Assembly (NCBI RefSeq): GCF_963921235.1
Contig: NC_086107.1
Location: forward strand, 116,686,001-116,750,000
Source: Mobula hypostoma
Taxonomy: Eukaryota
DNA: 64,000 nucleotides
Direction of reading: 5' to 3'
The position numbers were made by a program, and so were the translations under genes. The notes under the pieces were generated by a model. It was not told where the DNA came from. It worked only from the letters and a program-made list of their open reading frames with translations, and searched no databases. Positions 1 through 64,000 of the stretch are shown piece by piece (within the stretch, counting starts at the first letter, position 1; each line of letters begins with the position of its first letter).

Positions 1-379
1 TCTCCCCAAATTCCCTCCTCTCTCCCCGAGGAGCCTGGGTTTTGTTGGCAGCCAGAAAACCCCTCTGTCCCTCGCAGCTGGCAGGCTGGCCTAGATTCTC
101 GTGCTAGTGTTTCCACACTGAGGGTTGTGTTTCACTCCAGCCTGTGTTGCGAGGTTACCCTAGTCTGTAATTAGGGACTGCTTAGGGTGTAGGATGTCCT
201 GCTGGTTAAGTTACAGGAATAGCAGGCCTATTAGGGATTCAGCTCAGCTACCCCTGTCCCGTGGGATTAAACCTTAGTGACTGGGATCACCACGTGATCA
301 TGCCACTATCTGAACTGACTGCAATTGGTTTTATACCTCAGTGATAATCTCCCACTGTAAATCCTTCCTGCCCATGTGA

Positions 380-965
380 GCAGTGGGATCCTAAGGAGTG
401 TTGTGGAACAAAGAGACCTCAGTGTACAAGGGTAGGACACGCACCATGAATGGTAGGGAGTGCAGAAGGTCAGAGGGACCTCGTGGTGCAAGGGTAGGGT
501 ACACACCATGAATAGTGGGTAGTGTCAAGGGATAGCGGGATTTCGGTCTACAAGGGGTAGGGCACACAACGTGAATGATGGGGAGTGCTGAGGAACCTCA
601 ACGCACAAGTGTAGGACAAACATCGTGAATGAGGGACAAACAGACACCAGCGTAGAAGGGTAGGATGCACAGTGTGAATGTTGGGCGTGACAAGGGACAA
701 AAGGACATTGGTATAAAAGGGTAGGACACATGCTGTGAATAGTGGAGAGTGTCGAGGGACAGAGGGAACTCGGTGTACGAGGGTAGGACACACAGTGTGA
801 ATGGTGGGGAGTGTCGAGGGACAGAGGGACCTCGGTGTACGAGGGTAGGACACACAGTGTGAATGGTGGGGAGTGTAGAGGGACAGAGGGAACTCGGTGT
901 ACGAGGATAGGACACGCAGTGTGAATGGTGGGGAGTATCGAAGGACAGAGGGACCTCGGTGAACA
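380..965 (+). repeat. 62-bp minisatellite (about 9 units)
   Basis: Unit gggtaggacacacagtgtgaatggtggggagtgtcgagggacagagggacctcggtgtacga recurs at 781, 843 and 905. Confidence 0.9.
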
Positions 966-1028
966 AAGGTACTCTGTGTGGTACCTGACATCTCTGTATG
1001 CAGAACTGACCCATTGCTGTGTTTCCAG

Positions 1029-1245
1029 GCACTGGCTGACCAACACCTATGTGCTGTTTGCGGTTCCCTACTTTGCCTATGATATCTATGCCATGTACCT
1101 CTGCCACTGGCACAGGACCCGTGTGAAAGGGCACGGGGTGGAACAGGAAGCTTGTGTCAGTGTTCTGCGCTCCTACCTGAGGAAGGACCTCCTTATGGTC
1201 ATTCACCACAGTGTGATGTTCACCATCTGCTTCCCCGTCTCTGTG
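1029..1245 (+). CDS. TLCD3B: TLC domain-containing protein 3B (FAM57B), internal coding exon; upstream exons lie outside the window
   Basis: Acceptor tgtttccAG (1027-1028) and donor GTGAGT (1246). Translates HWLTNTYVLFAVPYFAYDIYAMYLCHWHR...MVIHHSVMFTICFPVSV, matching the FAM57B TLC domain from recall. Confidence 0.93.
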
Positions 1246-1429
1246 GTGAGTTCTACCAGGTCAGCGCCACATCGCGACACAGCGTACGCTATATTGTACA
1301 GCATACACAGTAATGTATAATATATTAACACAGCGCACACAGTAACATACAGTGTACATCACACACGGGACCGAACAGTGCACCCAGTGTCATCGGCTCC
1401 ATACTAATCACACTCCCACCATCACATTC

Positions 1430-1810
1430 TCCCCCCCCTCCACCACTCTCCTCCTCCTCACTCTCTTACTCTACCATCGTTCCCCCTCTCTCTGCCCTCT
1501 CCCCGCACTCCCCATCTCCTCCCCTCCCCACTTCTCTCCCCTTCCTCCTCTTCCCCTTTCCCCTCCCTCTCCTCTCTGTCCATCTCTCTGCCATACCTCC
1601 CCCTTTTCTCTCTTACCCCTTTCCCTTCCTCCTTTCTCCCCCTCTCTACCCCTGCTCTCCAACTTTTCCCCCTCTTCCTTCCCATCTCTCTACCTCCCCC
1701 TATTCTCTCTCTCCTATCCTCCTCTCCCCTCTCTACTCCTCTTCCAACTCTCCCTCTCCCCTTTACCCCTCCCCTTCTCCCTGCCTCCCTCTCTACTTTC
1801 TGTCTCTCAT
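1430..1810. repeat. CT-rich low-complexity tract
   Basis: Almost purely pyrimidine. Confidence 0.9.
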
Positions 1811-2032
1811 CCCAACCAACAGCCAGCCCTTCCATTCATCTTGTGTTTCATTGGACATTATCAGACAGAGGCTGTTTGCCCCATTGAGGCCTCTGGGTCA
1901 GGGGGAGGAGGTCTGATCATTGGGAAGTGAGAGGGAACAGGAAGCCACCCAGTGACAGGAAGAGCATGCAAGCTGCGTGCAGACAGCGGTGGGGGAGTTG
2001 GGATTGAGCTTGCGTTCCCCTGAGATGGCTGA

Positions 2033-2170
<138 letters not shown>

Positions 2171-2174
2171 TGAA

Positions 2175-3510
2175 CACCATGTTCAGCAGTAGGCAACCGT
2201 GGCTAACAAGGGAAGTTAAGGATTGCATATAAGGTAACAAAAAAGAGTGGGAAGTTGGATGATTGTGAAGCTTTTAAAATCTAACAAAAGGCAACTAAAA
2301 AGCTATAAGAAGGGAAAAGATGAAATAATTGGCAAACAACAGGAATTCTGCAAATGCTGGAAATTCAAGCAACCACACATCAAAGTTGCTGGTGAACGCA
2401 GCAGGCCAGGCAGCATCTCTAGGAAGAGGTACAGTCGATGTTTCAGGCCGAGACCCTTCATCAGACGAAGGGTCTCGGCCTGAAACATCGATGGTACCTC
2501 TTCCTAGGGATGCTGCCTGGCCTGCTGCGTTCACCAGCAACTTTGAAATAATTGGCAAACTAGCCAATAATACCAAAAGATTTTTCAGTTCTATAAAGAA
2601 TAAAAAGGAGGTGAGGTTGATATTGGACCACTGGAAAATGATGCTGCTGAGGTAGTAGTGGGGGACAAAGAAATGGCAGATGAACTTGACGGGTACTTGC
2701 ACCTGTCTTCACTGTGGAAAACACGAGCAACGTGCCAGAGGTCCGCGAGTGTCAGGGAGCAGGAGTGAGTGCCATTACTATTACTATTACAAAGGAAAAA
2801 GTGCCAGGCAAACTGAAAGGTCTTAAAGGTGGATAAGTCACCTGGGCCAGATGGACTACATCCCAGATTCCTGAGAGGTTGCTGAAGAGATAACGGATGC
2901 ATTGGTCATGATCTTTCAAGAATCACTTGATTCTGGCATGGTTCCACTCTTTAAGAAGGGAGGAAGGCAAAAGAAAGGAAATTACAGGCCAGTAGCCTAA
3001 CCTCAGTGGTTGGGAAAGTGTTGGTGTCTGTTATTGAGAATGAGGTTTCGGGCTACTTGGAGACTAATGATAAAATAGGTCAAAGTCAGCATGGTTTCTG
3101 TAAAAGGAAATCTTGTCTGACAAATCTGTCAGAGTTATTTGAGGAAGATACAAGCTGGGTGGACAAAGGAGAGACAGTGGATGTCATTTACTTGGATTTT
3201 CAGAAGGCATTTGATGAGGTGCCTCACATGAGTTTGTTTAACAGGATAAAACCCTATGGCGTCACGGGAAAGATATGGGCATGGACAGAGGAAATGAGGA
3301 ATATTTTTAGCCAGAGATTAGTGAATCTGTAGGATGCTCTGCCACAGACTGCAGTGGCGGCCAAGTCTGTGGGCATATTTAGGGCAGAAGTTAATAGTTT
3401 CCTGAACAGTCAGAGCTTCAAAGGATATGGGGAGAAGGCAGGTGTATGGGGTTGAGAGGGATCCGGGATCTGCCGTGATGGAATGGCCTAATTCTTCTCC
3501 TAAGTCTAAT
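2175..3510 (+). mobile_element. CR1 LINE fragment (ORF2/RT plus 3' end), disrupted
   Basis: SQHGFCK...DVIYLDFQKAFD motifs, with frameshifts and an internal deletion. Confidence 0.85.
2338..2543. mobile_element. Palindromic Penelope-derived element with hammerhead-like core
   Basis: ~80-bp inverted arms (2380-2460 and 2466-2546); direct repeat tgaaataattggcaaac at 2321-2337 and 2544-2560; minus strand reads CTGATGA-agggtctcggcct-GAAACATC. Confidence 0.8.
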
Positions 3511-3636
3511 AAACAGCACCCTTCAGCCAAACACATTGCTGCTAAACTTGTCTCCTTGTGTTTGGTCTCCTTCTCTGCCGACCCCTCTCTCCCCACCTCT
3601 CTTCCCTATCTCTTAGACAAGGTTCAATTCAATTCA

Positions 3637-3770
3637 TAGAAACATAGAAAATAGGTGCAGGAGTAGGCTATTCGGCCCTTCGAGCCTGCACCGCCATTTA
3701 TTATGATCATGGCTGATCATCCAACTCAGAACCCCGCCCCAGCCTTCCCTCCATATCCCCTGATCCCCAT
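3637..3770 (-). mobile_element. CR1 3' tail fragment, same subfamily as 41348 and 51535
   Basis: catagaaacatagaaaataggtgcaggagtagg matches the start of the copy at 41348. Confidence 0.75.
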
Positions 3771-4814
3771 TAAAGTTTAATTGCCATTCAACCCTAACCC
3801 ATGAATACAGTCAAATGAGACAGCATTCTTCAGGGCCAGGGTGCTAAAACCCATTACCAAGAACGCATTCACGGAATAAAAGAGTCCTGACAACCCACAG
3901 TGTCCGAGGTGTTCCCTTGGACCCTGTGATAGGGAAGTGCAGAATTTACTGGGCCCTAGCAGAAATAGTTAAATCATCCTTAGTGTCAAATGAGGTACTA
4001 GAGAATTAGAGGATAACTAGTCTTCTCCCATTGTTTAAGAAAAGCTCTATAAATAAACCAGGAAATTACAGGCTGGTGAGCCCGACACCAATAGTGGGAA
4101 AGTTATTGGAAGGTATTTTAAGGCACCAGATTTATAAGTATTTTGATAGATACGGGCTGATTAGGGATAGTCAGCACAGCTTTGTGTGTGGTAGGTTGTG
4201 TCTAACCAGTCTTATAGAGGTTTTGAAAAACGTTACCAGGAAAATGGATGAAGGAGGGAAGTAGGTGTTGTCTATATGGACTTTAGCAAGGCCCTTGACA
4301 AGGTTCTGCATGGAATGTTGGTTGGAAAGGTTCATTGCTTAGCATTCAGGATGAGGTAGTAAATTGGATGAGACATTGACTCTGTAGGAGAAGCCAGGGA
4401 GTGGTAATAGATTGTTGCCTCCCTGACTGGAGGTCTGTGACTAGTGGTGTGCCACAGGGATCGGTGCTGAGTCTGTGTTGTATATCAATGATAATGTGAT
4501 TAGCAAATTTGCGGATGACACCAAGACTGGTGTGTAGTGGACAGCAAGGAAGACTATCATGGCTTGCAGCAGGATCTGGACCAGTTGGAAAAATGACAGA
4601 TGGAATTTAATGCAGACAAGTGTGAGCCTTTGAACTTCAGTAGGACCGACCAGGGTAAGTCTTACACAGTTAACAGTGGGGCACTGAAGAGTACAATGGA
4701 AGAAAGGGATCTGGAAATACAGGTGCATAATACATTGAAAGTGGTGGCACAGGTAGAAAGGGCCTTAAAGAAAGCTTTTGGCACATCGGCCTTCATAAAT
4801 CAGTGTACTGATGG

Positions 4815-7800
4815 TGGTTCTCATCAACAGTATACTGTTTTGGATACTGTTGGTGGGGATGACCTACCAGGGACAAGTTGTAGTGGTCGCATGTCTGGCA
4901 CCGAGACTGGACCCTCAGTTCAGAAAGGAAGGGGGGAAAAGAGGAGAGCAGTAGTGATAGGGGATTCGATAGTTAGTGGGACAGATAAGAGGTTCTGTGG
5001 GAGAGATCGAGAATCCCGGATGGTCTGTTACCTCCCTGGTGCCAGAGTCCGCGATATCTCGGATCGAGTTCTCGGTGTTCTCAGGACGGAGGATGAGCAG
5101 CCGGATGTTGTGGTCCACGTGGGGACCAATGACATAGATAGGAGTAGGGATGAGGTCCTGAAGAAGAAATACAGGGAGTTAGGAAAGAAGTTAAAAAGCA
5201 GGACCTCAAGGCTGGTAATCTCGGGATTGCTGCCTGTGCCAGGAGACAGAGAGGGTAGGAACAGGAAGTTATGGCAGATGAATGCGAGGCTGAAGAGTTG
5301 GTACAGGAGGCAGGGATTCAGATTTCTGGATCATTGGGATCTCTTCTGGGGAAGGTCTGACCTGTACAAAAAGGACGGGCTGCACCTGAACTGGAAAGGG
5401 ACAAATATCCTGGGGGGCAGGTTTGCTAGAGCTGTTGGGGAGGGTTTAAACTAGTTTGGCAGGGGGTTGGGAATCAGAATGTGAGTGCAGAGATTAGGGT
5501 AGAAAGACAAGGGCATGATGCTATGTGTTCTGAGTTGGTGAGGAAGGACAGGCAGGGGACAAAACATAAATGTAGCCAGTTAGAGGGGTTGAAATGTGTC
5601 TATTTCAACGCTAGGAGTATTAGGAATAAAGGGGATGAACTTAGAGCACGGATCAGTACGTGGAACTACGATGTTGTGGCCGTTACTGGAGGAAGGGCAG
5701 GATTGGCTGATGCAGGTACCGGGGTTTAGGTATTTTAAAAGGAATAGGATGGGAGGTAGAAAAGGCGGGGGGCAGTAGCATTACTGGTCAGGGATAGTAT
5801 CACGCCTATAGAAAGGGAGGACGCTGCAGAGGGAGTGTCCACTGAGTCGGTGTGGGTGGAAGTCAGAAATAGGAAGGGATCAATCACTGTGCTGGGAGTT
5901 GTCTATAGGCCCCCAAATAGCCCTCGGGACACCGAGGAGCAGATAAGCAGGCAGATTTAAGAATGGTGCAGGAAATACAGGGTTGTAGTTCTGGGTGATT
6001 TCAACTTCCCTCATATTGACTGGCACCTCCTGACTGCAAGGCGGATAGATGGGGCTGAATTTGTCAGGTGTGTTCAAGAAGGATTCCTGACACAGTATGT
6101 GGACCGGCGAACGAGAGGAGAGGCCATACTGGATCTAGTTCTGGGTAATGAACCTGGTCAGGTGGCAGACCTCTTGGTGGGGGAGCATTTTGGTGAGAGT
6201 GACCACAACTCCCTTAGCTTCAGCATAGCTATGGAAAAGGATGAAAACAGACAAAATGGGAGAGTGCTTAACTGGGGAAGGGCTAACTATGAAGGGATGA
6301 GGCAGGAACTAGCGAGAGTAAATTGGAAACAGATGTTCAAGGGTGAAAGCACAGAAGTAATGTGGAGGAAGTTTAGGGACCACTTGTGTTGGGTTCAGGA
6401 TAGGTTTGTCCCACTGAGACAAGGAAAAAATTGTAGGAAAAGGAAACCATGGCTGACGAAACACGTGAGGCAACTCGTCAAGAGGAAGAAGGAAGCATAT
6501 ATTAGATATAAGTAGGAAGCAGGAGGGGCTCATGAGAAATACAGGTTAACCAGGAAAGAGCTTAGGAAAGGATTTCGGAGAGCTCGAACGGGACATGAGA
6601 AGTCCTTGGCATGTAGGATTAAGGAGAACCCCAAGGCATTCTATGCATATGTGAAGAGCAGCAGGCTGAAAAGAATGAAGGTGGGGCTGCTAAAGGATAA
6701 AGAAGGCATCATGTGCCTGGAGGCGGAGGAGGTTGGGGAGGTCATAAATGCATACCTTGCTTCGGTATTCACAAGTGAAAAGGACCTTGATCAGGCTGAG
6801 GTCGAAATAGAACAGGCCTGTGTGCTGGGCAATGTGGAGATTAAGGAAGAAGAAGTGTTGGATCTTCTTAAAAACATCAAGATAAGTGATAAGTCCTCAG
6901 GGCTGGACGTGATATAGCCCAGGTTGCTGTGGGAAGTGAGAGAAGAGATCGGTGGAGCAGTAGCTATGATCTTTGAATCCTCTTTGGCTGCAGGGGAGGT
7001 GCCGGAGGATTGGAGAATACCTTGTTTAAAAAAGGTAATAGGGAGAATCCTGGGAACTATAGACTGGTGAGTCTTACGTTGGTGGTCTGCAGACTATTGG
7101 AAAGGATTCTTAAGAATAGGATCTACGAGCACTTGGAGAAGTACAGTTTACTCAAGCATAGTCAACATGGCTTTGTGAAGGGAATGTCATGCCTCATGAG
7201 CCTAATTGAGTTTTTTGAAGAGGTAACAAAAGAAATTGATGAGGGTAGGGTGGTAGATGTGGTCTACATGGATTTTAGCAAGGCATTTGACAAGCTCCCC
7301 CACGAGAGACTCATCCAGAAAGTCATGAGGCATGGAATCAGTGGAACCTTGGCCGTTGGATAAAAAATTAGCGTACAGGAAGAAAGCAGAGGGTAGTAGT
7401 GGAGGGAAAGTATTCTGCCTGGAGGTCGGTGACTAGTGGAGTGCCGCAAGGATCTGTCCTGGGACCCCTGGTCTTTATGATTTTTATAAATGACCTGGAT
7501 GAAGAGGCGGAAGGATGGGTGAGTAAGTTTGCGGATGACACGAAGATTGGAGGAGTTGTGGATGGAGCTGTAGGTTGTCGAAGGTTACAAGAAGGTATAG
7601 ACAGGATGCAGAGTTGGGCAGAAAAGTGGCAGATGGAGTTCAATCCGGATAAGTGTGAGGTGATGCATTTTGGAAGGACTGAGTACAGGGTTAATGGTCG
7701 GTTACTTAAGAGTGTGGATGAACAGAGGGACCTTGGGGTTCAAATCCATACATTCCTCAAGGTTGCTGCATAGGTTGATAGGATAGTTAAGAAGGCCTAT

Positions 7801-8417
7801 GGGATGCTAAGGCTTCATTAATAGGGGGATTGAGTTCAAGGGTAGAGAGGTCATGTTGCAACTCTACAAATCTCCAGTGAGACCACACTTAGAGTATTGT
7901 GTTCAGTTCTGCTCACCTCATTATAGGAAGGATGTGGAAGCTATGGAGAGGGTGCAGAGGAGATTTACCAGGATGTTGCCTGGATTGGAAAACAAGTCTT
8001 ATGAGGCAAGGTTAGCAGAGCTGGGACTTTTCTCTTTGGAGTGTAGAAGGATGAGAGGGGACTTGATAGAGATCTACAGGATTATGAGAGGCATAGATAG
8101 GGTGGATAGCCAGTACCTGTTTCCCAGGGCACGAATAGCAAACATCAGAGGGCATATGTACAAAGTTAAGGGAGGAAAGTTTAGGGGAGACATCAGGGGT
8201 AAGTTTTTTACACAGAGGGTTGTGGGTGCTTGGAATGACTTGCCAGGGATGGTGGTGGAGGCTAAAACATTAGGGGTATTTGAGAGCCTCTTGGACAGGC
8301 ACAAGAGGGTTATGGGGTAGTGTGGGTTTAGTACATTTTTTTTTAAGGAACATATGGGTCGGCACAACATCGAGGGCCAAAAGGCCTGTACTGTGCTGTA
8401 GTATTCTAGTGTCTAGT
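4815..8417 (+). mobile_element. CR1 LINE, 5'-truncated: ORF1 SGNH esterase, ORF2 APE endonuclease and RT, with stops and frameshifts
   Basis: VIGDSIV, VHVGTND and DGLHLN (to 5454); [40 protein letters not shown]; ttctagtg tail. Confidence 0.92.
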
Positions 8418-8483
8418 AGGTGGTGTGTTATACTGATGTTGTATAAGATGTTGGTGAGCCCTAATTTGGATTATTGTGTGCAG

Positions 8484-8586
8484 ACTGTACTCTTTTTCAT
8501 AGATACTGCCTGGCCTGCTGAGTTCCTCCAGCATTTTGTGTGGGTTGCTCGGATATCCAGTATCTGCAGATTTTCTCTTCTTTGTA
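8484..8586. mobile_element. Single-arm fragment of the palindromic Penelope-derived family
   Basis: tgcctggcctgctgagttcctccagca...atctgcagatttt, flanked by attgtgtgcag direct repeats (8473-8483 and 8587-8597). Confidence 0.6.
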
Positions 8587-8667
8587 ATTGTGTGCAGGTT
8601 TGGCCACCTACCTACCAGAAAGTTGTAAATAAGGTTTGAAAGAGTACAGAGAAAATTTACAAGTACA

Positions 8668-10935
8668 GTAATCATAATATGATTGAGTTCACTTTGAAAT
8701 TTGAGAAGGAGAAAGTAAATCCAATGTGTTGGTATTTCAGTGGAATAAAGGAAATTACAATGGCGTGAGAGGGGAACTGGCCAAAGTTGACTGGAAAGGG
8801 ACACTTGTAGGAAGGACAGCAAAGCAGCAATGGCTGGAGATTCTGTAAAAAAAATGAGGGAAATGCAAGACAGATATATTCCAAATAAGAAGAAATTTTC
8901 AAATAGAAGAAGGACACTACCGTGGCTGATAAGTGAAGTCAGAGCCAAAGTAAAAACAAAAGAGAGGGCATACAAGAAAACCAGAGCTAGTGGGAAGATA
9001 GAGGATTGGGAAGCTTTTAAAAACTTGCAGAAGGAAACTAAGAAGGTCATTAGGAAGGAAAAGATGAATTATGAAAAGAAGCTGGCGACTAATAACAAAG
9101 AAGATACTAAAAGCATTTTTAAGTATATAAAGGGTAAAAGAGAATTGAGGGTAGATATAGGACCAATACAAAATGATGCTGGAGATATTGTAATGAGAGG
9201 TGCAGAGATGGCAGAGGAACTGAATGCGTATTTTACATCAGTCTTGACAGTGGAAGACATCTACAGTATACCGGACATTCAAGAGTGTCAGGGAAGTGAA
9301 GTATGTGCAGTGAAAATTATGACTGAGAAGGTGCTCAGGAAATTTAATGGTCTGAGGGTGGATAAATCTCCTGGACCTGATGGAATACACCCTTGGGTTC
9401 TGAAGGAAGTAGCTGGAGAGATTGCGGAGGCATTAGCAGTGATCGTTCAAGAATCGATAGATTCTGGCTTGTACCGGATGACTGAAAAATTGCAAATGTT
9501 ACTCCGCTATTTAAGAAGGGTGGGAGGCAGCAGAAAGGAAACTATAGACCTGTTAGCCTGTCATCAGTAGTTGGGAAGTTGTTGGAATTGATTGTTAGGG
9601 ATGAGATTATGGAGTACCTGGAGGCACATGACAAGATAGGCCAAAGCCAGCATGGTTTCTTGAAAGGAAAATTCTGCCTGACTAACCTTCTGCAATTTTT
9701 TAAGGAAATTACAAGCAGGGTAGACAAAGGAGATGCAGTAGAAGTGGTGTACTTGGATTTTCAGAAGGCCTTTGACAGGGTGCCACACATGAGGCTGCTT
9801 AGCAAGATAAGAGCCCATGGAATTACAGGGAGGTTACTAGCATGGGTAGAGCATTGGCTGGTCAGCAGAAAACAGAGAGTGGGAATAAAGGGATCCTATT
9901 CTGGCTGGCTGCCAGTTACCAGTGGAGTTCCACAGGGGTCGGTGTTGGGACCACTGCTTTTTATGATGTATGTCAATGATTTGGACAATGGGGTTAATGG
10001 ATTTGTGGTTAAATTTGCCAATGATACAAAGATAGGTGGAGGAGCGGGTAGTGTTGAGGAAACAGAGAGCCTGCAGAGAGACTAAGGTAGCTTAGGGAAA
10101 TGGGCAAAGAAATGGCAAATGAAATCCAATGTTGGAAAGTGTATGGTCATTCACTTTGATGGAAGAAATAAATGGGCAGACTTATTTAGATGGGGAAAGA
10201 ATTCAAAATGCAGGGATGCAAAGGGACTTGGGAGTCCTTGTGCAGGACACCCTAAAAGTTAAACTCCAGGTTGAGTCAGTGGTGAAGAAGGTGAATGCAA
10301 TGTTGGCATCCATTCCTAGAGGTATAGACTACAAGAGCAGGGATGTAATGTTGAGGCTCTATAGGGCACTCGTGAGACCACACTTGGAGTATAGTGTGCG
10401 GTTTTGGGGTCCTTATTTTAGAAAGGATATACTGACATTGGAGAAGGTACAGAGAAAATTCATGAGATTGATTCCAGGAATAAAAGGGTTACCATATGAG
10501 GAACGTCTGGCAGCTCTTGGACTGTATTCCCAGGAGTTCAGGAGAATGAGGGAGGAGTCTCACAGAAACATTTCGAATGTTAAAAGGCCTGAACATATTG
10601 GAAATGGCAAAGTTATTTCCCACGGTGAGAGAGTCAAGAACAAGAGGGCACGAGTTCAGGATTGAAGGATGTTCCTTTACAACAGAGATGCAGAGAAATT
10701 ACTTTAGTCAGAGGCTGTGGAATTTGTTACCATGAGCAGCTGTGGAGGCCAAGTTATTGGGTGTATTTAAGGCAGGGAAAGATAGGTTCTTGATTAGCCA
10801 GGATATCAAAGAGTATGGGAAGAAGGCGGGGGAGTTGGGATGACTGGAAAAATTGGATCAGCCCATGATTGAATGGTGGAGCAGACTCGATGGGCCGAAT
10901 GGCCTACTCCTGCTCCTATATCTTATGGTCTTATG
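8668..10935 (+). mobile_element. CR1 LINE, 5'-truncated ORF2
   Basis: [34 protein letters not shown]; (tcttatgg)2 tail. Confidence 0.9.
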
Positions 10936-11429
10936 GATATTGCTATGACTGGAGGACCTGAGTTATAAGGAAAGATTGAATAGGTTAGGACTTTATTCCT
11001 TGGAAAGTAGAAGATTGAGAGGAGATTTGATAGAGATATACAAAATTATGAGGAGTATAGGCTTTTTCCACTGAGGCTGGGTGGGACTACAATTAGAGGT
11101 CATGGGTTAAGTGTGAAAGGTGAAAAGCTTAAGGAGAACATGCGGGAAACCTCTTCACTCAGAGGGCCATGAGAGTGTGGAACGAGCTGCCAATGCAAGT
11201 AGTGTATGGAAGCTTGATTTCACCATTTAAGTGGTTTGGATAGATATACAAGGATGTTGGTGGTGTGGAGGGCTATGTTCCAAGTGCAGATCGGTAGGCG
11301 TTGCCAGTTTAAATGGTTCAGCACAGATTAGATGGGCAGAAGGACTTGTTTCTGTGCTGTACTTTTTCTGTGATTCTATGACTATCCTTCGTCATCTCCA
11401 TCCTCTACACCTTGTCCACATGCTTCAAA

Positions 11430-11810
11430 ATCCAATTCAGAGTCGAGGTTATTGCATTTCGTACAGCATCTGCTTTGCCAGTGACCGCGAGAAACTGCAG
11501 AGAGTTGTGGACCCAGCTCAGCACATCACGGAAACCAGTCTTCCCTCCACAGCCTCTGTCTACACTTCCCACTGCCTCGGTAAAGCAGCCAAACACCCCA
11601 GACATTCTCTCTTCTCACGTCTCCCATCAGCCTGAAAGTACGTACCATCATCTCAAGGATAGCTTCTACCCCACTGTTATCAGACTACTGAATAATTCCC
11701 TAATAAGATGTACTCTTGTCACAGTCTACCTTGCACCTTATCGTCTGCCTGCATTGCGCATTCTCTGTAACTGTTACATTTTATTCTGCATTCTTTTACT
11801 GTTTCCACAT
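11430..11810 (+). mobile_element. Rex1/Babar-type LINE 3' fragment
   Basis: DREKLQRVVDPAQHIT...CLGKAA...HSLFSRLPS C-terminal signature. Confidence 0.65.
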
Positions 11811-14275
11811 CAAGTTAAGTTTATTGTCATTTAACTACATACACATACATAACGTATATAATCATATAATGGATAAAGAAACAAGATAGTGTTTCTCCAA
11901 ACGAGGGTGAAAAGCACAATAGTACACATAACACGCACAAACTTATGAAGGTAAGGATAAAATCTACAGATGAATCACACATAAATAACAAACTAAAGTG
12001 CATTAATATTAAATATTGTAAGGTACAGAACAGATTAACCAGTGACACTTCGAATACGATGTGGTTGGGAGTTCAAAGCCTAATGGCCTTGGGTTTTTAT
12101 GCACTGCCTGATGGTAGAAAATCAACCAGGATGCTGGATGCATGGGTGGGATCCTTAATATTATTAAAGGCCCTGCATATGCTTTACCCCTCTTTAAGAA
12201 GGGAGAAAAACAAAAGAGAGGAAATTATAGGCCAGTTAGCCTAACCTCGGTGGTTGGGAAAGTATTGGAGTCATTATTAAGGATAAGGTTTTGGGGTACT
12301 TGGAGACTAATGATAAAGCAAGTCAAAGTCAGCATGGTTTCTGTAAAGGGAACTCTTGCCTGACAAATCTGTTAGAATTCTTTGAGGAAGTAACATACAG
12401 GGTGGACAAAGGAGAGGTGGTGGATGTCATTTACTTGGATTTTCAGAAGGCATTTGATAAGGTGCCACACATGAAGCTGCTTAACAAGGTAAAATCCTAT
12501 GGTGTTTCAGGAAATATACTGGCATGGATAGAGGAATGGCTGACGGGCAGGAGGCAGCAAGTGGGAATGAAAGGGGCCTTTTCTGATTGGCTGCCAGTGT
12601 CTAGTGGTGTTCCTCAGGGGTTGGTATTGGGACTGCTACTTTTCACATTGTTTGTCAGTGATTTAGATACTGGAATTGCTGGCTTTGTGGCAAAGTTTGC
12701 AGATGATACGAAGATAGGTGCAGAGGGGTAAGTAGTGCTGAGGAAGCAATGCTTAGACAGCAGGACTTAAACAAATTGGAAGAATGGGCAAAAAAGTGGC
12801 AGATGGAATTCAGTGTTGGGAAATGTATGATAATGCGGAGTATTATCTAAATGGGGAGAAGGTTCAAACATAAGAGGTGCAAAGGGACTTTGGACTCATC
12901 GTGCAAGACTCACAGATGGTTAATACACAGCTTGAGTCTGTGGTAAAGAAGGCAAATGCATGTTGGCATTTGTATCAAGGGGAATAGAATATAAAAATAA
13001 AGAGATAATGCTGAGGCTTTACAAGATATTAGTCAGGCCACACTTGGAGTATTGTCAACAGTTTTGGGTCCCTTAACTCAGAAAGGATGTATTGTCTTTG
13101 GAGAGAGTCCTGAGGAGATTCACGAGGATAATTCTGAGAATGAAGTGGTTAAATATGAGGGTGTCTAGCAGCTTTGGGCCTGTACTCACTGGAATTTAGA
13201 AGAATTGGGGGGATCTCATTGAAACCCGCCGAATGTTGAAAGGACTAGATTGGATGGATGTGGAGAGGATGTTTCCTATGGTGGAGGTATCCAGCTCTAA
13301 AGGACACAGCCTCAAAATTGAGGTGTGACCTTTTAGAATAGAATTTCTTTTTAGCCAAAGAGTGGTGGATCTGTGGAATGCCCTTGACTGTGGTGGAGGT
13401 CAAGTCTGAGGGCATATTTAAAGCAGAAGTTGATAGATTCGTGATTGGTTGGGGCATCAAGAGATACAGTAAGAGGGCAGGTGTATGGGATTGAACGGGA
13501 TTCAGGATCAACCGTGATGAAATGGTGGAGCTGACTTGATGGGCTGAGTGGCCTAATTTTGCTCCTATGTCTTATGGTCTTATGGTACACAGTGCTCCTG
13601 ATAAATGTCCCTGATGGATGGTAACCCCTATGATCCTATCAACTGTTCTCACAGTCCTTTGTAGGGGCTTCTGGTCGAATGCTCGACTGCTCCCATACCA
13701 GATGGAGATGCAACTTGTCAGGATGGTCTCAATGGTGCTCCTGTACACGCAGTTAAGATGGGGTTGGAGGGAGCCTGGCTTGCCTCAATCTTTTACCAAG
13801 TGGAGGCACTGCTGTGCTTTCTCATTCAGAGATGTGATATTAAGGGACCGGGTGAGATCATCTGTGATATGAACGCTCAAGAACTTGGAGCATTTAACTC
13901 TCTCTGTGGAGAAGCTGTGTATTCACAGAGCGGGGTGGTTCATCTGCACCTTCCTGAAATCCACAATGAGTTTTGTTGTCTTCTCCTTGTTCAGGCTACA
14001 CTTATTCTTCTCACAGCAATCCACCAACCACTCCACTTCCTCTCCATACTCCATCTCGTCATCATTCTCGATAAGGCCAACCACTGTTGTATCATCTGCA
14101 AACCTGATGACATATCTGAGCTGCATCTTATGACAGTCGTGCATCGGCAGTGTGAACAGCAGTGGGCTGAGCACACAGCCTTGGGGAGTGCCTGTACTCA
14201 CTGTAATAGGACTAAGACGTTGCTGCCCACATAGACTGACTGTGGCTTTACTGTTAACAAGTCCAGTATCCAATT
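11811..14275 (-). mobile_element. Rex1/Babar-type LINE (RT to 3' end), split by the CR1 at ~12185-13585
   Basis: TGTPQGCVLSPLLFTL...RFADDTTVVGLI...KTTKLIVDFRK (13923-14273). Confidence 0.8.
12185..13585 (+). mobile_element. CR1 LINE fragment (RT to 3' tail)
   Basis: [28 protein letters not shown]; (tcttatgg)2 tail. Confidence 0.88.
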
Positions 14276-14632
14276 GGCAGAACCTTGTTCTATCTCAATG
14301 CACTGGGTAATGATCTATTCAGAATGAACAGTGTGTAAGACAAGATTTTCACTGTATTTCTATACACGTGACAATAAGCAACCAGTTCCAGTTTCATATT
14401 ATTGTTGTCTTATACAATGACAAATTTGTTGTTTTACAAAAACATAAACATTGCTATAAATTGTAAAGTAAATAAATAGTGCAAAAGATGAATACCAAGG
14501 TAATGTTCATGGGTTCATGAACCTTATGGAAATCTGGTGACAGAGGGGAATTGTTGAATGTGGCTCTTCACGCCCTTTTCCTCCTCCCCGTTGGCAATAA
14601 TGAGAAGAGAGCATGTCCTGGATGGTGAGGGG

Positions 14633-14730
14633 CCTCAGTGGTGGATACCATCGTGAAGAATTCCTCAGTGATGGATACCATTGTGAAGAATTCCTCAGTG
14701 ATGGATACCATTGTGAAGAATTCTTCAGTG
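14633..14730. repeat. 30-bp tandem triplication inside a Rex1-like fragment (minus, ~14380-14890)
   Basis: cctcagtgatggataccatYgtgaagaatt x3; the host encodes HHPGHALFSLLPTGRR. Confidence 0.8.
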
Positions 14731-14969
14731 GCCTGGAGAGTTGCCCAGACTGGAGCTGGCTGGCTGTACAACCGTCTGCAGCCTTTTCTGATCCTGTGTT
14801 TTGGAGCCTCCGTACCAAGCGGCAATGCGAGTAGTGAGAAAGCTCTCTACTGTACGTCTGTAAGATTATCTGGATGTTTTAAACTTTGCTAATGTGCTGC
14901 CTTAACCAGTAGTCTGGCAGCTGTTTCACTCTCTGTGTGATGAAGTAGCCCCTGATGTCCCTTTTAAAT

Positions 14970-15550
14970 AGAGTCACAGAGTGCAGAAAAGTTCAGCACA
15001 GAAGCAGAGCCTTTGGCTCATCTCCATGCAGAACCATTTCAACTGCCTAGTTCCATTGATCCGCACCTGGACCATAGTCCTCCTTACCCCTATCAATGTA
15101 CCTATCCAAAGTTCTTTCAAACACTGAGATCTACTTGTGCTGGCAGCTCGTTCCACTCTGAGAGAAGAAGTTTCCTCAAGTCCGGGTGACATCCTAGTAA
15201 ATCATTTCCGCATTCTCCGTAGTTTGATAACATCTTTTCTATAGCAGGGCGACCAAAACTGTACAGAAAACTCTGAGTGGCCTCACCAACACCTCATACA
15301 ACTGGCCACATACCTGAACCCCTCAGTCCCTCGGTTCTACAACACTTCCCAGTCCCCTGCTGTTGCTGGTGAAAATCCCACCCTGGTTTGTCTTCCCAAA
15401 ATGCAACATCTCGCACTTATCAGAGTTAAACTCCATTTGCCATTCGATGGCCCACTTCCCACTTGATCAAGATCCCCCTGTAAACCCTGATAACCATCTT
15501 TACTGATAGCCCCAGCACATATTGTAATATCATTTGTAAACTTACTAACG
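14970..15550 (-). mobile_element. Degraded CR1 fragment
   Basis: Reverse complement resembles the CR1 RT C-terminus and 3' UTR. Confidence 0.6.
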
Positions 15551-15735
15551 GCTTTCTCCCCTCAGGTTGGGTGACAATAGAGCTAGAGGTTAAGAGTGAA
15601 ATGTGAAATACTTAGCAAAACCTGAGGGGGGGCTCCTTCAGTCAGAGAGGGTGTGAGTGTGAAACAAGCTGCCTGCAGAAGACGTGGATACAGATTTGAT
15701 TGTAATATTTAAGAGAAGTTTAGATAGGTACATGG

Positions 15736-16276
15736 CAGACATCCCACCCTGCAAAAACTCATTTCAGGGAGGTAGCATCATCAATTTGCGGGAGACTTCT
15801 GGGAGAGGTGGGATATCTGCAATAGAGTAGCTCCTTAGCAGCTGGTCAGCTAGTTTAAATAACGTTAGCTATGCTAATGAACGAATGACACCTGTTAAAC
15901 TCACCTCAACATGTCTGTTACAGTCTTAACCCACCATGGGCAATGGAAAAGTCACTGTTGCAAACAGTGCAGCGAGCAACACTGTCATTATTTTTGACCC
16001 CTATTAGGCAGGGGTACACTTTAGTGTAGTCCGGGGTGATGTAAGTTTTATATTTTCTTTTTTTGGAACACTCTGCCATGGCGCACTCTCGCTCGCGCTC
16101 TCTCATGGTCGCTCGCGTGCTCTTTCTCGCTTTCTCTCTCCCGCTCTCGCTTGCTTTCTCTCGCTTGCTCTCAAAAAAATTGATTTCCGCAATATTGTGT
16201 ATCATTTGCGGGCATCAGGGAGCCGCTATTAATATGCGGGAGACTCCCGGAACTTCCAGGAGAGGTGGGATGTCCG
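15736..16276 (-). mobile_element. Non-autonomous hAT-like DNA transposon, copy 1, with BED-finger remnant
   Basis: TIRs CAGACATCCCACC / GGTGGGATGTCCG; minus-strand MAECSKKRKY...ARCTVCNSDFSIAHGG; inserted in a CR1 3' end. Confidence 0.8.
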
Positions 16277-16515
16277 ACACGGGGGAGGGATATGGAAGGC
16301 TATGGCCTGGATGTAGGTCGATAGTACGAGGCTGAAGACCAAGTTGGCAGACTAGATGGGCCGAAGGGTTGGTTTCTGTGTGATACATTCTCATTGAAAC
16401 TGTTGATATAGATGACAATTACCAATGGGCCCTGCACCGAATCCCAGGGAACACCACTAGACGTGGATTTCCAGTCCGAGTCACAGTGTGTTAGGCCTGA
16501 AGTTGTTCACACTGT

Positions 16516-19005
16516 TGTAATATTGATGTGACTCGGACACCGATGTAGATTGAACAACCAACGTTTATTCACCAGACTTCCATTTTTTTAAACCCTTTTT
16601 CCATGTCCTGACGTCATACGCACTCTGATGCTACGAATACTCACACAATACATTACATTCCCCTTCTCAAGATTCTTTTTACAACACTGTGAATTACCAA
16701 AACAATGCCTCTAGGTATGCCCTTCTCACAGTGCAACAACTATGACAGAAACTAAAAAAACCTTACCTTCTTGTACTGTATTCTGCATTGTATTTTACAA
16801 TACTAACAGCAGTGTGTTTTCTTTTACTAACATAGACTAATAAACCTTTTATTTCACACCTTGGAACTTATGACATGTGTGACTTTGCCTCAAACTGTAT
16901 GTCTAATCTCTGTAACTAGCTGGAAGTTTGACTTGTCTCCCAGACTGTGTGTGATACAACTGTGACTGTGCTTGTCCTTCATCCGTGTCAGTCTCTCGAG
17001 GAACCTCTGTGTCTTTGTGGTCTGCATCACTCTTGGTGTCGTTTGTTTCCGTGTCTGTATATGTGGAAATGCCCTGTGCATCTGTACGTGGAAACTCAAT
17101 CTGGCCTGTCTTCAATCATTTGTGCCACGGATCTCTGGAATACCTCTGATGCAGAAGAAATCCCAAAGGGTAGACGCAGGAAACGGTATCTCCCTATGGG
17201 TGTGTTGAAAGTGCATAATTTGGAACTTTCTTCATCCAGCTTGATCTGCCAGAAGCCTTGATTTGCGTCTAATACTGAAAAGTATTTTGCATTAGGCATG
17301 CGGGAGACAACCCCTTCAACTGTGAGCAGCGGATAGTGCTCTCTTTTGATGGTTTGGTTGAGATCTTGTGGATCCATGCAAATCCTCGTCTTTTTTTCTG
17401 TGACCACTGTCACCATACTATTCACCCAGTCGGTCGGTTCTATTTGTCTTGTTATGACTCCCGTCTGTTCCATTCTGTGTAGCTCCTCCACTACTCGATC
17501 CCTGAGAGCTACTGGAATCTTTCTCGGGGAATGCATGACTGGTGCAATAGTTAAATCAATCTTGATATGGTGTTTCCCTGGTAAACATCCTAATCCAGAA
17601 AACAAGTCATCAAAGTCTTTGAGAATGTCATTTTCTTTTTCAACATCATAGATTCGCTTCACCAGGCCTAGCTTTGTGCATGTTGCTTTACCCAATATTG
17701 CGGAAACATGTTGCCGCACTATTTCAAACTTGATCTTGTATTGTTGACCTTTGTACACACAGGTGAGTGCTTTTTTGCCTAGTGGCGCCGTCTTGTGGCC
17801 GAAATATGCAACAAGCTTGCAGGTGGATTTTTCCAGTCTTCCTCTGATGTCCAGTGAGTTGAATGTTTCTGCTGACATTACATTGCACTTTGCCCCAGTG
17901 TCAAGCTTAAATGTCACATCCCTCCTGTTTATTATCAGATCTTGGGTCCAATCATCTTCATCCTCCATCTCTGCCTTGTCAATATTCTTGATGCATACCT
18001 CCTGTTCCACTTCAACTGTGCCAATGAACATGTCACTGTTGCCCTCACTCTGTTCCACAACATGCATTTTCCTTGGTGCTCCTTCGATTTGCACATCTTT
18101 GCAAAGTGATTTCTTTTCTGGCATAACTTGCATGTCTGACCAAAGGCTGGACATTTTCTGTATCCATGTTTATAACCAGATCTATTGCAGTTAACTTCCT
18201 TTTGATCATCCTGTGGAGCTGGCTTTGTCCTACTCTTGTCAGTTTTCACAGTTTTTATTTTGTGCACTTCAATCTCTTCATTGAGCACTTTAACCTGACT
18301 TGACGTGATCTCGCTGGCACGGCAAACATCAATCGCCTTTTCTAATGTAAGATCCGCCTCTCTCAATAGCCTGCCTCTCACTTGATCATCCCGTATGCCG
18401 CATACAATCCTGTCACGTATTAAAGAGCCATGCAGCTGTCCGAACTCACAGTCTTTTGCCTTGCTCTTCAAATCTGTTACGTGGGCGTCTATGGTCTCCG
18501 TTGGTCGTTGAGCCCTCGTGAAAAACTGGTGTCGGATGAACGGTAAGTTTTTTCTCGGTTCGCAGTAATCTTGAAAATTTTTTTCAACACTTCAATTTTT
18601 TTTTGCTCATCATCTTGGAAGACAAACGTGTTGCAAACCTTTTTTGCCTCTTCTCCCGCTAAGTGCAGAAACGTGGCACATTGCACTTTCTCCGTCTTTT
18701 CAGCTACGCCGCCAGCGGTGCAAAACAGCTCAAACTTCTGGGTCCATATTTTCCAGTTCTCAGCAAGATTACCTTGTCGGCTTAAACTTGACCGTGGCTG
18801 TAACTGTGACATCTTTTACGTGTCTTCTCTTCCTTTTTACTTTTTGCGTTTTCTTCTGACACCATGTAATGTTGATGTGACTCGGACACCGATGTAGATT
18901 GAACAACCAACCTTTATTCACCAGACTTCCATTCTTTAAACCCTTTTTCCACGTCCTGACGTCATACGCACTCTGATGCTATGAATACTCACACAATACA
19001 TTACA
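16516..19005 (-). mobile_element. Internally deleted Gypsy (Mag-type) LTR retrotransposon, 2490 bp
   Basis: LTRs 16516-16657 and 18865-19005 (TGTAAT...ATTACA); 5-bp TSD ACTGT at 16511-16515 and 19006-19010; PBS TGGTGTCAGAAG; PPT AGAAGGGGAA; gag, protease LDTGA and partial RT. Confidence 0.95.
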
Positions 19006-22000
19006 ACTGTGTTAGGCTGAAGCTGTTCACAGTGTGTTAGCCTGAAGCTGTTCACAGTGTGTTAGCCTGAAGCTGTTCACAGTCTGTTAGGCCTGAAGCT
19101 GTTCACAGTGTGTTAGCCTGAAGCTGTTCACAGTGTGTTAGCCTGAAGCTGTTCACAGTCTGTTAGGCCTGAAACTGTTCACAGTGTGTTAGCCTGAAGC
19201 TGTTCACAGTGTGTCAGGCCTGAAGCTGTTCACAGTGTGTCAGGCCTGAAGCTGTTCACAGTCTGTTAGGCCTGAAGCTGTTCACAGTGTGTCAGGCCTG
19301 AAGCTGTTCACAGTGTGTTAGCCTGAAGCTGTTCACAGTGTGTTAGCCTGAAGCTGTTCACAGTGTGTTAGGCTGAAGCTGTTCACAGTGTGTCAAGCCT
19401 GAAGCTGTTCACAGTCTGTTAGGCCTGAAGCTGTTCACAGTGTGTTAGCCTGAAGCTGTTCACAGTGTGTTAGCCTGAAGCTGTTCACAGTGTGTCAAGC
19501 CTGAAGCTGTTCACAGTGTGTTAGGCTGAAGCTCTTCACAGTCTGTTAGGCCTGAAGCTGTTCACAGTGTGTTAGGCCTGAAGCTGTTCACAATGTGTTA
19601 GCCTGAAGCTGTTCACAATGTGTTAGCCTGAAGCTGTTCACAGTGTGTTAGCCTGAAGCTGTTCACAGTGTGTCAGGCCTGAAGCTGTTCACAGTGTGTT
19701 AGCCTGAAGCTGTTCACAGTCTGTTAGGCCTGAAGCTGTTCACAATGTGTTAGCCTGAAGCTGTTCACAGTGTGTTAGCCTGAAGCTGTTCACAGTCTGT
19801 TAGGCCTGAAGCTGTTCACAGTGTGTCAGGCCTGAAGCTGTTCACAATGTGTTAGCCTGAAGCTGTTCACAGTCTGTTAGGCCTGAAGCTGTTCACAGTG
19901 TGTCAGGCCTGAAGCTGTTCACAATGTGTTAGCCTGAAGCTGTTCACAGTGTGTTAGCCTGAAGCTGTTCACAGTGTGTCAGGCCTGAAGCTGTTCACAG
20001 TGTGTTAGCCTGAAGCTGTTCACAGTGTGTCAGGCCTGAAGCTGTTCACAGTGTGTCAGGCCTGAAGCTGTTCACAGTGTGTTAGGCTGAAGCTGTTCAC
20101 AGTCTGTTAGGCCTGAAGCTGTTCACAGTGTGTTAGCCTGAAGCTGTTCACAGTCTGTTAGGCCTGAAGCTGTTCACAGTGTGTTAGCCTGAAGCTGTTC
20201 ACAGTGTGTTAGGCTGAAGCTGTTCACAGTCTGTTAGGCCTGAAGCTGTTCACAGTGTGTTAGGCTGAAGCTGTTCACAGTCTGTTAGGCCTGAAGCTGT
20301 TCACAGTCTGTTAGGCCTGAAGCTGTTCACAGTGTGTTAGGCTGAAGCTGTTCACAGTGTGTCAGGCCTGAAGCTGTTCACAGTGTGTTAGGCTGAAGCT
20401 GTTCACAGTGTGTTAGCCTGAAGCTGTTCACAGTGTGTCAGGCCTGAAGCTGTTCACAGTGTGTCAGGCCTGAAGCTGTTCACAGTGTGTTAGGCTGAAG
20501 CTGTTCACAGTGTGTCAGGCCTGAAGCTGTTCACAGTGTGTTAGGCTGAAGCTGTTCACAGTGTGTCAGGCCTGAAGCTGTTCACAGTGTGTTAGGCTGA
20601 AGCTGTTCACAGTCTGTTAGGCCTGAAGCTGTTCACAGTGTGTTAGCCTGAAGCTGTTCACAGTCTGTTAGGCCTGAAGCTGTTCACAGTGTGTTAGCCT
20701 GAAGCTGTTCACAGTGTGTCAGGCCTGAAGCTGTTCACAGTGTGTTAGCCTGAAGCTGTTCACAGTGTGTCAGGCCTGAAGCTGTTCACAGTCTGTTAGG
20801 CCTGAAGCTGTTCACAGTGTGTTAGCCTGAAGCTGTTCACAGTCTGTTAGGCCTGAAGCTGTTCACAATGTGTTAGGCTGAAGCTATTCACAGTCTGTTA
20901 GGCCTGAAGCTGTTCACAGTGTGTTAGCCTGAAGCTGTTCACAGTCTGTCAGGCCTGAAGCTGTTCACAGTGTGTCAGGCCTGAAGCTATTCACAGTGTG
21001 TTAGCCTGAAGCTGTTCACAGTGTGTCAGGCCTGAAGCTGTTCACAGTGTGTTAGCCTGAAGCTGTTCACAGTCTGTTAGGCCTGAAGCTGTCCACAGTG
21101 TGTCAGGCCTGAAGCTGTTCACAGTGTGTTAGGCTGAAGCTGTTCACAGTGTGTTAGTCTGAAGCTGTTCACAGTGTGTTGGGCTGAAGCTGTTCACAGT
21201 GTGTTAGCCTGAAGCTGTTCACAGTGTGTCAGGCCTGAAGCTGTTCACAGTATGTTAGGCCTGAAGCTGTTCACAGTCTGTTAGGCTGAAGCTGTTCACA
21301 GTGTGTTAGCCTGAAGCTGTTCACAGTGTGTCAGGCCTGAAGCTATTCACAGTGTGTTAGCCTGAAGCTGTTCACAGTCTGTTAGGCCTGAAGCTGTCCA
21401 CAGTGTGTCAGGCCTGAAGCTGTTCACAGTGTGTTAGGCTGAAGCTGTTCACAGTGTGTTAGTCTGAAGCTGTTCACAGTGTGTTGGGCTGAAGCTGTTC
21501 ACAGTGTGTTAGGCTGAAGCTGTTCACAGTGTGTCAGGCCTGAAGGTGTTCACAGTATGTTAGGCCTGAAGCTGTTCACAGTCTGTTAGGTTGAAGCTGT
21601 TCACAGTGTGTCAGGCCGAAGCTGTTCACAGTGTGTCAGGCCTGAAGCTGTTCACAATGTGTCAGGCCTGAAGCTGTTCATAATGTGTTAGGCTGAAGCT
21701 GTTCACAGTGCAGACATCCCACCCTGCAAAAACTCATTTCAGGGAGGTAGCACCACCAATTTGCGGGAGGCTCCCGGGAGAGGTGTGTGTCTACAATAGA
21801 GTAGCTCCTTAGCAGCTGGCCAGCTAGTTTAAATAACATTAGCTTGCTAATGAACAAATGACACCTGTTAAACTCACCTCAACCTGTTGCAAGCAGTGCA
21901 GTGAGCAACACTGTCATTATTTTTGACCCCTATTAGGCAGGGGTACACTTTAGTGTAGTCTGGGGTGATGTACATTTTATATTTTCCTTGGAACACTCTG

Positions 22001-22237
22001 CAATGGTGCACTCTCGCTCGTGCTCTCCCTCTCACTCGTGGTCGCTCCTGCTTGCTCTCTCTCGCTCTCTCGCTTTCGCTTGTTTGCTCTTGCTCTCTCT
22101 CAAAAAATTTGATTTCCATGATATTGTATATAATTTGCGGGCATCAGGGAGCCGCTATTAATATGCGGGAGACTCCCGGAACTTCCGGGAGAGGTGGGAT
22201 GTCTGCACAGTGTGTTAGCCTGAAGTTGTTCACAATG
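19006..22237. repeat. 25/26-bp minisatellite (about 105 units), first unit at ~16482, interrupted by a MITE at 21711-22205
   Basis: gtgtgttag(g)cctgaagctgttcaca at period 25 (19021, 19046, 19071). Confidence 0.97.
21711..22205 (-). mobile_element. Non-autonomous hAT-like DNA transposon, copy 2
   Basis: Perfect 13-bp TIRs CAGACATCCCACC / GGTGGGATGTCTG; 7-bp TSD CACAGTG; YITPDYTKVYPCLIGVKNNDSVAHCTAC remnant. Confidence 0.85.
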
Positions 22238-22624
22238 CTGTAAGGGCCATCTCTGTTTCCAGACTGTAACCCCCAGCCTGCCATCCCCTCTCCAGAGATA
22301 AAGTCTGATGTCTCACTGTATCCCTCACTGCTCGCAGTACTGGGACCCCTGGATACCAATACCCCCTTTCTTCCCAGCCCCGAAGTGTGGAACCTCATCA
22401 CAGGTAGACAGATACATCTCACGTTGCAACTATGTAAACGTCTGGTTAGGCTGCACTTGGAGTATTGCATTCCGTTCTGGTCGCCCACTACAGTAAGGAT
22501 GTGGGGGCTTCAGAGAGGATTAGAAGGCATGAGTTTGGACAGACTTGGGCTGTTTTCTCTGGAGTGGTGGAGGCTGATGGGAGATTGATAGAGGTTTATA
22601 AGATTATGAGAGGCAGAGAACTGG

Positions 22625-23460
22625 AAAGTTGGCTTACTCTTATCCCGTATACTGAGATACAGTGAAAAACCTGTCCCATATACTGTCCATACAGATCAGA
22701 TCATTACACAGTGCATTGAGGTAGAACAATAATCACAGGGGTGGCATGGTAGCGCATTGATTGGCACAATGCTTTACAGCACAGGCACCCTGAGTTCAAT
22801 TCCCACCATTGCGCGTATGGAATTTGTACATTCTACCCTTGACTGCGTGGGTTTCCTCCCATAATCCAAAGGTGCACCAGCTGGTCATTGTATTAAGTCG
22901 AGGGATTGCTGGGTGGTGTGGCTTGAAGGGCAAACTAACTTTGTGCCGTATTTCAGGAAAATAAATAAATAACAATGCAGAATGAAGTGTTACAGTTACA
23001 GAGAAAGGGCAGTGCAGGTAGACAGTAATGGCAAGGGCTATGATCAGGTAGATTGTGAGATCAAAAATCCATTTTATTGTACAGGGGACTGTTTAGTAAT
23101 CTTATAATGGCAGGGTAGAAGCTGGTGGGATGTGCTTCCAGCCTTTTGTAGTTTCTGCCCGAAGGGAAGAGGAAGAAGGGAGAATGTCCGTGCTGGGAAG
23201 GGGGTCTTTGATTGTGTTGGCTGCTTAAGCGAGGCAGTGGCAAGTGTAGACAGGGTTCGTAGAGGTGGGGCTGGTTCCTGTGATGTGCTGACTGTGTCCA
23301 CAATTCTTGTGGTCATGGGCAGAGCAGTTGCCAGACTGGACAGGACGCCCTCTGTGGAATTGCTGAGGTTCAGTGGGGATATGTAAAATGTATTTCGCCT
23401 CCTGGGGAATTAGAAGTGCTGGTGAGCTTTCTTGGCATGGTATCTACATGGTTGAACCAA
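22625..23460 (-). mobile_element. Rex1/Babar-like LINE 3' fragment hosting the SINE
   Basis: HGHSPFFLFPSGRNYKRL...SFYPAIIRLLN. Confidence 0.65.
22738..22972 (+). mobile_element. tRNA-derived V-SINE (HE1-like), degraded
   Basis: B-box-like gagttcaattcc; V-domain-like ctgcgtgggtttcctccc...tccaaag; (aaat)n tail. Confidence 0.7.
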
Positions 23461-24031
23461 GCCTCTCTGTCCACTCTCTCATCCTGTGCACACTCCCCAT
23501 TCTCCCCCCATGCCGCAACTGATCCCTCCCTGTTTCCCCTCACCACCCACACCCAAAAGAACTTGGATATGGGATATTTGACTCCCCCCTGCAACCCCCT
23601 CCTCAATCTGAGGCATTCGGAGGTTCCTTTGCCCAAGTGAGTGGTCTTCGATAGGGAATCCTGCAGTTCAAAATCGTTGCTTACGTCTGAGGTCAGTGAC
23701 TGGTGTTTAGGAGGCATTGGTCGTGTGTGTGTTTGAGAGCAGCTGTCCATGTTTGACTGTGGTTGCTCACACTTACAAAATGGTGCTGTGGATTTGAGAG
23801 TGGCTGCATGTGTTTGAGCGATGTGCACTTGTCAGAGGCCGTACATTTACGAGTGGCTAGTTGTCTGCATTGGTGAGTGACTTGTGATTGGGTGCAGCAC
23901 TGGTATCTGAGTGTGGTGGCTGGTGTGATTGTGTCTGAGTACAGTTGTGAACAGTTACTCATGTTTGTCTCCGTATGAGCACACTGACCCCTCTCTCTCT
24001 CTCTCTCTCTCTCCACCCCACCCCACTACAG

Positions 24032-24334
24032 TACAGACAGCAGCACACCCTCCTGCACAAGCTGAACGGCATCCTAATGCTGCTGACGTTCTTCGCCTGC
24101 CGAGTAGCCCTCTTCCCCTACCTGTACTGGGCGTACGGGCAGCACACGGGGCTGCCTCTCCACCGTGTGCCCCTAGAACTTCCCTTCCACGTTAACCTGG
24201 CCGCCCTCACCCTGATGGCCCCCCAGCTGTACTGGTTTGCTCTCATCTGCCGTGGGGCACTGCGCCTATTCCGTCGGGGACGCTCCGGACGCCCGCAGAT
24301 CAATGGCTGGGCACCTGGACCTCCCCCCTCCTAA
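24032..24334 (+). CDS. TLCD3B: TLCD3B last coding exon, ending at TAA
   Basis: (CT)n tract plus ctacAG acceptor. Translates YRQQHTLLHKLNGILMLLTFFACRVALFPYLYWAYG...PQLYWFALICRGALRLF...PPS*. Confidence 0.95.
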   Translation, partial: YRQQHTLLHKLNGILMLLTFFACRVALFPYLYWAYGQHTGLPLHRVPLELPFHVNLAALTLMAPQLYWFALICRGALRLFRRGRSGRPQINGWAPGPPPS

Positions 24335-26200
24335 TCATCACCCTCTCTCCTCCTCATCATCCCTCCTCCCAATCCTTCAGCCCCCTTTCCCCTCCTGACC
24401 CTCGCCCTCCAGTATCAAGGAGTAGGGTCAGCCTGAACCACTGAGGAGGGGTGAGATCTCCTGAGGCTTGAGGGCAGAGGAGTGGGCCTCCACTCTCCCT
24501 CTTCCGCTCTATCCTCTTCTCCCTCTCCCTCCCCTCTCTCCTGTCTCTGTCTTCCTCTCCCCCCACTACTCTCACTCCATTCCCCTCCTTCTCAACCCCT
24601 TCCCTTTCTCCTCTTCCCTCTCAACCCCTCCCTCACCGCAGACGTTTAAGAAGAGCAGGAGGGGCTGTCTCAGAATTCCCGCTGCCTCCAGAGGGTTTTA
24701 GGGAAGTGTGTGTGGAGAAGCTGATTGGGAGAGAGGGGGAAGACGTTGGGAAATCGGAGGGTAGCTGACACTGGAGATTGGAGGTGTTTATAGGTGGGGT
24801 TGCAGGATTCAGGAGAGCGGGTTAAGGGGAGAGGGGAGAGCAGGGTGGAAGGGGAAGTGAGAGGAAGGAGGAAGAACAGGGAGAGAAGTGGGAAGAGAGA
24901 GAGATGGGGAGGAACGGGGAGGAGAGAGTGGGAAGAAGGGATAGAGAGATGGATGATAGGTAGAAAAGATATAACCCCCCCGCCCGTGCACAGGTCAGAT
25001 ACACCACACTTACGTGTGTGCAAGTGCACACACACACACTCACGCACGCACATACACACACACTCTCTCACACACACTCACACATACACTCACACACACA
25101 CTCACACACTCACTCACACATGCACATACACACACATTCACCCTCTCTCACACACACTCACACTCTCACACTCACACACACACACTCACACTCACTCACG
25201 CACGCACATACACACACATTCACCCTCTCTCACACACACTCACACATACACACACTCTCACACACACTCACACACACTCACACTCTCACACTCACACACA
25301 TACACACACACTCTCTCTCACACACACACACACACTCACACTCACGCACACACACTCACGCACGCACATACACACACTCTCTCACACACACACTCACACA
25401 CATACGCACACTCTCACACACACTCACTCACACTCACACACACTCACACTCTCACACTCACACACACATACACACACTCTCACCCTCTCTCACACACACT
25501 CACACTCACGCACACACTCACACACACACTCACACACGCACACACACACACACACACCAGATGGAGTGGGAGGGTGAATGTTGGGGTCTGTCACTGGTCT
25601 TGTTGCCTCCCCCACCCCACACCATGTGTATTTATTTTCTGCCCCATTTCTCTGCACTTTGGGGGCCAATGTTGCTGTAAATATTTTGTCCTATTTATTG
25701 ATTATTTATTACCTGTGGGGTTGGGCGTAGGTCGGGTGCTGGGACCTCAGACTCTGTCAGTGTACCTTCACACCCCACAGTCCCTCCCTCACAGAGTGAT
25801 GGGGTAGTGGGAGCGGATAAGAATTGGATTCAGAATATTGGATATCTCCTCTTATATCACTTCCCTCTCTCCCCGACTCTGTACTGAACTGGACCAGTGT
25901 GGAGGGATGGGCTCGTATAGGTGGGTAGGGGAGTGGAGAGGGTCTTGAATACACTTCACCCTCCTCCACAGAGTGAGCCACATCCCTGGGTCGCCACCCT
26001 CCCCGCCCACAGCCTCCTCTGTGCTGGGGAGAGGATGAGGGGAATGTCCCAGTGTGTGGAGAGGAGAATGCCCTGGTGAGGGGAGAGGGAAAGGGGAGTG
26101 TCCTGGGGGTTGGAATGGTGTGGGACTGTGTGAAATATTGTACACAGGTTGTTTAAAAACTGCTGTAAAGTTCTTGTATCTATAAAAACCTTCAACTCTC
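24335..26200 (+). other. TLCD3B: Putative TLCD3B 3' UTR; end uncertain
   Basis: Follows the stop codon; AU-rich blocks at ~25625-25712 and ~26130-26190. I saw only a variant poly(A) signal, TATAAA at 26181-26186. Confidence 0.3.
25026..25557. repeat. Compound (CA)n/(CT)n microsatellite
   Basis: Direct inspection. Confidence 0.95.
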
Positions 26201-26269
26201 CCACCGATTTCCTTGTTCTCTGTCCGACTGGCTGTCAAGATGTTGTCTCACTATCGTCTCCTCCATTCC

Positions 26270-29050
26270 CCCACCTCTTCCTCCATCCATTTATTTCCCC
26301 CATCTCTCCCTGTCCATCTCCTCCACCTCTCCATCCATCTCCCCACCTCTTTCTCCATCCATCTCCCCCACCTCTCAATCCATCTCCCCACCTATCCCGC
26401 CATCCATCTCCCCCACCTCTCTCTTCACCCATCCATCTCCCTCCATCCATCCATCTCCCCATCTCTCTCTCCATCCATCTCCCCCACCTCTCCATCCATC
26501 TCCCCACCTATCCCGCCATCCATCTCCCCCACCTCTCTCTCTCCATCCAATCATCTCCACCATCTCTCTCTCCATCCATTTCCCCAGCTCTTCCTCCATC
26601 CATCTCCCCCACCTCTCCATCCATCTCCCCACCTCTCTCTCCACCCATCCATCTCCCTCCATCCATCCATCTCCCCATCTCCCCATCTCTCTCTCCATCC
26701 ATCTCCCCCACCTCTCCATCCATCTCCCCACCTATCCCGCCATCCATCTCCCCCACCTCTCTCTTCACCCATCCATCTCCCTCCATCCATCCATCTCCCC
26801 ATCTCTCTCTCCATCCATCTCCCCACCTCTCTCTCCATCCAATCATCTCCACCATCTCTCTCTCCATCCATCTATTTCCCCATCTCTTCCTCCATCCATC
26901 TCCCCCGCCTCTCCATCCATCTCCCCCACCTCTCTCTCCACCCATCCATCTCCCTCCATCCATCCATCTCCCCATCTCTCCCACCCTCCATCCATCTCCC
27001 CCGCCTCTCCATCCATCCATCTCCCCATCTCCCCATCTCTCCGTCCATCCATCTCCCCCGCCTCTCCATCCATCTCCCCACCTCTCCCTCCACCCATCTC
27101 CCCACCTCTCCCTCCACCCATCTCCCTCATCTCTCCCTCCATCCATCCATCCACTCTATTTCTCCATCCCTGATTCATTTGACTCTTTCTGATTCTTTGT
27201 GACATCTTCCTGTGCCTTGCTGGCTTTCTACCCCAAGCTTCCCATCTTTTTCCATATGTCCTTTGCCTAACTCTCCCCTTCACCGCCTCTCTTCCTTCCC
27301 CTCTCCCTTTCTCTTCCCCCTCTCCCCTTTCCTTCTCCTTCCTCTCTCCCTCCCCTACCCCTTCTCTCCCTCTTCCCTTTCCCTTTGCCCTCTCTCCCTA
27401 GAACATATCTCCCTCACCCCTTTCTCCCATTCCTTCCCTCACCCTCACTCTCTCCCCTTCTGCCCCTCTCTGCCTTCCCCTCTCCCCCTTATTTCCTTTC
27501 CTTGCTTTATTAACCCTGATAAGTGTGAAGTGGTTCATTTTGGTAGGTCAAATATGATGACAGAATACAGTATTAATGGTAAGACTCTTGGCAATGTGGA
27601 GGATCAGAGGGATCTTGGGGTCCGAGTCCATAGGACACTCAAAGCAGCTGCGCAGGTTGACTCTGTGGTTAAGAAGGCATACGGTGCATTGGCCTTCATC
27701 AACCGTGGGATTGAGTTTAAGAGCCGAGAGGTAATGTTACAGCTATATAGGACCCCGGTCAGACCCCACTTGGAGTACTGTGCTCACTCTATCCCTCCCT
27801 CATTCCTCTCTCCCCCTCACTCCTCTCTCCCTCCCTCACTCCTCTGTCCCCTCACTCCTTTCTCCTCCCTCATCCCTCTCTCCCTCACTCCTCTCCCCTC
27901 TCACTCCTCTCCCCTCTCACTCCTCTCCCCTCTCACTCCCCTCTCCCCGTCACTCCTCTCTCCCTCCCTCACTCCTCTCTCCCTCCCTCACTCCTCTCTC
28001 CACCCTCACTCCTCTCTCCACCCTCACTCCTCTCTCCTCCCTCACTCTATCCCTCCCTCATTCCTCTCTCCCCCTCACTCCTCTCTGCCCCCTCACTCCT
28101 TTCTCCCTCCCTCACTCCTCTCTCCCTCCCTCATTCCTCTCTCCCCCTCACTCCTCTCTCTCCCCCTCACTCCTCTCTCCACCCTCACTCCTCTCTCCTC
28201 CCTCACTCCTCTCTCCCTCCCTCACTCCTCTCTCCCCCTCTCCTCTCTCCCTCCCTCACTCCTCTCTCCCCCTCACTCCTCTCTCCCCCCACTCCTCTCT
28301 CCCTCCCTCATTCCTCTCTCCCCTTCTCTCTCCCCACTCACTCCTCCCCCTCACTCCTCTCTCCCCCCTCGCTCCTCTCTCCCCCACTCACTCCTCTCTC
28401 CCCCTCACTCCTCTCTCCCCCTCACTCCTCTCTCCCCCTCACTCCACTCTCCCCTTCACTCCACTCTCCCCTTCACTCCTCTTTCCCTCCCTCACTCCTC
28501 TCTCCTCCTCACTCCTCTCTCTCCCCTCACTCTTCTCTCCCCCACTCACTCCTCTCCCCCTCACTCCTCTCCCCCTCACTCCTCTCTCCTCCTCATTCCT
28601 CTCTCCCCCACTCACTCCTCTCTCCCCCCTCACTCCTCTCTCCCCCTCACTCCTCTCTCCCCCCTCACTCCTCTCTCCTCCTCATTCCTCTCTCCCCCAC
28701 TCACTCCTCTCTCCCCCCTCACTCCTCTCTCCCCCTCACTCCTCTCTCCCCCCTCACTCCACTCTCCCCTTCACTCCTCTCTCCCTCCTTCACTCCTCTC
28801 TCCCCTCAATCCTCTCTCCCTCCTCACTCCTCTCTCCCTCCTCTCTCCCTCCCTTCCCTCTCTCCCTTTTCCCCTTGACATTTCTTCTCTCTGTCTTCCC
28901 CTTTTCCTACCCCCTCTCCATCCTTCTTCCTTTCTGATTTCCCTAGCCCCCTCCTCCTCTCATGCTCTGTCCCTCCTTCCTCCTCCTGCTCTCTTTCCTC
29001 ACTCTCCCTCCACACTCACCCTTCCCTCTCCCCTGCTCACCCTACTGTCC
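26270..29050. repeat. Pyrimidine-rich arrays (CCAT/CT-based 26270-27170; CTCACTCCTCT-based 27790-28830)
   Basis: Direct inspection; interrupted by a CR1 piece at 27505-27787. Confidence 0.92.
27505..27787 (+). mobile_element. CR1 internal fragment
   Basis: NPDKCEVVHFG...DLGVRVHRTLK...RPHLEYCA; very similar to 53740-54010. Confidence 0.85.
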
Positions 29051-29449
29051 TTCCCCGCTCATCCCACGCCCCACAGAGGGAGAGGGAGGAGGATGGAGGA
29101 AGAGGGAGAGGAGAGACAGTGTGGTGAGGATGGAGGGAGAGCGTTGGGGAAGGGGAGAGGGAGATGTAAGGACTGAGAGAGAGAGAAGGGAGGGGGTGGG
29201 GGAGGGGTGTTGAGGATGGAGGGGGAGTTGAGGATAGCGATGTTGAGAGGTAGTGATATTGAAGTGCCATGAGGAGACCATGTTGGTGAAGAATGCATGC
29301 TGTACTCCCAATGATTGCATTGAACTGAAGCACTCACTCCACAGGAGATATTGGGTTGCTGCTGCCCCCTGCTACCCTCTCGTCCACAGGTCCTGTCCCC
29401 TTTTCCATCCTATCGACTGTTCTGAACACATATTCCATGTGTCAGCTAA

Positions 29450-30020
29450 CCAGGGTTTTAAAGGGCTGCAACATTACCTAGCAGTTCTTGGACTTGATCT
29501 CCTGTCTAATGAAGAACCACACACCATACACCTTCTCAACTTGGGCTTCAGCTTTGAGGGATCAAAGGATGTGGCTCCAAAGATCTTTCTGTTCCTCTAC
29601 ACTACAGAATCTCACCAGTAACACCGTATTCTTCCTTCAAATTCGACCTTCCAAAGTGAATCACTTCACACTTCTCTGGATAGGAGTTAAATAAATGACA
29701 ACTGGCTCTGAGAAACACTACCAGACACAGCCCTTGACATCATGGTCTGCTTCCCAAAGTTAAGCCAGTTCTGAATGCACTGCACGAGAATTTCGCCAGG
29801 AACAGCGTTATATGTAACTGGTGGGATGAGGGGATTTGCAGTTGAAAGTGCAGAGATGTGGTGTGCGGCAAGGTTCATCCAGGAGAATAGAAAAGGAAGA
29901 TGTTTCACGGGAGACCCTCAGTGGTGGAGAGCCAATCATCTTGGCCATTGCAAGAGCTCACCGGCAGGAAGATTTTCAAGGACTTCTCCAAAACACCAGG
30001 GCCAGAATCAGACAGCATGA
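29450..30020 (-). mobile_element. Highly degraded CR1
   Basis: Reverse complement gives IQNWL...VSGSVSQ and CR1 3' pieces. Confidence 0.5.
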
Positions 30021-30299
30021 TCAACAGGTCAGAAGTGATCCGAGTCAGACAGCAGGGAAATAGCCCCTTCAGCCAACCCAAATCCCCATCTCAGTAAATT
30101 CCATCTGCCTGCGTTTGGCCAACATCCCTCTAAACCTTTCCTATTCCCATACCTGTCTGAGTGTCTCTTAATTGTTGTTTCAAAAGTGGCCCTCAACCAC
30201 TTCCTCTGGCAGCTTGATCCATACAGGAACCGTCCTCTGGGCGAACAAGGTGGCCCTTGTGTCCGTATTAAATCTCTCCACTCTCATCTTAAAACCTCT

Positions 30300-31870
30300 C
30301 ACCTGTGTGAAATTACCCTTACTAGGGAGAAGGTTCTTGGGAAATTGATAGGTCTGAAGGTGGATAAGTCACCTGGACCAGATGGTGTACACTCCAGGGT
30401 TCTGAAAGAGGTGACTGAAGAGATTGTGAAAGCATCAGTAAAGAATCATTAGATTCTGGAATGGTTCCGGAAGACTGGAAAATTGCTGATGTCACCCCAA
30501 TCTTCAAGAAAGGAGAGAAGCAGAAGAAAGGAAATTATAGGCCAGTTAGGATATTGGAATCGATTGTTTAGGATGTGGTTTCAGGGTGTTTGGAGGCACA
30601 TGATAAAATAGGGCGTAGTCAGCATGGCTTCCTCAAGAGAAAATCTTGCTTGGCAAATCTGTTAGAATTCTTTGAAGAAATAACAAGCAGGATAGACAAT
30701 GGAGGATTAATTGATGTGTGTACTTGGATTTTCAGAAGGCCTTTGACAAGGTGCCACACATGAGGCAGCTTAACAAGCTGTGAGCCCATGGTATTACAGA
30801 AAGATTCTAGCGTGGATAATGCAGTGGCTGATTGGCAGGAGGCAAAGAGCGAAAATAAAGGGAACCTTTTCTGGTTGGCTGCTGGTGACTAGTGGTGTAC
30901 AGGTGTCCTTTTACATTATATGTCAATGATTTTGGTGATGGAATTGATGGCTTTGTTGTAAAATTTGCAGATGATACGAAGATAGTGGAAGGGAAGGTAG
31001 TTTTGAGGAAGTTAGTTTTGAGAGACTACAGTAGTACTCAGATTAGGAGAATAGGCAAAGAAGTGGCAGGTGGAATACAGTGTTGTGAAGAGTATGGACA
31101 TACACTTTGGTAGAAGAAATAAAAGGGTTGACTATTTGTTAAAACAAAAGAAAATACAAAAATTGGGGTGCAAAGGGATTTGGGAGTGCTTGTGCAGGAT
31201 TCCCCAAAGGTTAATTTGCAGGTTGAGTCTGTGGTGAGGAAGGCAAATGCAATGTTGGCATTTATTTCAAGAGGACTGGAATATACAAGCAAGGGTGTAA
31301 TGTTGAGATTTTGTAAAGCACTGATGAGGCCTCCTTTGTAATATAGTAAGCAGTTTTGAGTCTTTGTCTAAGAAAGGAGGTGCTGAAAATGGAGAGCGTT
31401 CAAAGGAAGTTCACTAAAGTGATTCCTTGATTAAATGGCTTGTAATATGAAGAGTGTTTGATGGCTCTGGGCCTGTATTCACTGAAATTCAGAAGAATGA
31501 TGGGTGATCTAATTGAAACCTACTGAATGATGAAAGGCATTGATAGACTGGATGCGGAGAGGATGCTTCCTATGGTGGGAGAGTCTAAGATCAGAGGACA
31601 CAGCCCCAGAATAGAGGGGTGAGAACAGAGATGTGGAGCAATTTCTTGGTAAATCTGTTGAATTTGTTGCCACAGGCAGCTGTGGAGGCCAAGTCTTTAT
31701 GTATATTTGAGACAGAGGTTGATAGATTCTTGGTTGCTCAGTGCAGGAAGGGATATGGGGTGGAAGGCAGGAGATTGGGGCTGAGAGGGAAAGTGGATCA
31801 GCGTAATGATATGCCGAACAGACTCAATGGGCCAATTTGGCCTAATTCTGCTCCTATATCTTATGGTATC
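30300..31870 (+). mobile_element. CR1 LINE fragment
   Basis: KSPGPDGVH, SQHGF, KFADDTK; tcttatgg tail. Confidence 0.85.
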
Positions 31871-31939
31871 TGGTCTTAAACCTATCCATCTGTTTCTTGA
31901 TTCCTCAACCCTAGGGATGAAAAATCTAGAGACCTAGCA

Positions 31940-34900
31940 TACACAGTGTGTGTCCAACCCTTATACACCGAGGTCACCCTAATCCTCTAGACTCCCCACC
32001 GTTCAGTGTGCCTCCTACCCTTGTACTCCGAGGTCTCTCTGTCCTTTGTCATCCCAACCATTCACAGTGAGTGACCTTGTACACCAAGATCTTCCGCCCC
32101 TTGACACTCCCCACTGTTCATGGTGTGGATCCTTCCCTTGTACACTGAGTTCCCTCTTTCCGTCAACATTCTCGATCATTCACAAAATGAGTGTCCTACC
32201 ATATACTCTGAGGTCCCTCTGTCCCTCGACATCCCAACCGTTCACAGGAATGTCTTACACTTGTACATCAAAGTCTCTCTGTCCCTCGAAACTAACCACC
32301 ATCCACAGTATGTGTCGTACCTTTTACACCGAGGACCCTCTGTCCAACGACACTTTCCACCATTCAGTGTGTGACCTACAGTTGTGCCCTCTGTCCCTTG
32401 ACACTCAACCAGTCACAGAGTATGTCCTATCTATAAACATGGAGGTCTTTCTGTCTCTCGACACTGCCCACCAATCACTGTGGCTGTCTAACCCTCGTAC
32501 ACCGAGGTCCCTCTGTCCCTCAACACTCCCCATTATTCTGTGTGAGTGTCCTACCTTTTTACACTGAGGTCCTTCTGTCCCTCGACTCTCTCCATCTATC
32601 ACAGTGAGTGTCCTAACCTTGCACACTGATGTCTCCCTGCTCCCCAACTCTCCCCAGCATTCATGGTGTGTGTTGTACCCTTGTACACCGAGCTCCCTAT
32701 GGTCGACACTCTCCACCATTCACAGTGTGTCCCCTACCCTGGTACTCCAAGGTCCCTCTGTCCCTCAACACTCCTCAACATTGACAGTGTGTGTCCTACC
32801 CTTGTACACCGAGCTCCCCCTATTCTCTGACACCCCTCTCCAATCACGGTATGTGTCCTACCCTTGTACTCTGAGGTCCCTCTGTCCCTTGACTATCCCA
32901 ACCAGTGAAGGTGTGTGTCCTACCCTTGAACACAGAGGTCCCTCTTTTCCTTGACACTACCCATCATTCATGGTGTGTGTGTTCTACCCTTGTACACCAA
33001 GGTCCCTCTGTCCATCAACATTACCCACTATTCACTGTCTGTGTTCTACACTTGTACACCGAGCATCGTCTGCCTCTCGACACACTCCAAAATTCAGAGT
33101 GAGTGTCTACCCTGTGTACACTGAGCTCCCTCTGTCTCTTGGCACTCCCCACCATTCACAGTGAGTGTGTTCTACCCTTGTACACCAAGGTCCCTCTGTC
33201 CATCAACATGATACTTTATACTTTATTGTCACCAAACAATTGATACTAGAACGTACAATCATCACAGCGATATTTGATTCTGTGCTTCCCGCTCCCTGGA
33301 GTACAAATCAATAGTAAATATTAAAAATTTAAATTATAAATCATAAATAGAAAATAGAAAATGGAAAGTAAGGTAGTGCAAAAAAACCGAGAGGCAGGTC
33401 CAGATATTTGGAGGGTACAGCCCAGATCCGGGTCAGGATCCGGGTCATTACCTACTGTTCACTGTCTGTGTTCTACCTTTGTACACCAAGCATCGTCTGC
33501 CTCTCGACACACTCTAAAATTCAGAGTGAGTGTCTACCCTGTGTACACTGAGCTCCCTCTGTCTCTTGGCACTCCCCACCATTCACAGTGAGTGCCCTAC
33601 ACTTGTACACCAAAGCCTCTCTGTCTCTGGACAGTAACCACTGTCCACAGTATGTGTCGTACCTTTTACACCGAGGACCCTCTGTCCCTCAACGCTTTCC
33701 ACCATTCACAGTGTGTGTTCTACAATTGTACACTGAGGTCCCTCTGTCCCTCGACACAACCAACCAGTCATGGTGTGTACTGTACCCTTGTACACTGAGT
33801 TCCCTCAGTCCCTTGATACTCAACCATTCGCAGGGTGTGTCCTACCTATAAACATGGACGTCTCTCTGTCCCTCAACAGTCCCCACTATTCACTGTGGCT
33901 GTCTGACCCCCGTACACCGAGGTCTGTCTCCACCATTCACAGAGGGTGTCCCATGCTTGTACACCAGCTCTCTCTGTCCTTTGATGCTCCCACCATTCAG
34001 AGTGAGTGTCTCACCATGTACACTTTCTGTCCCTCGACACTCCCCACCATTCATAGTGTCCTACCCCTGTACGCTGAGCTCCCTCTATTCTCCAACATGC
34101 TCCACCATTCACAATTTGTGTCCTACCCTTTGACACCAAGGTCTCCCTGTCTCTTCTTACTCACCAGCAGTCATGGCATGTGTCCTGCCCTTGCACATCG
34201 AGGTCCCTCTGTCCCTCAACACAGTCCACCATTCACAGACTGTGTCCTACCCTTGTACACCAAGCTCCCTGTCTCCCTCGACACCCCACCATTCATGGTG
34301 TATGCCTTACCCTTGTACACTGAGGTCCCCCTGTTCTCTGACACCCCCCACCCCCATTCATGGTGCGTGTCATATCCTTGTACACCGAGCTCCCTACGTC
34401 GCTTGACACTCTGTGCCATTCAATGTGTGTGTCCTAACCTCGTTCACCAATGTCTTTCTGTCGCTCGAAACTCTCCACCGTTCACAGTGTGTGCCCTACC
34501 CTTGTACATCAAGGTCCCTCTGTCCATCGACTCTCCCCACCATTTATGGTGTATGTCCTACCCTCGTACACTGGGGTCACTCTGTCCCTCATCACTTTCC
34601 ACCATTCACAGTGAGTGTCCTACCTTTGCACACCGATGTCTCCCTGTCCCTCAACACTCCCCACCACTCAATGTGTGTGTTCTACCCTTGTTCACCGAGT
34701 TTTCTCTGTCCCTCGAAACTCTCCACCATTCACAGTGTGTGTCATACCCTGGTACTCTGAAGTCCCTCTGTCCCTTAACACTCCCCACCATTGATAGTGT
34801 TTGCCCTACCCTTGTACACTTAGGTTCTTCTGTCTCTTGACACTCCCCTCCCTTCACAGAGTGTGTCCTACCCTTGTACACCGAGGTCCCTCTATTCTCC

Positions 34901-35215
34901 ATCACTCTCCTCCATTCATGGTGTGTCCCCTACCCTTGTACACCGAGCCACCTATGTCCCTCAACGCTCCCCACCATTCAATGTGTGTGTCCTACCCCTG
35001 TGCACTGATGTCTCTTGCTCAACTCTCCCCACCGTTCACAGTGTGTGTCATACCCTGGTACTCCGAGGTCTCTCTGTCCCTCGAGTCTCCCAACCAGTCT
35101 TGGTGTGTTTCCTACCCTGGACATGGATACATGGAGGTCCCTCTGTCCCTCGACACTCCCCACTACTGACAGCGTGTGTCCTACCCTTGTACACCGATGT
35201 CCCTCTTCCTGTTGA
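31940..35215 (-). repeat. 62-bp minisatellite (about 50 diverged units), reverse complement of the 380-965 array
   Basis: Unit ccttgtacaccgaggtccctctgtccctcgacactccccaccattcacagtgtgtgtcctac. Confidence 0.92.
33209..33447 (-). mobile_element. Short AT-rich insertion, probable LINE 3' end, within the 62-bp array
   Basis: Splits ccatcaaca^ttacc (intact at 33012-33025); tactttatactttattg tail-like end. Confidence 0.55.
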
Positions 35216-35300
35216 CATGCTTTAATATAAACTAGCTAATAAAGTACTTGCAACCCCAGAAATTGTCAGAGATTCCTTTCTCAGAGTTGTGTCTCGATGC

Positions 35301-36209
35301 TCACACTGGGTACAGACTGGGGGGTGAGGTAGAGGGAGCGTGTGTGTCTGATACCTGTCCTGGGAGCTCTCTATACTCACACTGGGTACAGACTGGGGGG
35401 TGAGGTAGAGGGAGTGTGTGTGTCTGATACCTGTCCTGGGGGCTCTCTATGTCCACACTGGGTACAGACTGGGGGGTGAGGTAGAGGGTGTGTGTCTGTC
35501 TGATATCTGGCCCGGGAGCTCTCTATACTCACACTGGGTACAGACTTGGGGGTGAGGTAGAGGGAGCCGTGTGTGTCTGATATCTGGCCCGGGAGCTCTC
35601 TATACTCACACTGGATACAGACTGGGGGGTGGGAGAGGGAGCGTGTGTGTCTGATACCTGTCCTGGGGGCACTCTATGTCCACACTCGGTACAGACTGGG
35701 GGGTGAGGTAGAGGGAGTCGTGTGTCTGATACCTGTCCTGGGGGCTCTCTATGTCCACACTGGGTACAGACTGGGGGGTGAGGTAGAGGGTGTGTGTGTG
35801 TCTGATACCTGTCCCGGGGGCTCTCGATGTCCACACTGGGTACAGACTGGGGGGTGAGGTAGAGGGTGTGTGTGTGTCTGATACCTGTCCCGGGGGCTCT
35901 CTATACTCACACTGGGTACAGACTGGGGGGTGAGGTAGAGGGTGTGTGTGTGTCTGATACCTGTCCCGGGGGCTCTCGATGTCCACACTGGGTACATACT
36001 GGGGGGTGAGGTAGAGGGAGTGTGTGTGTCTGATACCTGGCCCGGGGGCTCTCTATACTCACACTGGGTACAGACTGGGGGATGAGGTAGAGGGAGTGTG
36101 TGTGTCTGATACCTGTCCCGGGGGCTCTCTATACTCACACTGGGTACAGACTGGGGGGTGGGAGAGGGAGCGTGTGTGTCTGATACCTGTCCCGGGGGTT
36201 CTCTATGTC
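35301..36209. repeat. 76-bp minisatellite (about 12 units)
   Basis: cacactgggtacagactggggggtgaggtagaggg...ctgatacctgtcc recurs at 35302, 35378 and 35454. Confidence 0.93.
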
Positions 36210-36329
36210 CGTCCCATCCACCCCTGGGATCTTCCTCTGTAACTCCACCATCAAATGCTGCACAGCCATTTGCTGAGAAGAAGCGGGTGGGTGTTAGAGT
36301 TGTGATGTCACTGTGTGAGGGTGGGTGAA

Positions 36330-36351
36330 AGGTCATGGGTCACTGTGACCT
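36330..36351 (+). promoter_or_regulatory. Overlapping DR1 and consensus ERE-type palindrome upstream of the FIMP-like ATG
   Basis: AGGTCAtGGGTCActgTGACCT = AGGTCA-n-GGGTCA plus GGTCA-nnn-TGACC. Function untested. Confidence 0.35.
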
Positions 36352-36438
36352 CACCCTGGACACCTTTGTCAGGTCATCAGGAGTGGAGAGAATTCCATTC
36401 ATGTCCACCCCACCCACTCTGTTCAGTCCAGCCTAGGG

Positions 36439-36502
36439 ATGTGGGGTCGGGCTACTGTCTGTGGGATCTTTCTCTGCACAGTTGCGGTGGCTGCTCCTGA
36501 CG
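36439..36502 (+). CDS. FIMP/C16orf92-like gene, exon 1 (signal peptide)
   Basis: ATG at 36439 with G at -3; MWGRATVCGIFLCTVAVAAPD has a hydrophobic core and AxA-type cleavage region; phase-1 donor G|GTAGGT. Confidence 0.7.
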
Positions 36503-36767
36503 GTAGGTTCTCCCATCACCCCTGACCTCTGGTGCCCTGGGCTCACAGGTGGGGTCTGTGAGTGAACCCCTCCTCGTGACCTCTTTCCCTTAGTGACCTC
36601 CCGATCTGCCACTGAGGGTACTGTCTGTGACCTCGTGACCTCCCCCCAGGGGTCAATCTGTGACCTCCTGATCTGCCACCGGGAGATCAATCTGATCTGT
36701 GTGCATGGTGTGTGAGGTGTGGGATGGAGAGGGCACACTGCCCCCCCTTCCGCCTCCCCTGCTGCAG

Positions 36768-36848
36768 ACACCTTGGATGGGGTGATGAAGAAGGTTCTGC
36801 TGGGGTCTTTATGCACCTCAATTGCACTTCCTCACCTCTCTTACTGGG
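36768..36848 (+). other. Diverged duplicate of FIMP-like exon 3 inside intron 1 (possible cassette exon or pseudo-exon)
   Basis: ctgcAG acceptor, TLDGVMKKVLLGSLCTSIALPHLSYW, G|GTAAAT donor; 81 nt, phase 1-1. Upstream intronic flank also resembles 39150-39215. Confidence 0.55.
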
Positions 36849-37015
36849 GTAAATCTGTGACCTCCTGACTTGTCAACGGGGTAGGGGTCGTGGTCAATTT
36901 TGACCTCCTGGCCTCCCACCAGTGGCCATTCTATGACCACCTGACCTCCACCAGGGGTGAGTGTGTGACCTCCTGACCCAGGGTGACCCCTTGCCATCTC
37001 TCTGGGTCTGTGCAG

Positions 37016-37111
37016 GGTCCCGCCGACACTGGTGGGATTATGGCGACAACGACCGACGCCTCATCGAGCAGACGTATGGCTGGATCCACGAGAGCCCTGA
37101 CCTTCCCGCAA
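37016..37111 (+). CDS. FIMP/C16orf92-like gene, exon 2 (ectodomain, 96 nt, phase 1-1)
   Basis: ctgtgcAG acceptor and A|GTGAGT donor; CpG-rich unique sequence. Translates (G)SRRHWWDYGDNDRRLIEQTYGWIHESPDLPA. Confidence 0.8.
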
Positions 37112-37696
37112 GTGAGTGAGCAAAACGCCAATAATTGGAATGGTATGTGAGGCATGTGGGCAGCGGGGACTACATAATGGCATCTGCATGTCATACAGGA
37201 GTTGTGGGTGTGGTGCAAGGGGTATTGATAGAACACAGAGCTGAGCTGAGAAATAGCAGGCAGAGTTTAGTCCTGAAAACTGTGAAGTGATTCACTTTGA
37301 AATGTTGAACTTGAAGGCAGAATACAGGGTTAATGCAGGATTCCTAGCAGTGTGGAAGAACAGAGGAGTCAATGTCCATCGATGTCTCAAAGTTGACAGG
37401 GTGGTTAAGAAGGTGTGGGGTGTGTTGGCCTTCATTAGTCATGAGATTGAGCTCAATAACAGGGAGGGAGTGTTGTAGCTCCGTAAAACTCTGGTCAGAC
37501 TGCACTTGGAATATTCTGTTCAGTTTTGGTCATCGCATTATAGGAAGAACATGGAAGCTTTAGAGAGGGTGCAGGGGAGATTTAGCAGGATGCTGCCTGA
37601 ATTAGAGAGCGTGTCTGATGAGGGAAGCTTGAGCAAGCTAGGGTGTTTCTCTTTGAGTGAAGGATGAGGCGACTTAATAAGAGTTGTACAAGATGA

Positions 37697-38813
37697 TGGG
37701 GCCTTGGGAAAAGTATTCAGCCCCCAATCCTTTGTTCACATAAATGAGTATTACAACCAGTGATTTTTTGAGTATTAACTGAGAGTTTTTATTTTCACAG
37801 TAGAGCCCAAAAAATTGTAAAGCATAAAGAAGTAAAAATTTTAAAATTGAAATGTCAGCGGTTCGAAAGTATTCATCCCCCTCTGCTTAGTACTTAGTTG
37901 AACAACCTCTCGTAGCCATCTCAGCCAGCAGTCTTTTTGGATAAGTCTCTATTAGCTTTGCACAATATAATGGAGCAAGCTTTGCCCAATCCTCGTAAAA
38001 TTATTCCTGGTTAGTTGGGGAGTGGCTGCAGACAGCAACATTGAGTTCTTGCAAGAGATATTTGATCAGGCCAAGGTCAGGACTTTGACTGGGCCCCTCA
38101 AGGACATTAATTTTCTTCATTTGAAACCACTCCATAGATGCTCTGACAGTGTGCTTTGGGTTGCTGTCCAGTAGAAAGATTAGTTTCTTCCACAGTTTAA
38201 GCTTTCTGGCAGAGGCATTAGCAGATTTGTACCCAGGATCTCTGTGTATTTAACGGCATCAATCCTGACCAGATTTCCAGTCCCTGCTTCACATACATTA
38301 CAGCAGGGATGGTGTTATCTGGCTGATGTGCAGTATTAGATTTAGACTTCATGTACCACTGACATGTTGAAGCCAAAATGTTCCAATTTAGTCTCATCCG
38401 ACCACAAGACCTTCTTCCAAATCTTTACTCTGATGCTTTGCAAAGTCTTTATGGGCAAGGATATGCTTTTTTTAGCTAAGGCTTTTTCCTTGCCACTCTT
38501 CCATAAATACCCTTTTTGTGCAAGGCCTTAGAGACTGTGGAGTCGTGAAGTTCATCTCCAGTTGCAGCCACTGACTTCTGCAGTTCACTCAGAGTGACTG
38601 TTGGCCCTCCTTCTCCAGCAACTCAGTTTAGAGGGATGGCCTACCTAGGCAGTGTGGTGTTGGCTTCATATTTTTTCCATTTTTGATTTAACATATGCAC
38701 AATGTTTTGTAGATTAGCTCAAAAAATTCTACTTCAATATATTTTAGATTTAGAAAATTGGGCAGTAAAATGTGAAAATAGTTGTGGGGGCTGAATACTT
38801 TTCCAAGTCTCTG
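37697..38813 (-). mobile_element. Tc1/mariner relic inside a CR1 fragment (CR1 at ~37240-37696 and 38816-39075)
   Basis: TIRs gccttgggaaaagtattcagcccc / ggggctgaatacttttccaagtctctg followed by TA; minus-strand KVLWSDETKLEHFG at ~38375-38415. Confidence 0.85.
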
Positions 38814-39215
38814 TAGATAGAGTGGGCAGCTGGAGGGTGGAATATGAGGGGGTTCATACAAGAGGATCAGGTGATTGGAGGAAAGTATTGGGGGGATGTC
38901 AGAGGAAGGTTTTTTTTTACACAGAGTGGTGGATGCATTACTGGGGTGGTGGTAGATAGGCACATGGATGATAGAAACATGGTGACTGTTCAGGAGGGAA
39001 GGGTTCGATTGATGTTGGGTCAGCAAAATATCATGGGCCAAAGGACCTGGACTGTGCTGTAGTGTTCTATATTGAATTGAATGTGTAACGGAGTCCATGC
39101 ATTGTAGAGGAACCAGGTGCGGGCAGTGGGTACAGCACATAGGGAGGGTCTGTGTTCATGGTCTCTGAGGCGTGTGATTGGAAGAGAATGCTGACTGCCC
39201 CTCCCTCCACTGCAG

Positions 39216-39303
39216 ACACTCTGGATGGAGTGATGAAGAAAGTTCTGCTGGGATCTTTCTGTGCTGCCTTTGCGGTGATGCTGGGACTGATGTGCTGCTT
39301 CCG
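39216..39303 (+). CDS. FIMP/C16orf92-like gene, exon 3 (transmembrane)
   Basis: ccactgcAG acceptor, phase compatible with exon 2. Translates (N)TLDGVMKKVLLGSFCAAFAVMLGLMCCF(R). Donor CG|GTGAGA; read-through also stops at TGA 39305-39307. Confidence 0.75.
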
Positions 39304-39339
39304 GTGAGAGCTCAGAGGCTTCGGGAGTTGAGGGAGAGA

Positions 39340-39850
39340 CACAGCTTGGAAACAGGTCGCACAGCCCAACAGGTCCTTGCCTGACTAGATCCCCACCTGT
39401 CTGCGCTTGGCCCCTATCCCTTTCAACCTTTCCTATCCATGAGCCTATCCAAGTGTCTTTTCAATGTTGTTAATGTACCTGCCTCAGCCACTTCCTCTGG
39501 CAGCTTGTTCCATATACAGACCACCCTCTGGATGAAAACGTTGATCATCGAGTCCCTGCTAAATCTCTCCCCTCTCACCTTAAACCTGTTCCCTCTGGTT
39601 CTTGATTGCCCAACCCTGGGGGAAAAGACTGTGCACATTCACCCTGTCCATACCCCTCGTGGTTTTATACACCTCCATAAGGTCACCCCTCAGTGTCCTG
39701 AACTCCAGGGAATAAAATCCCAACCTGCCCACCCTCTCTCCAGTCCTTCGATTCCTGTCAATCTCCCCTGCATCTCTAACAAGTTAGTGGCATCTTTCCT
39801 ACAGCAGGGTGACCAGAACGGAACACAATTCTCCAAGTGAGGCCTCACGT
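39340..39850 (-). mobile_element. CR1 3' fragment
   Basis: RTRGNRFKVRG...FIQRVVCIWNKLP. Confidence 0.8.
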
Positions 39851-40189
39851 CTCCTTCAGCCCATCACTGCTGCTGGGGCACAGGCCAGCGACAGCCACTC
39901 ACTAGAGTCCTCTGTCTTTCACATCGCCCCCAGATGTAGACCATTTTAACGTCTTTCCTTTCCCAGGGATGAGGTCTTTGGAGCCTCTGTAGCGGTGGGT
40001 TTTTATGGGATGTGGTTGCTAGCCCCATGCCCAGTGACCCTCCTTTCACTGCCGGGCTTTGTACTGTCCATGGCGGAGTTAGACAGCCTTACTCACATCA
40101 TGGACGACTGCAACGTAACATCCCAACTCCTGTACTCAGGTCCCTGACTGATAAAGCCAGTGTGCCAAACATCTTCACTAACATCTTCA

Positions 40190-43100
40190 GCCAGTTAGAA
40201 CAGTGAGAAGAGTTTAAAAGGAGACAGCTTTACAGAGCGGGCAACGGAGTAGAGGGAGACAGAGTAGGAGGGCTTTGTCTTAATGGGACTTTGGTGATAA
40301 CGGGTTGAAGCAAGGTAGGTTGCCTGTGTAGAATACAGACAGGAAGTATGTGTGTGAGGCCAGTGTTCTGTGCTCGGTGTCTGACGTGGGAAGTCCTGGA
40401 GACTCCCAGCCTCCCGGACGGCCACATATGCACCAGGTAGGAGGAGCTGCACCTCCTTAGGGACCGGGTTAGGCAGCTCGATGACCTTCGTCTGGTCAGG
40501 GAGAGTGAGGAGGTGATAGAGAGGAGCTATAGGCAGGTGGTCACACCGGGGCCTGGGGAGACAGATAAGTGGGTAACAGTCAGGAGAGGGAAGGGCAAGA
40601 GTCAGATACTAGAGAGTACCCCTGTGGCTGTCCCCCTTAACAATAAGTACTCCTGTTTGAGTACTGTTGGGGAGGAAGCCTGCCTGAGGGAAGCAACAGT
40701 AGCTGCGCCTCTGACACAGAATCTGGCCCTGTGGCTCAGAAGGGTAGGGAAAGGAAGAGGATGGCAGCAGTGATAGGAGACTCTAGAGTTAGGGGGTCAG
40801 ACAGGCGATTCCGTGGACGCAGGAAAAAAACTTGAAAAAAACAGGACCACAAAAGATAGTAATCTTGGGATTACTGCCTGTGCCACGTGACAGTGAGTAT
40901 ATGAATAGTGAGGTGGAGGATAAATGTGTGGCTGAGGGATTGGAGCAGGGGACAGGGATTCAGATTTCTGGATCATTGGGACCTCTTTTGGGGCAGGTGT
41001 GACCTGTACAAAAAGGACGGGTTGCATTTGAATCCCAGTGAGGCCAATAACCTGGTGGGGAGGTTTGCTAAGGCTATTGAGCAGAGTTTTAATTAGAATT
41101 GCTGGGGTGTGGGAACCGAACTGAAGAGACGGAGGAAGAGGCGGTTGGCTCACAAATAGAGAAAGCTTGTAGACAGTATGAGAGGACAGATAGGCAGGTG
41201 ATAGAGAATGGATGCGCTCAGACCAACAGTTTGAGATGTCTATTTTAATGTAAGGAGTATTATGAACAAGCGGATGAGCTTAGAGCGTGGATCAGTACTT
41301 GGAGCTATGATGTTGTGGCCATCACAGAGACTTGGATGGCTCAGGGGCATAGAAACATAGAAAATAGGTGCAGGAGTAGGCCATTCGGCCCTTCGGCCCT
41401 TCAAGCCTGCACCGCCATTCAGTATGATCATGGCTGATCATCCAACTCAGAACCCTGTACCTGCCTTCCCTCCATACCCCCTGATCCCCTTAGCCACAAG
41501 GGCCATATCTAACTCCCTCTTAAATATAGCCAATGAACTGGCCTCAACTGTTTCCTGTGGCAGAGAATTCCACAGATTCACCACTCTCTGTGTGAAGAAG
41601 TTTTTCCTAATCTTGGTCCTAAAAGGCTTCCCCTTTATCCTCAAACTGTGACCCCTCATTCTGGACTTCCCCAACATCGGGAACAATCTTCCTGCATCTA
41701 GCCTGTCCAATCCCTTTAGGATTTTATACGTTTCAATCAGATCCTCCCTCAATCTTCTAAATTCCAACGAGTAAAAGCCTAGTTCATCCAATCTTTCATC
41801 ATATGAAAGTCCTGCCATCCCAGGAATCAATCTGGTGAACCTTCTTTGTACTCCCTCTATGGCAAGGATGTCTTTCCTCAGATTAGGGGACGAAAACAGC
41901 ACACAATACTCCAGGTGTGGTCTCACCAAGGCCTTGTACAACTGCAGTAGTACCTCCCTGCTCCTGTACTCAAATCCTCTCGCTATAAATACCAGCATAC
42001 CATTCGCCTCTTTCACCGCCTGCAGTACCTGCATGCCCACTTTCAATGACTGGTGTATAATGACACCCAGGTCTTGTTGCACCTCCCCTTTTCCTAATTG
42101 GCCACCATTCAGATAATAATCTGTTTTCCTGTTTTTTGCCACCAAAGTGGATAACTTCACATTTATCCACATTAAATTGCATCTGCCATGAATTTGCCCA
42201 CTCACCTAACCTATCCAAGTCACCCTGCATCCTCTTAGCATCCTCCTCACAGCTAACACTGCCGCCCAGCTTCGTGTCATCCGCAAACTTGGAGATGCTG
42301 CATTTAATTCCCTCATCCAAGTCATGAATATATATTGTAAACAACTGGGGTCCCAGCACTGAGCCTTGCGGTACCCCACTAGTCACTGCCTGCCATTCTG
42401 AAAAGGTCCCATTTATTCCCACTCTTTGCTTCCTGTCTGCCAACCAATTCTCTATCCACATCAATACCATACCCCCAATACCGTGTGCTTTAAGTTTGCA
42501 CACTAATCTCCTGTGTGGGACCTTGTCAAAAGCCTTTTGAAAATCCAAATATACCACATCCACTGGTTCTCCCCTATCCACTCTACTAGTTACATCCTCA
42601 AAAAATTCTATGAGATTCGTCAGACATGATTTTCCTTTCACAAATCCATGCTGACTTTGTCCGATGATTTCACCGCTTTCCAAATGTGCTGTTATCACAT
42701 CTTTGATAACTGACTGTAGCAGTTTCCCCACCACCGATGTTAGGCTAACCGGTCTATAATTCCCTGGTTTCTCTCTCCCTCCTTTTTTAAAAAGTGGGGT
42801 TACATTAGCAACCCTCCAATCCTCAGGAACTAGTCCAGAATCTAAAGAGTTTTGAAAAATTATCACTAATGCATCCACTATTTCTTGGGCTACTTCCTTA
42901 AGCACTCTGTGATGCAGACCATCTGGTCCTGGGGATTTATCTGCCTTTAATCCCTTCAATTTACCTAACACCACTTCCCTTCTAACATGTATTTCCCTCA
43001 GTTCCTCCATCTCACTGGACCCTCTGTCCCCTACTATTTCCGGAAGATTATTTATGGCTACTTAGAGTACCAGGCTTTAGATGTTTCAGAAAGGACAGGG

Positions 43101-44160
43101 AGGGAGGCAAAAGAGGTGGGGGCGTGGCACTGCTGATCAGAGATAGTGTCACGGCTGCAGAAAAGGAGGAAGTCATGGAGGGATTGTCTATTGAGTCTCT
43201 GTGGGTGGAAGTTAGGAACAGGAAGAGGTCAATAACTCTACTGGGCATTTTTTATAGACCACCCAATAGTAACAGGGACATCGAGGAGCAGATAGGGAGA
43301 CACATTCTGGAAAGGTGTAATGATAACAGGGTTGCCGTGGTGGGAGATTTTAATTTCCCAAATATTGATTGGCATCTCCCTGGAGCGAGGGGTTTAGATG
43401 GGGTGGAGTTTGTTAGGTGTGTTCAGGAAGGTTTCCTGACACAATATGTAGATAAGCCTACAAGTGGAGAGGCTGTACTTGATCTGGTATTGGGAAATGA
43501 ACCTAGTCAGCTGTCAGATCTCTCAGTGGGAGAGTAGTTTGGAGATAGTGATCATAATTCTATCTCCTTTACCATAGCATTGGAGAGGGATAGGAACAGA
43601 CAAGTTAGGAAAGCGTTTAATTGAAGTAAGTAAATATGAGGCTATCAGGCAGGAATTTGGAAGCATAAATTGGGAACAGATATTCTCAGGGAAATATACA
43701 GCAGAAATATGGCAAATGGTCAGGGGGTATTTGCGTGGTGATCTGCATAGGAACGTTCCAATGAGACAGGGAAAGGATGGTAGGGTACAGGAACCGTGGT
43801 GTACAAAGGCTGTTGTAAATCTAATGAAGAAGAACAGAAAAGCTTACGAAAGGTTCAAAAAACTAGGTAATGATAGAGATCTAGAAGATTATAAGGCTAG
43901 CAGGAAGGAGCTTAAGAATGAAATTAGGAGAGCCAGAAGGGGCCATGAGAAGGCCTTGGTGAGCAGGATTATGGAAAATCCCAAGGCATTCTACCAGTAT
44001 GTGAAGAGCAAGAGGATAAAATGAGGGAGAATAGGACCAATCAAGTGTGACAGTGGCAAAGTGTGTATGGAACCGGAGGAGATAGCAGAGGTACTTAATG
44101 AATACTTTGCTTCAGTATTCACTACGGAAAAGGATCTTGGCAATTGTAGGGATGACTTGT
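40190..44160 (+). mobile_element. CR1 5' part (ORF1 and ORF2 APE), split by a nested antisense CR1
   Basis: ORF1 MCVRPVFCARC...; FLDHWDLFWG...DGLHLN; APE YRPPN, VGDFNFP, LDLVLGN. Confidence 0.85.
41348..43055 (-). mobile_element. Young CR1, 5'-truncated, antisense
   Basis: 346-aa open RT (41970-43010) plus C-terminal ORF; (tttctatg)n tail. Confidence 0.92.
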
Positions 44161-44459
44161 GCTGTAGGTTTTCTGTGTTTTCTAACATGTCTACTTCTGA
44201 GGCCACTTTCAGGGAACGACATTCCTGAAACATTCGGTCACTCTGTTCTACAACACTGTCCAGGGTCCTACCACTCACTGTGAAAGTTCTCCACTGGTTT
44301 GTCTTCCCGAGTTGCAACAGCTCACACTTATCAGAATTAAACTGCATTTGCCATTGTTCAGCCCACTTTTCCAGCTGATCAAGAACCCCCTGTAAATCTT
44401 GATAGCCATCTGCACTGATGACCACATCACCATTTGTAGTGTCACTTGCAGAGGAGGGA

Positions 44460-44820
44460 TTGTGGATGTCAAGGGGAGTGGAGAGTTGGGAGTGAGAGGG
44501 AGGGAGGGTTGGAATTGATGGGAAGGAGGGAGGTGGGAGTGTCTGGGCGTAAAGAGTGGTAGGGAGAAGGGAGGTGGGAGTAACGAGGAGGGTGGGAGAT
44601 GAAGGGGAGGAGAGAGGGAGTGATGGGGTTGTGGCGGGAGTGATGAGGAGAGAATGGTGGGAGGAGGGTGGCAATGAAGGGAAGGAGGGAGAGAGTGATG
44701 GGGTTGTGGGGCGGGGGAGTGACTAGAAGGAGAGAGTGACGGGTTGGAGGAAGGGAGTGATGGGACGGTGAGCAGGTGAAATGGAATGGTAGGGGGTGCA
44801 GTGGATGGGGAGGGAGGGGT
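44460..44820. repeat. GA-rich low-complexity tract
   Basis: Direct inspection. Confidence 0.8.
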
Positions 44821-44853
44821 CTATCTACCCACTCACTCTTTTGTTTTCTGTAG

Positions 44854-44985
44854 GTAAAACTCAATGTCTCCAGAGCAAATATTTGAATTCAAGCAACCTC
44901 TGGCAATTAACAATAGATCTACTGGATTTGTTTTTATTCTGTGTTTGTATTGCTCCACATTCATTAAATATTCACAATATCTGAT
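44854..44985 (+). other. Candidate terminal exon / 3' UTR of the FIMP-like gene
   Basis: Unique island with a strong acceptor (ctcttttgttttctgtAG). Splicing from 39303 gives CG|G TAA (Arg, stop); ATTAAA at 44963-44968. Confidence 0.4.
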
Positions 44986-44999
44986 GTGAAGAATCTCAG

Positions 45000-45820
45000 T
45001 GTGGAGGGTAAAATGTTGGTGGAATTGTGGACAGTGTAGAAGGCTGCCAAGTGATACAGTGGGATATAGGCCAGTTACAGATAGGGCGAAGAAATGGCAG
45101 ATGGCGTTTAACCCGGACAGGTGTGAGAGGTTAAACTTTGGGAGGTCAAATACAAAGGGACAGGGCACAGTTAATGGCAGGAGGGATCCTGGGGTCCATG
45201 TCCACAACTTCATGAAAGTTTCTGCACAGGTTGACAGGGTGGTGAAGAAGGCGTATGGCACATTTGTCTTCATCAGTCGGGGTATTGAGCAGAAGAATGA
45301 GGAGGTCATGTTGTTGTCTAAAACTCTGATTAGACCATATATGGCATATTGAATTCAGTTCTGGTCACCCTATGAAAGAAAGGGTGTGGGGTTTTGGACG
45401 GGGTGCTTAAGAGGGTCACCAGGATGCTGACTGGATTAGAGGGCCTGAGTGTAAGGAAAGGTTGGACAAACTTGGGTTGTTTTCTCTGGAGCGGCGGAAA
45501 GCAAGGGCAGACCTGAAAGAGGTTCTCACAGATAGACAGCTGGTATCCTGATCCCCAGGATGGAAATGTCTAACATCAGCAGGGATGAAGGGGGAAGTTC
45601 AAAGGAGACGAGTGAGAAAGATCTTTGCACAGAGAATGGTGGGTGGCTGCAGTGTGCTGCCAGGAGTGGTCGTGGAGGCAGACACGATAGAGGTGATTAA
45701 CAGTCTTAGAGAAAGACATGGAATTGCAGAAATGGAGGGAGATGGACATTGTGTAGGTGAAGGGATTTTGTATCATCATTATAACTAGTTCGACATAACA
45801 TCGTGGGTCCAAGGATACTC
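45000..45820 (+). mobile_element. Degraded CR1 3' fragment
   Basis: KWQMAFNPDRCE...VDRVVKKAYG. Confidence 0.75.
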
Positions 45821-46409
45821 TGTACCCAGTGAGGGCTTCGAGAGCTCCTGGGGCAGATATAACACACATGCACACACAGTTCCTTCTACCTCACCCCCAG
45901 TCTGTACTCATTGCGATATTCCACAGTATCTTTCCTGGACAGAGACCCAGAGCTGGTGAGGACGAGGGTGGGTGTAAAAGATATTTAATATCATATACAA
46001 AACTGTGCAAAGTACAAAGTTTCAACTCACACCAACCCTTGAGGTAGATATACTGGTCCCCTCCCTTCTCATTCACCCAGGACTCAAACATGAAGGCACA
46101 AGGTGGCCTTCATTAGTCGGGGGATTGAGTTCAAGATCTGCAACCCTGGTCAGACCACACTTGGAATATTGTGTTCAGTTCTCATTGCATCATTACAGGA
46201 AGATGTAGAAGGCTTAGAGAGGGTGCAGAGGAGATTCACCAGGATGCGGCCTGGTTTAGAGAGCATGTTGTATGAGGAAAGTTTAAGCAAGCTAGGGTTT
46301 TTCCCTTTGGAATGCAGGAGGATGAAAGGTGATCTGATAGAGGTGTACGAGATAATGAGGCACAAAGTAAGTGGACAGCCAGTGCCTTTCCCCCAGGGTA
46401 AAGATGGCT

Positions 46410-48382
46410 GGAGTCGCTTAGCAATTTTGTGCAAAGGTGTTTATAAGGCAGCATATATGAGGTTTAGGAAGCAAGGATCACATGGGTCTATTAAGGAATA
46501 TAGGGAAGCAAGAAAGGAGCTTAAGAAGGGGCTGAGAAGAGCAAGAAGGGGGCATGATAAGGCCTTGGCGAGTAGGATAAAGGAAAACCCCAAGGCATTC
46601 TTCAATTACGTGAAGAAAAAAAGATGACAGGAGTGAAGGTAGGACTGATTAGAGATAAAGGTGGGAAGATGTGCCTGGAGGCTGTGGAAGTGAGCGAGGT
46701 CCTCAGTGAATACTTCTCTTTGGTATTCACCAATGAGAGGGAACTTGATGATGGTGAGGACAATATGAGTGAGGTTGATGTTCTGGAGCATGTTGATATT
46801 AAGGGAGAGGAGGTGTTGGAGTTGTTAAAATACATTAGGACAGATAAGTCCCTGGGGCATTATGGAATATTCCCCAGGCTGCTCCACGAGGCGAGAGAAG
46901 AAATTGCTGAGCCTCTGGCTAGGATCTTTATGTCCTCGTTGTCCACGGGAATGGTACCGGAGGATTGGAGGGAGGCGAATGTTGTTCCCTTGTTCAAAAA
47001 AGGTAGTAGGGATAGTCCGGGTAATTATAGACCAGTGAGCCTCATGTCTGTGGTGGGAAAGCTGTTGGAAAAGATTCTTAGAGATAGGATCTATAGGCAT
47101 TTAGAGAATCATGGTCTGATCAGGGACAGTCAGCATGGCTTTGTGAAGGGCAGATCGTGTCTAACAAGCCTGATAGAGTTCTTTGAGGAGGTGACCAGGC
47201 ATATAGATGAGGGTAGTGCAGTGGATGTGATCTATATGGATTTTAGTAAGGCATTTGACAAAGTTCCACACGGTAGGCTTATTCAGAAAGTTAGAAGGCA
47301 TGGGATCCAGGGAAGTTTGGCCAGGTGGATTCAGAATTGGCTTGCCTGCAGAAGGCAGAGGGTGGTGGTGGAGGGAGTACATTCAGATTGGAGGATTGTG
47401 ACTAGTGGTGTCCCACAAGGATCTGTTCTGGGACCTCTACTTTTCGTGATTTTTATTAATGACCTGGATGTGGGGGCAGAAGGGTGGTTGACACATTTGC
47501 AGACGACACAAAGGTTGGTGGTGTTGTAGATAGTGTAGAGGATTGTCAAAGATTGCAGAGAGACATTGATGCAGAAGTGGGCTGAGAAGTGGCAGATGGA
47601 GTTCAACCCGGAGAAGTGTGAGGTGGTACACTTTGGAAGGACAAACTCCAAGGCAGAGTACAAAGTAAATGGCAGGATACTTGGTAGTGTGGAGGAGCAG
47701 AGGGATCTCGGGGTACATGTCCACAGATCCCCGAAAGTTGCCTCTCAGGTGGATAGGGTAGTTAAGAAAGCTTATGGGGTGTTAGCTTTCATAAGTCAAG
47801 GGATAGAGTTTAAGAGTCGCGATGTAATGATGCAGCTCTATAAAACTCTGGTTAGGCCACACTTGGAGTATTGTGTCCAGTTCTGGTCACCTCACTATAG
47901 GAAGGATGTGGAAGCATTGGAAAGGGTACAGAGGAGATTTACAAGGATGCTGCCTGGTTTAGAAAGTATACATTATGATCAGAGATTAAGGGAGCTAGGG
48001 CTTTACTCTTTGGAGAGAAGGAGGATGAGAGGAGACATGGTAGAGGTGTACAAGATAATAAGAGGAATAGATAGAGTGGACAGCCAGCGCCTCTTCCCCA
48101 GGGCACCACTGCTCAATACAAGAGGATATGGCTTTAAGGTAAGGGGTGGGAAGTTCAAGGGGGATATTAGAGGAAGGTTTTTTACTCAGAGAGTGGTTAG
48201 TGCGTGGAATGCACTGCCTGAGTCAGTGGTGGAGGCAGATACACTAGTTAAGTTTAAGAGACTACTAGACAGGTATATGGAGGAACTTAAGGCGGGGGCT
48301 TATATGGGAGGCAGGGTTTGAGGGTCGGCACAACATTGTGGGCCGAAAGGCCTGTACTGTGCTGTACTATTCTATGTTCTAT
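46410..48382 (+). mobile_element. CR1, 5'-truncated ORF2; an older CR1 piece precedes it at ~46100-46405
   Basis: RT ORFs 46624-47529 and 47566-48321; (ttctatg)n tail. Confidence 0.92.
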
Positions 48383-49459
48383 GAAAAATCAAACTTACAA
48401 AAATTAGCAAAAATAGCAAAAAGAAAACCTCCAATACTTACAAAAAGATATCTACGATCAAACACCCATTCTAGCTACGTACTATTTTGTGCATTGTGAA
48501 CTCCTGGCAGTCCTGATCTCTCTCTCTGCCACTTAGAGCGAACTGCCCGATTCCTTTCAGCACGAGGACGTACCATCTTTAATTATCCACAAAGTTAAGA
48601 ATTAGAATATGATGTATCCCACAACATAGTTACAATATTACAAAATGAACAGAAGTCTTGACCTGAAATACAGTAGATTAGCAACATTACAAAAGAAATG
48701 GAATATTCTGCCGTGTGTGGCAGGAAAGGCACCACAAAGCCAACCCGAGATCATCGGCCCGATTTAGGACCCGTGATGAGAAGACACTGAGAGACACACA
48801 CTCAGCACAATGGCAAGGAAATGTCTGTGTGTGTTTACTGAGTGCTCTCCATCATGTTACCACCCTTCTCTTCTGCAACAATGATATTCAGCAGCCGAGA
48901 CAGGTAGTCTGCTGTCACATTTTCTTTTCCTCCTGTATGATGGACACAGAATTTGAAGAGTTGGAGCTCCAAGTATCGCCGTGTCACTCTGGCAATGACT
49001 CTGGACCCTTCATTGTTTGAATCCATGTCAATGCTATGTGGTTGGTGTAAAGGTCAGATTCCCTGCCAAGGAGGTCATACTGGAGGCTGTCACAGGCCCA
49101 CTTAATGGCCAGACACACCTTTCCAATGGGGAAACACCTGTATCCCTTGGGAGGGGTTTTTGGCTCAGGTAAGGGTCAGGTAGTCAAGTCGCTCTTTTCC
49201 AGGCTCTCCCTGTGCTGGCTTTGCTCCAATGCCTACTCCTGAGGCACCTACCTGGACAAGGAACAGTTAAAGTCTGGGCTCTGAAGAACAGCTGAGCTTT
49301 AAGGGTTTGAAAAACATTTTCACACTTACTTGTCCACATCACTGGGTTGCTTACAGACTTTGCTGTAAGATTAGATGCAGCAAGTGTGGTGGATTTGGGG
49401 AATGAACCTGCGATACCATCCGACCAGACTGTTGGTCAGAAAAAACTACAGAGTCACAA

Positions 49460-50095
49460 TCAGAATCAGGGTTATTATCATCGGAATGTGACGTGAAATT
49501 TGTTAACGTAGCAGCAGCAGTTCAATGCAATACATAATCTAGCAGAGAGAGAAAAAAATAATAAAATACACAAAATAATAAATAAACAAGTAAATCAATT
49601 ACGTATATTGAATAGATTTAAAAGAATGTGCAAAAACAGAAATACTGTATAGTAAAAAAAGTGAGGTAGTGTCCGAAGCTTCAATGTCCTTTTAGGAATT
49701 GGATGGCAGAGTGGAAGAGGCTGTTCCTGAATCGCTGAGTGTGTGCCTTCAGGCTTCTGTATCTCCTACCTGATTGTAACAGTGAGAAAAGGGCATGCCC
49801 TGGGTGCTGGAGGTCCTTAATAATGGACGCTGCCTTTCTGAGACACCGCTCCCTAAAGATGTCCAGGGTACTTTGTAGGCTGGTACCCAAGATGGAGCTG
49901 ACTAGATTTACAACCTTCTGCTGCTTCTTTCGGTCCTGTGCAGTAGCCCCTCCATACCAGACAGTGATGCAGCCTGTCAGAATGCTCTCCACAGCACATC
50001 TATTGAAGATTTTGAGTGTATTTGTTGACATGCCAAATCTCTTCAAATTCCCAACAAAGTATAGTCGCTGTCTTGCCTTCTTTATAACTACATTG
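49460..50095 (-). mobile_element. Rex1/Babar-type LINE 3' portion
   Basis: RCAVESILTGCITVWYG...DRKKQQKVV...HPGHALFSLLQSGRRYRS. Confidence 0.85.
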
Positions 50096-50104
50096 ATAAC
50101 TACA

Positions 50105-51535
50105 AGGCAGGGAGAGAGAAACCGGGGAATTATAGACCGGTTAGCCTGACATCGGTGGTGGGGAAAATGCTAGAGTCAGTTATCAAAGATGTGATAACAG
50201 CACATTTGGAAAGGGGTGAAATCATCGGACAAAGTCAGCATGGATTTGTGAAAGGAAAATCATGTCTGACGAATCTCATAGAATTTTTTGAGGATGTAAC
50301 TAGTAGAGTGGATAGGGGAGAACCAGTGGATGTGGTATATTTGGATTTTCAAAAGGCTTTTGACAAGGTCCCACACAGGAGATTAGTGTGCAAACTTAAA
50401 CCACACGGTATTGGGGGTATGGTATTGGTGTGGGTGGAGAATTGGTTAGCAGACAGGAAGCAAAGAGTGGGAATAAACGGGACCTGTTCAGAATGGCAGG
50501 CAGTGACTAGTGGGGTACGGCAAGGCTCAGTGCTGGGACCCCAGTTGTTTACAATATATATTAATGACTTGGATGAGGGAATTAAATGCAGCATCTCCAA
50601 GTTTGCGGATGACACGAAGCTGGGCGGCAGTGTTAGCTGTGAGGACGATGCTAAGAGGATGCAGGGTGACTTGAATAGGTTGGGTGAGTGGGCAAATTCA
50701 TGGCAGATGCAATTTAATGTGGATAAATGTGAAGTTATCCACTTTGGTGACAAAAATAGGAAAACAGATTATTATCTGAATGGTGGCTGATTAGGAAAAG
50801 GGGAGGTGCAACGAGACCTGGGTGTCATTATACACCAGTCATTGAAAGTGGGCATGCAGGTACAGCAGGCGGTGAAAAAGGCAAATGGTATGCTGGCATT
50901 TATAGCGAGAGGATTCGAGTACCGGAGCAGGGAGGTACTACTGCAGTTGTACAAGGTCTTGGTGAGACCACACCTGGAGTATTGTGCGCAGTTTTGGTCC
51001 CCTAATCTGAGGAAAGACATCCTTGCCGTAGAGGGAGTACAAAGAAGGTTCACCAGATTGATTCCTGGGATGGCAGGACTTTCATATGAAGAAAGACTGG
51101 ATGAACTAGGCTTTTACTCGTTGGAATTTAGAAGATTGAGGGGGGATCTGATTGAAACGTATAAAATCCTAAAGGGATTGGACAGGCTAGATGCAGGAAG
51201 ATTGTTCCCGATGTTGGGGAAGTCCAGAATGGGGGGTCACAGTCTGAGGATAAAGGGGAAGCCTTTTAGGACCAAGATTAGGAAAAACTTCTTCACACAG
51301 AGAGTGGTGAATCTGTGGAATTCTCTGCCACAGGAAACAGTTGAGGCCAGTTCATTGGCTATATTTAAGAGGGAGTTAGATATGGCCCTTGTGGCTACGG
51401 GGATCAGGGGGTATGGAGGGAAGGCTAGTGCAGGGTTCTGAGTTGGATGATCAGCCATGATCATAATAAATGGCGGTGCAGGCTCGAAGGGCCGAATGGC
51501 CTACTCCTGCACATATTTTCTATGTTTCTATGTTT
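50105..51535 (+). mobile_element. Young CR1, near-identical to 41348-42790 in the opposite orientation
   Basis: Translated ORFs match those of the 41447-43010 copy almost residue for residue. Confidence 0.92.
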
Positions 51536-52134
51536 ACAAATCAGTAAATTTGAATGGGTCAAGGACAGTGGAAGTAGACAAATCAATTGTATTTGCTTTT
51601 GCCATGTACTTAAAGGAGATGGAGGCTGCCATTCTGAACTGGTTGAGAACTGATTTTCACTCTGAGATAATCTAATCAGAGCAATTGAAGGTGGACACAG
51701 ATGTTTCTGCTATTGACCCGCTAAACCTGAGAGCATTCTCAGATAAACTGTGTATTGTGAACAATTAGCAGGCTTGCAGAAGTAATCTCCTTATCTTGGT
51801 CCAGTGTCTGAGTGATCTAGTTTGATTGGTTTGAACCAGAGTCAAAGAGAACAAAGAGCCATAAATGACCAGTTATCACTTGTGGGAGAAGGGCAATAAA
51901 TGGATGCTGGCCTGGACCAGAAGGTGTTCTAGATCGGTCACGTGACCCATAGCCAATACCACTGAAATGCAACAGTTGAACTGGTAAGCAATAAATATAA
52001 AAGCAGATGTTTTGAATGTAAAGTGGCACTAACTCTCCAACCTCCAGAGACCCACCATCACAGATGTGGAGGATCCCATGGAGATTGACGTGGAACGCAG
52101 GAACACATGGCCAGCACAGACTCCAGTTACTGAG

Positions 52135-55050
52135 TAAGGGCTTTGATGGGCTGGAGTTTGTTAGGTGTGTTCAGGAAGGGTTCTTGACACAATATGTAGA
52201 TAAGCCTACAAGAGGAGAGGCTGTACTTGATCTGGTATTGGGAAATGAACCTGGTCAGATGTCAGATCTCTCAGTGGGAGAGCATTTTGGAGATAGTGAT
52301 CAAAATTCTATCTCCTTTACAATAGCATTGGAGAGAGATAGGAACAGACAAGTTAGAAAAGCATTTAATTGGAGTAAGGGGAATTATGAGGCTATCAGGC
52401 AGGAAATTGGAAGCTTAAATTGGAAACAGATGTTCTCAGGGAAAAGTACTGAAGAAATGCGGCAAATGTTCAGGGGATATTTGTGTGGAATTCTGCGTAG
52501 GTACGTTCCAATGAGACATGGAAGTTATGGCAGGGTACAGGAACCGTGGTGTACAAAGGCTGTAATAAATCTAGTCAAGAAGAAAAGAAAAGCTTACAAA
52601 GGTTCAGAGAGCTAGGTAATGTTAGAAATTTAGAAGATTGTAAGGCTAATAGGAAGGAGTTTAGGAAGGAAATTAGGAGAGCCAGAAGGGGCCATGAGAA
52701 GGCCTTGGTGGGCAGGATTAAAGAAAACCCCAAGGCATTCTACAAGTATGTGAAGAGCAAGAGGATAAGATGTGAAAAAATAGGACCTATCAAGTGTGAC
52801 AGTGGGAACCGGAGGAAATAGCAGAGGTACTTAATGAATACTTTATTTCAGTATTCACTATGGAAAAGGATCTTGGTGACTGTAGTGATGACTTGCAGCA
52901 GACTGAAAAGCTTGAGCATGTAGACATTAAGAAAGAGGATGTGCTGGAGCTTTTGGAAAGCATCAAGTTGGGTAAGTCACCAGGACCGGATGAGATGTAC
53001 CCCAGGATACTGTGGAAGGCAAGGGAGGAGATTGCTGAGCCTCTGGCGATGATCTTTGCATCATCAATGTGGAGGTTCCAGAGGATTAGAGGGTTGCAGA
53101 TGTTGGTCCCTTATTCAAGAAAGGGAGTAGAGATAGCCCAGGAAATTATAGACCAGTGAGTCTTACCTCAGTGGTTGGTAAGTTGATGGAGAAGATCCTG
53201 AGAGGCAGGATTTATGAACATTTGGAGAGGTATAATATGATTAGGAATAGTCGGCATGGTTTGCTGGTGTCAAGGGCAGGTTGTGCCTTACGAGCCTGAT
53301 TGAATTTATTGAGGATGTGACTAAACACATTGATGAAGGAAGAGCAGTAGATGACGTGTATATGGATTTCAGCAAGGCATTTGATAAGGTACTCCATGCA
53401 AGGCTTATTGAGAAAGTAAGGAGGCATGGGATCCAAGGGGACATTGCTTTGTGGATCCAGAACTGGCTTGCCCACAGAAGGCAAAAGGTGGTTGTAGATG
53501 GGTGAATATTCTGCATGGAGGTCAGTCACCAGTGGAGTGACTCAGGGATCTATTCTGGGACCCCTACTCATTGTGATTTTTATAAATGACCTGGATGAGG
53601 AAGTGGAGGGATGGGTTAGTAAGTTTGCTGATGAAACAAAGGTTGGAGGTGTTGTGGATAGTGTGGAGGGTTGTCAGAGGTAACAGTGGGACATTGATAG
53701 GATGCAAAACTGGGCTGAGAAGTGGCAGATGGAGTTCAACGCAGATAAGTGTGAAGTGATTCATTTTGGTAGATCAAATATGATGTCAGAATATAGTATT
53801 AATGGTAAGACTCTTGGCAGTGTGGAGGATCAGAGGCATCTTGGAGTCTGAGTCCACAGGACACTCAAAGCTGCGACACAGGTTGACTCTGTGGTTAAGA
53901 AGGCATACGGTGCATTGGCCTTCATCAATGGTGGGATTGAGTTTAAGAGCCGAGAGGTAATGTTGCAGCTATATAGGACCCTGGTCAGACCCCACTTGGA
54001 GTACTGTGCTCAGTTCTGGTCACCTCACTATAGGAAGGATTTGGAAACCATAGAAAGGGTGCAGAGGAGATTTTCAAGGATGTTGCTTGGATTTGGGAGC
54101 ATGCCTTATGAGAACAGGTTGAGTGAACTCTACCTTTTTTCCTTGGAGTGACAGAGGGTGAGAGGTGACCTGATAGAGGTGTATAAGATGATGAGAGGCA
54201 TTGCTCGTGTGGATAGTCAGAGGCTTTTTCCCAGGGCTGAAATGGCTAACACGAGAGGGCACAGTTTTAAGGTGCTTGGAAGAAGGTATAGAGGAGATGT
54301 CAGGGCTAAGTTTTTTACACAGAGAGTGGTGAGTGCGTGGAATGGGCTGCCAGTGACGGTGGAGGTGGATATGATAGGGTCTTTAAGAGACTCCTGGACA
54401 GGTACATGGAGCTCAGAAAAATAAAGGGCTGTGGGTAACTTCTAAAGTAAGGACATGTTCAGCACAACTTTGTGGGCCGAAGAGCCTGTACTGTGCTGTA
54501 GGTTTTCTATGTTTCTAGTGAGTGCTTTTTCCCGGGGCTGAAATGGTTGCCACAAGAGGGCACAGGTTTAAGGTGCTGGGGAGTAGGTACAGGGGAGATA
54601 TCAGGGGTAAGTTTTTTACTCAGTAGTGAGTGCGTGGAATGGGCTGCCGGCAACGGTGGTGGAGGTGGATACGACAGGGTCTTTTAAGAGACTTTTGGAT
54701 AGGTACATGGAGCTTAGAAAAATAGAGGGCTATAGGTAAACACGAGGAATTATGCAGATGCTGGAAATTCAGGCAATACACATCAAAGTTGCTGGTGAAT
54801 GCAGCAGGCCGGGCAGCATCTCTAGGAAGAGGTACAGTCGACGTTTTGGGCTGAGACCCTTCGTCAGGACTAACGAAGGGTCTCAGGCCGAAACGTCCAC
54901 TGTACCTCTTCCTGGAGATGCTGCCCGGCCTGCTGCGTTCACCAGCAACTTTGATGTGTGTTGCTGGGCTATAGGTAAGCCTAGTAATTTCTAAGGTAGG
55001 GACATGTTCGGCACAACTTTGTGGGCTGAAGGGCCTGTATTATGCTGTAT
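52135..55050 (+). mobile_element. CR1 ORF2 (to ~54517) followed by a second tandem CR1 3' end
   Basis: [21 protein letters not shown] and KFADE motifs; 3' end repeated at 54520-55050. Confidence 0.88.
54740..54965. mobile_element. Palindromic Penelope-derived element, copy 2
   Basis: 13-bp TSD gggctataggtaa (54727-54739 and 54966-54978); inverted arms; minus strand reads agtc-CTGACGA-agggtctcagccc-AAAACGTC-gact. Confidence 0.82.
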
Positions 55051-55255
55051 GTTTTCTGCGTTTCTGTGTGTTATCTTCTCTATTCTTTGACTGTTTACAG
55101 AGGGTGTGCGTACAGGTATTTAATTGAGTAAATTCACATGCTGTTCCATTGAGACAATAAAGGTAGTTGTCAGTAATTACAGATCCTCTCTGTGCCTGTC
55201 TGAGAATTATTACTGAGGGGTAGATCCTTTTAACAAGAGCCAGGAAGGATTTGCA

Positions 55256-55490
55256 TTAGGGTGAGGGTGAGGGTTACGGTTATGGGTGAGGGTGAGGGTT
55301 AGGGTGACGGTTAGGGTGAGGGTTACGGGTGAAGGTGAGGGTGAGGGTTACGGTTATGGGTGTGGGTTAAGGTTGCGGGTTAGGGTGAGGGTGAGGGTTA
55401 CGGTTACGGGTGAGGGTGAGGGTTAGGGTGACGGTTAGGGTGAGGGTTATGGGTGAAGGTGAGGGTGAGGGTTACGGTTACGGGTTAGGG
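55256..55490 (+). repeat. Degenerate interstitial telomere-like array (TTAGGG, TGAGGG, TTACGG, TTATGG)
   Basis: About 39 hexamer units by direct inspection. Confidence 0.85.
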
Positions 55491-57289
55491 TTCTTGGTGC
55501 GAGGACTGTTGTGTATTGCTCCACCTGTGCTTGAACCTCTCCATGTCCCAGCTGGCAGCCAATGTATCTGGTTTTTTTCTTTGCCCACTCACTTTTTTGT
55601 AGATTGAGGGTGAATCCAACAGTCTGAATACTCCCCAGGGCCCCGCATAGATAGTCCAGGCGCTCTGGTTATGTCTGGCTGTAGACACCCACATCACTGC
55701 AGTCCTCACAGCCTTGTAGCACCTGGTCTGCCAGCTTCTGGAAGGTTGCTGGTACACCATGAAGGCCAAAGGACATCACAGCAAACTTAAATAGACCCAG
55801 GGGTGTGCAGAAGGCAGGGAGGGGTTTTGATTGGTCATCCAGAGGATCCTGCCAGTAGCCTTTGCAAAGGTCCAGTATAGAATGTAGTTCGCCCGTCCAA
55901 TCCTTACTACTAGGTCATCAACATGGGCCATAGGATAAGCACCAGACAAAGAAATGGCATTCAACTTCCGGAAATAAATGCATGCCCTCAGGGTAGCCAT
56001 CCTTCCTTAAAATGAGAATGATAGGACTGCTCCACTGACTCCTATCTCTAGCAAGGTCTGACTCTCATCCTTCAGGCCCCCCACAAGTCATTCTGGTGCT
56101 CTGCAACAGTGTTGGTCAGGTCTGATCCTGATGGAATGTTTTAAGACCTTTGTCAGCCCTGTTCTCTGCTGGAACAGCTGGGGAGGTCAGGAAAGACTGC
56201 AGATCTACTGGTCAGTTCCCAGGCCCCTTCCAAGCCTTCACGACCCCTTCTGAGTCTGAATCAAAGCGTTCATCATCTGTATAAACACAGAGGCAGGAGA
56301 ACCAGCTTGTTTCCCATGGCACTGTTGCCAGTGTTCCTCCCTGTCGCAGACTAGCATTCAGGTCAGGCAGAGATTGTAAACTGGTCATTGCTTTGGTTTT
56401 AGCACAAATTATAACAAAGTAAGAAACAACATGATCTATTCCTGAATTAACAGGTGGATGTGATTGGCTATTTCCCTGCCTTATTATCTCATAAAACACA
56501 AGCATATCTCTCCCCAGAATCATGTACTGGTAATTTCTCCAGCACCCCCACTTCCATCCAGCTCATTAGTGAGTTCTGGCGGTGGCTCAGACTTCCAGTC
56601 AGCCTGGATACATTGGACAGGGGCATGACTTTTCTTAATTAATGACAGTGAGCTGCCGGAATCTTAAAGAGCTTTAACAGGTTTTCCATTGACTTTGACT
56701 ATTATAAACACAGGCTCTTTCTCCTCGCAGTCTTCTTGTTTTCCATTCCCATACTCACAATCATTAGAGTCGTTATCAGCATCATCACATTCCCCCTCTC
56801 TTGCTACACAGCACATACCTGATGATATGGGGTTCTTGAGAGGACACACAGAGGACTTAGGATCTGGCTATTGACAATGGTAGCAAGTAAAAGAACCCCA
56901 GTAGGTGGTTCTTGGCTCTCGTTTCTCCCACTGCCCAGTTCCACAGTTACCCAGACAGTTCCTTGGAGAGTTAGTCACGGTTGCTTCGGAGTGATGGGCA
57001 TTGAGGTACTGCAGGGCAAGTCGGGCCACGGGGAATCCATCCACTGGCTCATGCTCTCTGACCCATGTTCAGGTGTCTAGTGGAAGAACCCGCAGCAGAA
57101 CAATGACCTTACCAATCTCCTCGGACTTCTGCCCTTCATGACATGTCTCAGTGGCTGACTCCCCTGGTGGTAGAACACTGGAACGGAAGTGTTGACAATA
57201 TGTTTCTACCGAGATATCAAAGTTAGCCAGCAGCGCCTCCTTCAGGTCAGGATAGAGGTTGGACCTCTCTCCATCTACCGCAGTGCAGA

Positions 57290-60200
57290 TCATTGCGATC
57301 TCCTCTGGGGGACCTTTGACCTGCTCAAAAGTGACGGGTTGCACCCGAACCCGAGGGGGACCAATATTCTTGTGGGCAGGATTGTTAGAGCTGTTGGGGA
57401 CGGTTTAAACTAATTTGGCAGGGGGATGGGAACCGGAGTGAATGGACTCAGGATAGGACGGACGGTAAAAAAAAGTAAAGATAGCGTCCAGTCAGACCGT
57501 CAGGAAGGGCAGGCAGGTGATGGGACAGAGTCGCAGCCAACAGGGTGAATATGAGTACATTAGGGATGTAGAATCAAAATGGGGAGCAAATATGGTACTC
57601 GAGGTATCTCAATACATGGAGTGTGAGAAATAAGGTGGATGATCTTGTTGCACGATTACAGATTGTCAGGTATGATGTTGTGGCCATCACTGAATCGTGG
57701 CTGAAGGATGGTTATAGTTGGGAGCTGAATGTCCAAGGTTAGACTTTGTAACGGAGGGATAGGGAGGTCGGCAGAGGGTGTGGTGTGGCTCTGCTGGTAA
57801 AGACTGGCATCAAATCAGTAGAAAGATGTGACATAGGATCGGATTATGTTGAATCCACGTGGGCTGAGCTAAGAAACTGCAAGGGTGAAAAGGACCCTGA
57901 TAGCAGTTATATACAGACCTCCCAACAATGACTGGGAGGTGGACCACAGATTACGCGGGTAAATAGTAAAGGTGTGTCGAAAGGACAATGTTATGATAGT
58001 CATGGGAGATTTTAACATGCGGGTCAATTGGGAAAATCAGGTTGGTAATTAATCTCAACGGAGTGAGTTTGTTGAATGCCCAAGAGATGGCTTTTTAGAG
58101 CAGTTTGTTGTTGAGCCTACTAGGGGATCAGCTATACTGGAATGGGTGTTATCTAATGAACCAGAGGTGATTAGGGAGCTTAAGGTAAAAGAACCCTCAG
58201 GAACCGGTGATCACCATATGATTGTGTTTAACTTGAAATTTGATAGGGAGAAAGTAAAGTCTGATGTAGCAGTATTTCAGTGGAATAAAGGAAATTACAG
58301 TGGTATGAGAGAGGAGTTGGCCAAAGTAAATTGGAAGGAGGGGCTGGCAGGGATGTCAGCAGAGCAGCAATGGCGTGCGTTTCTGGGAAAAATGAGGAAG
58401 GTGCAGGACGTGTGTATTCCAAAAATGAAGAAATACTCAAATGGCAAAATAGTACAACCGTGGCTGACAAGGGAAGTCAAAGCTATTGTAAAAGCAAAAG
58501 AGAGGGCATACAATAAAGCAAAAATTAGTGGGAAGATAGAGGATTGGAAAGTTTTTAAAAACCTACAGACAGCAACTCAAATAGTCATTAGAAGGGAAAA
58601 GATGAAATATGAAAGCAAGCTAGCAAATAATATCAAAATATACCAAGTATGTAAAAATGAGAGATGAGAGTGGATATAGGACCACTAGCAAATAAGGCAG
58701 GAAAAATAATAACGGAGGACAAGGAGATGGCAGATGAACTAAATGAGTATTTTGCATCAGTTTTCACTGTGGAAGATACGAGCAGTATGTCAGATTTTGT
58801 AGTGTGTGAAGGAAGAGAAGTGGGTGCAGTTACTGTTACAAGGGAGAAGGTACTCAAAGAGCTGAAAGACCTGAAGGTACATAAGTCACCTGGACCAGAT
58901 GAACTGCACCCTAAGGTTCTGAAAGAGGTAGCGTTAGAGATTGTGGTGGCATTAGAAATGGTCTTTCAAAAATCATTGGACTCTGGCATAGTGCCAGAGG
59001 ACTGGAAAATTGCAAACATCATTCCACTCTTTAAGAAAGGGGGAAGGCAGCAGCAAGGAAATTATAGACCAGTTGGCCTGACCTCAGTGGATGGGAAGAT
59101 GTTGGAGTCAATTGTTAAGGATGAGGTGATGGAGTACTTGGTGACACAGGACAAGATAGGACAAGGTCAGCATGGTTTCATTCAGGGAAAATCCTGCCTG
59201 ATGAACCTGTTGGAATTCTTTGAGGAGATTACAAGTAGGATAGATAAAGGGGATGCAGTAGATGTTGTATATTTGGACTTTCAGAAGGCCTTTGACAAGG
59301 TGCCACACATTTAGGCTGCTTACCAAGGTAAGAGCCCATGGTATTGCAGGAAAGCTACTGGCATGGTTAGAGCGTTGACTGAAAAAGGCAGTGAGTGGGA
59401 ATAAAAGGATCCTGTCTAGTTTACTGCCAGTGCCTAGTTGCGTTCCACAGGGGTCGGTGCTGGGACCGCGTTTTTTTATGCTGTATATAAACGATTTAGA
59501 TGATGGAATAGATGGCTTTGTTGCCAAGTGTGCAGATGATTCAAGGATTGGTGGAGGGGCAGGTAGTGTTGAGGAAACAGGTAGGATGCAGAAGGACTTA
59601 GATTAGGAGAATGGGCAAGAAAGTGGCAAATGAAATATACTGTTGGAAAATGCATGGTCGTGCTCTTTGGTAGTAGAAATAAATGTGTGGGCTATTTTCT
59701 AAATGGGGAGAAAATCCGAGAATCTGACATGCAGAGGGACTTGGGAGTCCTTGTGCAGAACACCCTGAAGGTTAACTTGCATGTTGAGTTGGTGGTGAGG
59801 AAGGCAAATGCCATGTTAGCATTCATTTCAAGAGGTCTAGTAAGAGCAGGGATATGATGCTGAGGCTTTATAAGACACTGGTGAGGCCTCACCCTGAGTA
59901 TTGTGAACAGTTTTAGGCTCCTCATCTAAGAGGAGATGTGCTGGCATTGAAGAGGGTCTAGAGGAGGTTCACAAGGATGATTCCAGGAACAAAAGGGTTA
60001 TCATATGAGGGATGTTTGATGGCTCTGGGTCTGTACTCACTGGAATTCAGAAGGATGTGGCGGGGGGGGGGGGGAAATCTCATTGAAATCTTTCGAATGT
60101 TGAAAGGTCTAGACAGAGTAGATGTGGAAAGGATGTTTCCCATGGTGGGGGAGTCTAGGACAAGAGGGCACAGCCTCAGGATAGAGCAGTGTCCATTCAA

Positions 60201-60443
60201 AACAGAGATGCAGAGAAATTTCTTTAGCCAGAGGGTGGTGAATTTATGTAATTTGTTGCCAAGTCATTGGGTGTTCTTAAGGTAGAGATTGATAGGTTCT
60301 TGATTGGACATGGCATCAAAGGTTATGGGGAGAAGGCTGGGAAATGGGGTTGAGGAGAAAAAAAAGGATCAGCCATGATTGAATGGCGGAGCAGACTTGA
60401 TGGGCAAATGGCCTAATTCTGCTCCTATGTCTTATGGTCTTAT
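57290..60443 (+). mobile_element. CR1 (end of ORF1 plus ORF2), inserted into the Gmr1-like gag
   Basis: DGLHPN; APE motifs; KSPGPDELHP, YLDFQKAFDKV; tcttatgg tail. Confidence 0.9.
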
Positions 60444-60871
60444 AGTGGTACTAGCTGGCTTCCTCACTCTTCCTCTGGCCATTGCCAAATTCAGGCCAGC
60501 CTCTCGAACCTGAGGGTATGGTTCACAATATCATTACCTTGTTGATAAGGCATCTTTGGACCCTTCCACAGGCTTTGGAGTTTCTTCCTAAAAGCATAAT
60601 TTCTCATCTTTTGGGCAAACAGTCTCAGAACAGATTTTCCAGTGAGGGTTTGGAGAGTTCTTCCTCCTCTGAGGTCTCCACCGCTTCCCAGGCATCTTCT
60701 TCACTTTTCACCACAGGGAATCTCTTTGACCTGGGACCGCAATCGCACCCCACTTCTCTCCAAGTTAAATGACCTTCTCTGTCATTTAAGTTTGCAACAT
60801 CAAACTTACAAAAATGAGCAAAAATAGCAAAAAAGGAAAACTGCCAATATTTACGAAAAGATATGTCCAAG

Positions 60872-60990
60872 TAAACTCAGTGATAGTTCTGCATCATCCC
60901 TGATGAAGATGGCAGAGTTTGTCCTTGAAACGTCGCTTAAAATTACTGCCTGTACCCGGCTGGAGGCCCAGAAAGAGTTTATTCGTCATG
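60872..60990 (+). mobile_element. Penelope-like terminal fragment with minimal hammerhead motif
   Basis: CTGATGA (60900-60906), a hairpin, then GAAACGTC (60927-60934); absent from the partner LTR at ~48460. Confidence 0.6.
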
Positions 60991-61396
60991 AACATTGGGA
61001 AAGCACTAGAGCTTTTTCACAGTTCTGCACGTATACAAGGCCAGTGTGAATTCTCTCTCTCTCTCTCTGGCACTGAGAGTGAACCACCCCAGTTTCTTAG
61101 GCACCAGACATACTGTCTTTAATTATCCACAAAGTAAACCTAAGACGGCACATGAATTATAACGATGCGTCACACAACGTAGTTACAACCATATTACAAT
61201 ACAAACAGAAGTATCTTCCTGAAAGACAGTATACAAACAACATTTACACATTACTGAAGAAATGGAATATTCTGCCGTGTATCGCAGGAAAGCCAACCCG
61301 AGATCATCAGCCCGGTTTAGGACCCGTGATGAGAATACAGCAGGGAAGACACTGAGAGACACACACTCAGCGTGACGACAGCAGAATGACAAGGCG

Positions 61397-61399
<3 letters not shown>

Positions 61400-61439
<40 letters not shown>
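61400..61439. repeat. (TG)n microsatellite
   Basis: Direct inspection. Confidence 0.95.
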
Positions 61440-61441
<2 letters not shown>

Positions 61442-61684
61442 CATAATGCTAAAATGATTGAAGGAAAGTATAGGGGGATGTCAGGGGGCATTTTTACACA
61501 GAGAGTGGTGGATGTGTGGGATGCCCTCTCAGGGATAGTGTCAGAGACTTTTAGATTGGCACATGGATGAAAGAAAAATGATGGACTGTGTGGGTGGGAA
61601 GGGTTAGATTGATGGTGGAGTAGGTTACGAGGTCGGTACAACATCGAGGGCCGAAGGGCCTGTACTGTATTGTTCCATGTTGTA

Positions 61685-61821
61685 CAGGTCGACCTTCTCT
61701 AATCCAGCACCACTGGGACCGGATTAGTGAAAATGCCGAATTACAGAAGGATCACATTAAGCATGATCAGTGCCAGAGTATGGAAGAAACCAGAGTAGTC
61801 GGATTAGTGAAGGTCGACCTG
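61685..61821. mobile_element. 137-bp Tc1/mariner-superfamily MITE
   Basis: TA TSD (61683-61684 and 61822-61823); TIRs CAGGTCGACCTTC(T/A)CTAATCC. Confidence 0.85.
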
Positions 61822-61839
61822 TACCACTGAGGCTGTACA

Positions 61840-63240
61840 TAGGGAATCAGTCAGACGCACTTGGAGTACTGTGAGCAGTTTTGGGCCCTGTGTGCTGCCA
61901 TTGGAAAGGGGAGATTCAGAAGGACGGTCCCTGGATGGAGACGGCTTGACACAGGAGGAGCCACTGGGGTCCTGGGCCTCTACTCGACTGGGGTCAGGAG
62001 GAGGGGGAAGATCTCATTGAAAAATGAGGGGAGATTTAATAAGAGGTATATAAAATTATGATGGGTATAGATAGAGTGAATGCAAGCAGGCTTTTTCCAC
62101 TGAGGCAAGGGGAGAAAAAAACCAGAGGACATGGGTTAAGGGTGAGGGGGGAAAAGTTTACAGGGAACATTAGGGGGGGCTTCTTCACACAGAGAGTGGT
62201 GGGAGTATGGAATGAGCTGCCAGACGAGGTGGTAAATGCAGGTTCTTTTTTAACACTTAAGAATAAATTGGACAGATACATGGATGGGAGGTGTATGGAG
62301 GGATATGGTCCGTGTGCAGGTCAGTGGGACTAGGCAGAAAATGGTTTAGCACAGCCAAGAAGGGCCAAAAGGCCTGTTTCTGTGCTGTAGTTTCTATGGT
62401 TTCTAAAAGCAGAGGGCACTTGGAGTACTGTGTCCAGTTCTGGTCGCCTCACTGTAGGAAGTATGTGAAAGCATTGGAAAGGGTACAGAGGAGATTTACC
62501 AGGATGCTGCCTGGTTTAGAGCGTATGCATTATGATCAGAGATTAAGGGAGCTTGGGCTTTACTCTTTGCAGAGAAGGAGGATGAGAGGAGACATGATAG
62601 ATGTGTACAAGATAATAAGAGGAATAGATAGAGTGGGTAGCCAGCGCCTCTTCCCCAGGGCACCACTGCTCAATACAAGAGGACAGGGCTTTAAGGTAAG
62701 GGGTGGGAAGTTCAAGGGGGATATTAGAGGAAGGTTTTTTACTCAGAGAGTGGTTCGTGCGTGGAATGCACTGCCTGAGTCAGTGGTGGAGGCAGATACA
62801 CTAGTGAAGTTTAAGAGACTACTAGACAGGTATATGGAGGAATTTAAGGTGGGAGGTTATATGGGAGGCAGGGTTTGAGGGTCGGCACAACATAGTGGGC
62901 CGAAGGGCCTGTACTGTGATGTACTATTCTATGTTCTATGTTCTATGGATGTCTCCAGTAGTGGCATAGACTGTGATCCAATAGCACAGCATCAGTGAAA
63001 GGGACCTCATTTAGAAATGAGACAAGGAGGAATTTCCTCAGCTGTAAGGTGGTGATCAGTGGGATTCGTTGGCAAGGACAGCTGTGGAGGGCTGGTCATT
63101 GATGGTATTTAAGGCAGAGATTGATAGGTTCTTGATGGATAATGGGGGGAACAGAGAGGGTGGGAGAATGGGAATGGGTTAGAATGCATGAGCAGACAAT
63201 GGGCTGAATGGCCTCATTCTGCTCTGATATTGTGGATTAC
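61840..63240 (+). mobile_element. Stack of CR1 3' fragments; 62415-62947 belongs to the same subfamily as 47860-48382
   Basis: HLEYCVQFWSP...FFTQRVV.WN.LP; (ttctatg)n tail. Confidence 0.85.
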
Positions 63241-63449
63241 CAAGCCACTGGAAGGCCGAATGAAGGACTGAGGGAATGTCCTCTCCCCATCAGCGGAGTT
63301 TGATCTCAAAGCAGATGCAGTTGGTGGTCTCACAGTCGGGCAGCTGGAAGGCACAGGCACAGTCACAGAGGGGGCAGCAAGGGCAGTTGCCCCGGCCACA
63401 GTCCTGGGGAGGGAGGCAGAGAATGAAAAGTTACAGTAAGGAAATCTGC

Positions 63450-64000
63450 AGAGTGCTGCTGGGGAGACAAGGAGACGATGGGAGTGATGAAGTGGAGACG
63501 GAGACAGAAGATGACAGAGATGGTGAAACAAGGAAGAGACAGGACACGCGGGAAATGGGGTCAGGTGGGGATACGGGGGAGGGCAGGGAGATGAGGGGGA
63601 GACAGGAGTCGGGGTAAGAGGAGACAAGTAAAGACGAGAGATGGGATGTGACAGGGTGAGACAAGCAAGAGACAGGAGACAGATGGGTGAAGACAGTAGA
63701 TGGGGATGGGGGGTGATGAGGAAGAGACAGGGCACAGGATAAAGGGACAGACAGTGGGGAGACAGGAGATGGGGGGGAGTGGTACAGATTCACTGGTGGG
63801 AGGTGGGAGATGGGAAATGGGTGAAGGTGGGAGATTGGAGATGGGGAGACGGGAATTGGTGAGACAAGAGAGAGACAAAACACACCTTGAGAAAGGAGCA
63901 GGCAATCACGAGACATGGAGATGTTGCGGGGGTGTGGGCAAGGACAACACTGGGTGAAGGTGGAGAGATGGGAAATGGGGGTAAAGAGGGGAGATGGGAG
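63450..64000. repeat. GA-rich low-complexity tract
   Basis: Direct inspection. Confidence 0.8.

Follow-up and report, generated by a model that had tools for sequence, protein, structure and literature searches.

The window, that is, the whole stretch of 64,000 nucleotides that was analyzed, contains exons of tlcd3ba and, downstream of them, a plus-strand locus made up of three small exons and perhaps a fourth. The features are listed here in order of position.

Within 925-1317 and 2033-2170: earlier exons of tlcd3ba; TLC domain
24026..24334, plus strand: last coding exon and stop codon of tlcd3ba, the TLCD3B/FAM57B orthologue; TLC domain
36439..36502, plus strand: exon 1, 64 nt; ATG at 36439; signal peptide, 21 codons plus 1 nt; donor ACG/GTAGGT
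36700..36813, plus strand: partial duplicate of the end of intron 2 and the first 46 nt of exon 3, lying inside intron 1
37016..37111, plus strand: exon 2, 96 nt; acceptor ...tgtgcag/G, donor CAA/GTGAGT; ectodomain; phase 1 at both ends
37030-37056 (WWDYGDNDR) and 37081-37092 (WIHE), plus strand: FIMP-like TMEM95-binding motif in exon 2
38004..38622, minus strand: Tc1/mariner transposase remnant inside intron 2, outside the product of the gene
39216..39303, plus strand: exon 3, 88 nt, transmembrane (TM); acceptor ...cactgcag/A, donor CCG/GTGAGA; phase 1 in, phase 2 out
39304..39307, plus strand: read-through end, completing an Arg codon, followed by TGA at 39305-39307; overlaps the exon 3 donor
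39711..39716, plus strand: AATAAA, from a sequence scan; the sole canonical poly(A) signal within 39308-41000

The three GT-AG exons with compatible phases that a sequence-only reading had proposed were recovered as described, with both introns in phase 1 and a joined frame that is open and yields the peptide it had given. The ATG at 36439 is the first in-frame start, none lying upstream of it within its open frame. On a crude position weight matrix, all five splice sites fall between the 97.9th and 99.6th percentiles among plus-strand GT/AG sites (exon 1 donor, 97.9th; exon 2 sites, 98.2nd and 99.4th; exon 3 donor, 99.1st). Across both strands, 33 open internal-exon candidates were counted and a TM-like stretch was present in just one, exon 3, a count for which the model's own weakest sites set the splice thresholds and for which both splice and TM thresholds were chosen post hoc, with the model already seen. 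Exon 2 is single copy in the genome and lies outside repeats, and local tblastn and blastn searches of the window turned up no second exon 1 or exon 2, the sole copy being the exon 3 fragment. Weak matches at 62185 and 63791, considered as exon copies, were rejected as transposon or low-complexity frames. The exon model exceeds chance expectation.

The 3' end can be drawn in two ways. The frame of the claimed 83-amino-acid product stands, but its last Arg and its stop require read-through of the donor GT at 39304, and since this Arg and the TGA exist only by such read-through, the 83-residue form is one of two possible ends, which would apply only if exon 3 is the last exon. The AATAAA at 39711..39716 could serve as the poly(A) signal of such a transcript. 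It is also possible that exon 3 is spliced in phase 2 onto a candidate fourth exon; none could be singled out downstream of exon 3, and the DNA beyond 39385 is repeat derived.

A type I membrane topology is predicted for the product of about 83 amino acids, in which a signal peptide would be cleaved from an ectodomain of ~40 residues and a single TM helix is followed by almost no cytoplasmic tail. Crude hydropathy places hydrophobic cores at residues ~5-20 and ~62-82, in agreement with the signal peptide, short ectodomain, and single TM segment that had been claimed. Compared with the published boundaries of mouse FIMP (signal peptide, 1-23; ectodomain, 24-79; TM, 80-102; tail, 103-111; 2020 supplement), the same crude profile matches the type I single-pass layout of that protein, and the ray product shares with mammalian FIMP a signal peptide, a short ectodomain, one TM segment, and a tiny tail. 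The likeness extends to gene structure. Mouse Fimp has four exons, of which the third is 88 bp long and encodes the TM segment, and its isoforms are identical up to nucleotide 226, which corresponds to 75 codons plus 1 nucleotide and consequently to an intron in phase 1; in ray and mouse genes alike, a phase 1 intron thus precedes a TM exon of 88 nt, and a donor closes that exon. They differ in the length of coding exons 1 and 2 together (160 nt in the ray, 226 nt in mouse) and of the ectodomain, which at ~42 residues is ~14 shorter in the ray than the 56 residues of mouse. No likeness is evident between the TM exon peptides of the two, and the ray model ends at exon 3, whereas mouse has a fourth exon, for which a ray counterpart was not found.

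The motif within exon 2 connects this architecture to a defined interaction surface. A 2026 preprint names human FIMP residues FFDY, D73, F85, I86, and E88 in its text, and DYPDSDQ is encoded by a human C16orf92 reverse transcription-PCR primer that the 2020 supplement lists; together, the printed residues and the primer bear out the FIMP motif given in the earlier reading. The spacing was said to be identical, and WWDY-x-D ... WI-x-E in the ray does agree with FFDY-x-D ... FI-x-E in human, both proteins having an aromatic-aromatic-D-Y-x-D-x-D loop and, 16 residues on, aromatic-I-x-E. The ray differs in having WW for FF and W for F85. Across 14 human residues named in print (F68, F69, D70, Y71, P72, D73, S74, D75, Q76, V82, F85, I86, E88, and F93), taken from text and primer rather than from a full FIMP sequence, the ray has W, W, D, Y, G, D, N, D, R, T, W, I, E, and P, of which 6 of 14 are identical and a further 3 of 14 are aromatic for aromatic. 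Alanine at human F68, F69, or Y71 abolishes TMEM95 binding (2026 preprint), and the ray counterparts of these are W27, W28, and Y30. The BLOSUM62 sum of 33 is the top score among the 46,503 stop-free positions of the six-frame window, with a per-position P of ~4e-7 to 9e-7, and is reached in 2 of 200 shuffled windows; the 10 preprint residues alone give a score of 27, reached in 1 of 20 shuffles. The TMEM95-binding motif of FIMP thus appears to be present in the ray in conservative form, with W for F, as a candidate binding site.

The neighborhood points in the same direction. The tlcd3ba exons are identical at 101 of 102 and 73 of 74 residues to the NCBI protein "TLC domain containing 3Ba", and the gene ends 12.1 kb upstream of the candidate on the same strand, as expected from the claimed TLCD3B neighbor. 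Exons of INO80E lie ~64-74 kb downstream of the candidate on the minus strand (L013:9648-9962 and L014:9617-9811). As the human 16p11.2 order is INO80E, DOC2A, C16orf92, FAM57B, ALDOA (review table), the candidate is flanked by tlcd3ba and INO80E as FIMP is in human, where it sits beside TLCD3B/FAM57B within the INO80E-ALDOA block. The further expectation of doc2a downstream was put to a weak test and was not borne out: DOC2A, which should fall between FIMP and INO80E, gave no C2 match among open reading frames of at least 45-50 amino acids from 39.8 kb to ~164 kb, and none of 141 genome-wide C2 matches lies in C45:116.69-116.85 Mb, in a search that scored 150 of 238 candidates and would miss short exons.

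A different line of evidence comes from the partial duplicate within intron 1. Its acceptor at 36767/36768 is as strong as that of exon 3, and its similarity to exon 3 stops at 36813/39261. Over 15 aligned codons there are six synonymous differences and one nonsynonymous difference, and the match is visibly poorer over the 66 nt of duplicated intron than over the exon part. We count this 6:1 bias in favor of the gene model, as a likely sign of selection on the frame. The remnant in intron 2 matches HTH_Tnp_Tc3_2 at 38479-38622 (E value of 2.5e-10) and DDE_3 at 38004-38249 (E value of 2.2e-4), and the surroundings of the candidate are rich in satellites and transposons.

Taken together, splice sites, gene structure, motif, synteny, and synonymous bias support the assignment to FIMP well, if indirectly. 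We consider it probable that the candidate is an unannotated orthologue of FIMP (C16orf92/4930451I11Rik) in a devil ray or a very close relative, 12 kb downstream of tlcd3ba. Of the orthology originally argued from motif, topology, and synteny, all three grounds stand and are joined by the phase 1, 88-nt TM exon and by INO80E; the doc2a part of the synteny was not found.

Searches of protein databases with the individual exons returned no FIMP. None of the three exon peptides matched a Pfam family at an E value of ≤10, the PDB gave just acylphosphatase and capsid matches for exon 2 (E values of 0.4-1.6), and the ESM Atlas held no usable match to the ray exon. A full HMMER pass of the 52-amino-acid open frame around exon 2 over 1.84 billion representatives likewise detected no FIMP, and no longer or near-length homologous protein of this frame emerged as a candidate. 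The only nominally significant matches, seven repeat proteins from that pass, for example PKD repeats with WWDFGDG, were judged spurious, their score being summed over many repeats. No significant match is to be expected when a 31-residue query is set against 1.8 billion proteins at such divergence. Exon 2 is absent from all annotated proteins searched, although the NCBI proteins of this assembly were included. In three small runs from one study, of uncertain tissue and type, no junctions of the proposed introns were detected over 36215-42215; the reads cover mainly transposon-derived parts, leave the exon 2 bins at zero depth, and are uninformative on expression. A contig from run X1 (257 nt; depth, 2.1) passes unspliced across the exon 1 donor at 36488-36744.

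The absence of exon 2 from every annotated protein would also suit a relic, a locus descended from FIMP whose expression or function was lost in this lineage, as would the broken copy of exon 3 in intron 1, the satellite- and transposon-rich surroundings, and the unclear 3' end of the gene. A decayed gene is nonetheless improbable here, as the frame is intact from the ATG to the TM segment with no stop or frameshift, the five splice sites are strong, the positions essential in human FIMP are still aromatic, and exon 3 differs from its copy by six synonymous changes to one nonsynonymous.

It could also be speculated that the gene is real but unrelated, a lineage-specific small type I membrane gene with a FIMP-like motif by chance. 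Short aromatic and acidic motifs are recurrent, the same stretch matches WWDFGDG of PKD and HMWDYGDN of a viral capsid, and shuffled windows do at times (2 of 200) reach the motif score. The PKD repeats (WDFGDG motif) share with the ray the stretch W-W-D-[FY]-G-D, but a PKD domain spans ~85 residues, folds as a beta-sandwich, and occurs in repeats within large proteins, and as just ~10 residues match within a 32-residue exon, ray exon 2 is not a PKD domain. Convergence is very unlikely overall, since chance would jointly have to account for a correctly spaced motif located in the ectodomain, a TM exon of 88 nt entered in phase 1, and a location flanked by tlcd3b and ino80e. That there is no gene at all, with open frames and GT/AG sites lining up fortuitously in intergenic DNA full of repeats, is equally hard to credit: one contig is unspliced over the exon 1 donor and the model was chosen by eye out of 64 kb, but the splice-site percentiles, the one TM-like exon among 33 candidates, the synonymous bias in the duplicate, a motif score that tops the window, and a single-copy, nonrepeat exon 2 all speak against it.

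If the FIMP orthologue is accepted, a role can be suggested by analogy with mammalian FIMP, in which case the ray protein would sit in the acrosomal membrane of sperm. Through its aromatic loop (WWDY-G-D) and the short helix after it (..W-I-H-E), it would bind the basic alpha3/alpha4 face of TMEM95 or, alternatively, that of another IZUMO-like four-helix protein, and the docked protein would form part of a sperm complex required in gamete fusion. Transcription, testis specificity, TMEM95 binding, and a role in fertilization are what we infer for the ray gene. For the presumed partner, the Pfam profile PF15203 gave no matches over the genome at an E value of ≤0.001 and eight at ≤10. One open reading frame (L021:449-754, minus strand) matches profile positions 99-148 with 18.8 bits, under the cutoff of 27, and had no further exon in the 20 kb upstream and no PDB match; matches at L002 and L003 look like noise.

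These results bear on the age of FIMP. Few sperm proteins are known to be indispensable for gamete fusion in mice; FIMP is among them, and it was shown in 2026 to bind TMEM95 via the motif matched in the ray. Current accounts treat FIMP as a late, mammal-centered addition, and its distribution in vertebrates has been described as "limited and scattered" (2026 preprint). The stronger claim, that it is restricted to mammals, is contradicted by the 2020 supplement, in which two lizards, Pogona vitticeps and Podarcis muralis, and one caecilian, Rhinatrema bivittatum, are among the FIMP sequences (Fig. S1D legend). These squamate and amphibian records, which count among the roughly 213 known FIMP orthologues, are all from tetrapods, and the ray is a cartilaginous fish. 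The step back to early jawed vertebrates proposed from the sequence therefore keeps its end point and changes its beginning, running from tetrapods to jawed vertebrates and not from mammals. In the sources consulted, no report of FIMP in cartilaginous fish was found, the figures in PMC13192892 and 10.64898/2026.05.14.724122 being places where shark status may appear. The ray gene, a probable new member of the known FIMP family, would, on those sources, be the first from a cartilaginous fish.

We tentatively propose, as a conceivable if somewhat doubtful history, that FIMP, together with the module by which it docks to TMEM95, dates back at least to the last common ancestor of jawed vertebrates instead of being a tetrapod innovation, that the present scatter reflects repeated loss (for example, in teleosts), and that retention tracks internal fertilization with acrosome-bearing sperm in mammals, squamates, caecilians, and elasmobranchs. 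Pogona, Podarcis, and Rhinatrema are all internal fertilizers, like rays. If the ray gene is a true orthologue, the module would date from the base of the jawed vertebrates, and BLAST surveys of annotated proteomes would be shown to overlook tiny genes of this kind; under the history proposed above, small, unannotated FIMP orthologues would be hidden in many nonmammalian genomes. A sequence this distant would also separate the constrained residues of the interface (aromatic-aromatic-D-Y-x-D) from the variable ones and would provide a testable link between the retention of FIMP and internal fertilization.

The unannotated three-exon gene on the plus strand at 36439-39307 is likely to be a genuine orthologue of FIMP (C16orf92 in human, 4930451I11Rik in mouse), the sperm membrane protein needed for mouse sperm-egg fusion, and so a member of a known family. 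Orthology had been proposed in a sequence-only reading of this DNA, and motif, topology as judged by hydropathy, gene structure, and synteny all favor it, with the undetected DOC2A neighbor counting against it. The borders, phases, and open joined frame of the three proposed exons are borne out by the sequence, with both introns in phase 1.

Exons of the candidate gene (a slash marks the splice border)
36439-36502, plus strand: exon 1, 64 nt, begins at the ATG; donor ACG/GTAGGT
37016-37111, plus strand: exon 2, 96 nt; acceptor ...tgtgcag/, donor /GTGAGT
39216-39303, plus strand: exon 3, 88 nt; acceptor ...cactgcag/, donor /GTGAGA

The ATG at 36439 is the first within its open frame and has G at -3. 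By hydropathy, the peptide starts with a hydrophobic core preceded by a basic residue and ends with a second core, roughly 20 residues long, and then Arg. The 83-residue product proposed earlier stands as an open frame to exon 3 but is only one of two possible ends, as its final Arg and TGA (39305-39307) need read-through of the donor at 39304. The other possible end is a phase-2 splice from exon 3 onto a fourth exon, and none is identifiable downstream. Among all plus-strand GT sites of the window, the donors of exons 1, 2, and 3 fall at the 97.9th, 99.4th, and 99.1st percentiles of a crude position weight matrix, and the acceptors of exons 2 and 3 at the 98.2nd and 99.6th percentiles of a crude score over all plus-strand AG sites. 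With thresholds set post hoc at the gene's own weakest sites, the two strands of the window together yield 33 candidates for open internal exons 50-200 nt long, and a single one, exon 3, encodes an 18-residue hydrophobic stretch. Exon 2 occurs once across the 3.48-Gb assembly.

Evidence on the reading frame comes from a partial duplicate inside intron 1.

Partial duplicate
36700-36813, within intron 1: copy of 39153-39261, the tail of intron 2 together with 46 nt from the start of exon 3

Seven of 15 aligned codons differ between the duplicate and exon 3, six synonymously and one non-synonymously. If about one-quarter of random changes are synonymous, such a proportion is unlikely (about 0.003 by our own estimate) and points to selection acting on the exon 3 reading frame. 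The duplicated intron portion diverges more than the coding portion, and the likeness ends abruptly. The duplicate's acceptor at 36768 equals that of exon 3 in strength, and splicing of exon 1 to it would yield a short product without the WWDY exon. The duplicate hints at an alternative exon or at an earlier duplication of the gene in tandem. Separately, the signal-peptide core in exon 1 (36458-36489) and the transmembrane core in exon 3 (39244-39277) are 82% identical across 34 nt (E 0.02 within the window), probably through chance or common hydrophobic codon use. In three small sequencing runs (type guessed), no joint matching the proposed introns was found, and only one unique piece lies close to the gene, a contig of 257 nt (depth 2.1) that extends without splicing from 36488 into intron 1; these data, from unspecified tissue, speak neither for nor against expression. 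That the locus is a silent relic keeps a residual probability.

The structure can be compared with that of mouse Fimp, which is described as having four exons, the third being an 88-bp transmembrane-encoding exon left out of a secreted isoform (Fujihara et al. 2020, PMC7196805). The reported isoforms are identical to nt 226 of a 336-bp coding sequence (PMC7196805), that is, 75 codons plus one nucleotide, which places a phase-1 intron before the transmembrane exon. Ray exon 3 is alike in phase-1 entry and 88-nt length and likewise has a strong donor after it, in a comparison drawn from published statements about FIMP. Mouse FIMP is given as signal peptide 1-23, ectodomain 24-79, transmembrane segment 80-102, and tail 103-111 (PMC7196805).

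The second exon carries the likeness to the TMEM95-binding surface. According to a preprint, human FIMP contacts TMEM95 via a loop at residues 62-75 and, after it, a short helix at 76-86, with F69, D70, and Y71 bonding to K67, W90, and R70 of TMEM95, V82, F85, and I86 packing on it, and binding lost in F68A, F69A, and Y71A (Liu et al. 2026, 10.64898/2026.05.14.724122). A human RT-PCR primer listed in the 2020 supplement translates to DYPDSDQ, FIMP positions 70-76 (PMC7196805). At the same spacing, as had been noticed beforehand, the second ray exon encodes W W D Y G D N D R ... T .. W I. E .... P, identical at 6 of the 14 named human positions and aromatic for aromatic at 3. Scored by BLOSUM62 at these 14 positions over 46,503 stop-free six-frame positions of the window, 37030-37107 ranks first with 33 (next, 26 and 25), a per-position probability of about 4e-7 to 9e-7, a score reached in 2 of 200 shuffled windows; the preprint's 10 residues alone put the same place first (27), exceeded in 1 of 20 shuffles. 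Taken alone, at about 0.01 per window, the match is suggestive, and it gains weight because the exon that carries it encodes the ectodomain of a gene with signal peptide and transmembrane segment that has independent support.

In a protein collection that includes the NCBI proteins of this assembly, no protein of 28-2000 residues shares three 5-residue words with the exon 2 frame, and the gene appears unannotated there. An exhaustive HMMER pass with that frame gave seven matches, every one a long repeat protein (the three inspected were PKD-type WWDFGDG repeats and two further tandem-repeat proteins), and Pfam, PDB, and Atlas yielded nothing. As a 31-residue query is too short for significance at such divergence, these blanks are silent on homology to mammalian FIMP. 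An unrelated small membrane gene is a residual reading, as is a chance assembly of the three exons.

The neighborhood agrees with that of human FIMP.

Neighboring exons
925-1317, 2033-2170, and 23951-24331 (lying within), plus strand: TLC-domain exons of tlcd3ba
L014:9617-9811 (fetched piece), minus strand: INO80E exon, Pfam INO80E profile 1-19, 21.8 bits
L013:9648-9962 (fetched piece), minus strand: INO80E exon, profile 18-41, 30.4 bits, over the cut-off

The expected tlcd3b neighbor is confirmed by near-identity (101/102 and 73/74 residues, identical barring split codons) to the protein that NCBI names "TLC domain containing 3Ba [Mobula hypostoma]"; other best matches are FAM57B/TLCD3B of bony vertebrates. 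The candidate ATG lies 12.1 kb downstream of the tlcd3ba stop. The INO80E pair (G000:C45:116789648-116799811, on the contig carrying the window) stands in profile order on the minus strand, within the 100 kb covered downstream, and the 16p11.2-like block extends in the ray to these exons. A review lists HIRIP3, INO80E, DOC2A, C16orf92, FAM57B, and ALDOA as consecutive at human 16p11.2 (PMC11211608); given its tlcd3ba and INO80E neighbors, the candidate occupies FIMP's human position. The doc2a gene anticipated downstream did not appear, no DOC2A (C2 domain) exon being found before the INO80E exons in a screen that misses short exons.

The locus is rich in repeats. Large tandem arrays lie at 35292-36210, 32189-35206, 425-961, and 19008-21710. 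A 76-bp unit repeated 12 times ends about 230 bp ahead of the candidate ATG, several blocks of a 62-bp satellite family flank the last tlcd3ba exons on both sides, and a 51-bp unit recurs 53 times within the long tlcd3ba intron. An interstitial telomere-like repeat of TTAGGG-derived units (e.g., TTAGGGTGAGGG) occupies 55256-55492, some 0.3 Mb short of where the 117.07-Mb contig ends. Numerous LINE fragments on both strands, with reverse transcriptase and endonuclease domains, fill the tlcd3ba intron as well as the stretch that follows the candidate gene (4597-5451, with a GDSL-lipase/esterase domain in its ORF, 5961-6512, 6977-7770, 9486-10082, 12240-12728, 41973-43534, 46576-47526, 50065-50787, and others).

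By analogy with mammalian work, it can be hypothesized that the mature ray protein would be anchored in the acrosomal membrane and present its WWDY-G-D loop and W-I-x-E helix to TMEM95, on the basic face formed by alpha3/alpha4, a contact that would be placed inside a multi-protein sperm fusion complex. The best TMEM95-like ORF of the ray (L021:449-754, a fetched piece, minus strand; G000:C67:30797449-30797754) aligns with the C-terminal third of the TMEM95 Pfam profile at 18.8 bits, below the cut-off of 27 (E 0.0013 for a single protein). The ORF carries NCSGCC...C ahead of a transmembrane-like stretch and may represent the final exon of a TMEM95-like gene; no further exon was found within 20 kb upstream, and PDB gave no match.

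FIMP had been described as mammal-restricted, and the 2020 main text describes it as conserved in mammals (PMC7196805); this is contradicted by that paper's own supplementary list of "51 eutherian mammals," which contains the lizards Pogona vitticeps and Podarcis muralis and the caecilian Rhinatrema bivittatum (PMC7196805). The text examined from the literature on FIMP and TMEM95 reports no FIMP in cartilaginous fish, and as far as could be checked the claim is new. If true, it would shift the origin of FIMP from tetrapods, rather than mammals, back to jawed vertebrates, and its interest would grow should the TMEM95-FIMP module prove ancestral to jawed vertebrates and kept in internal fertilizers.
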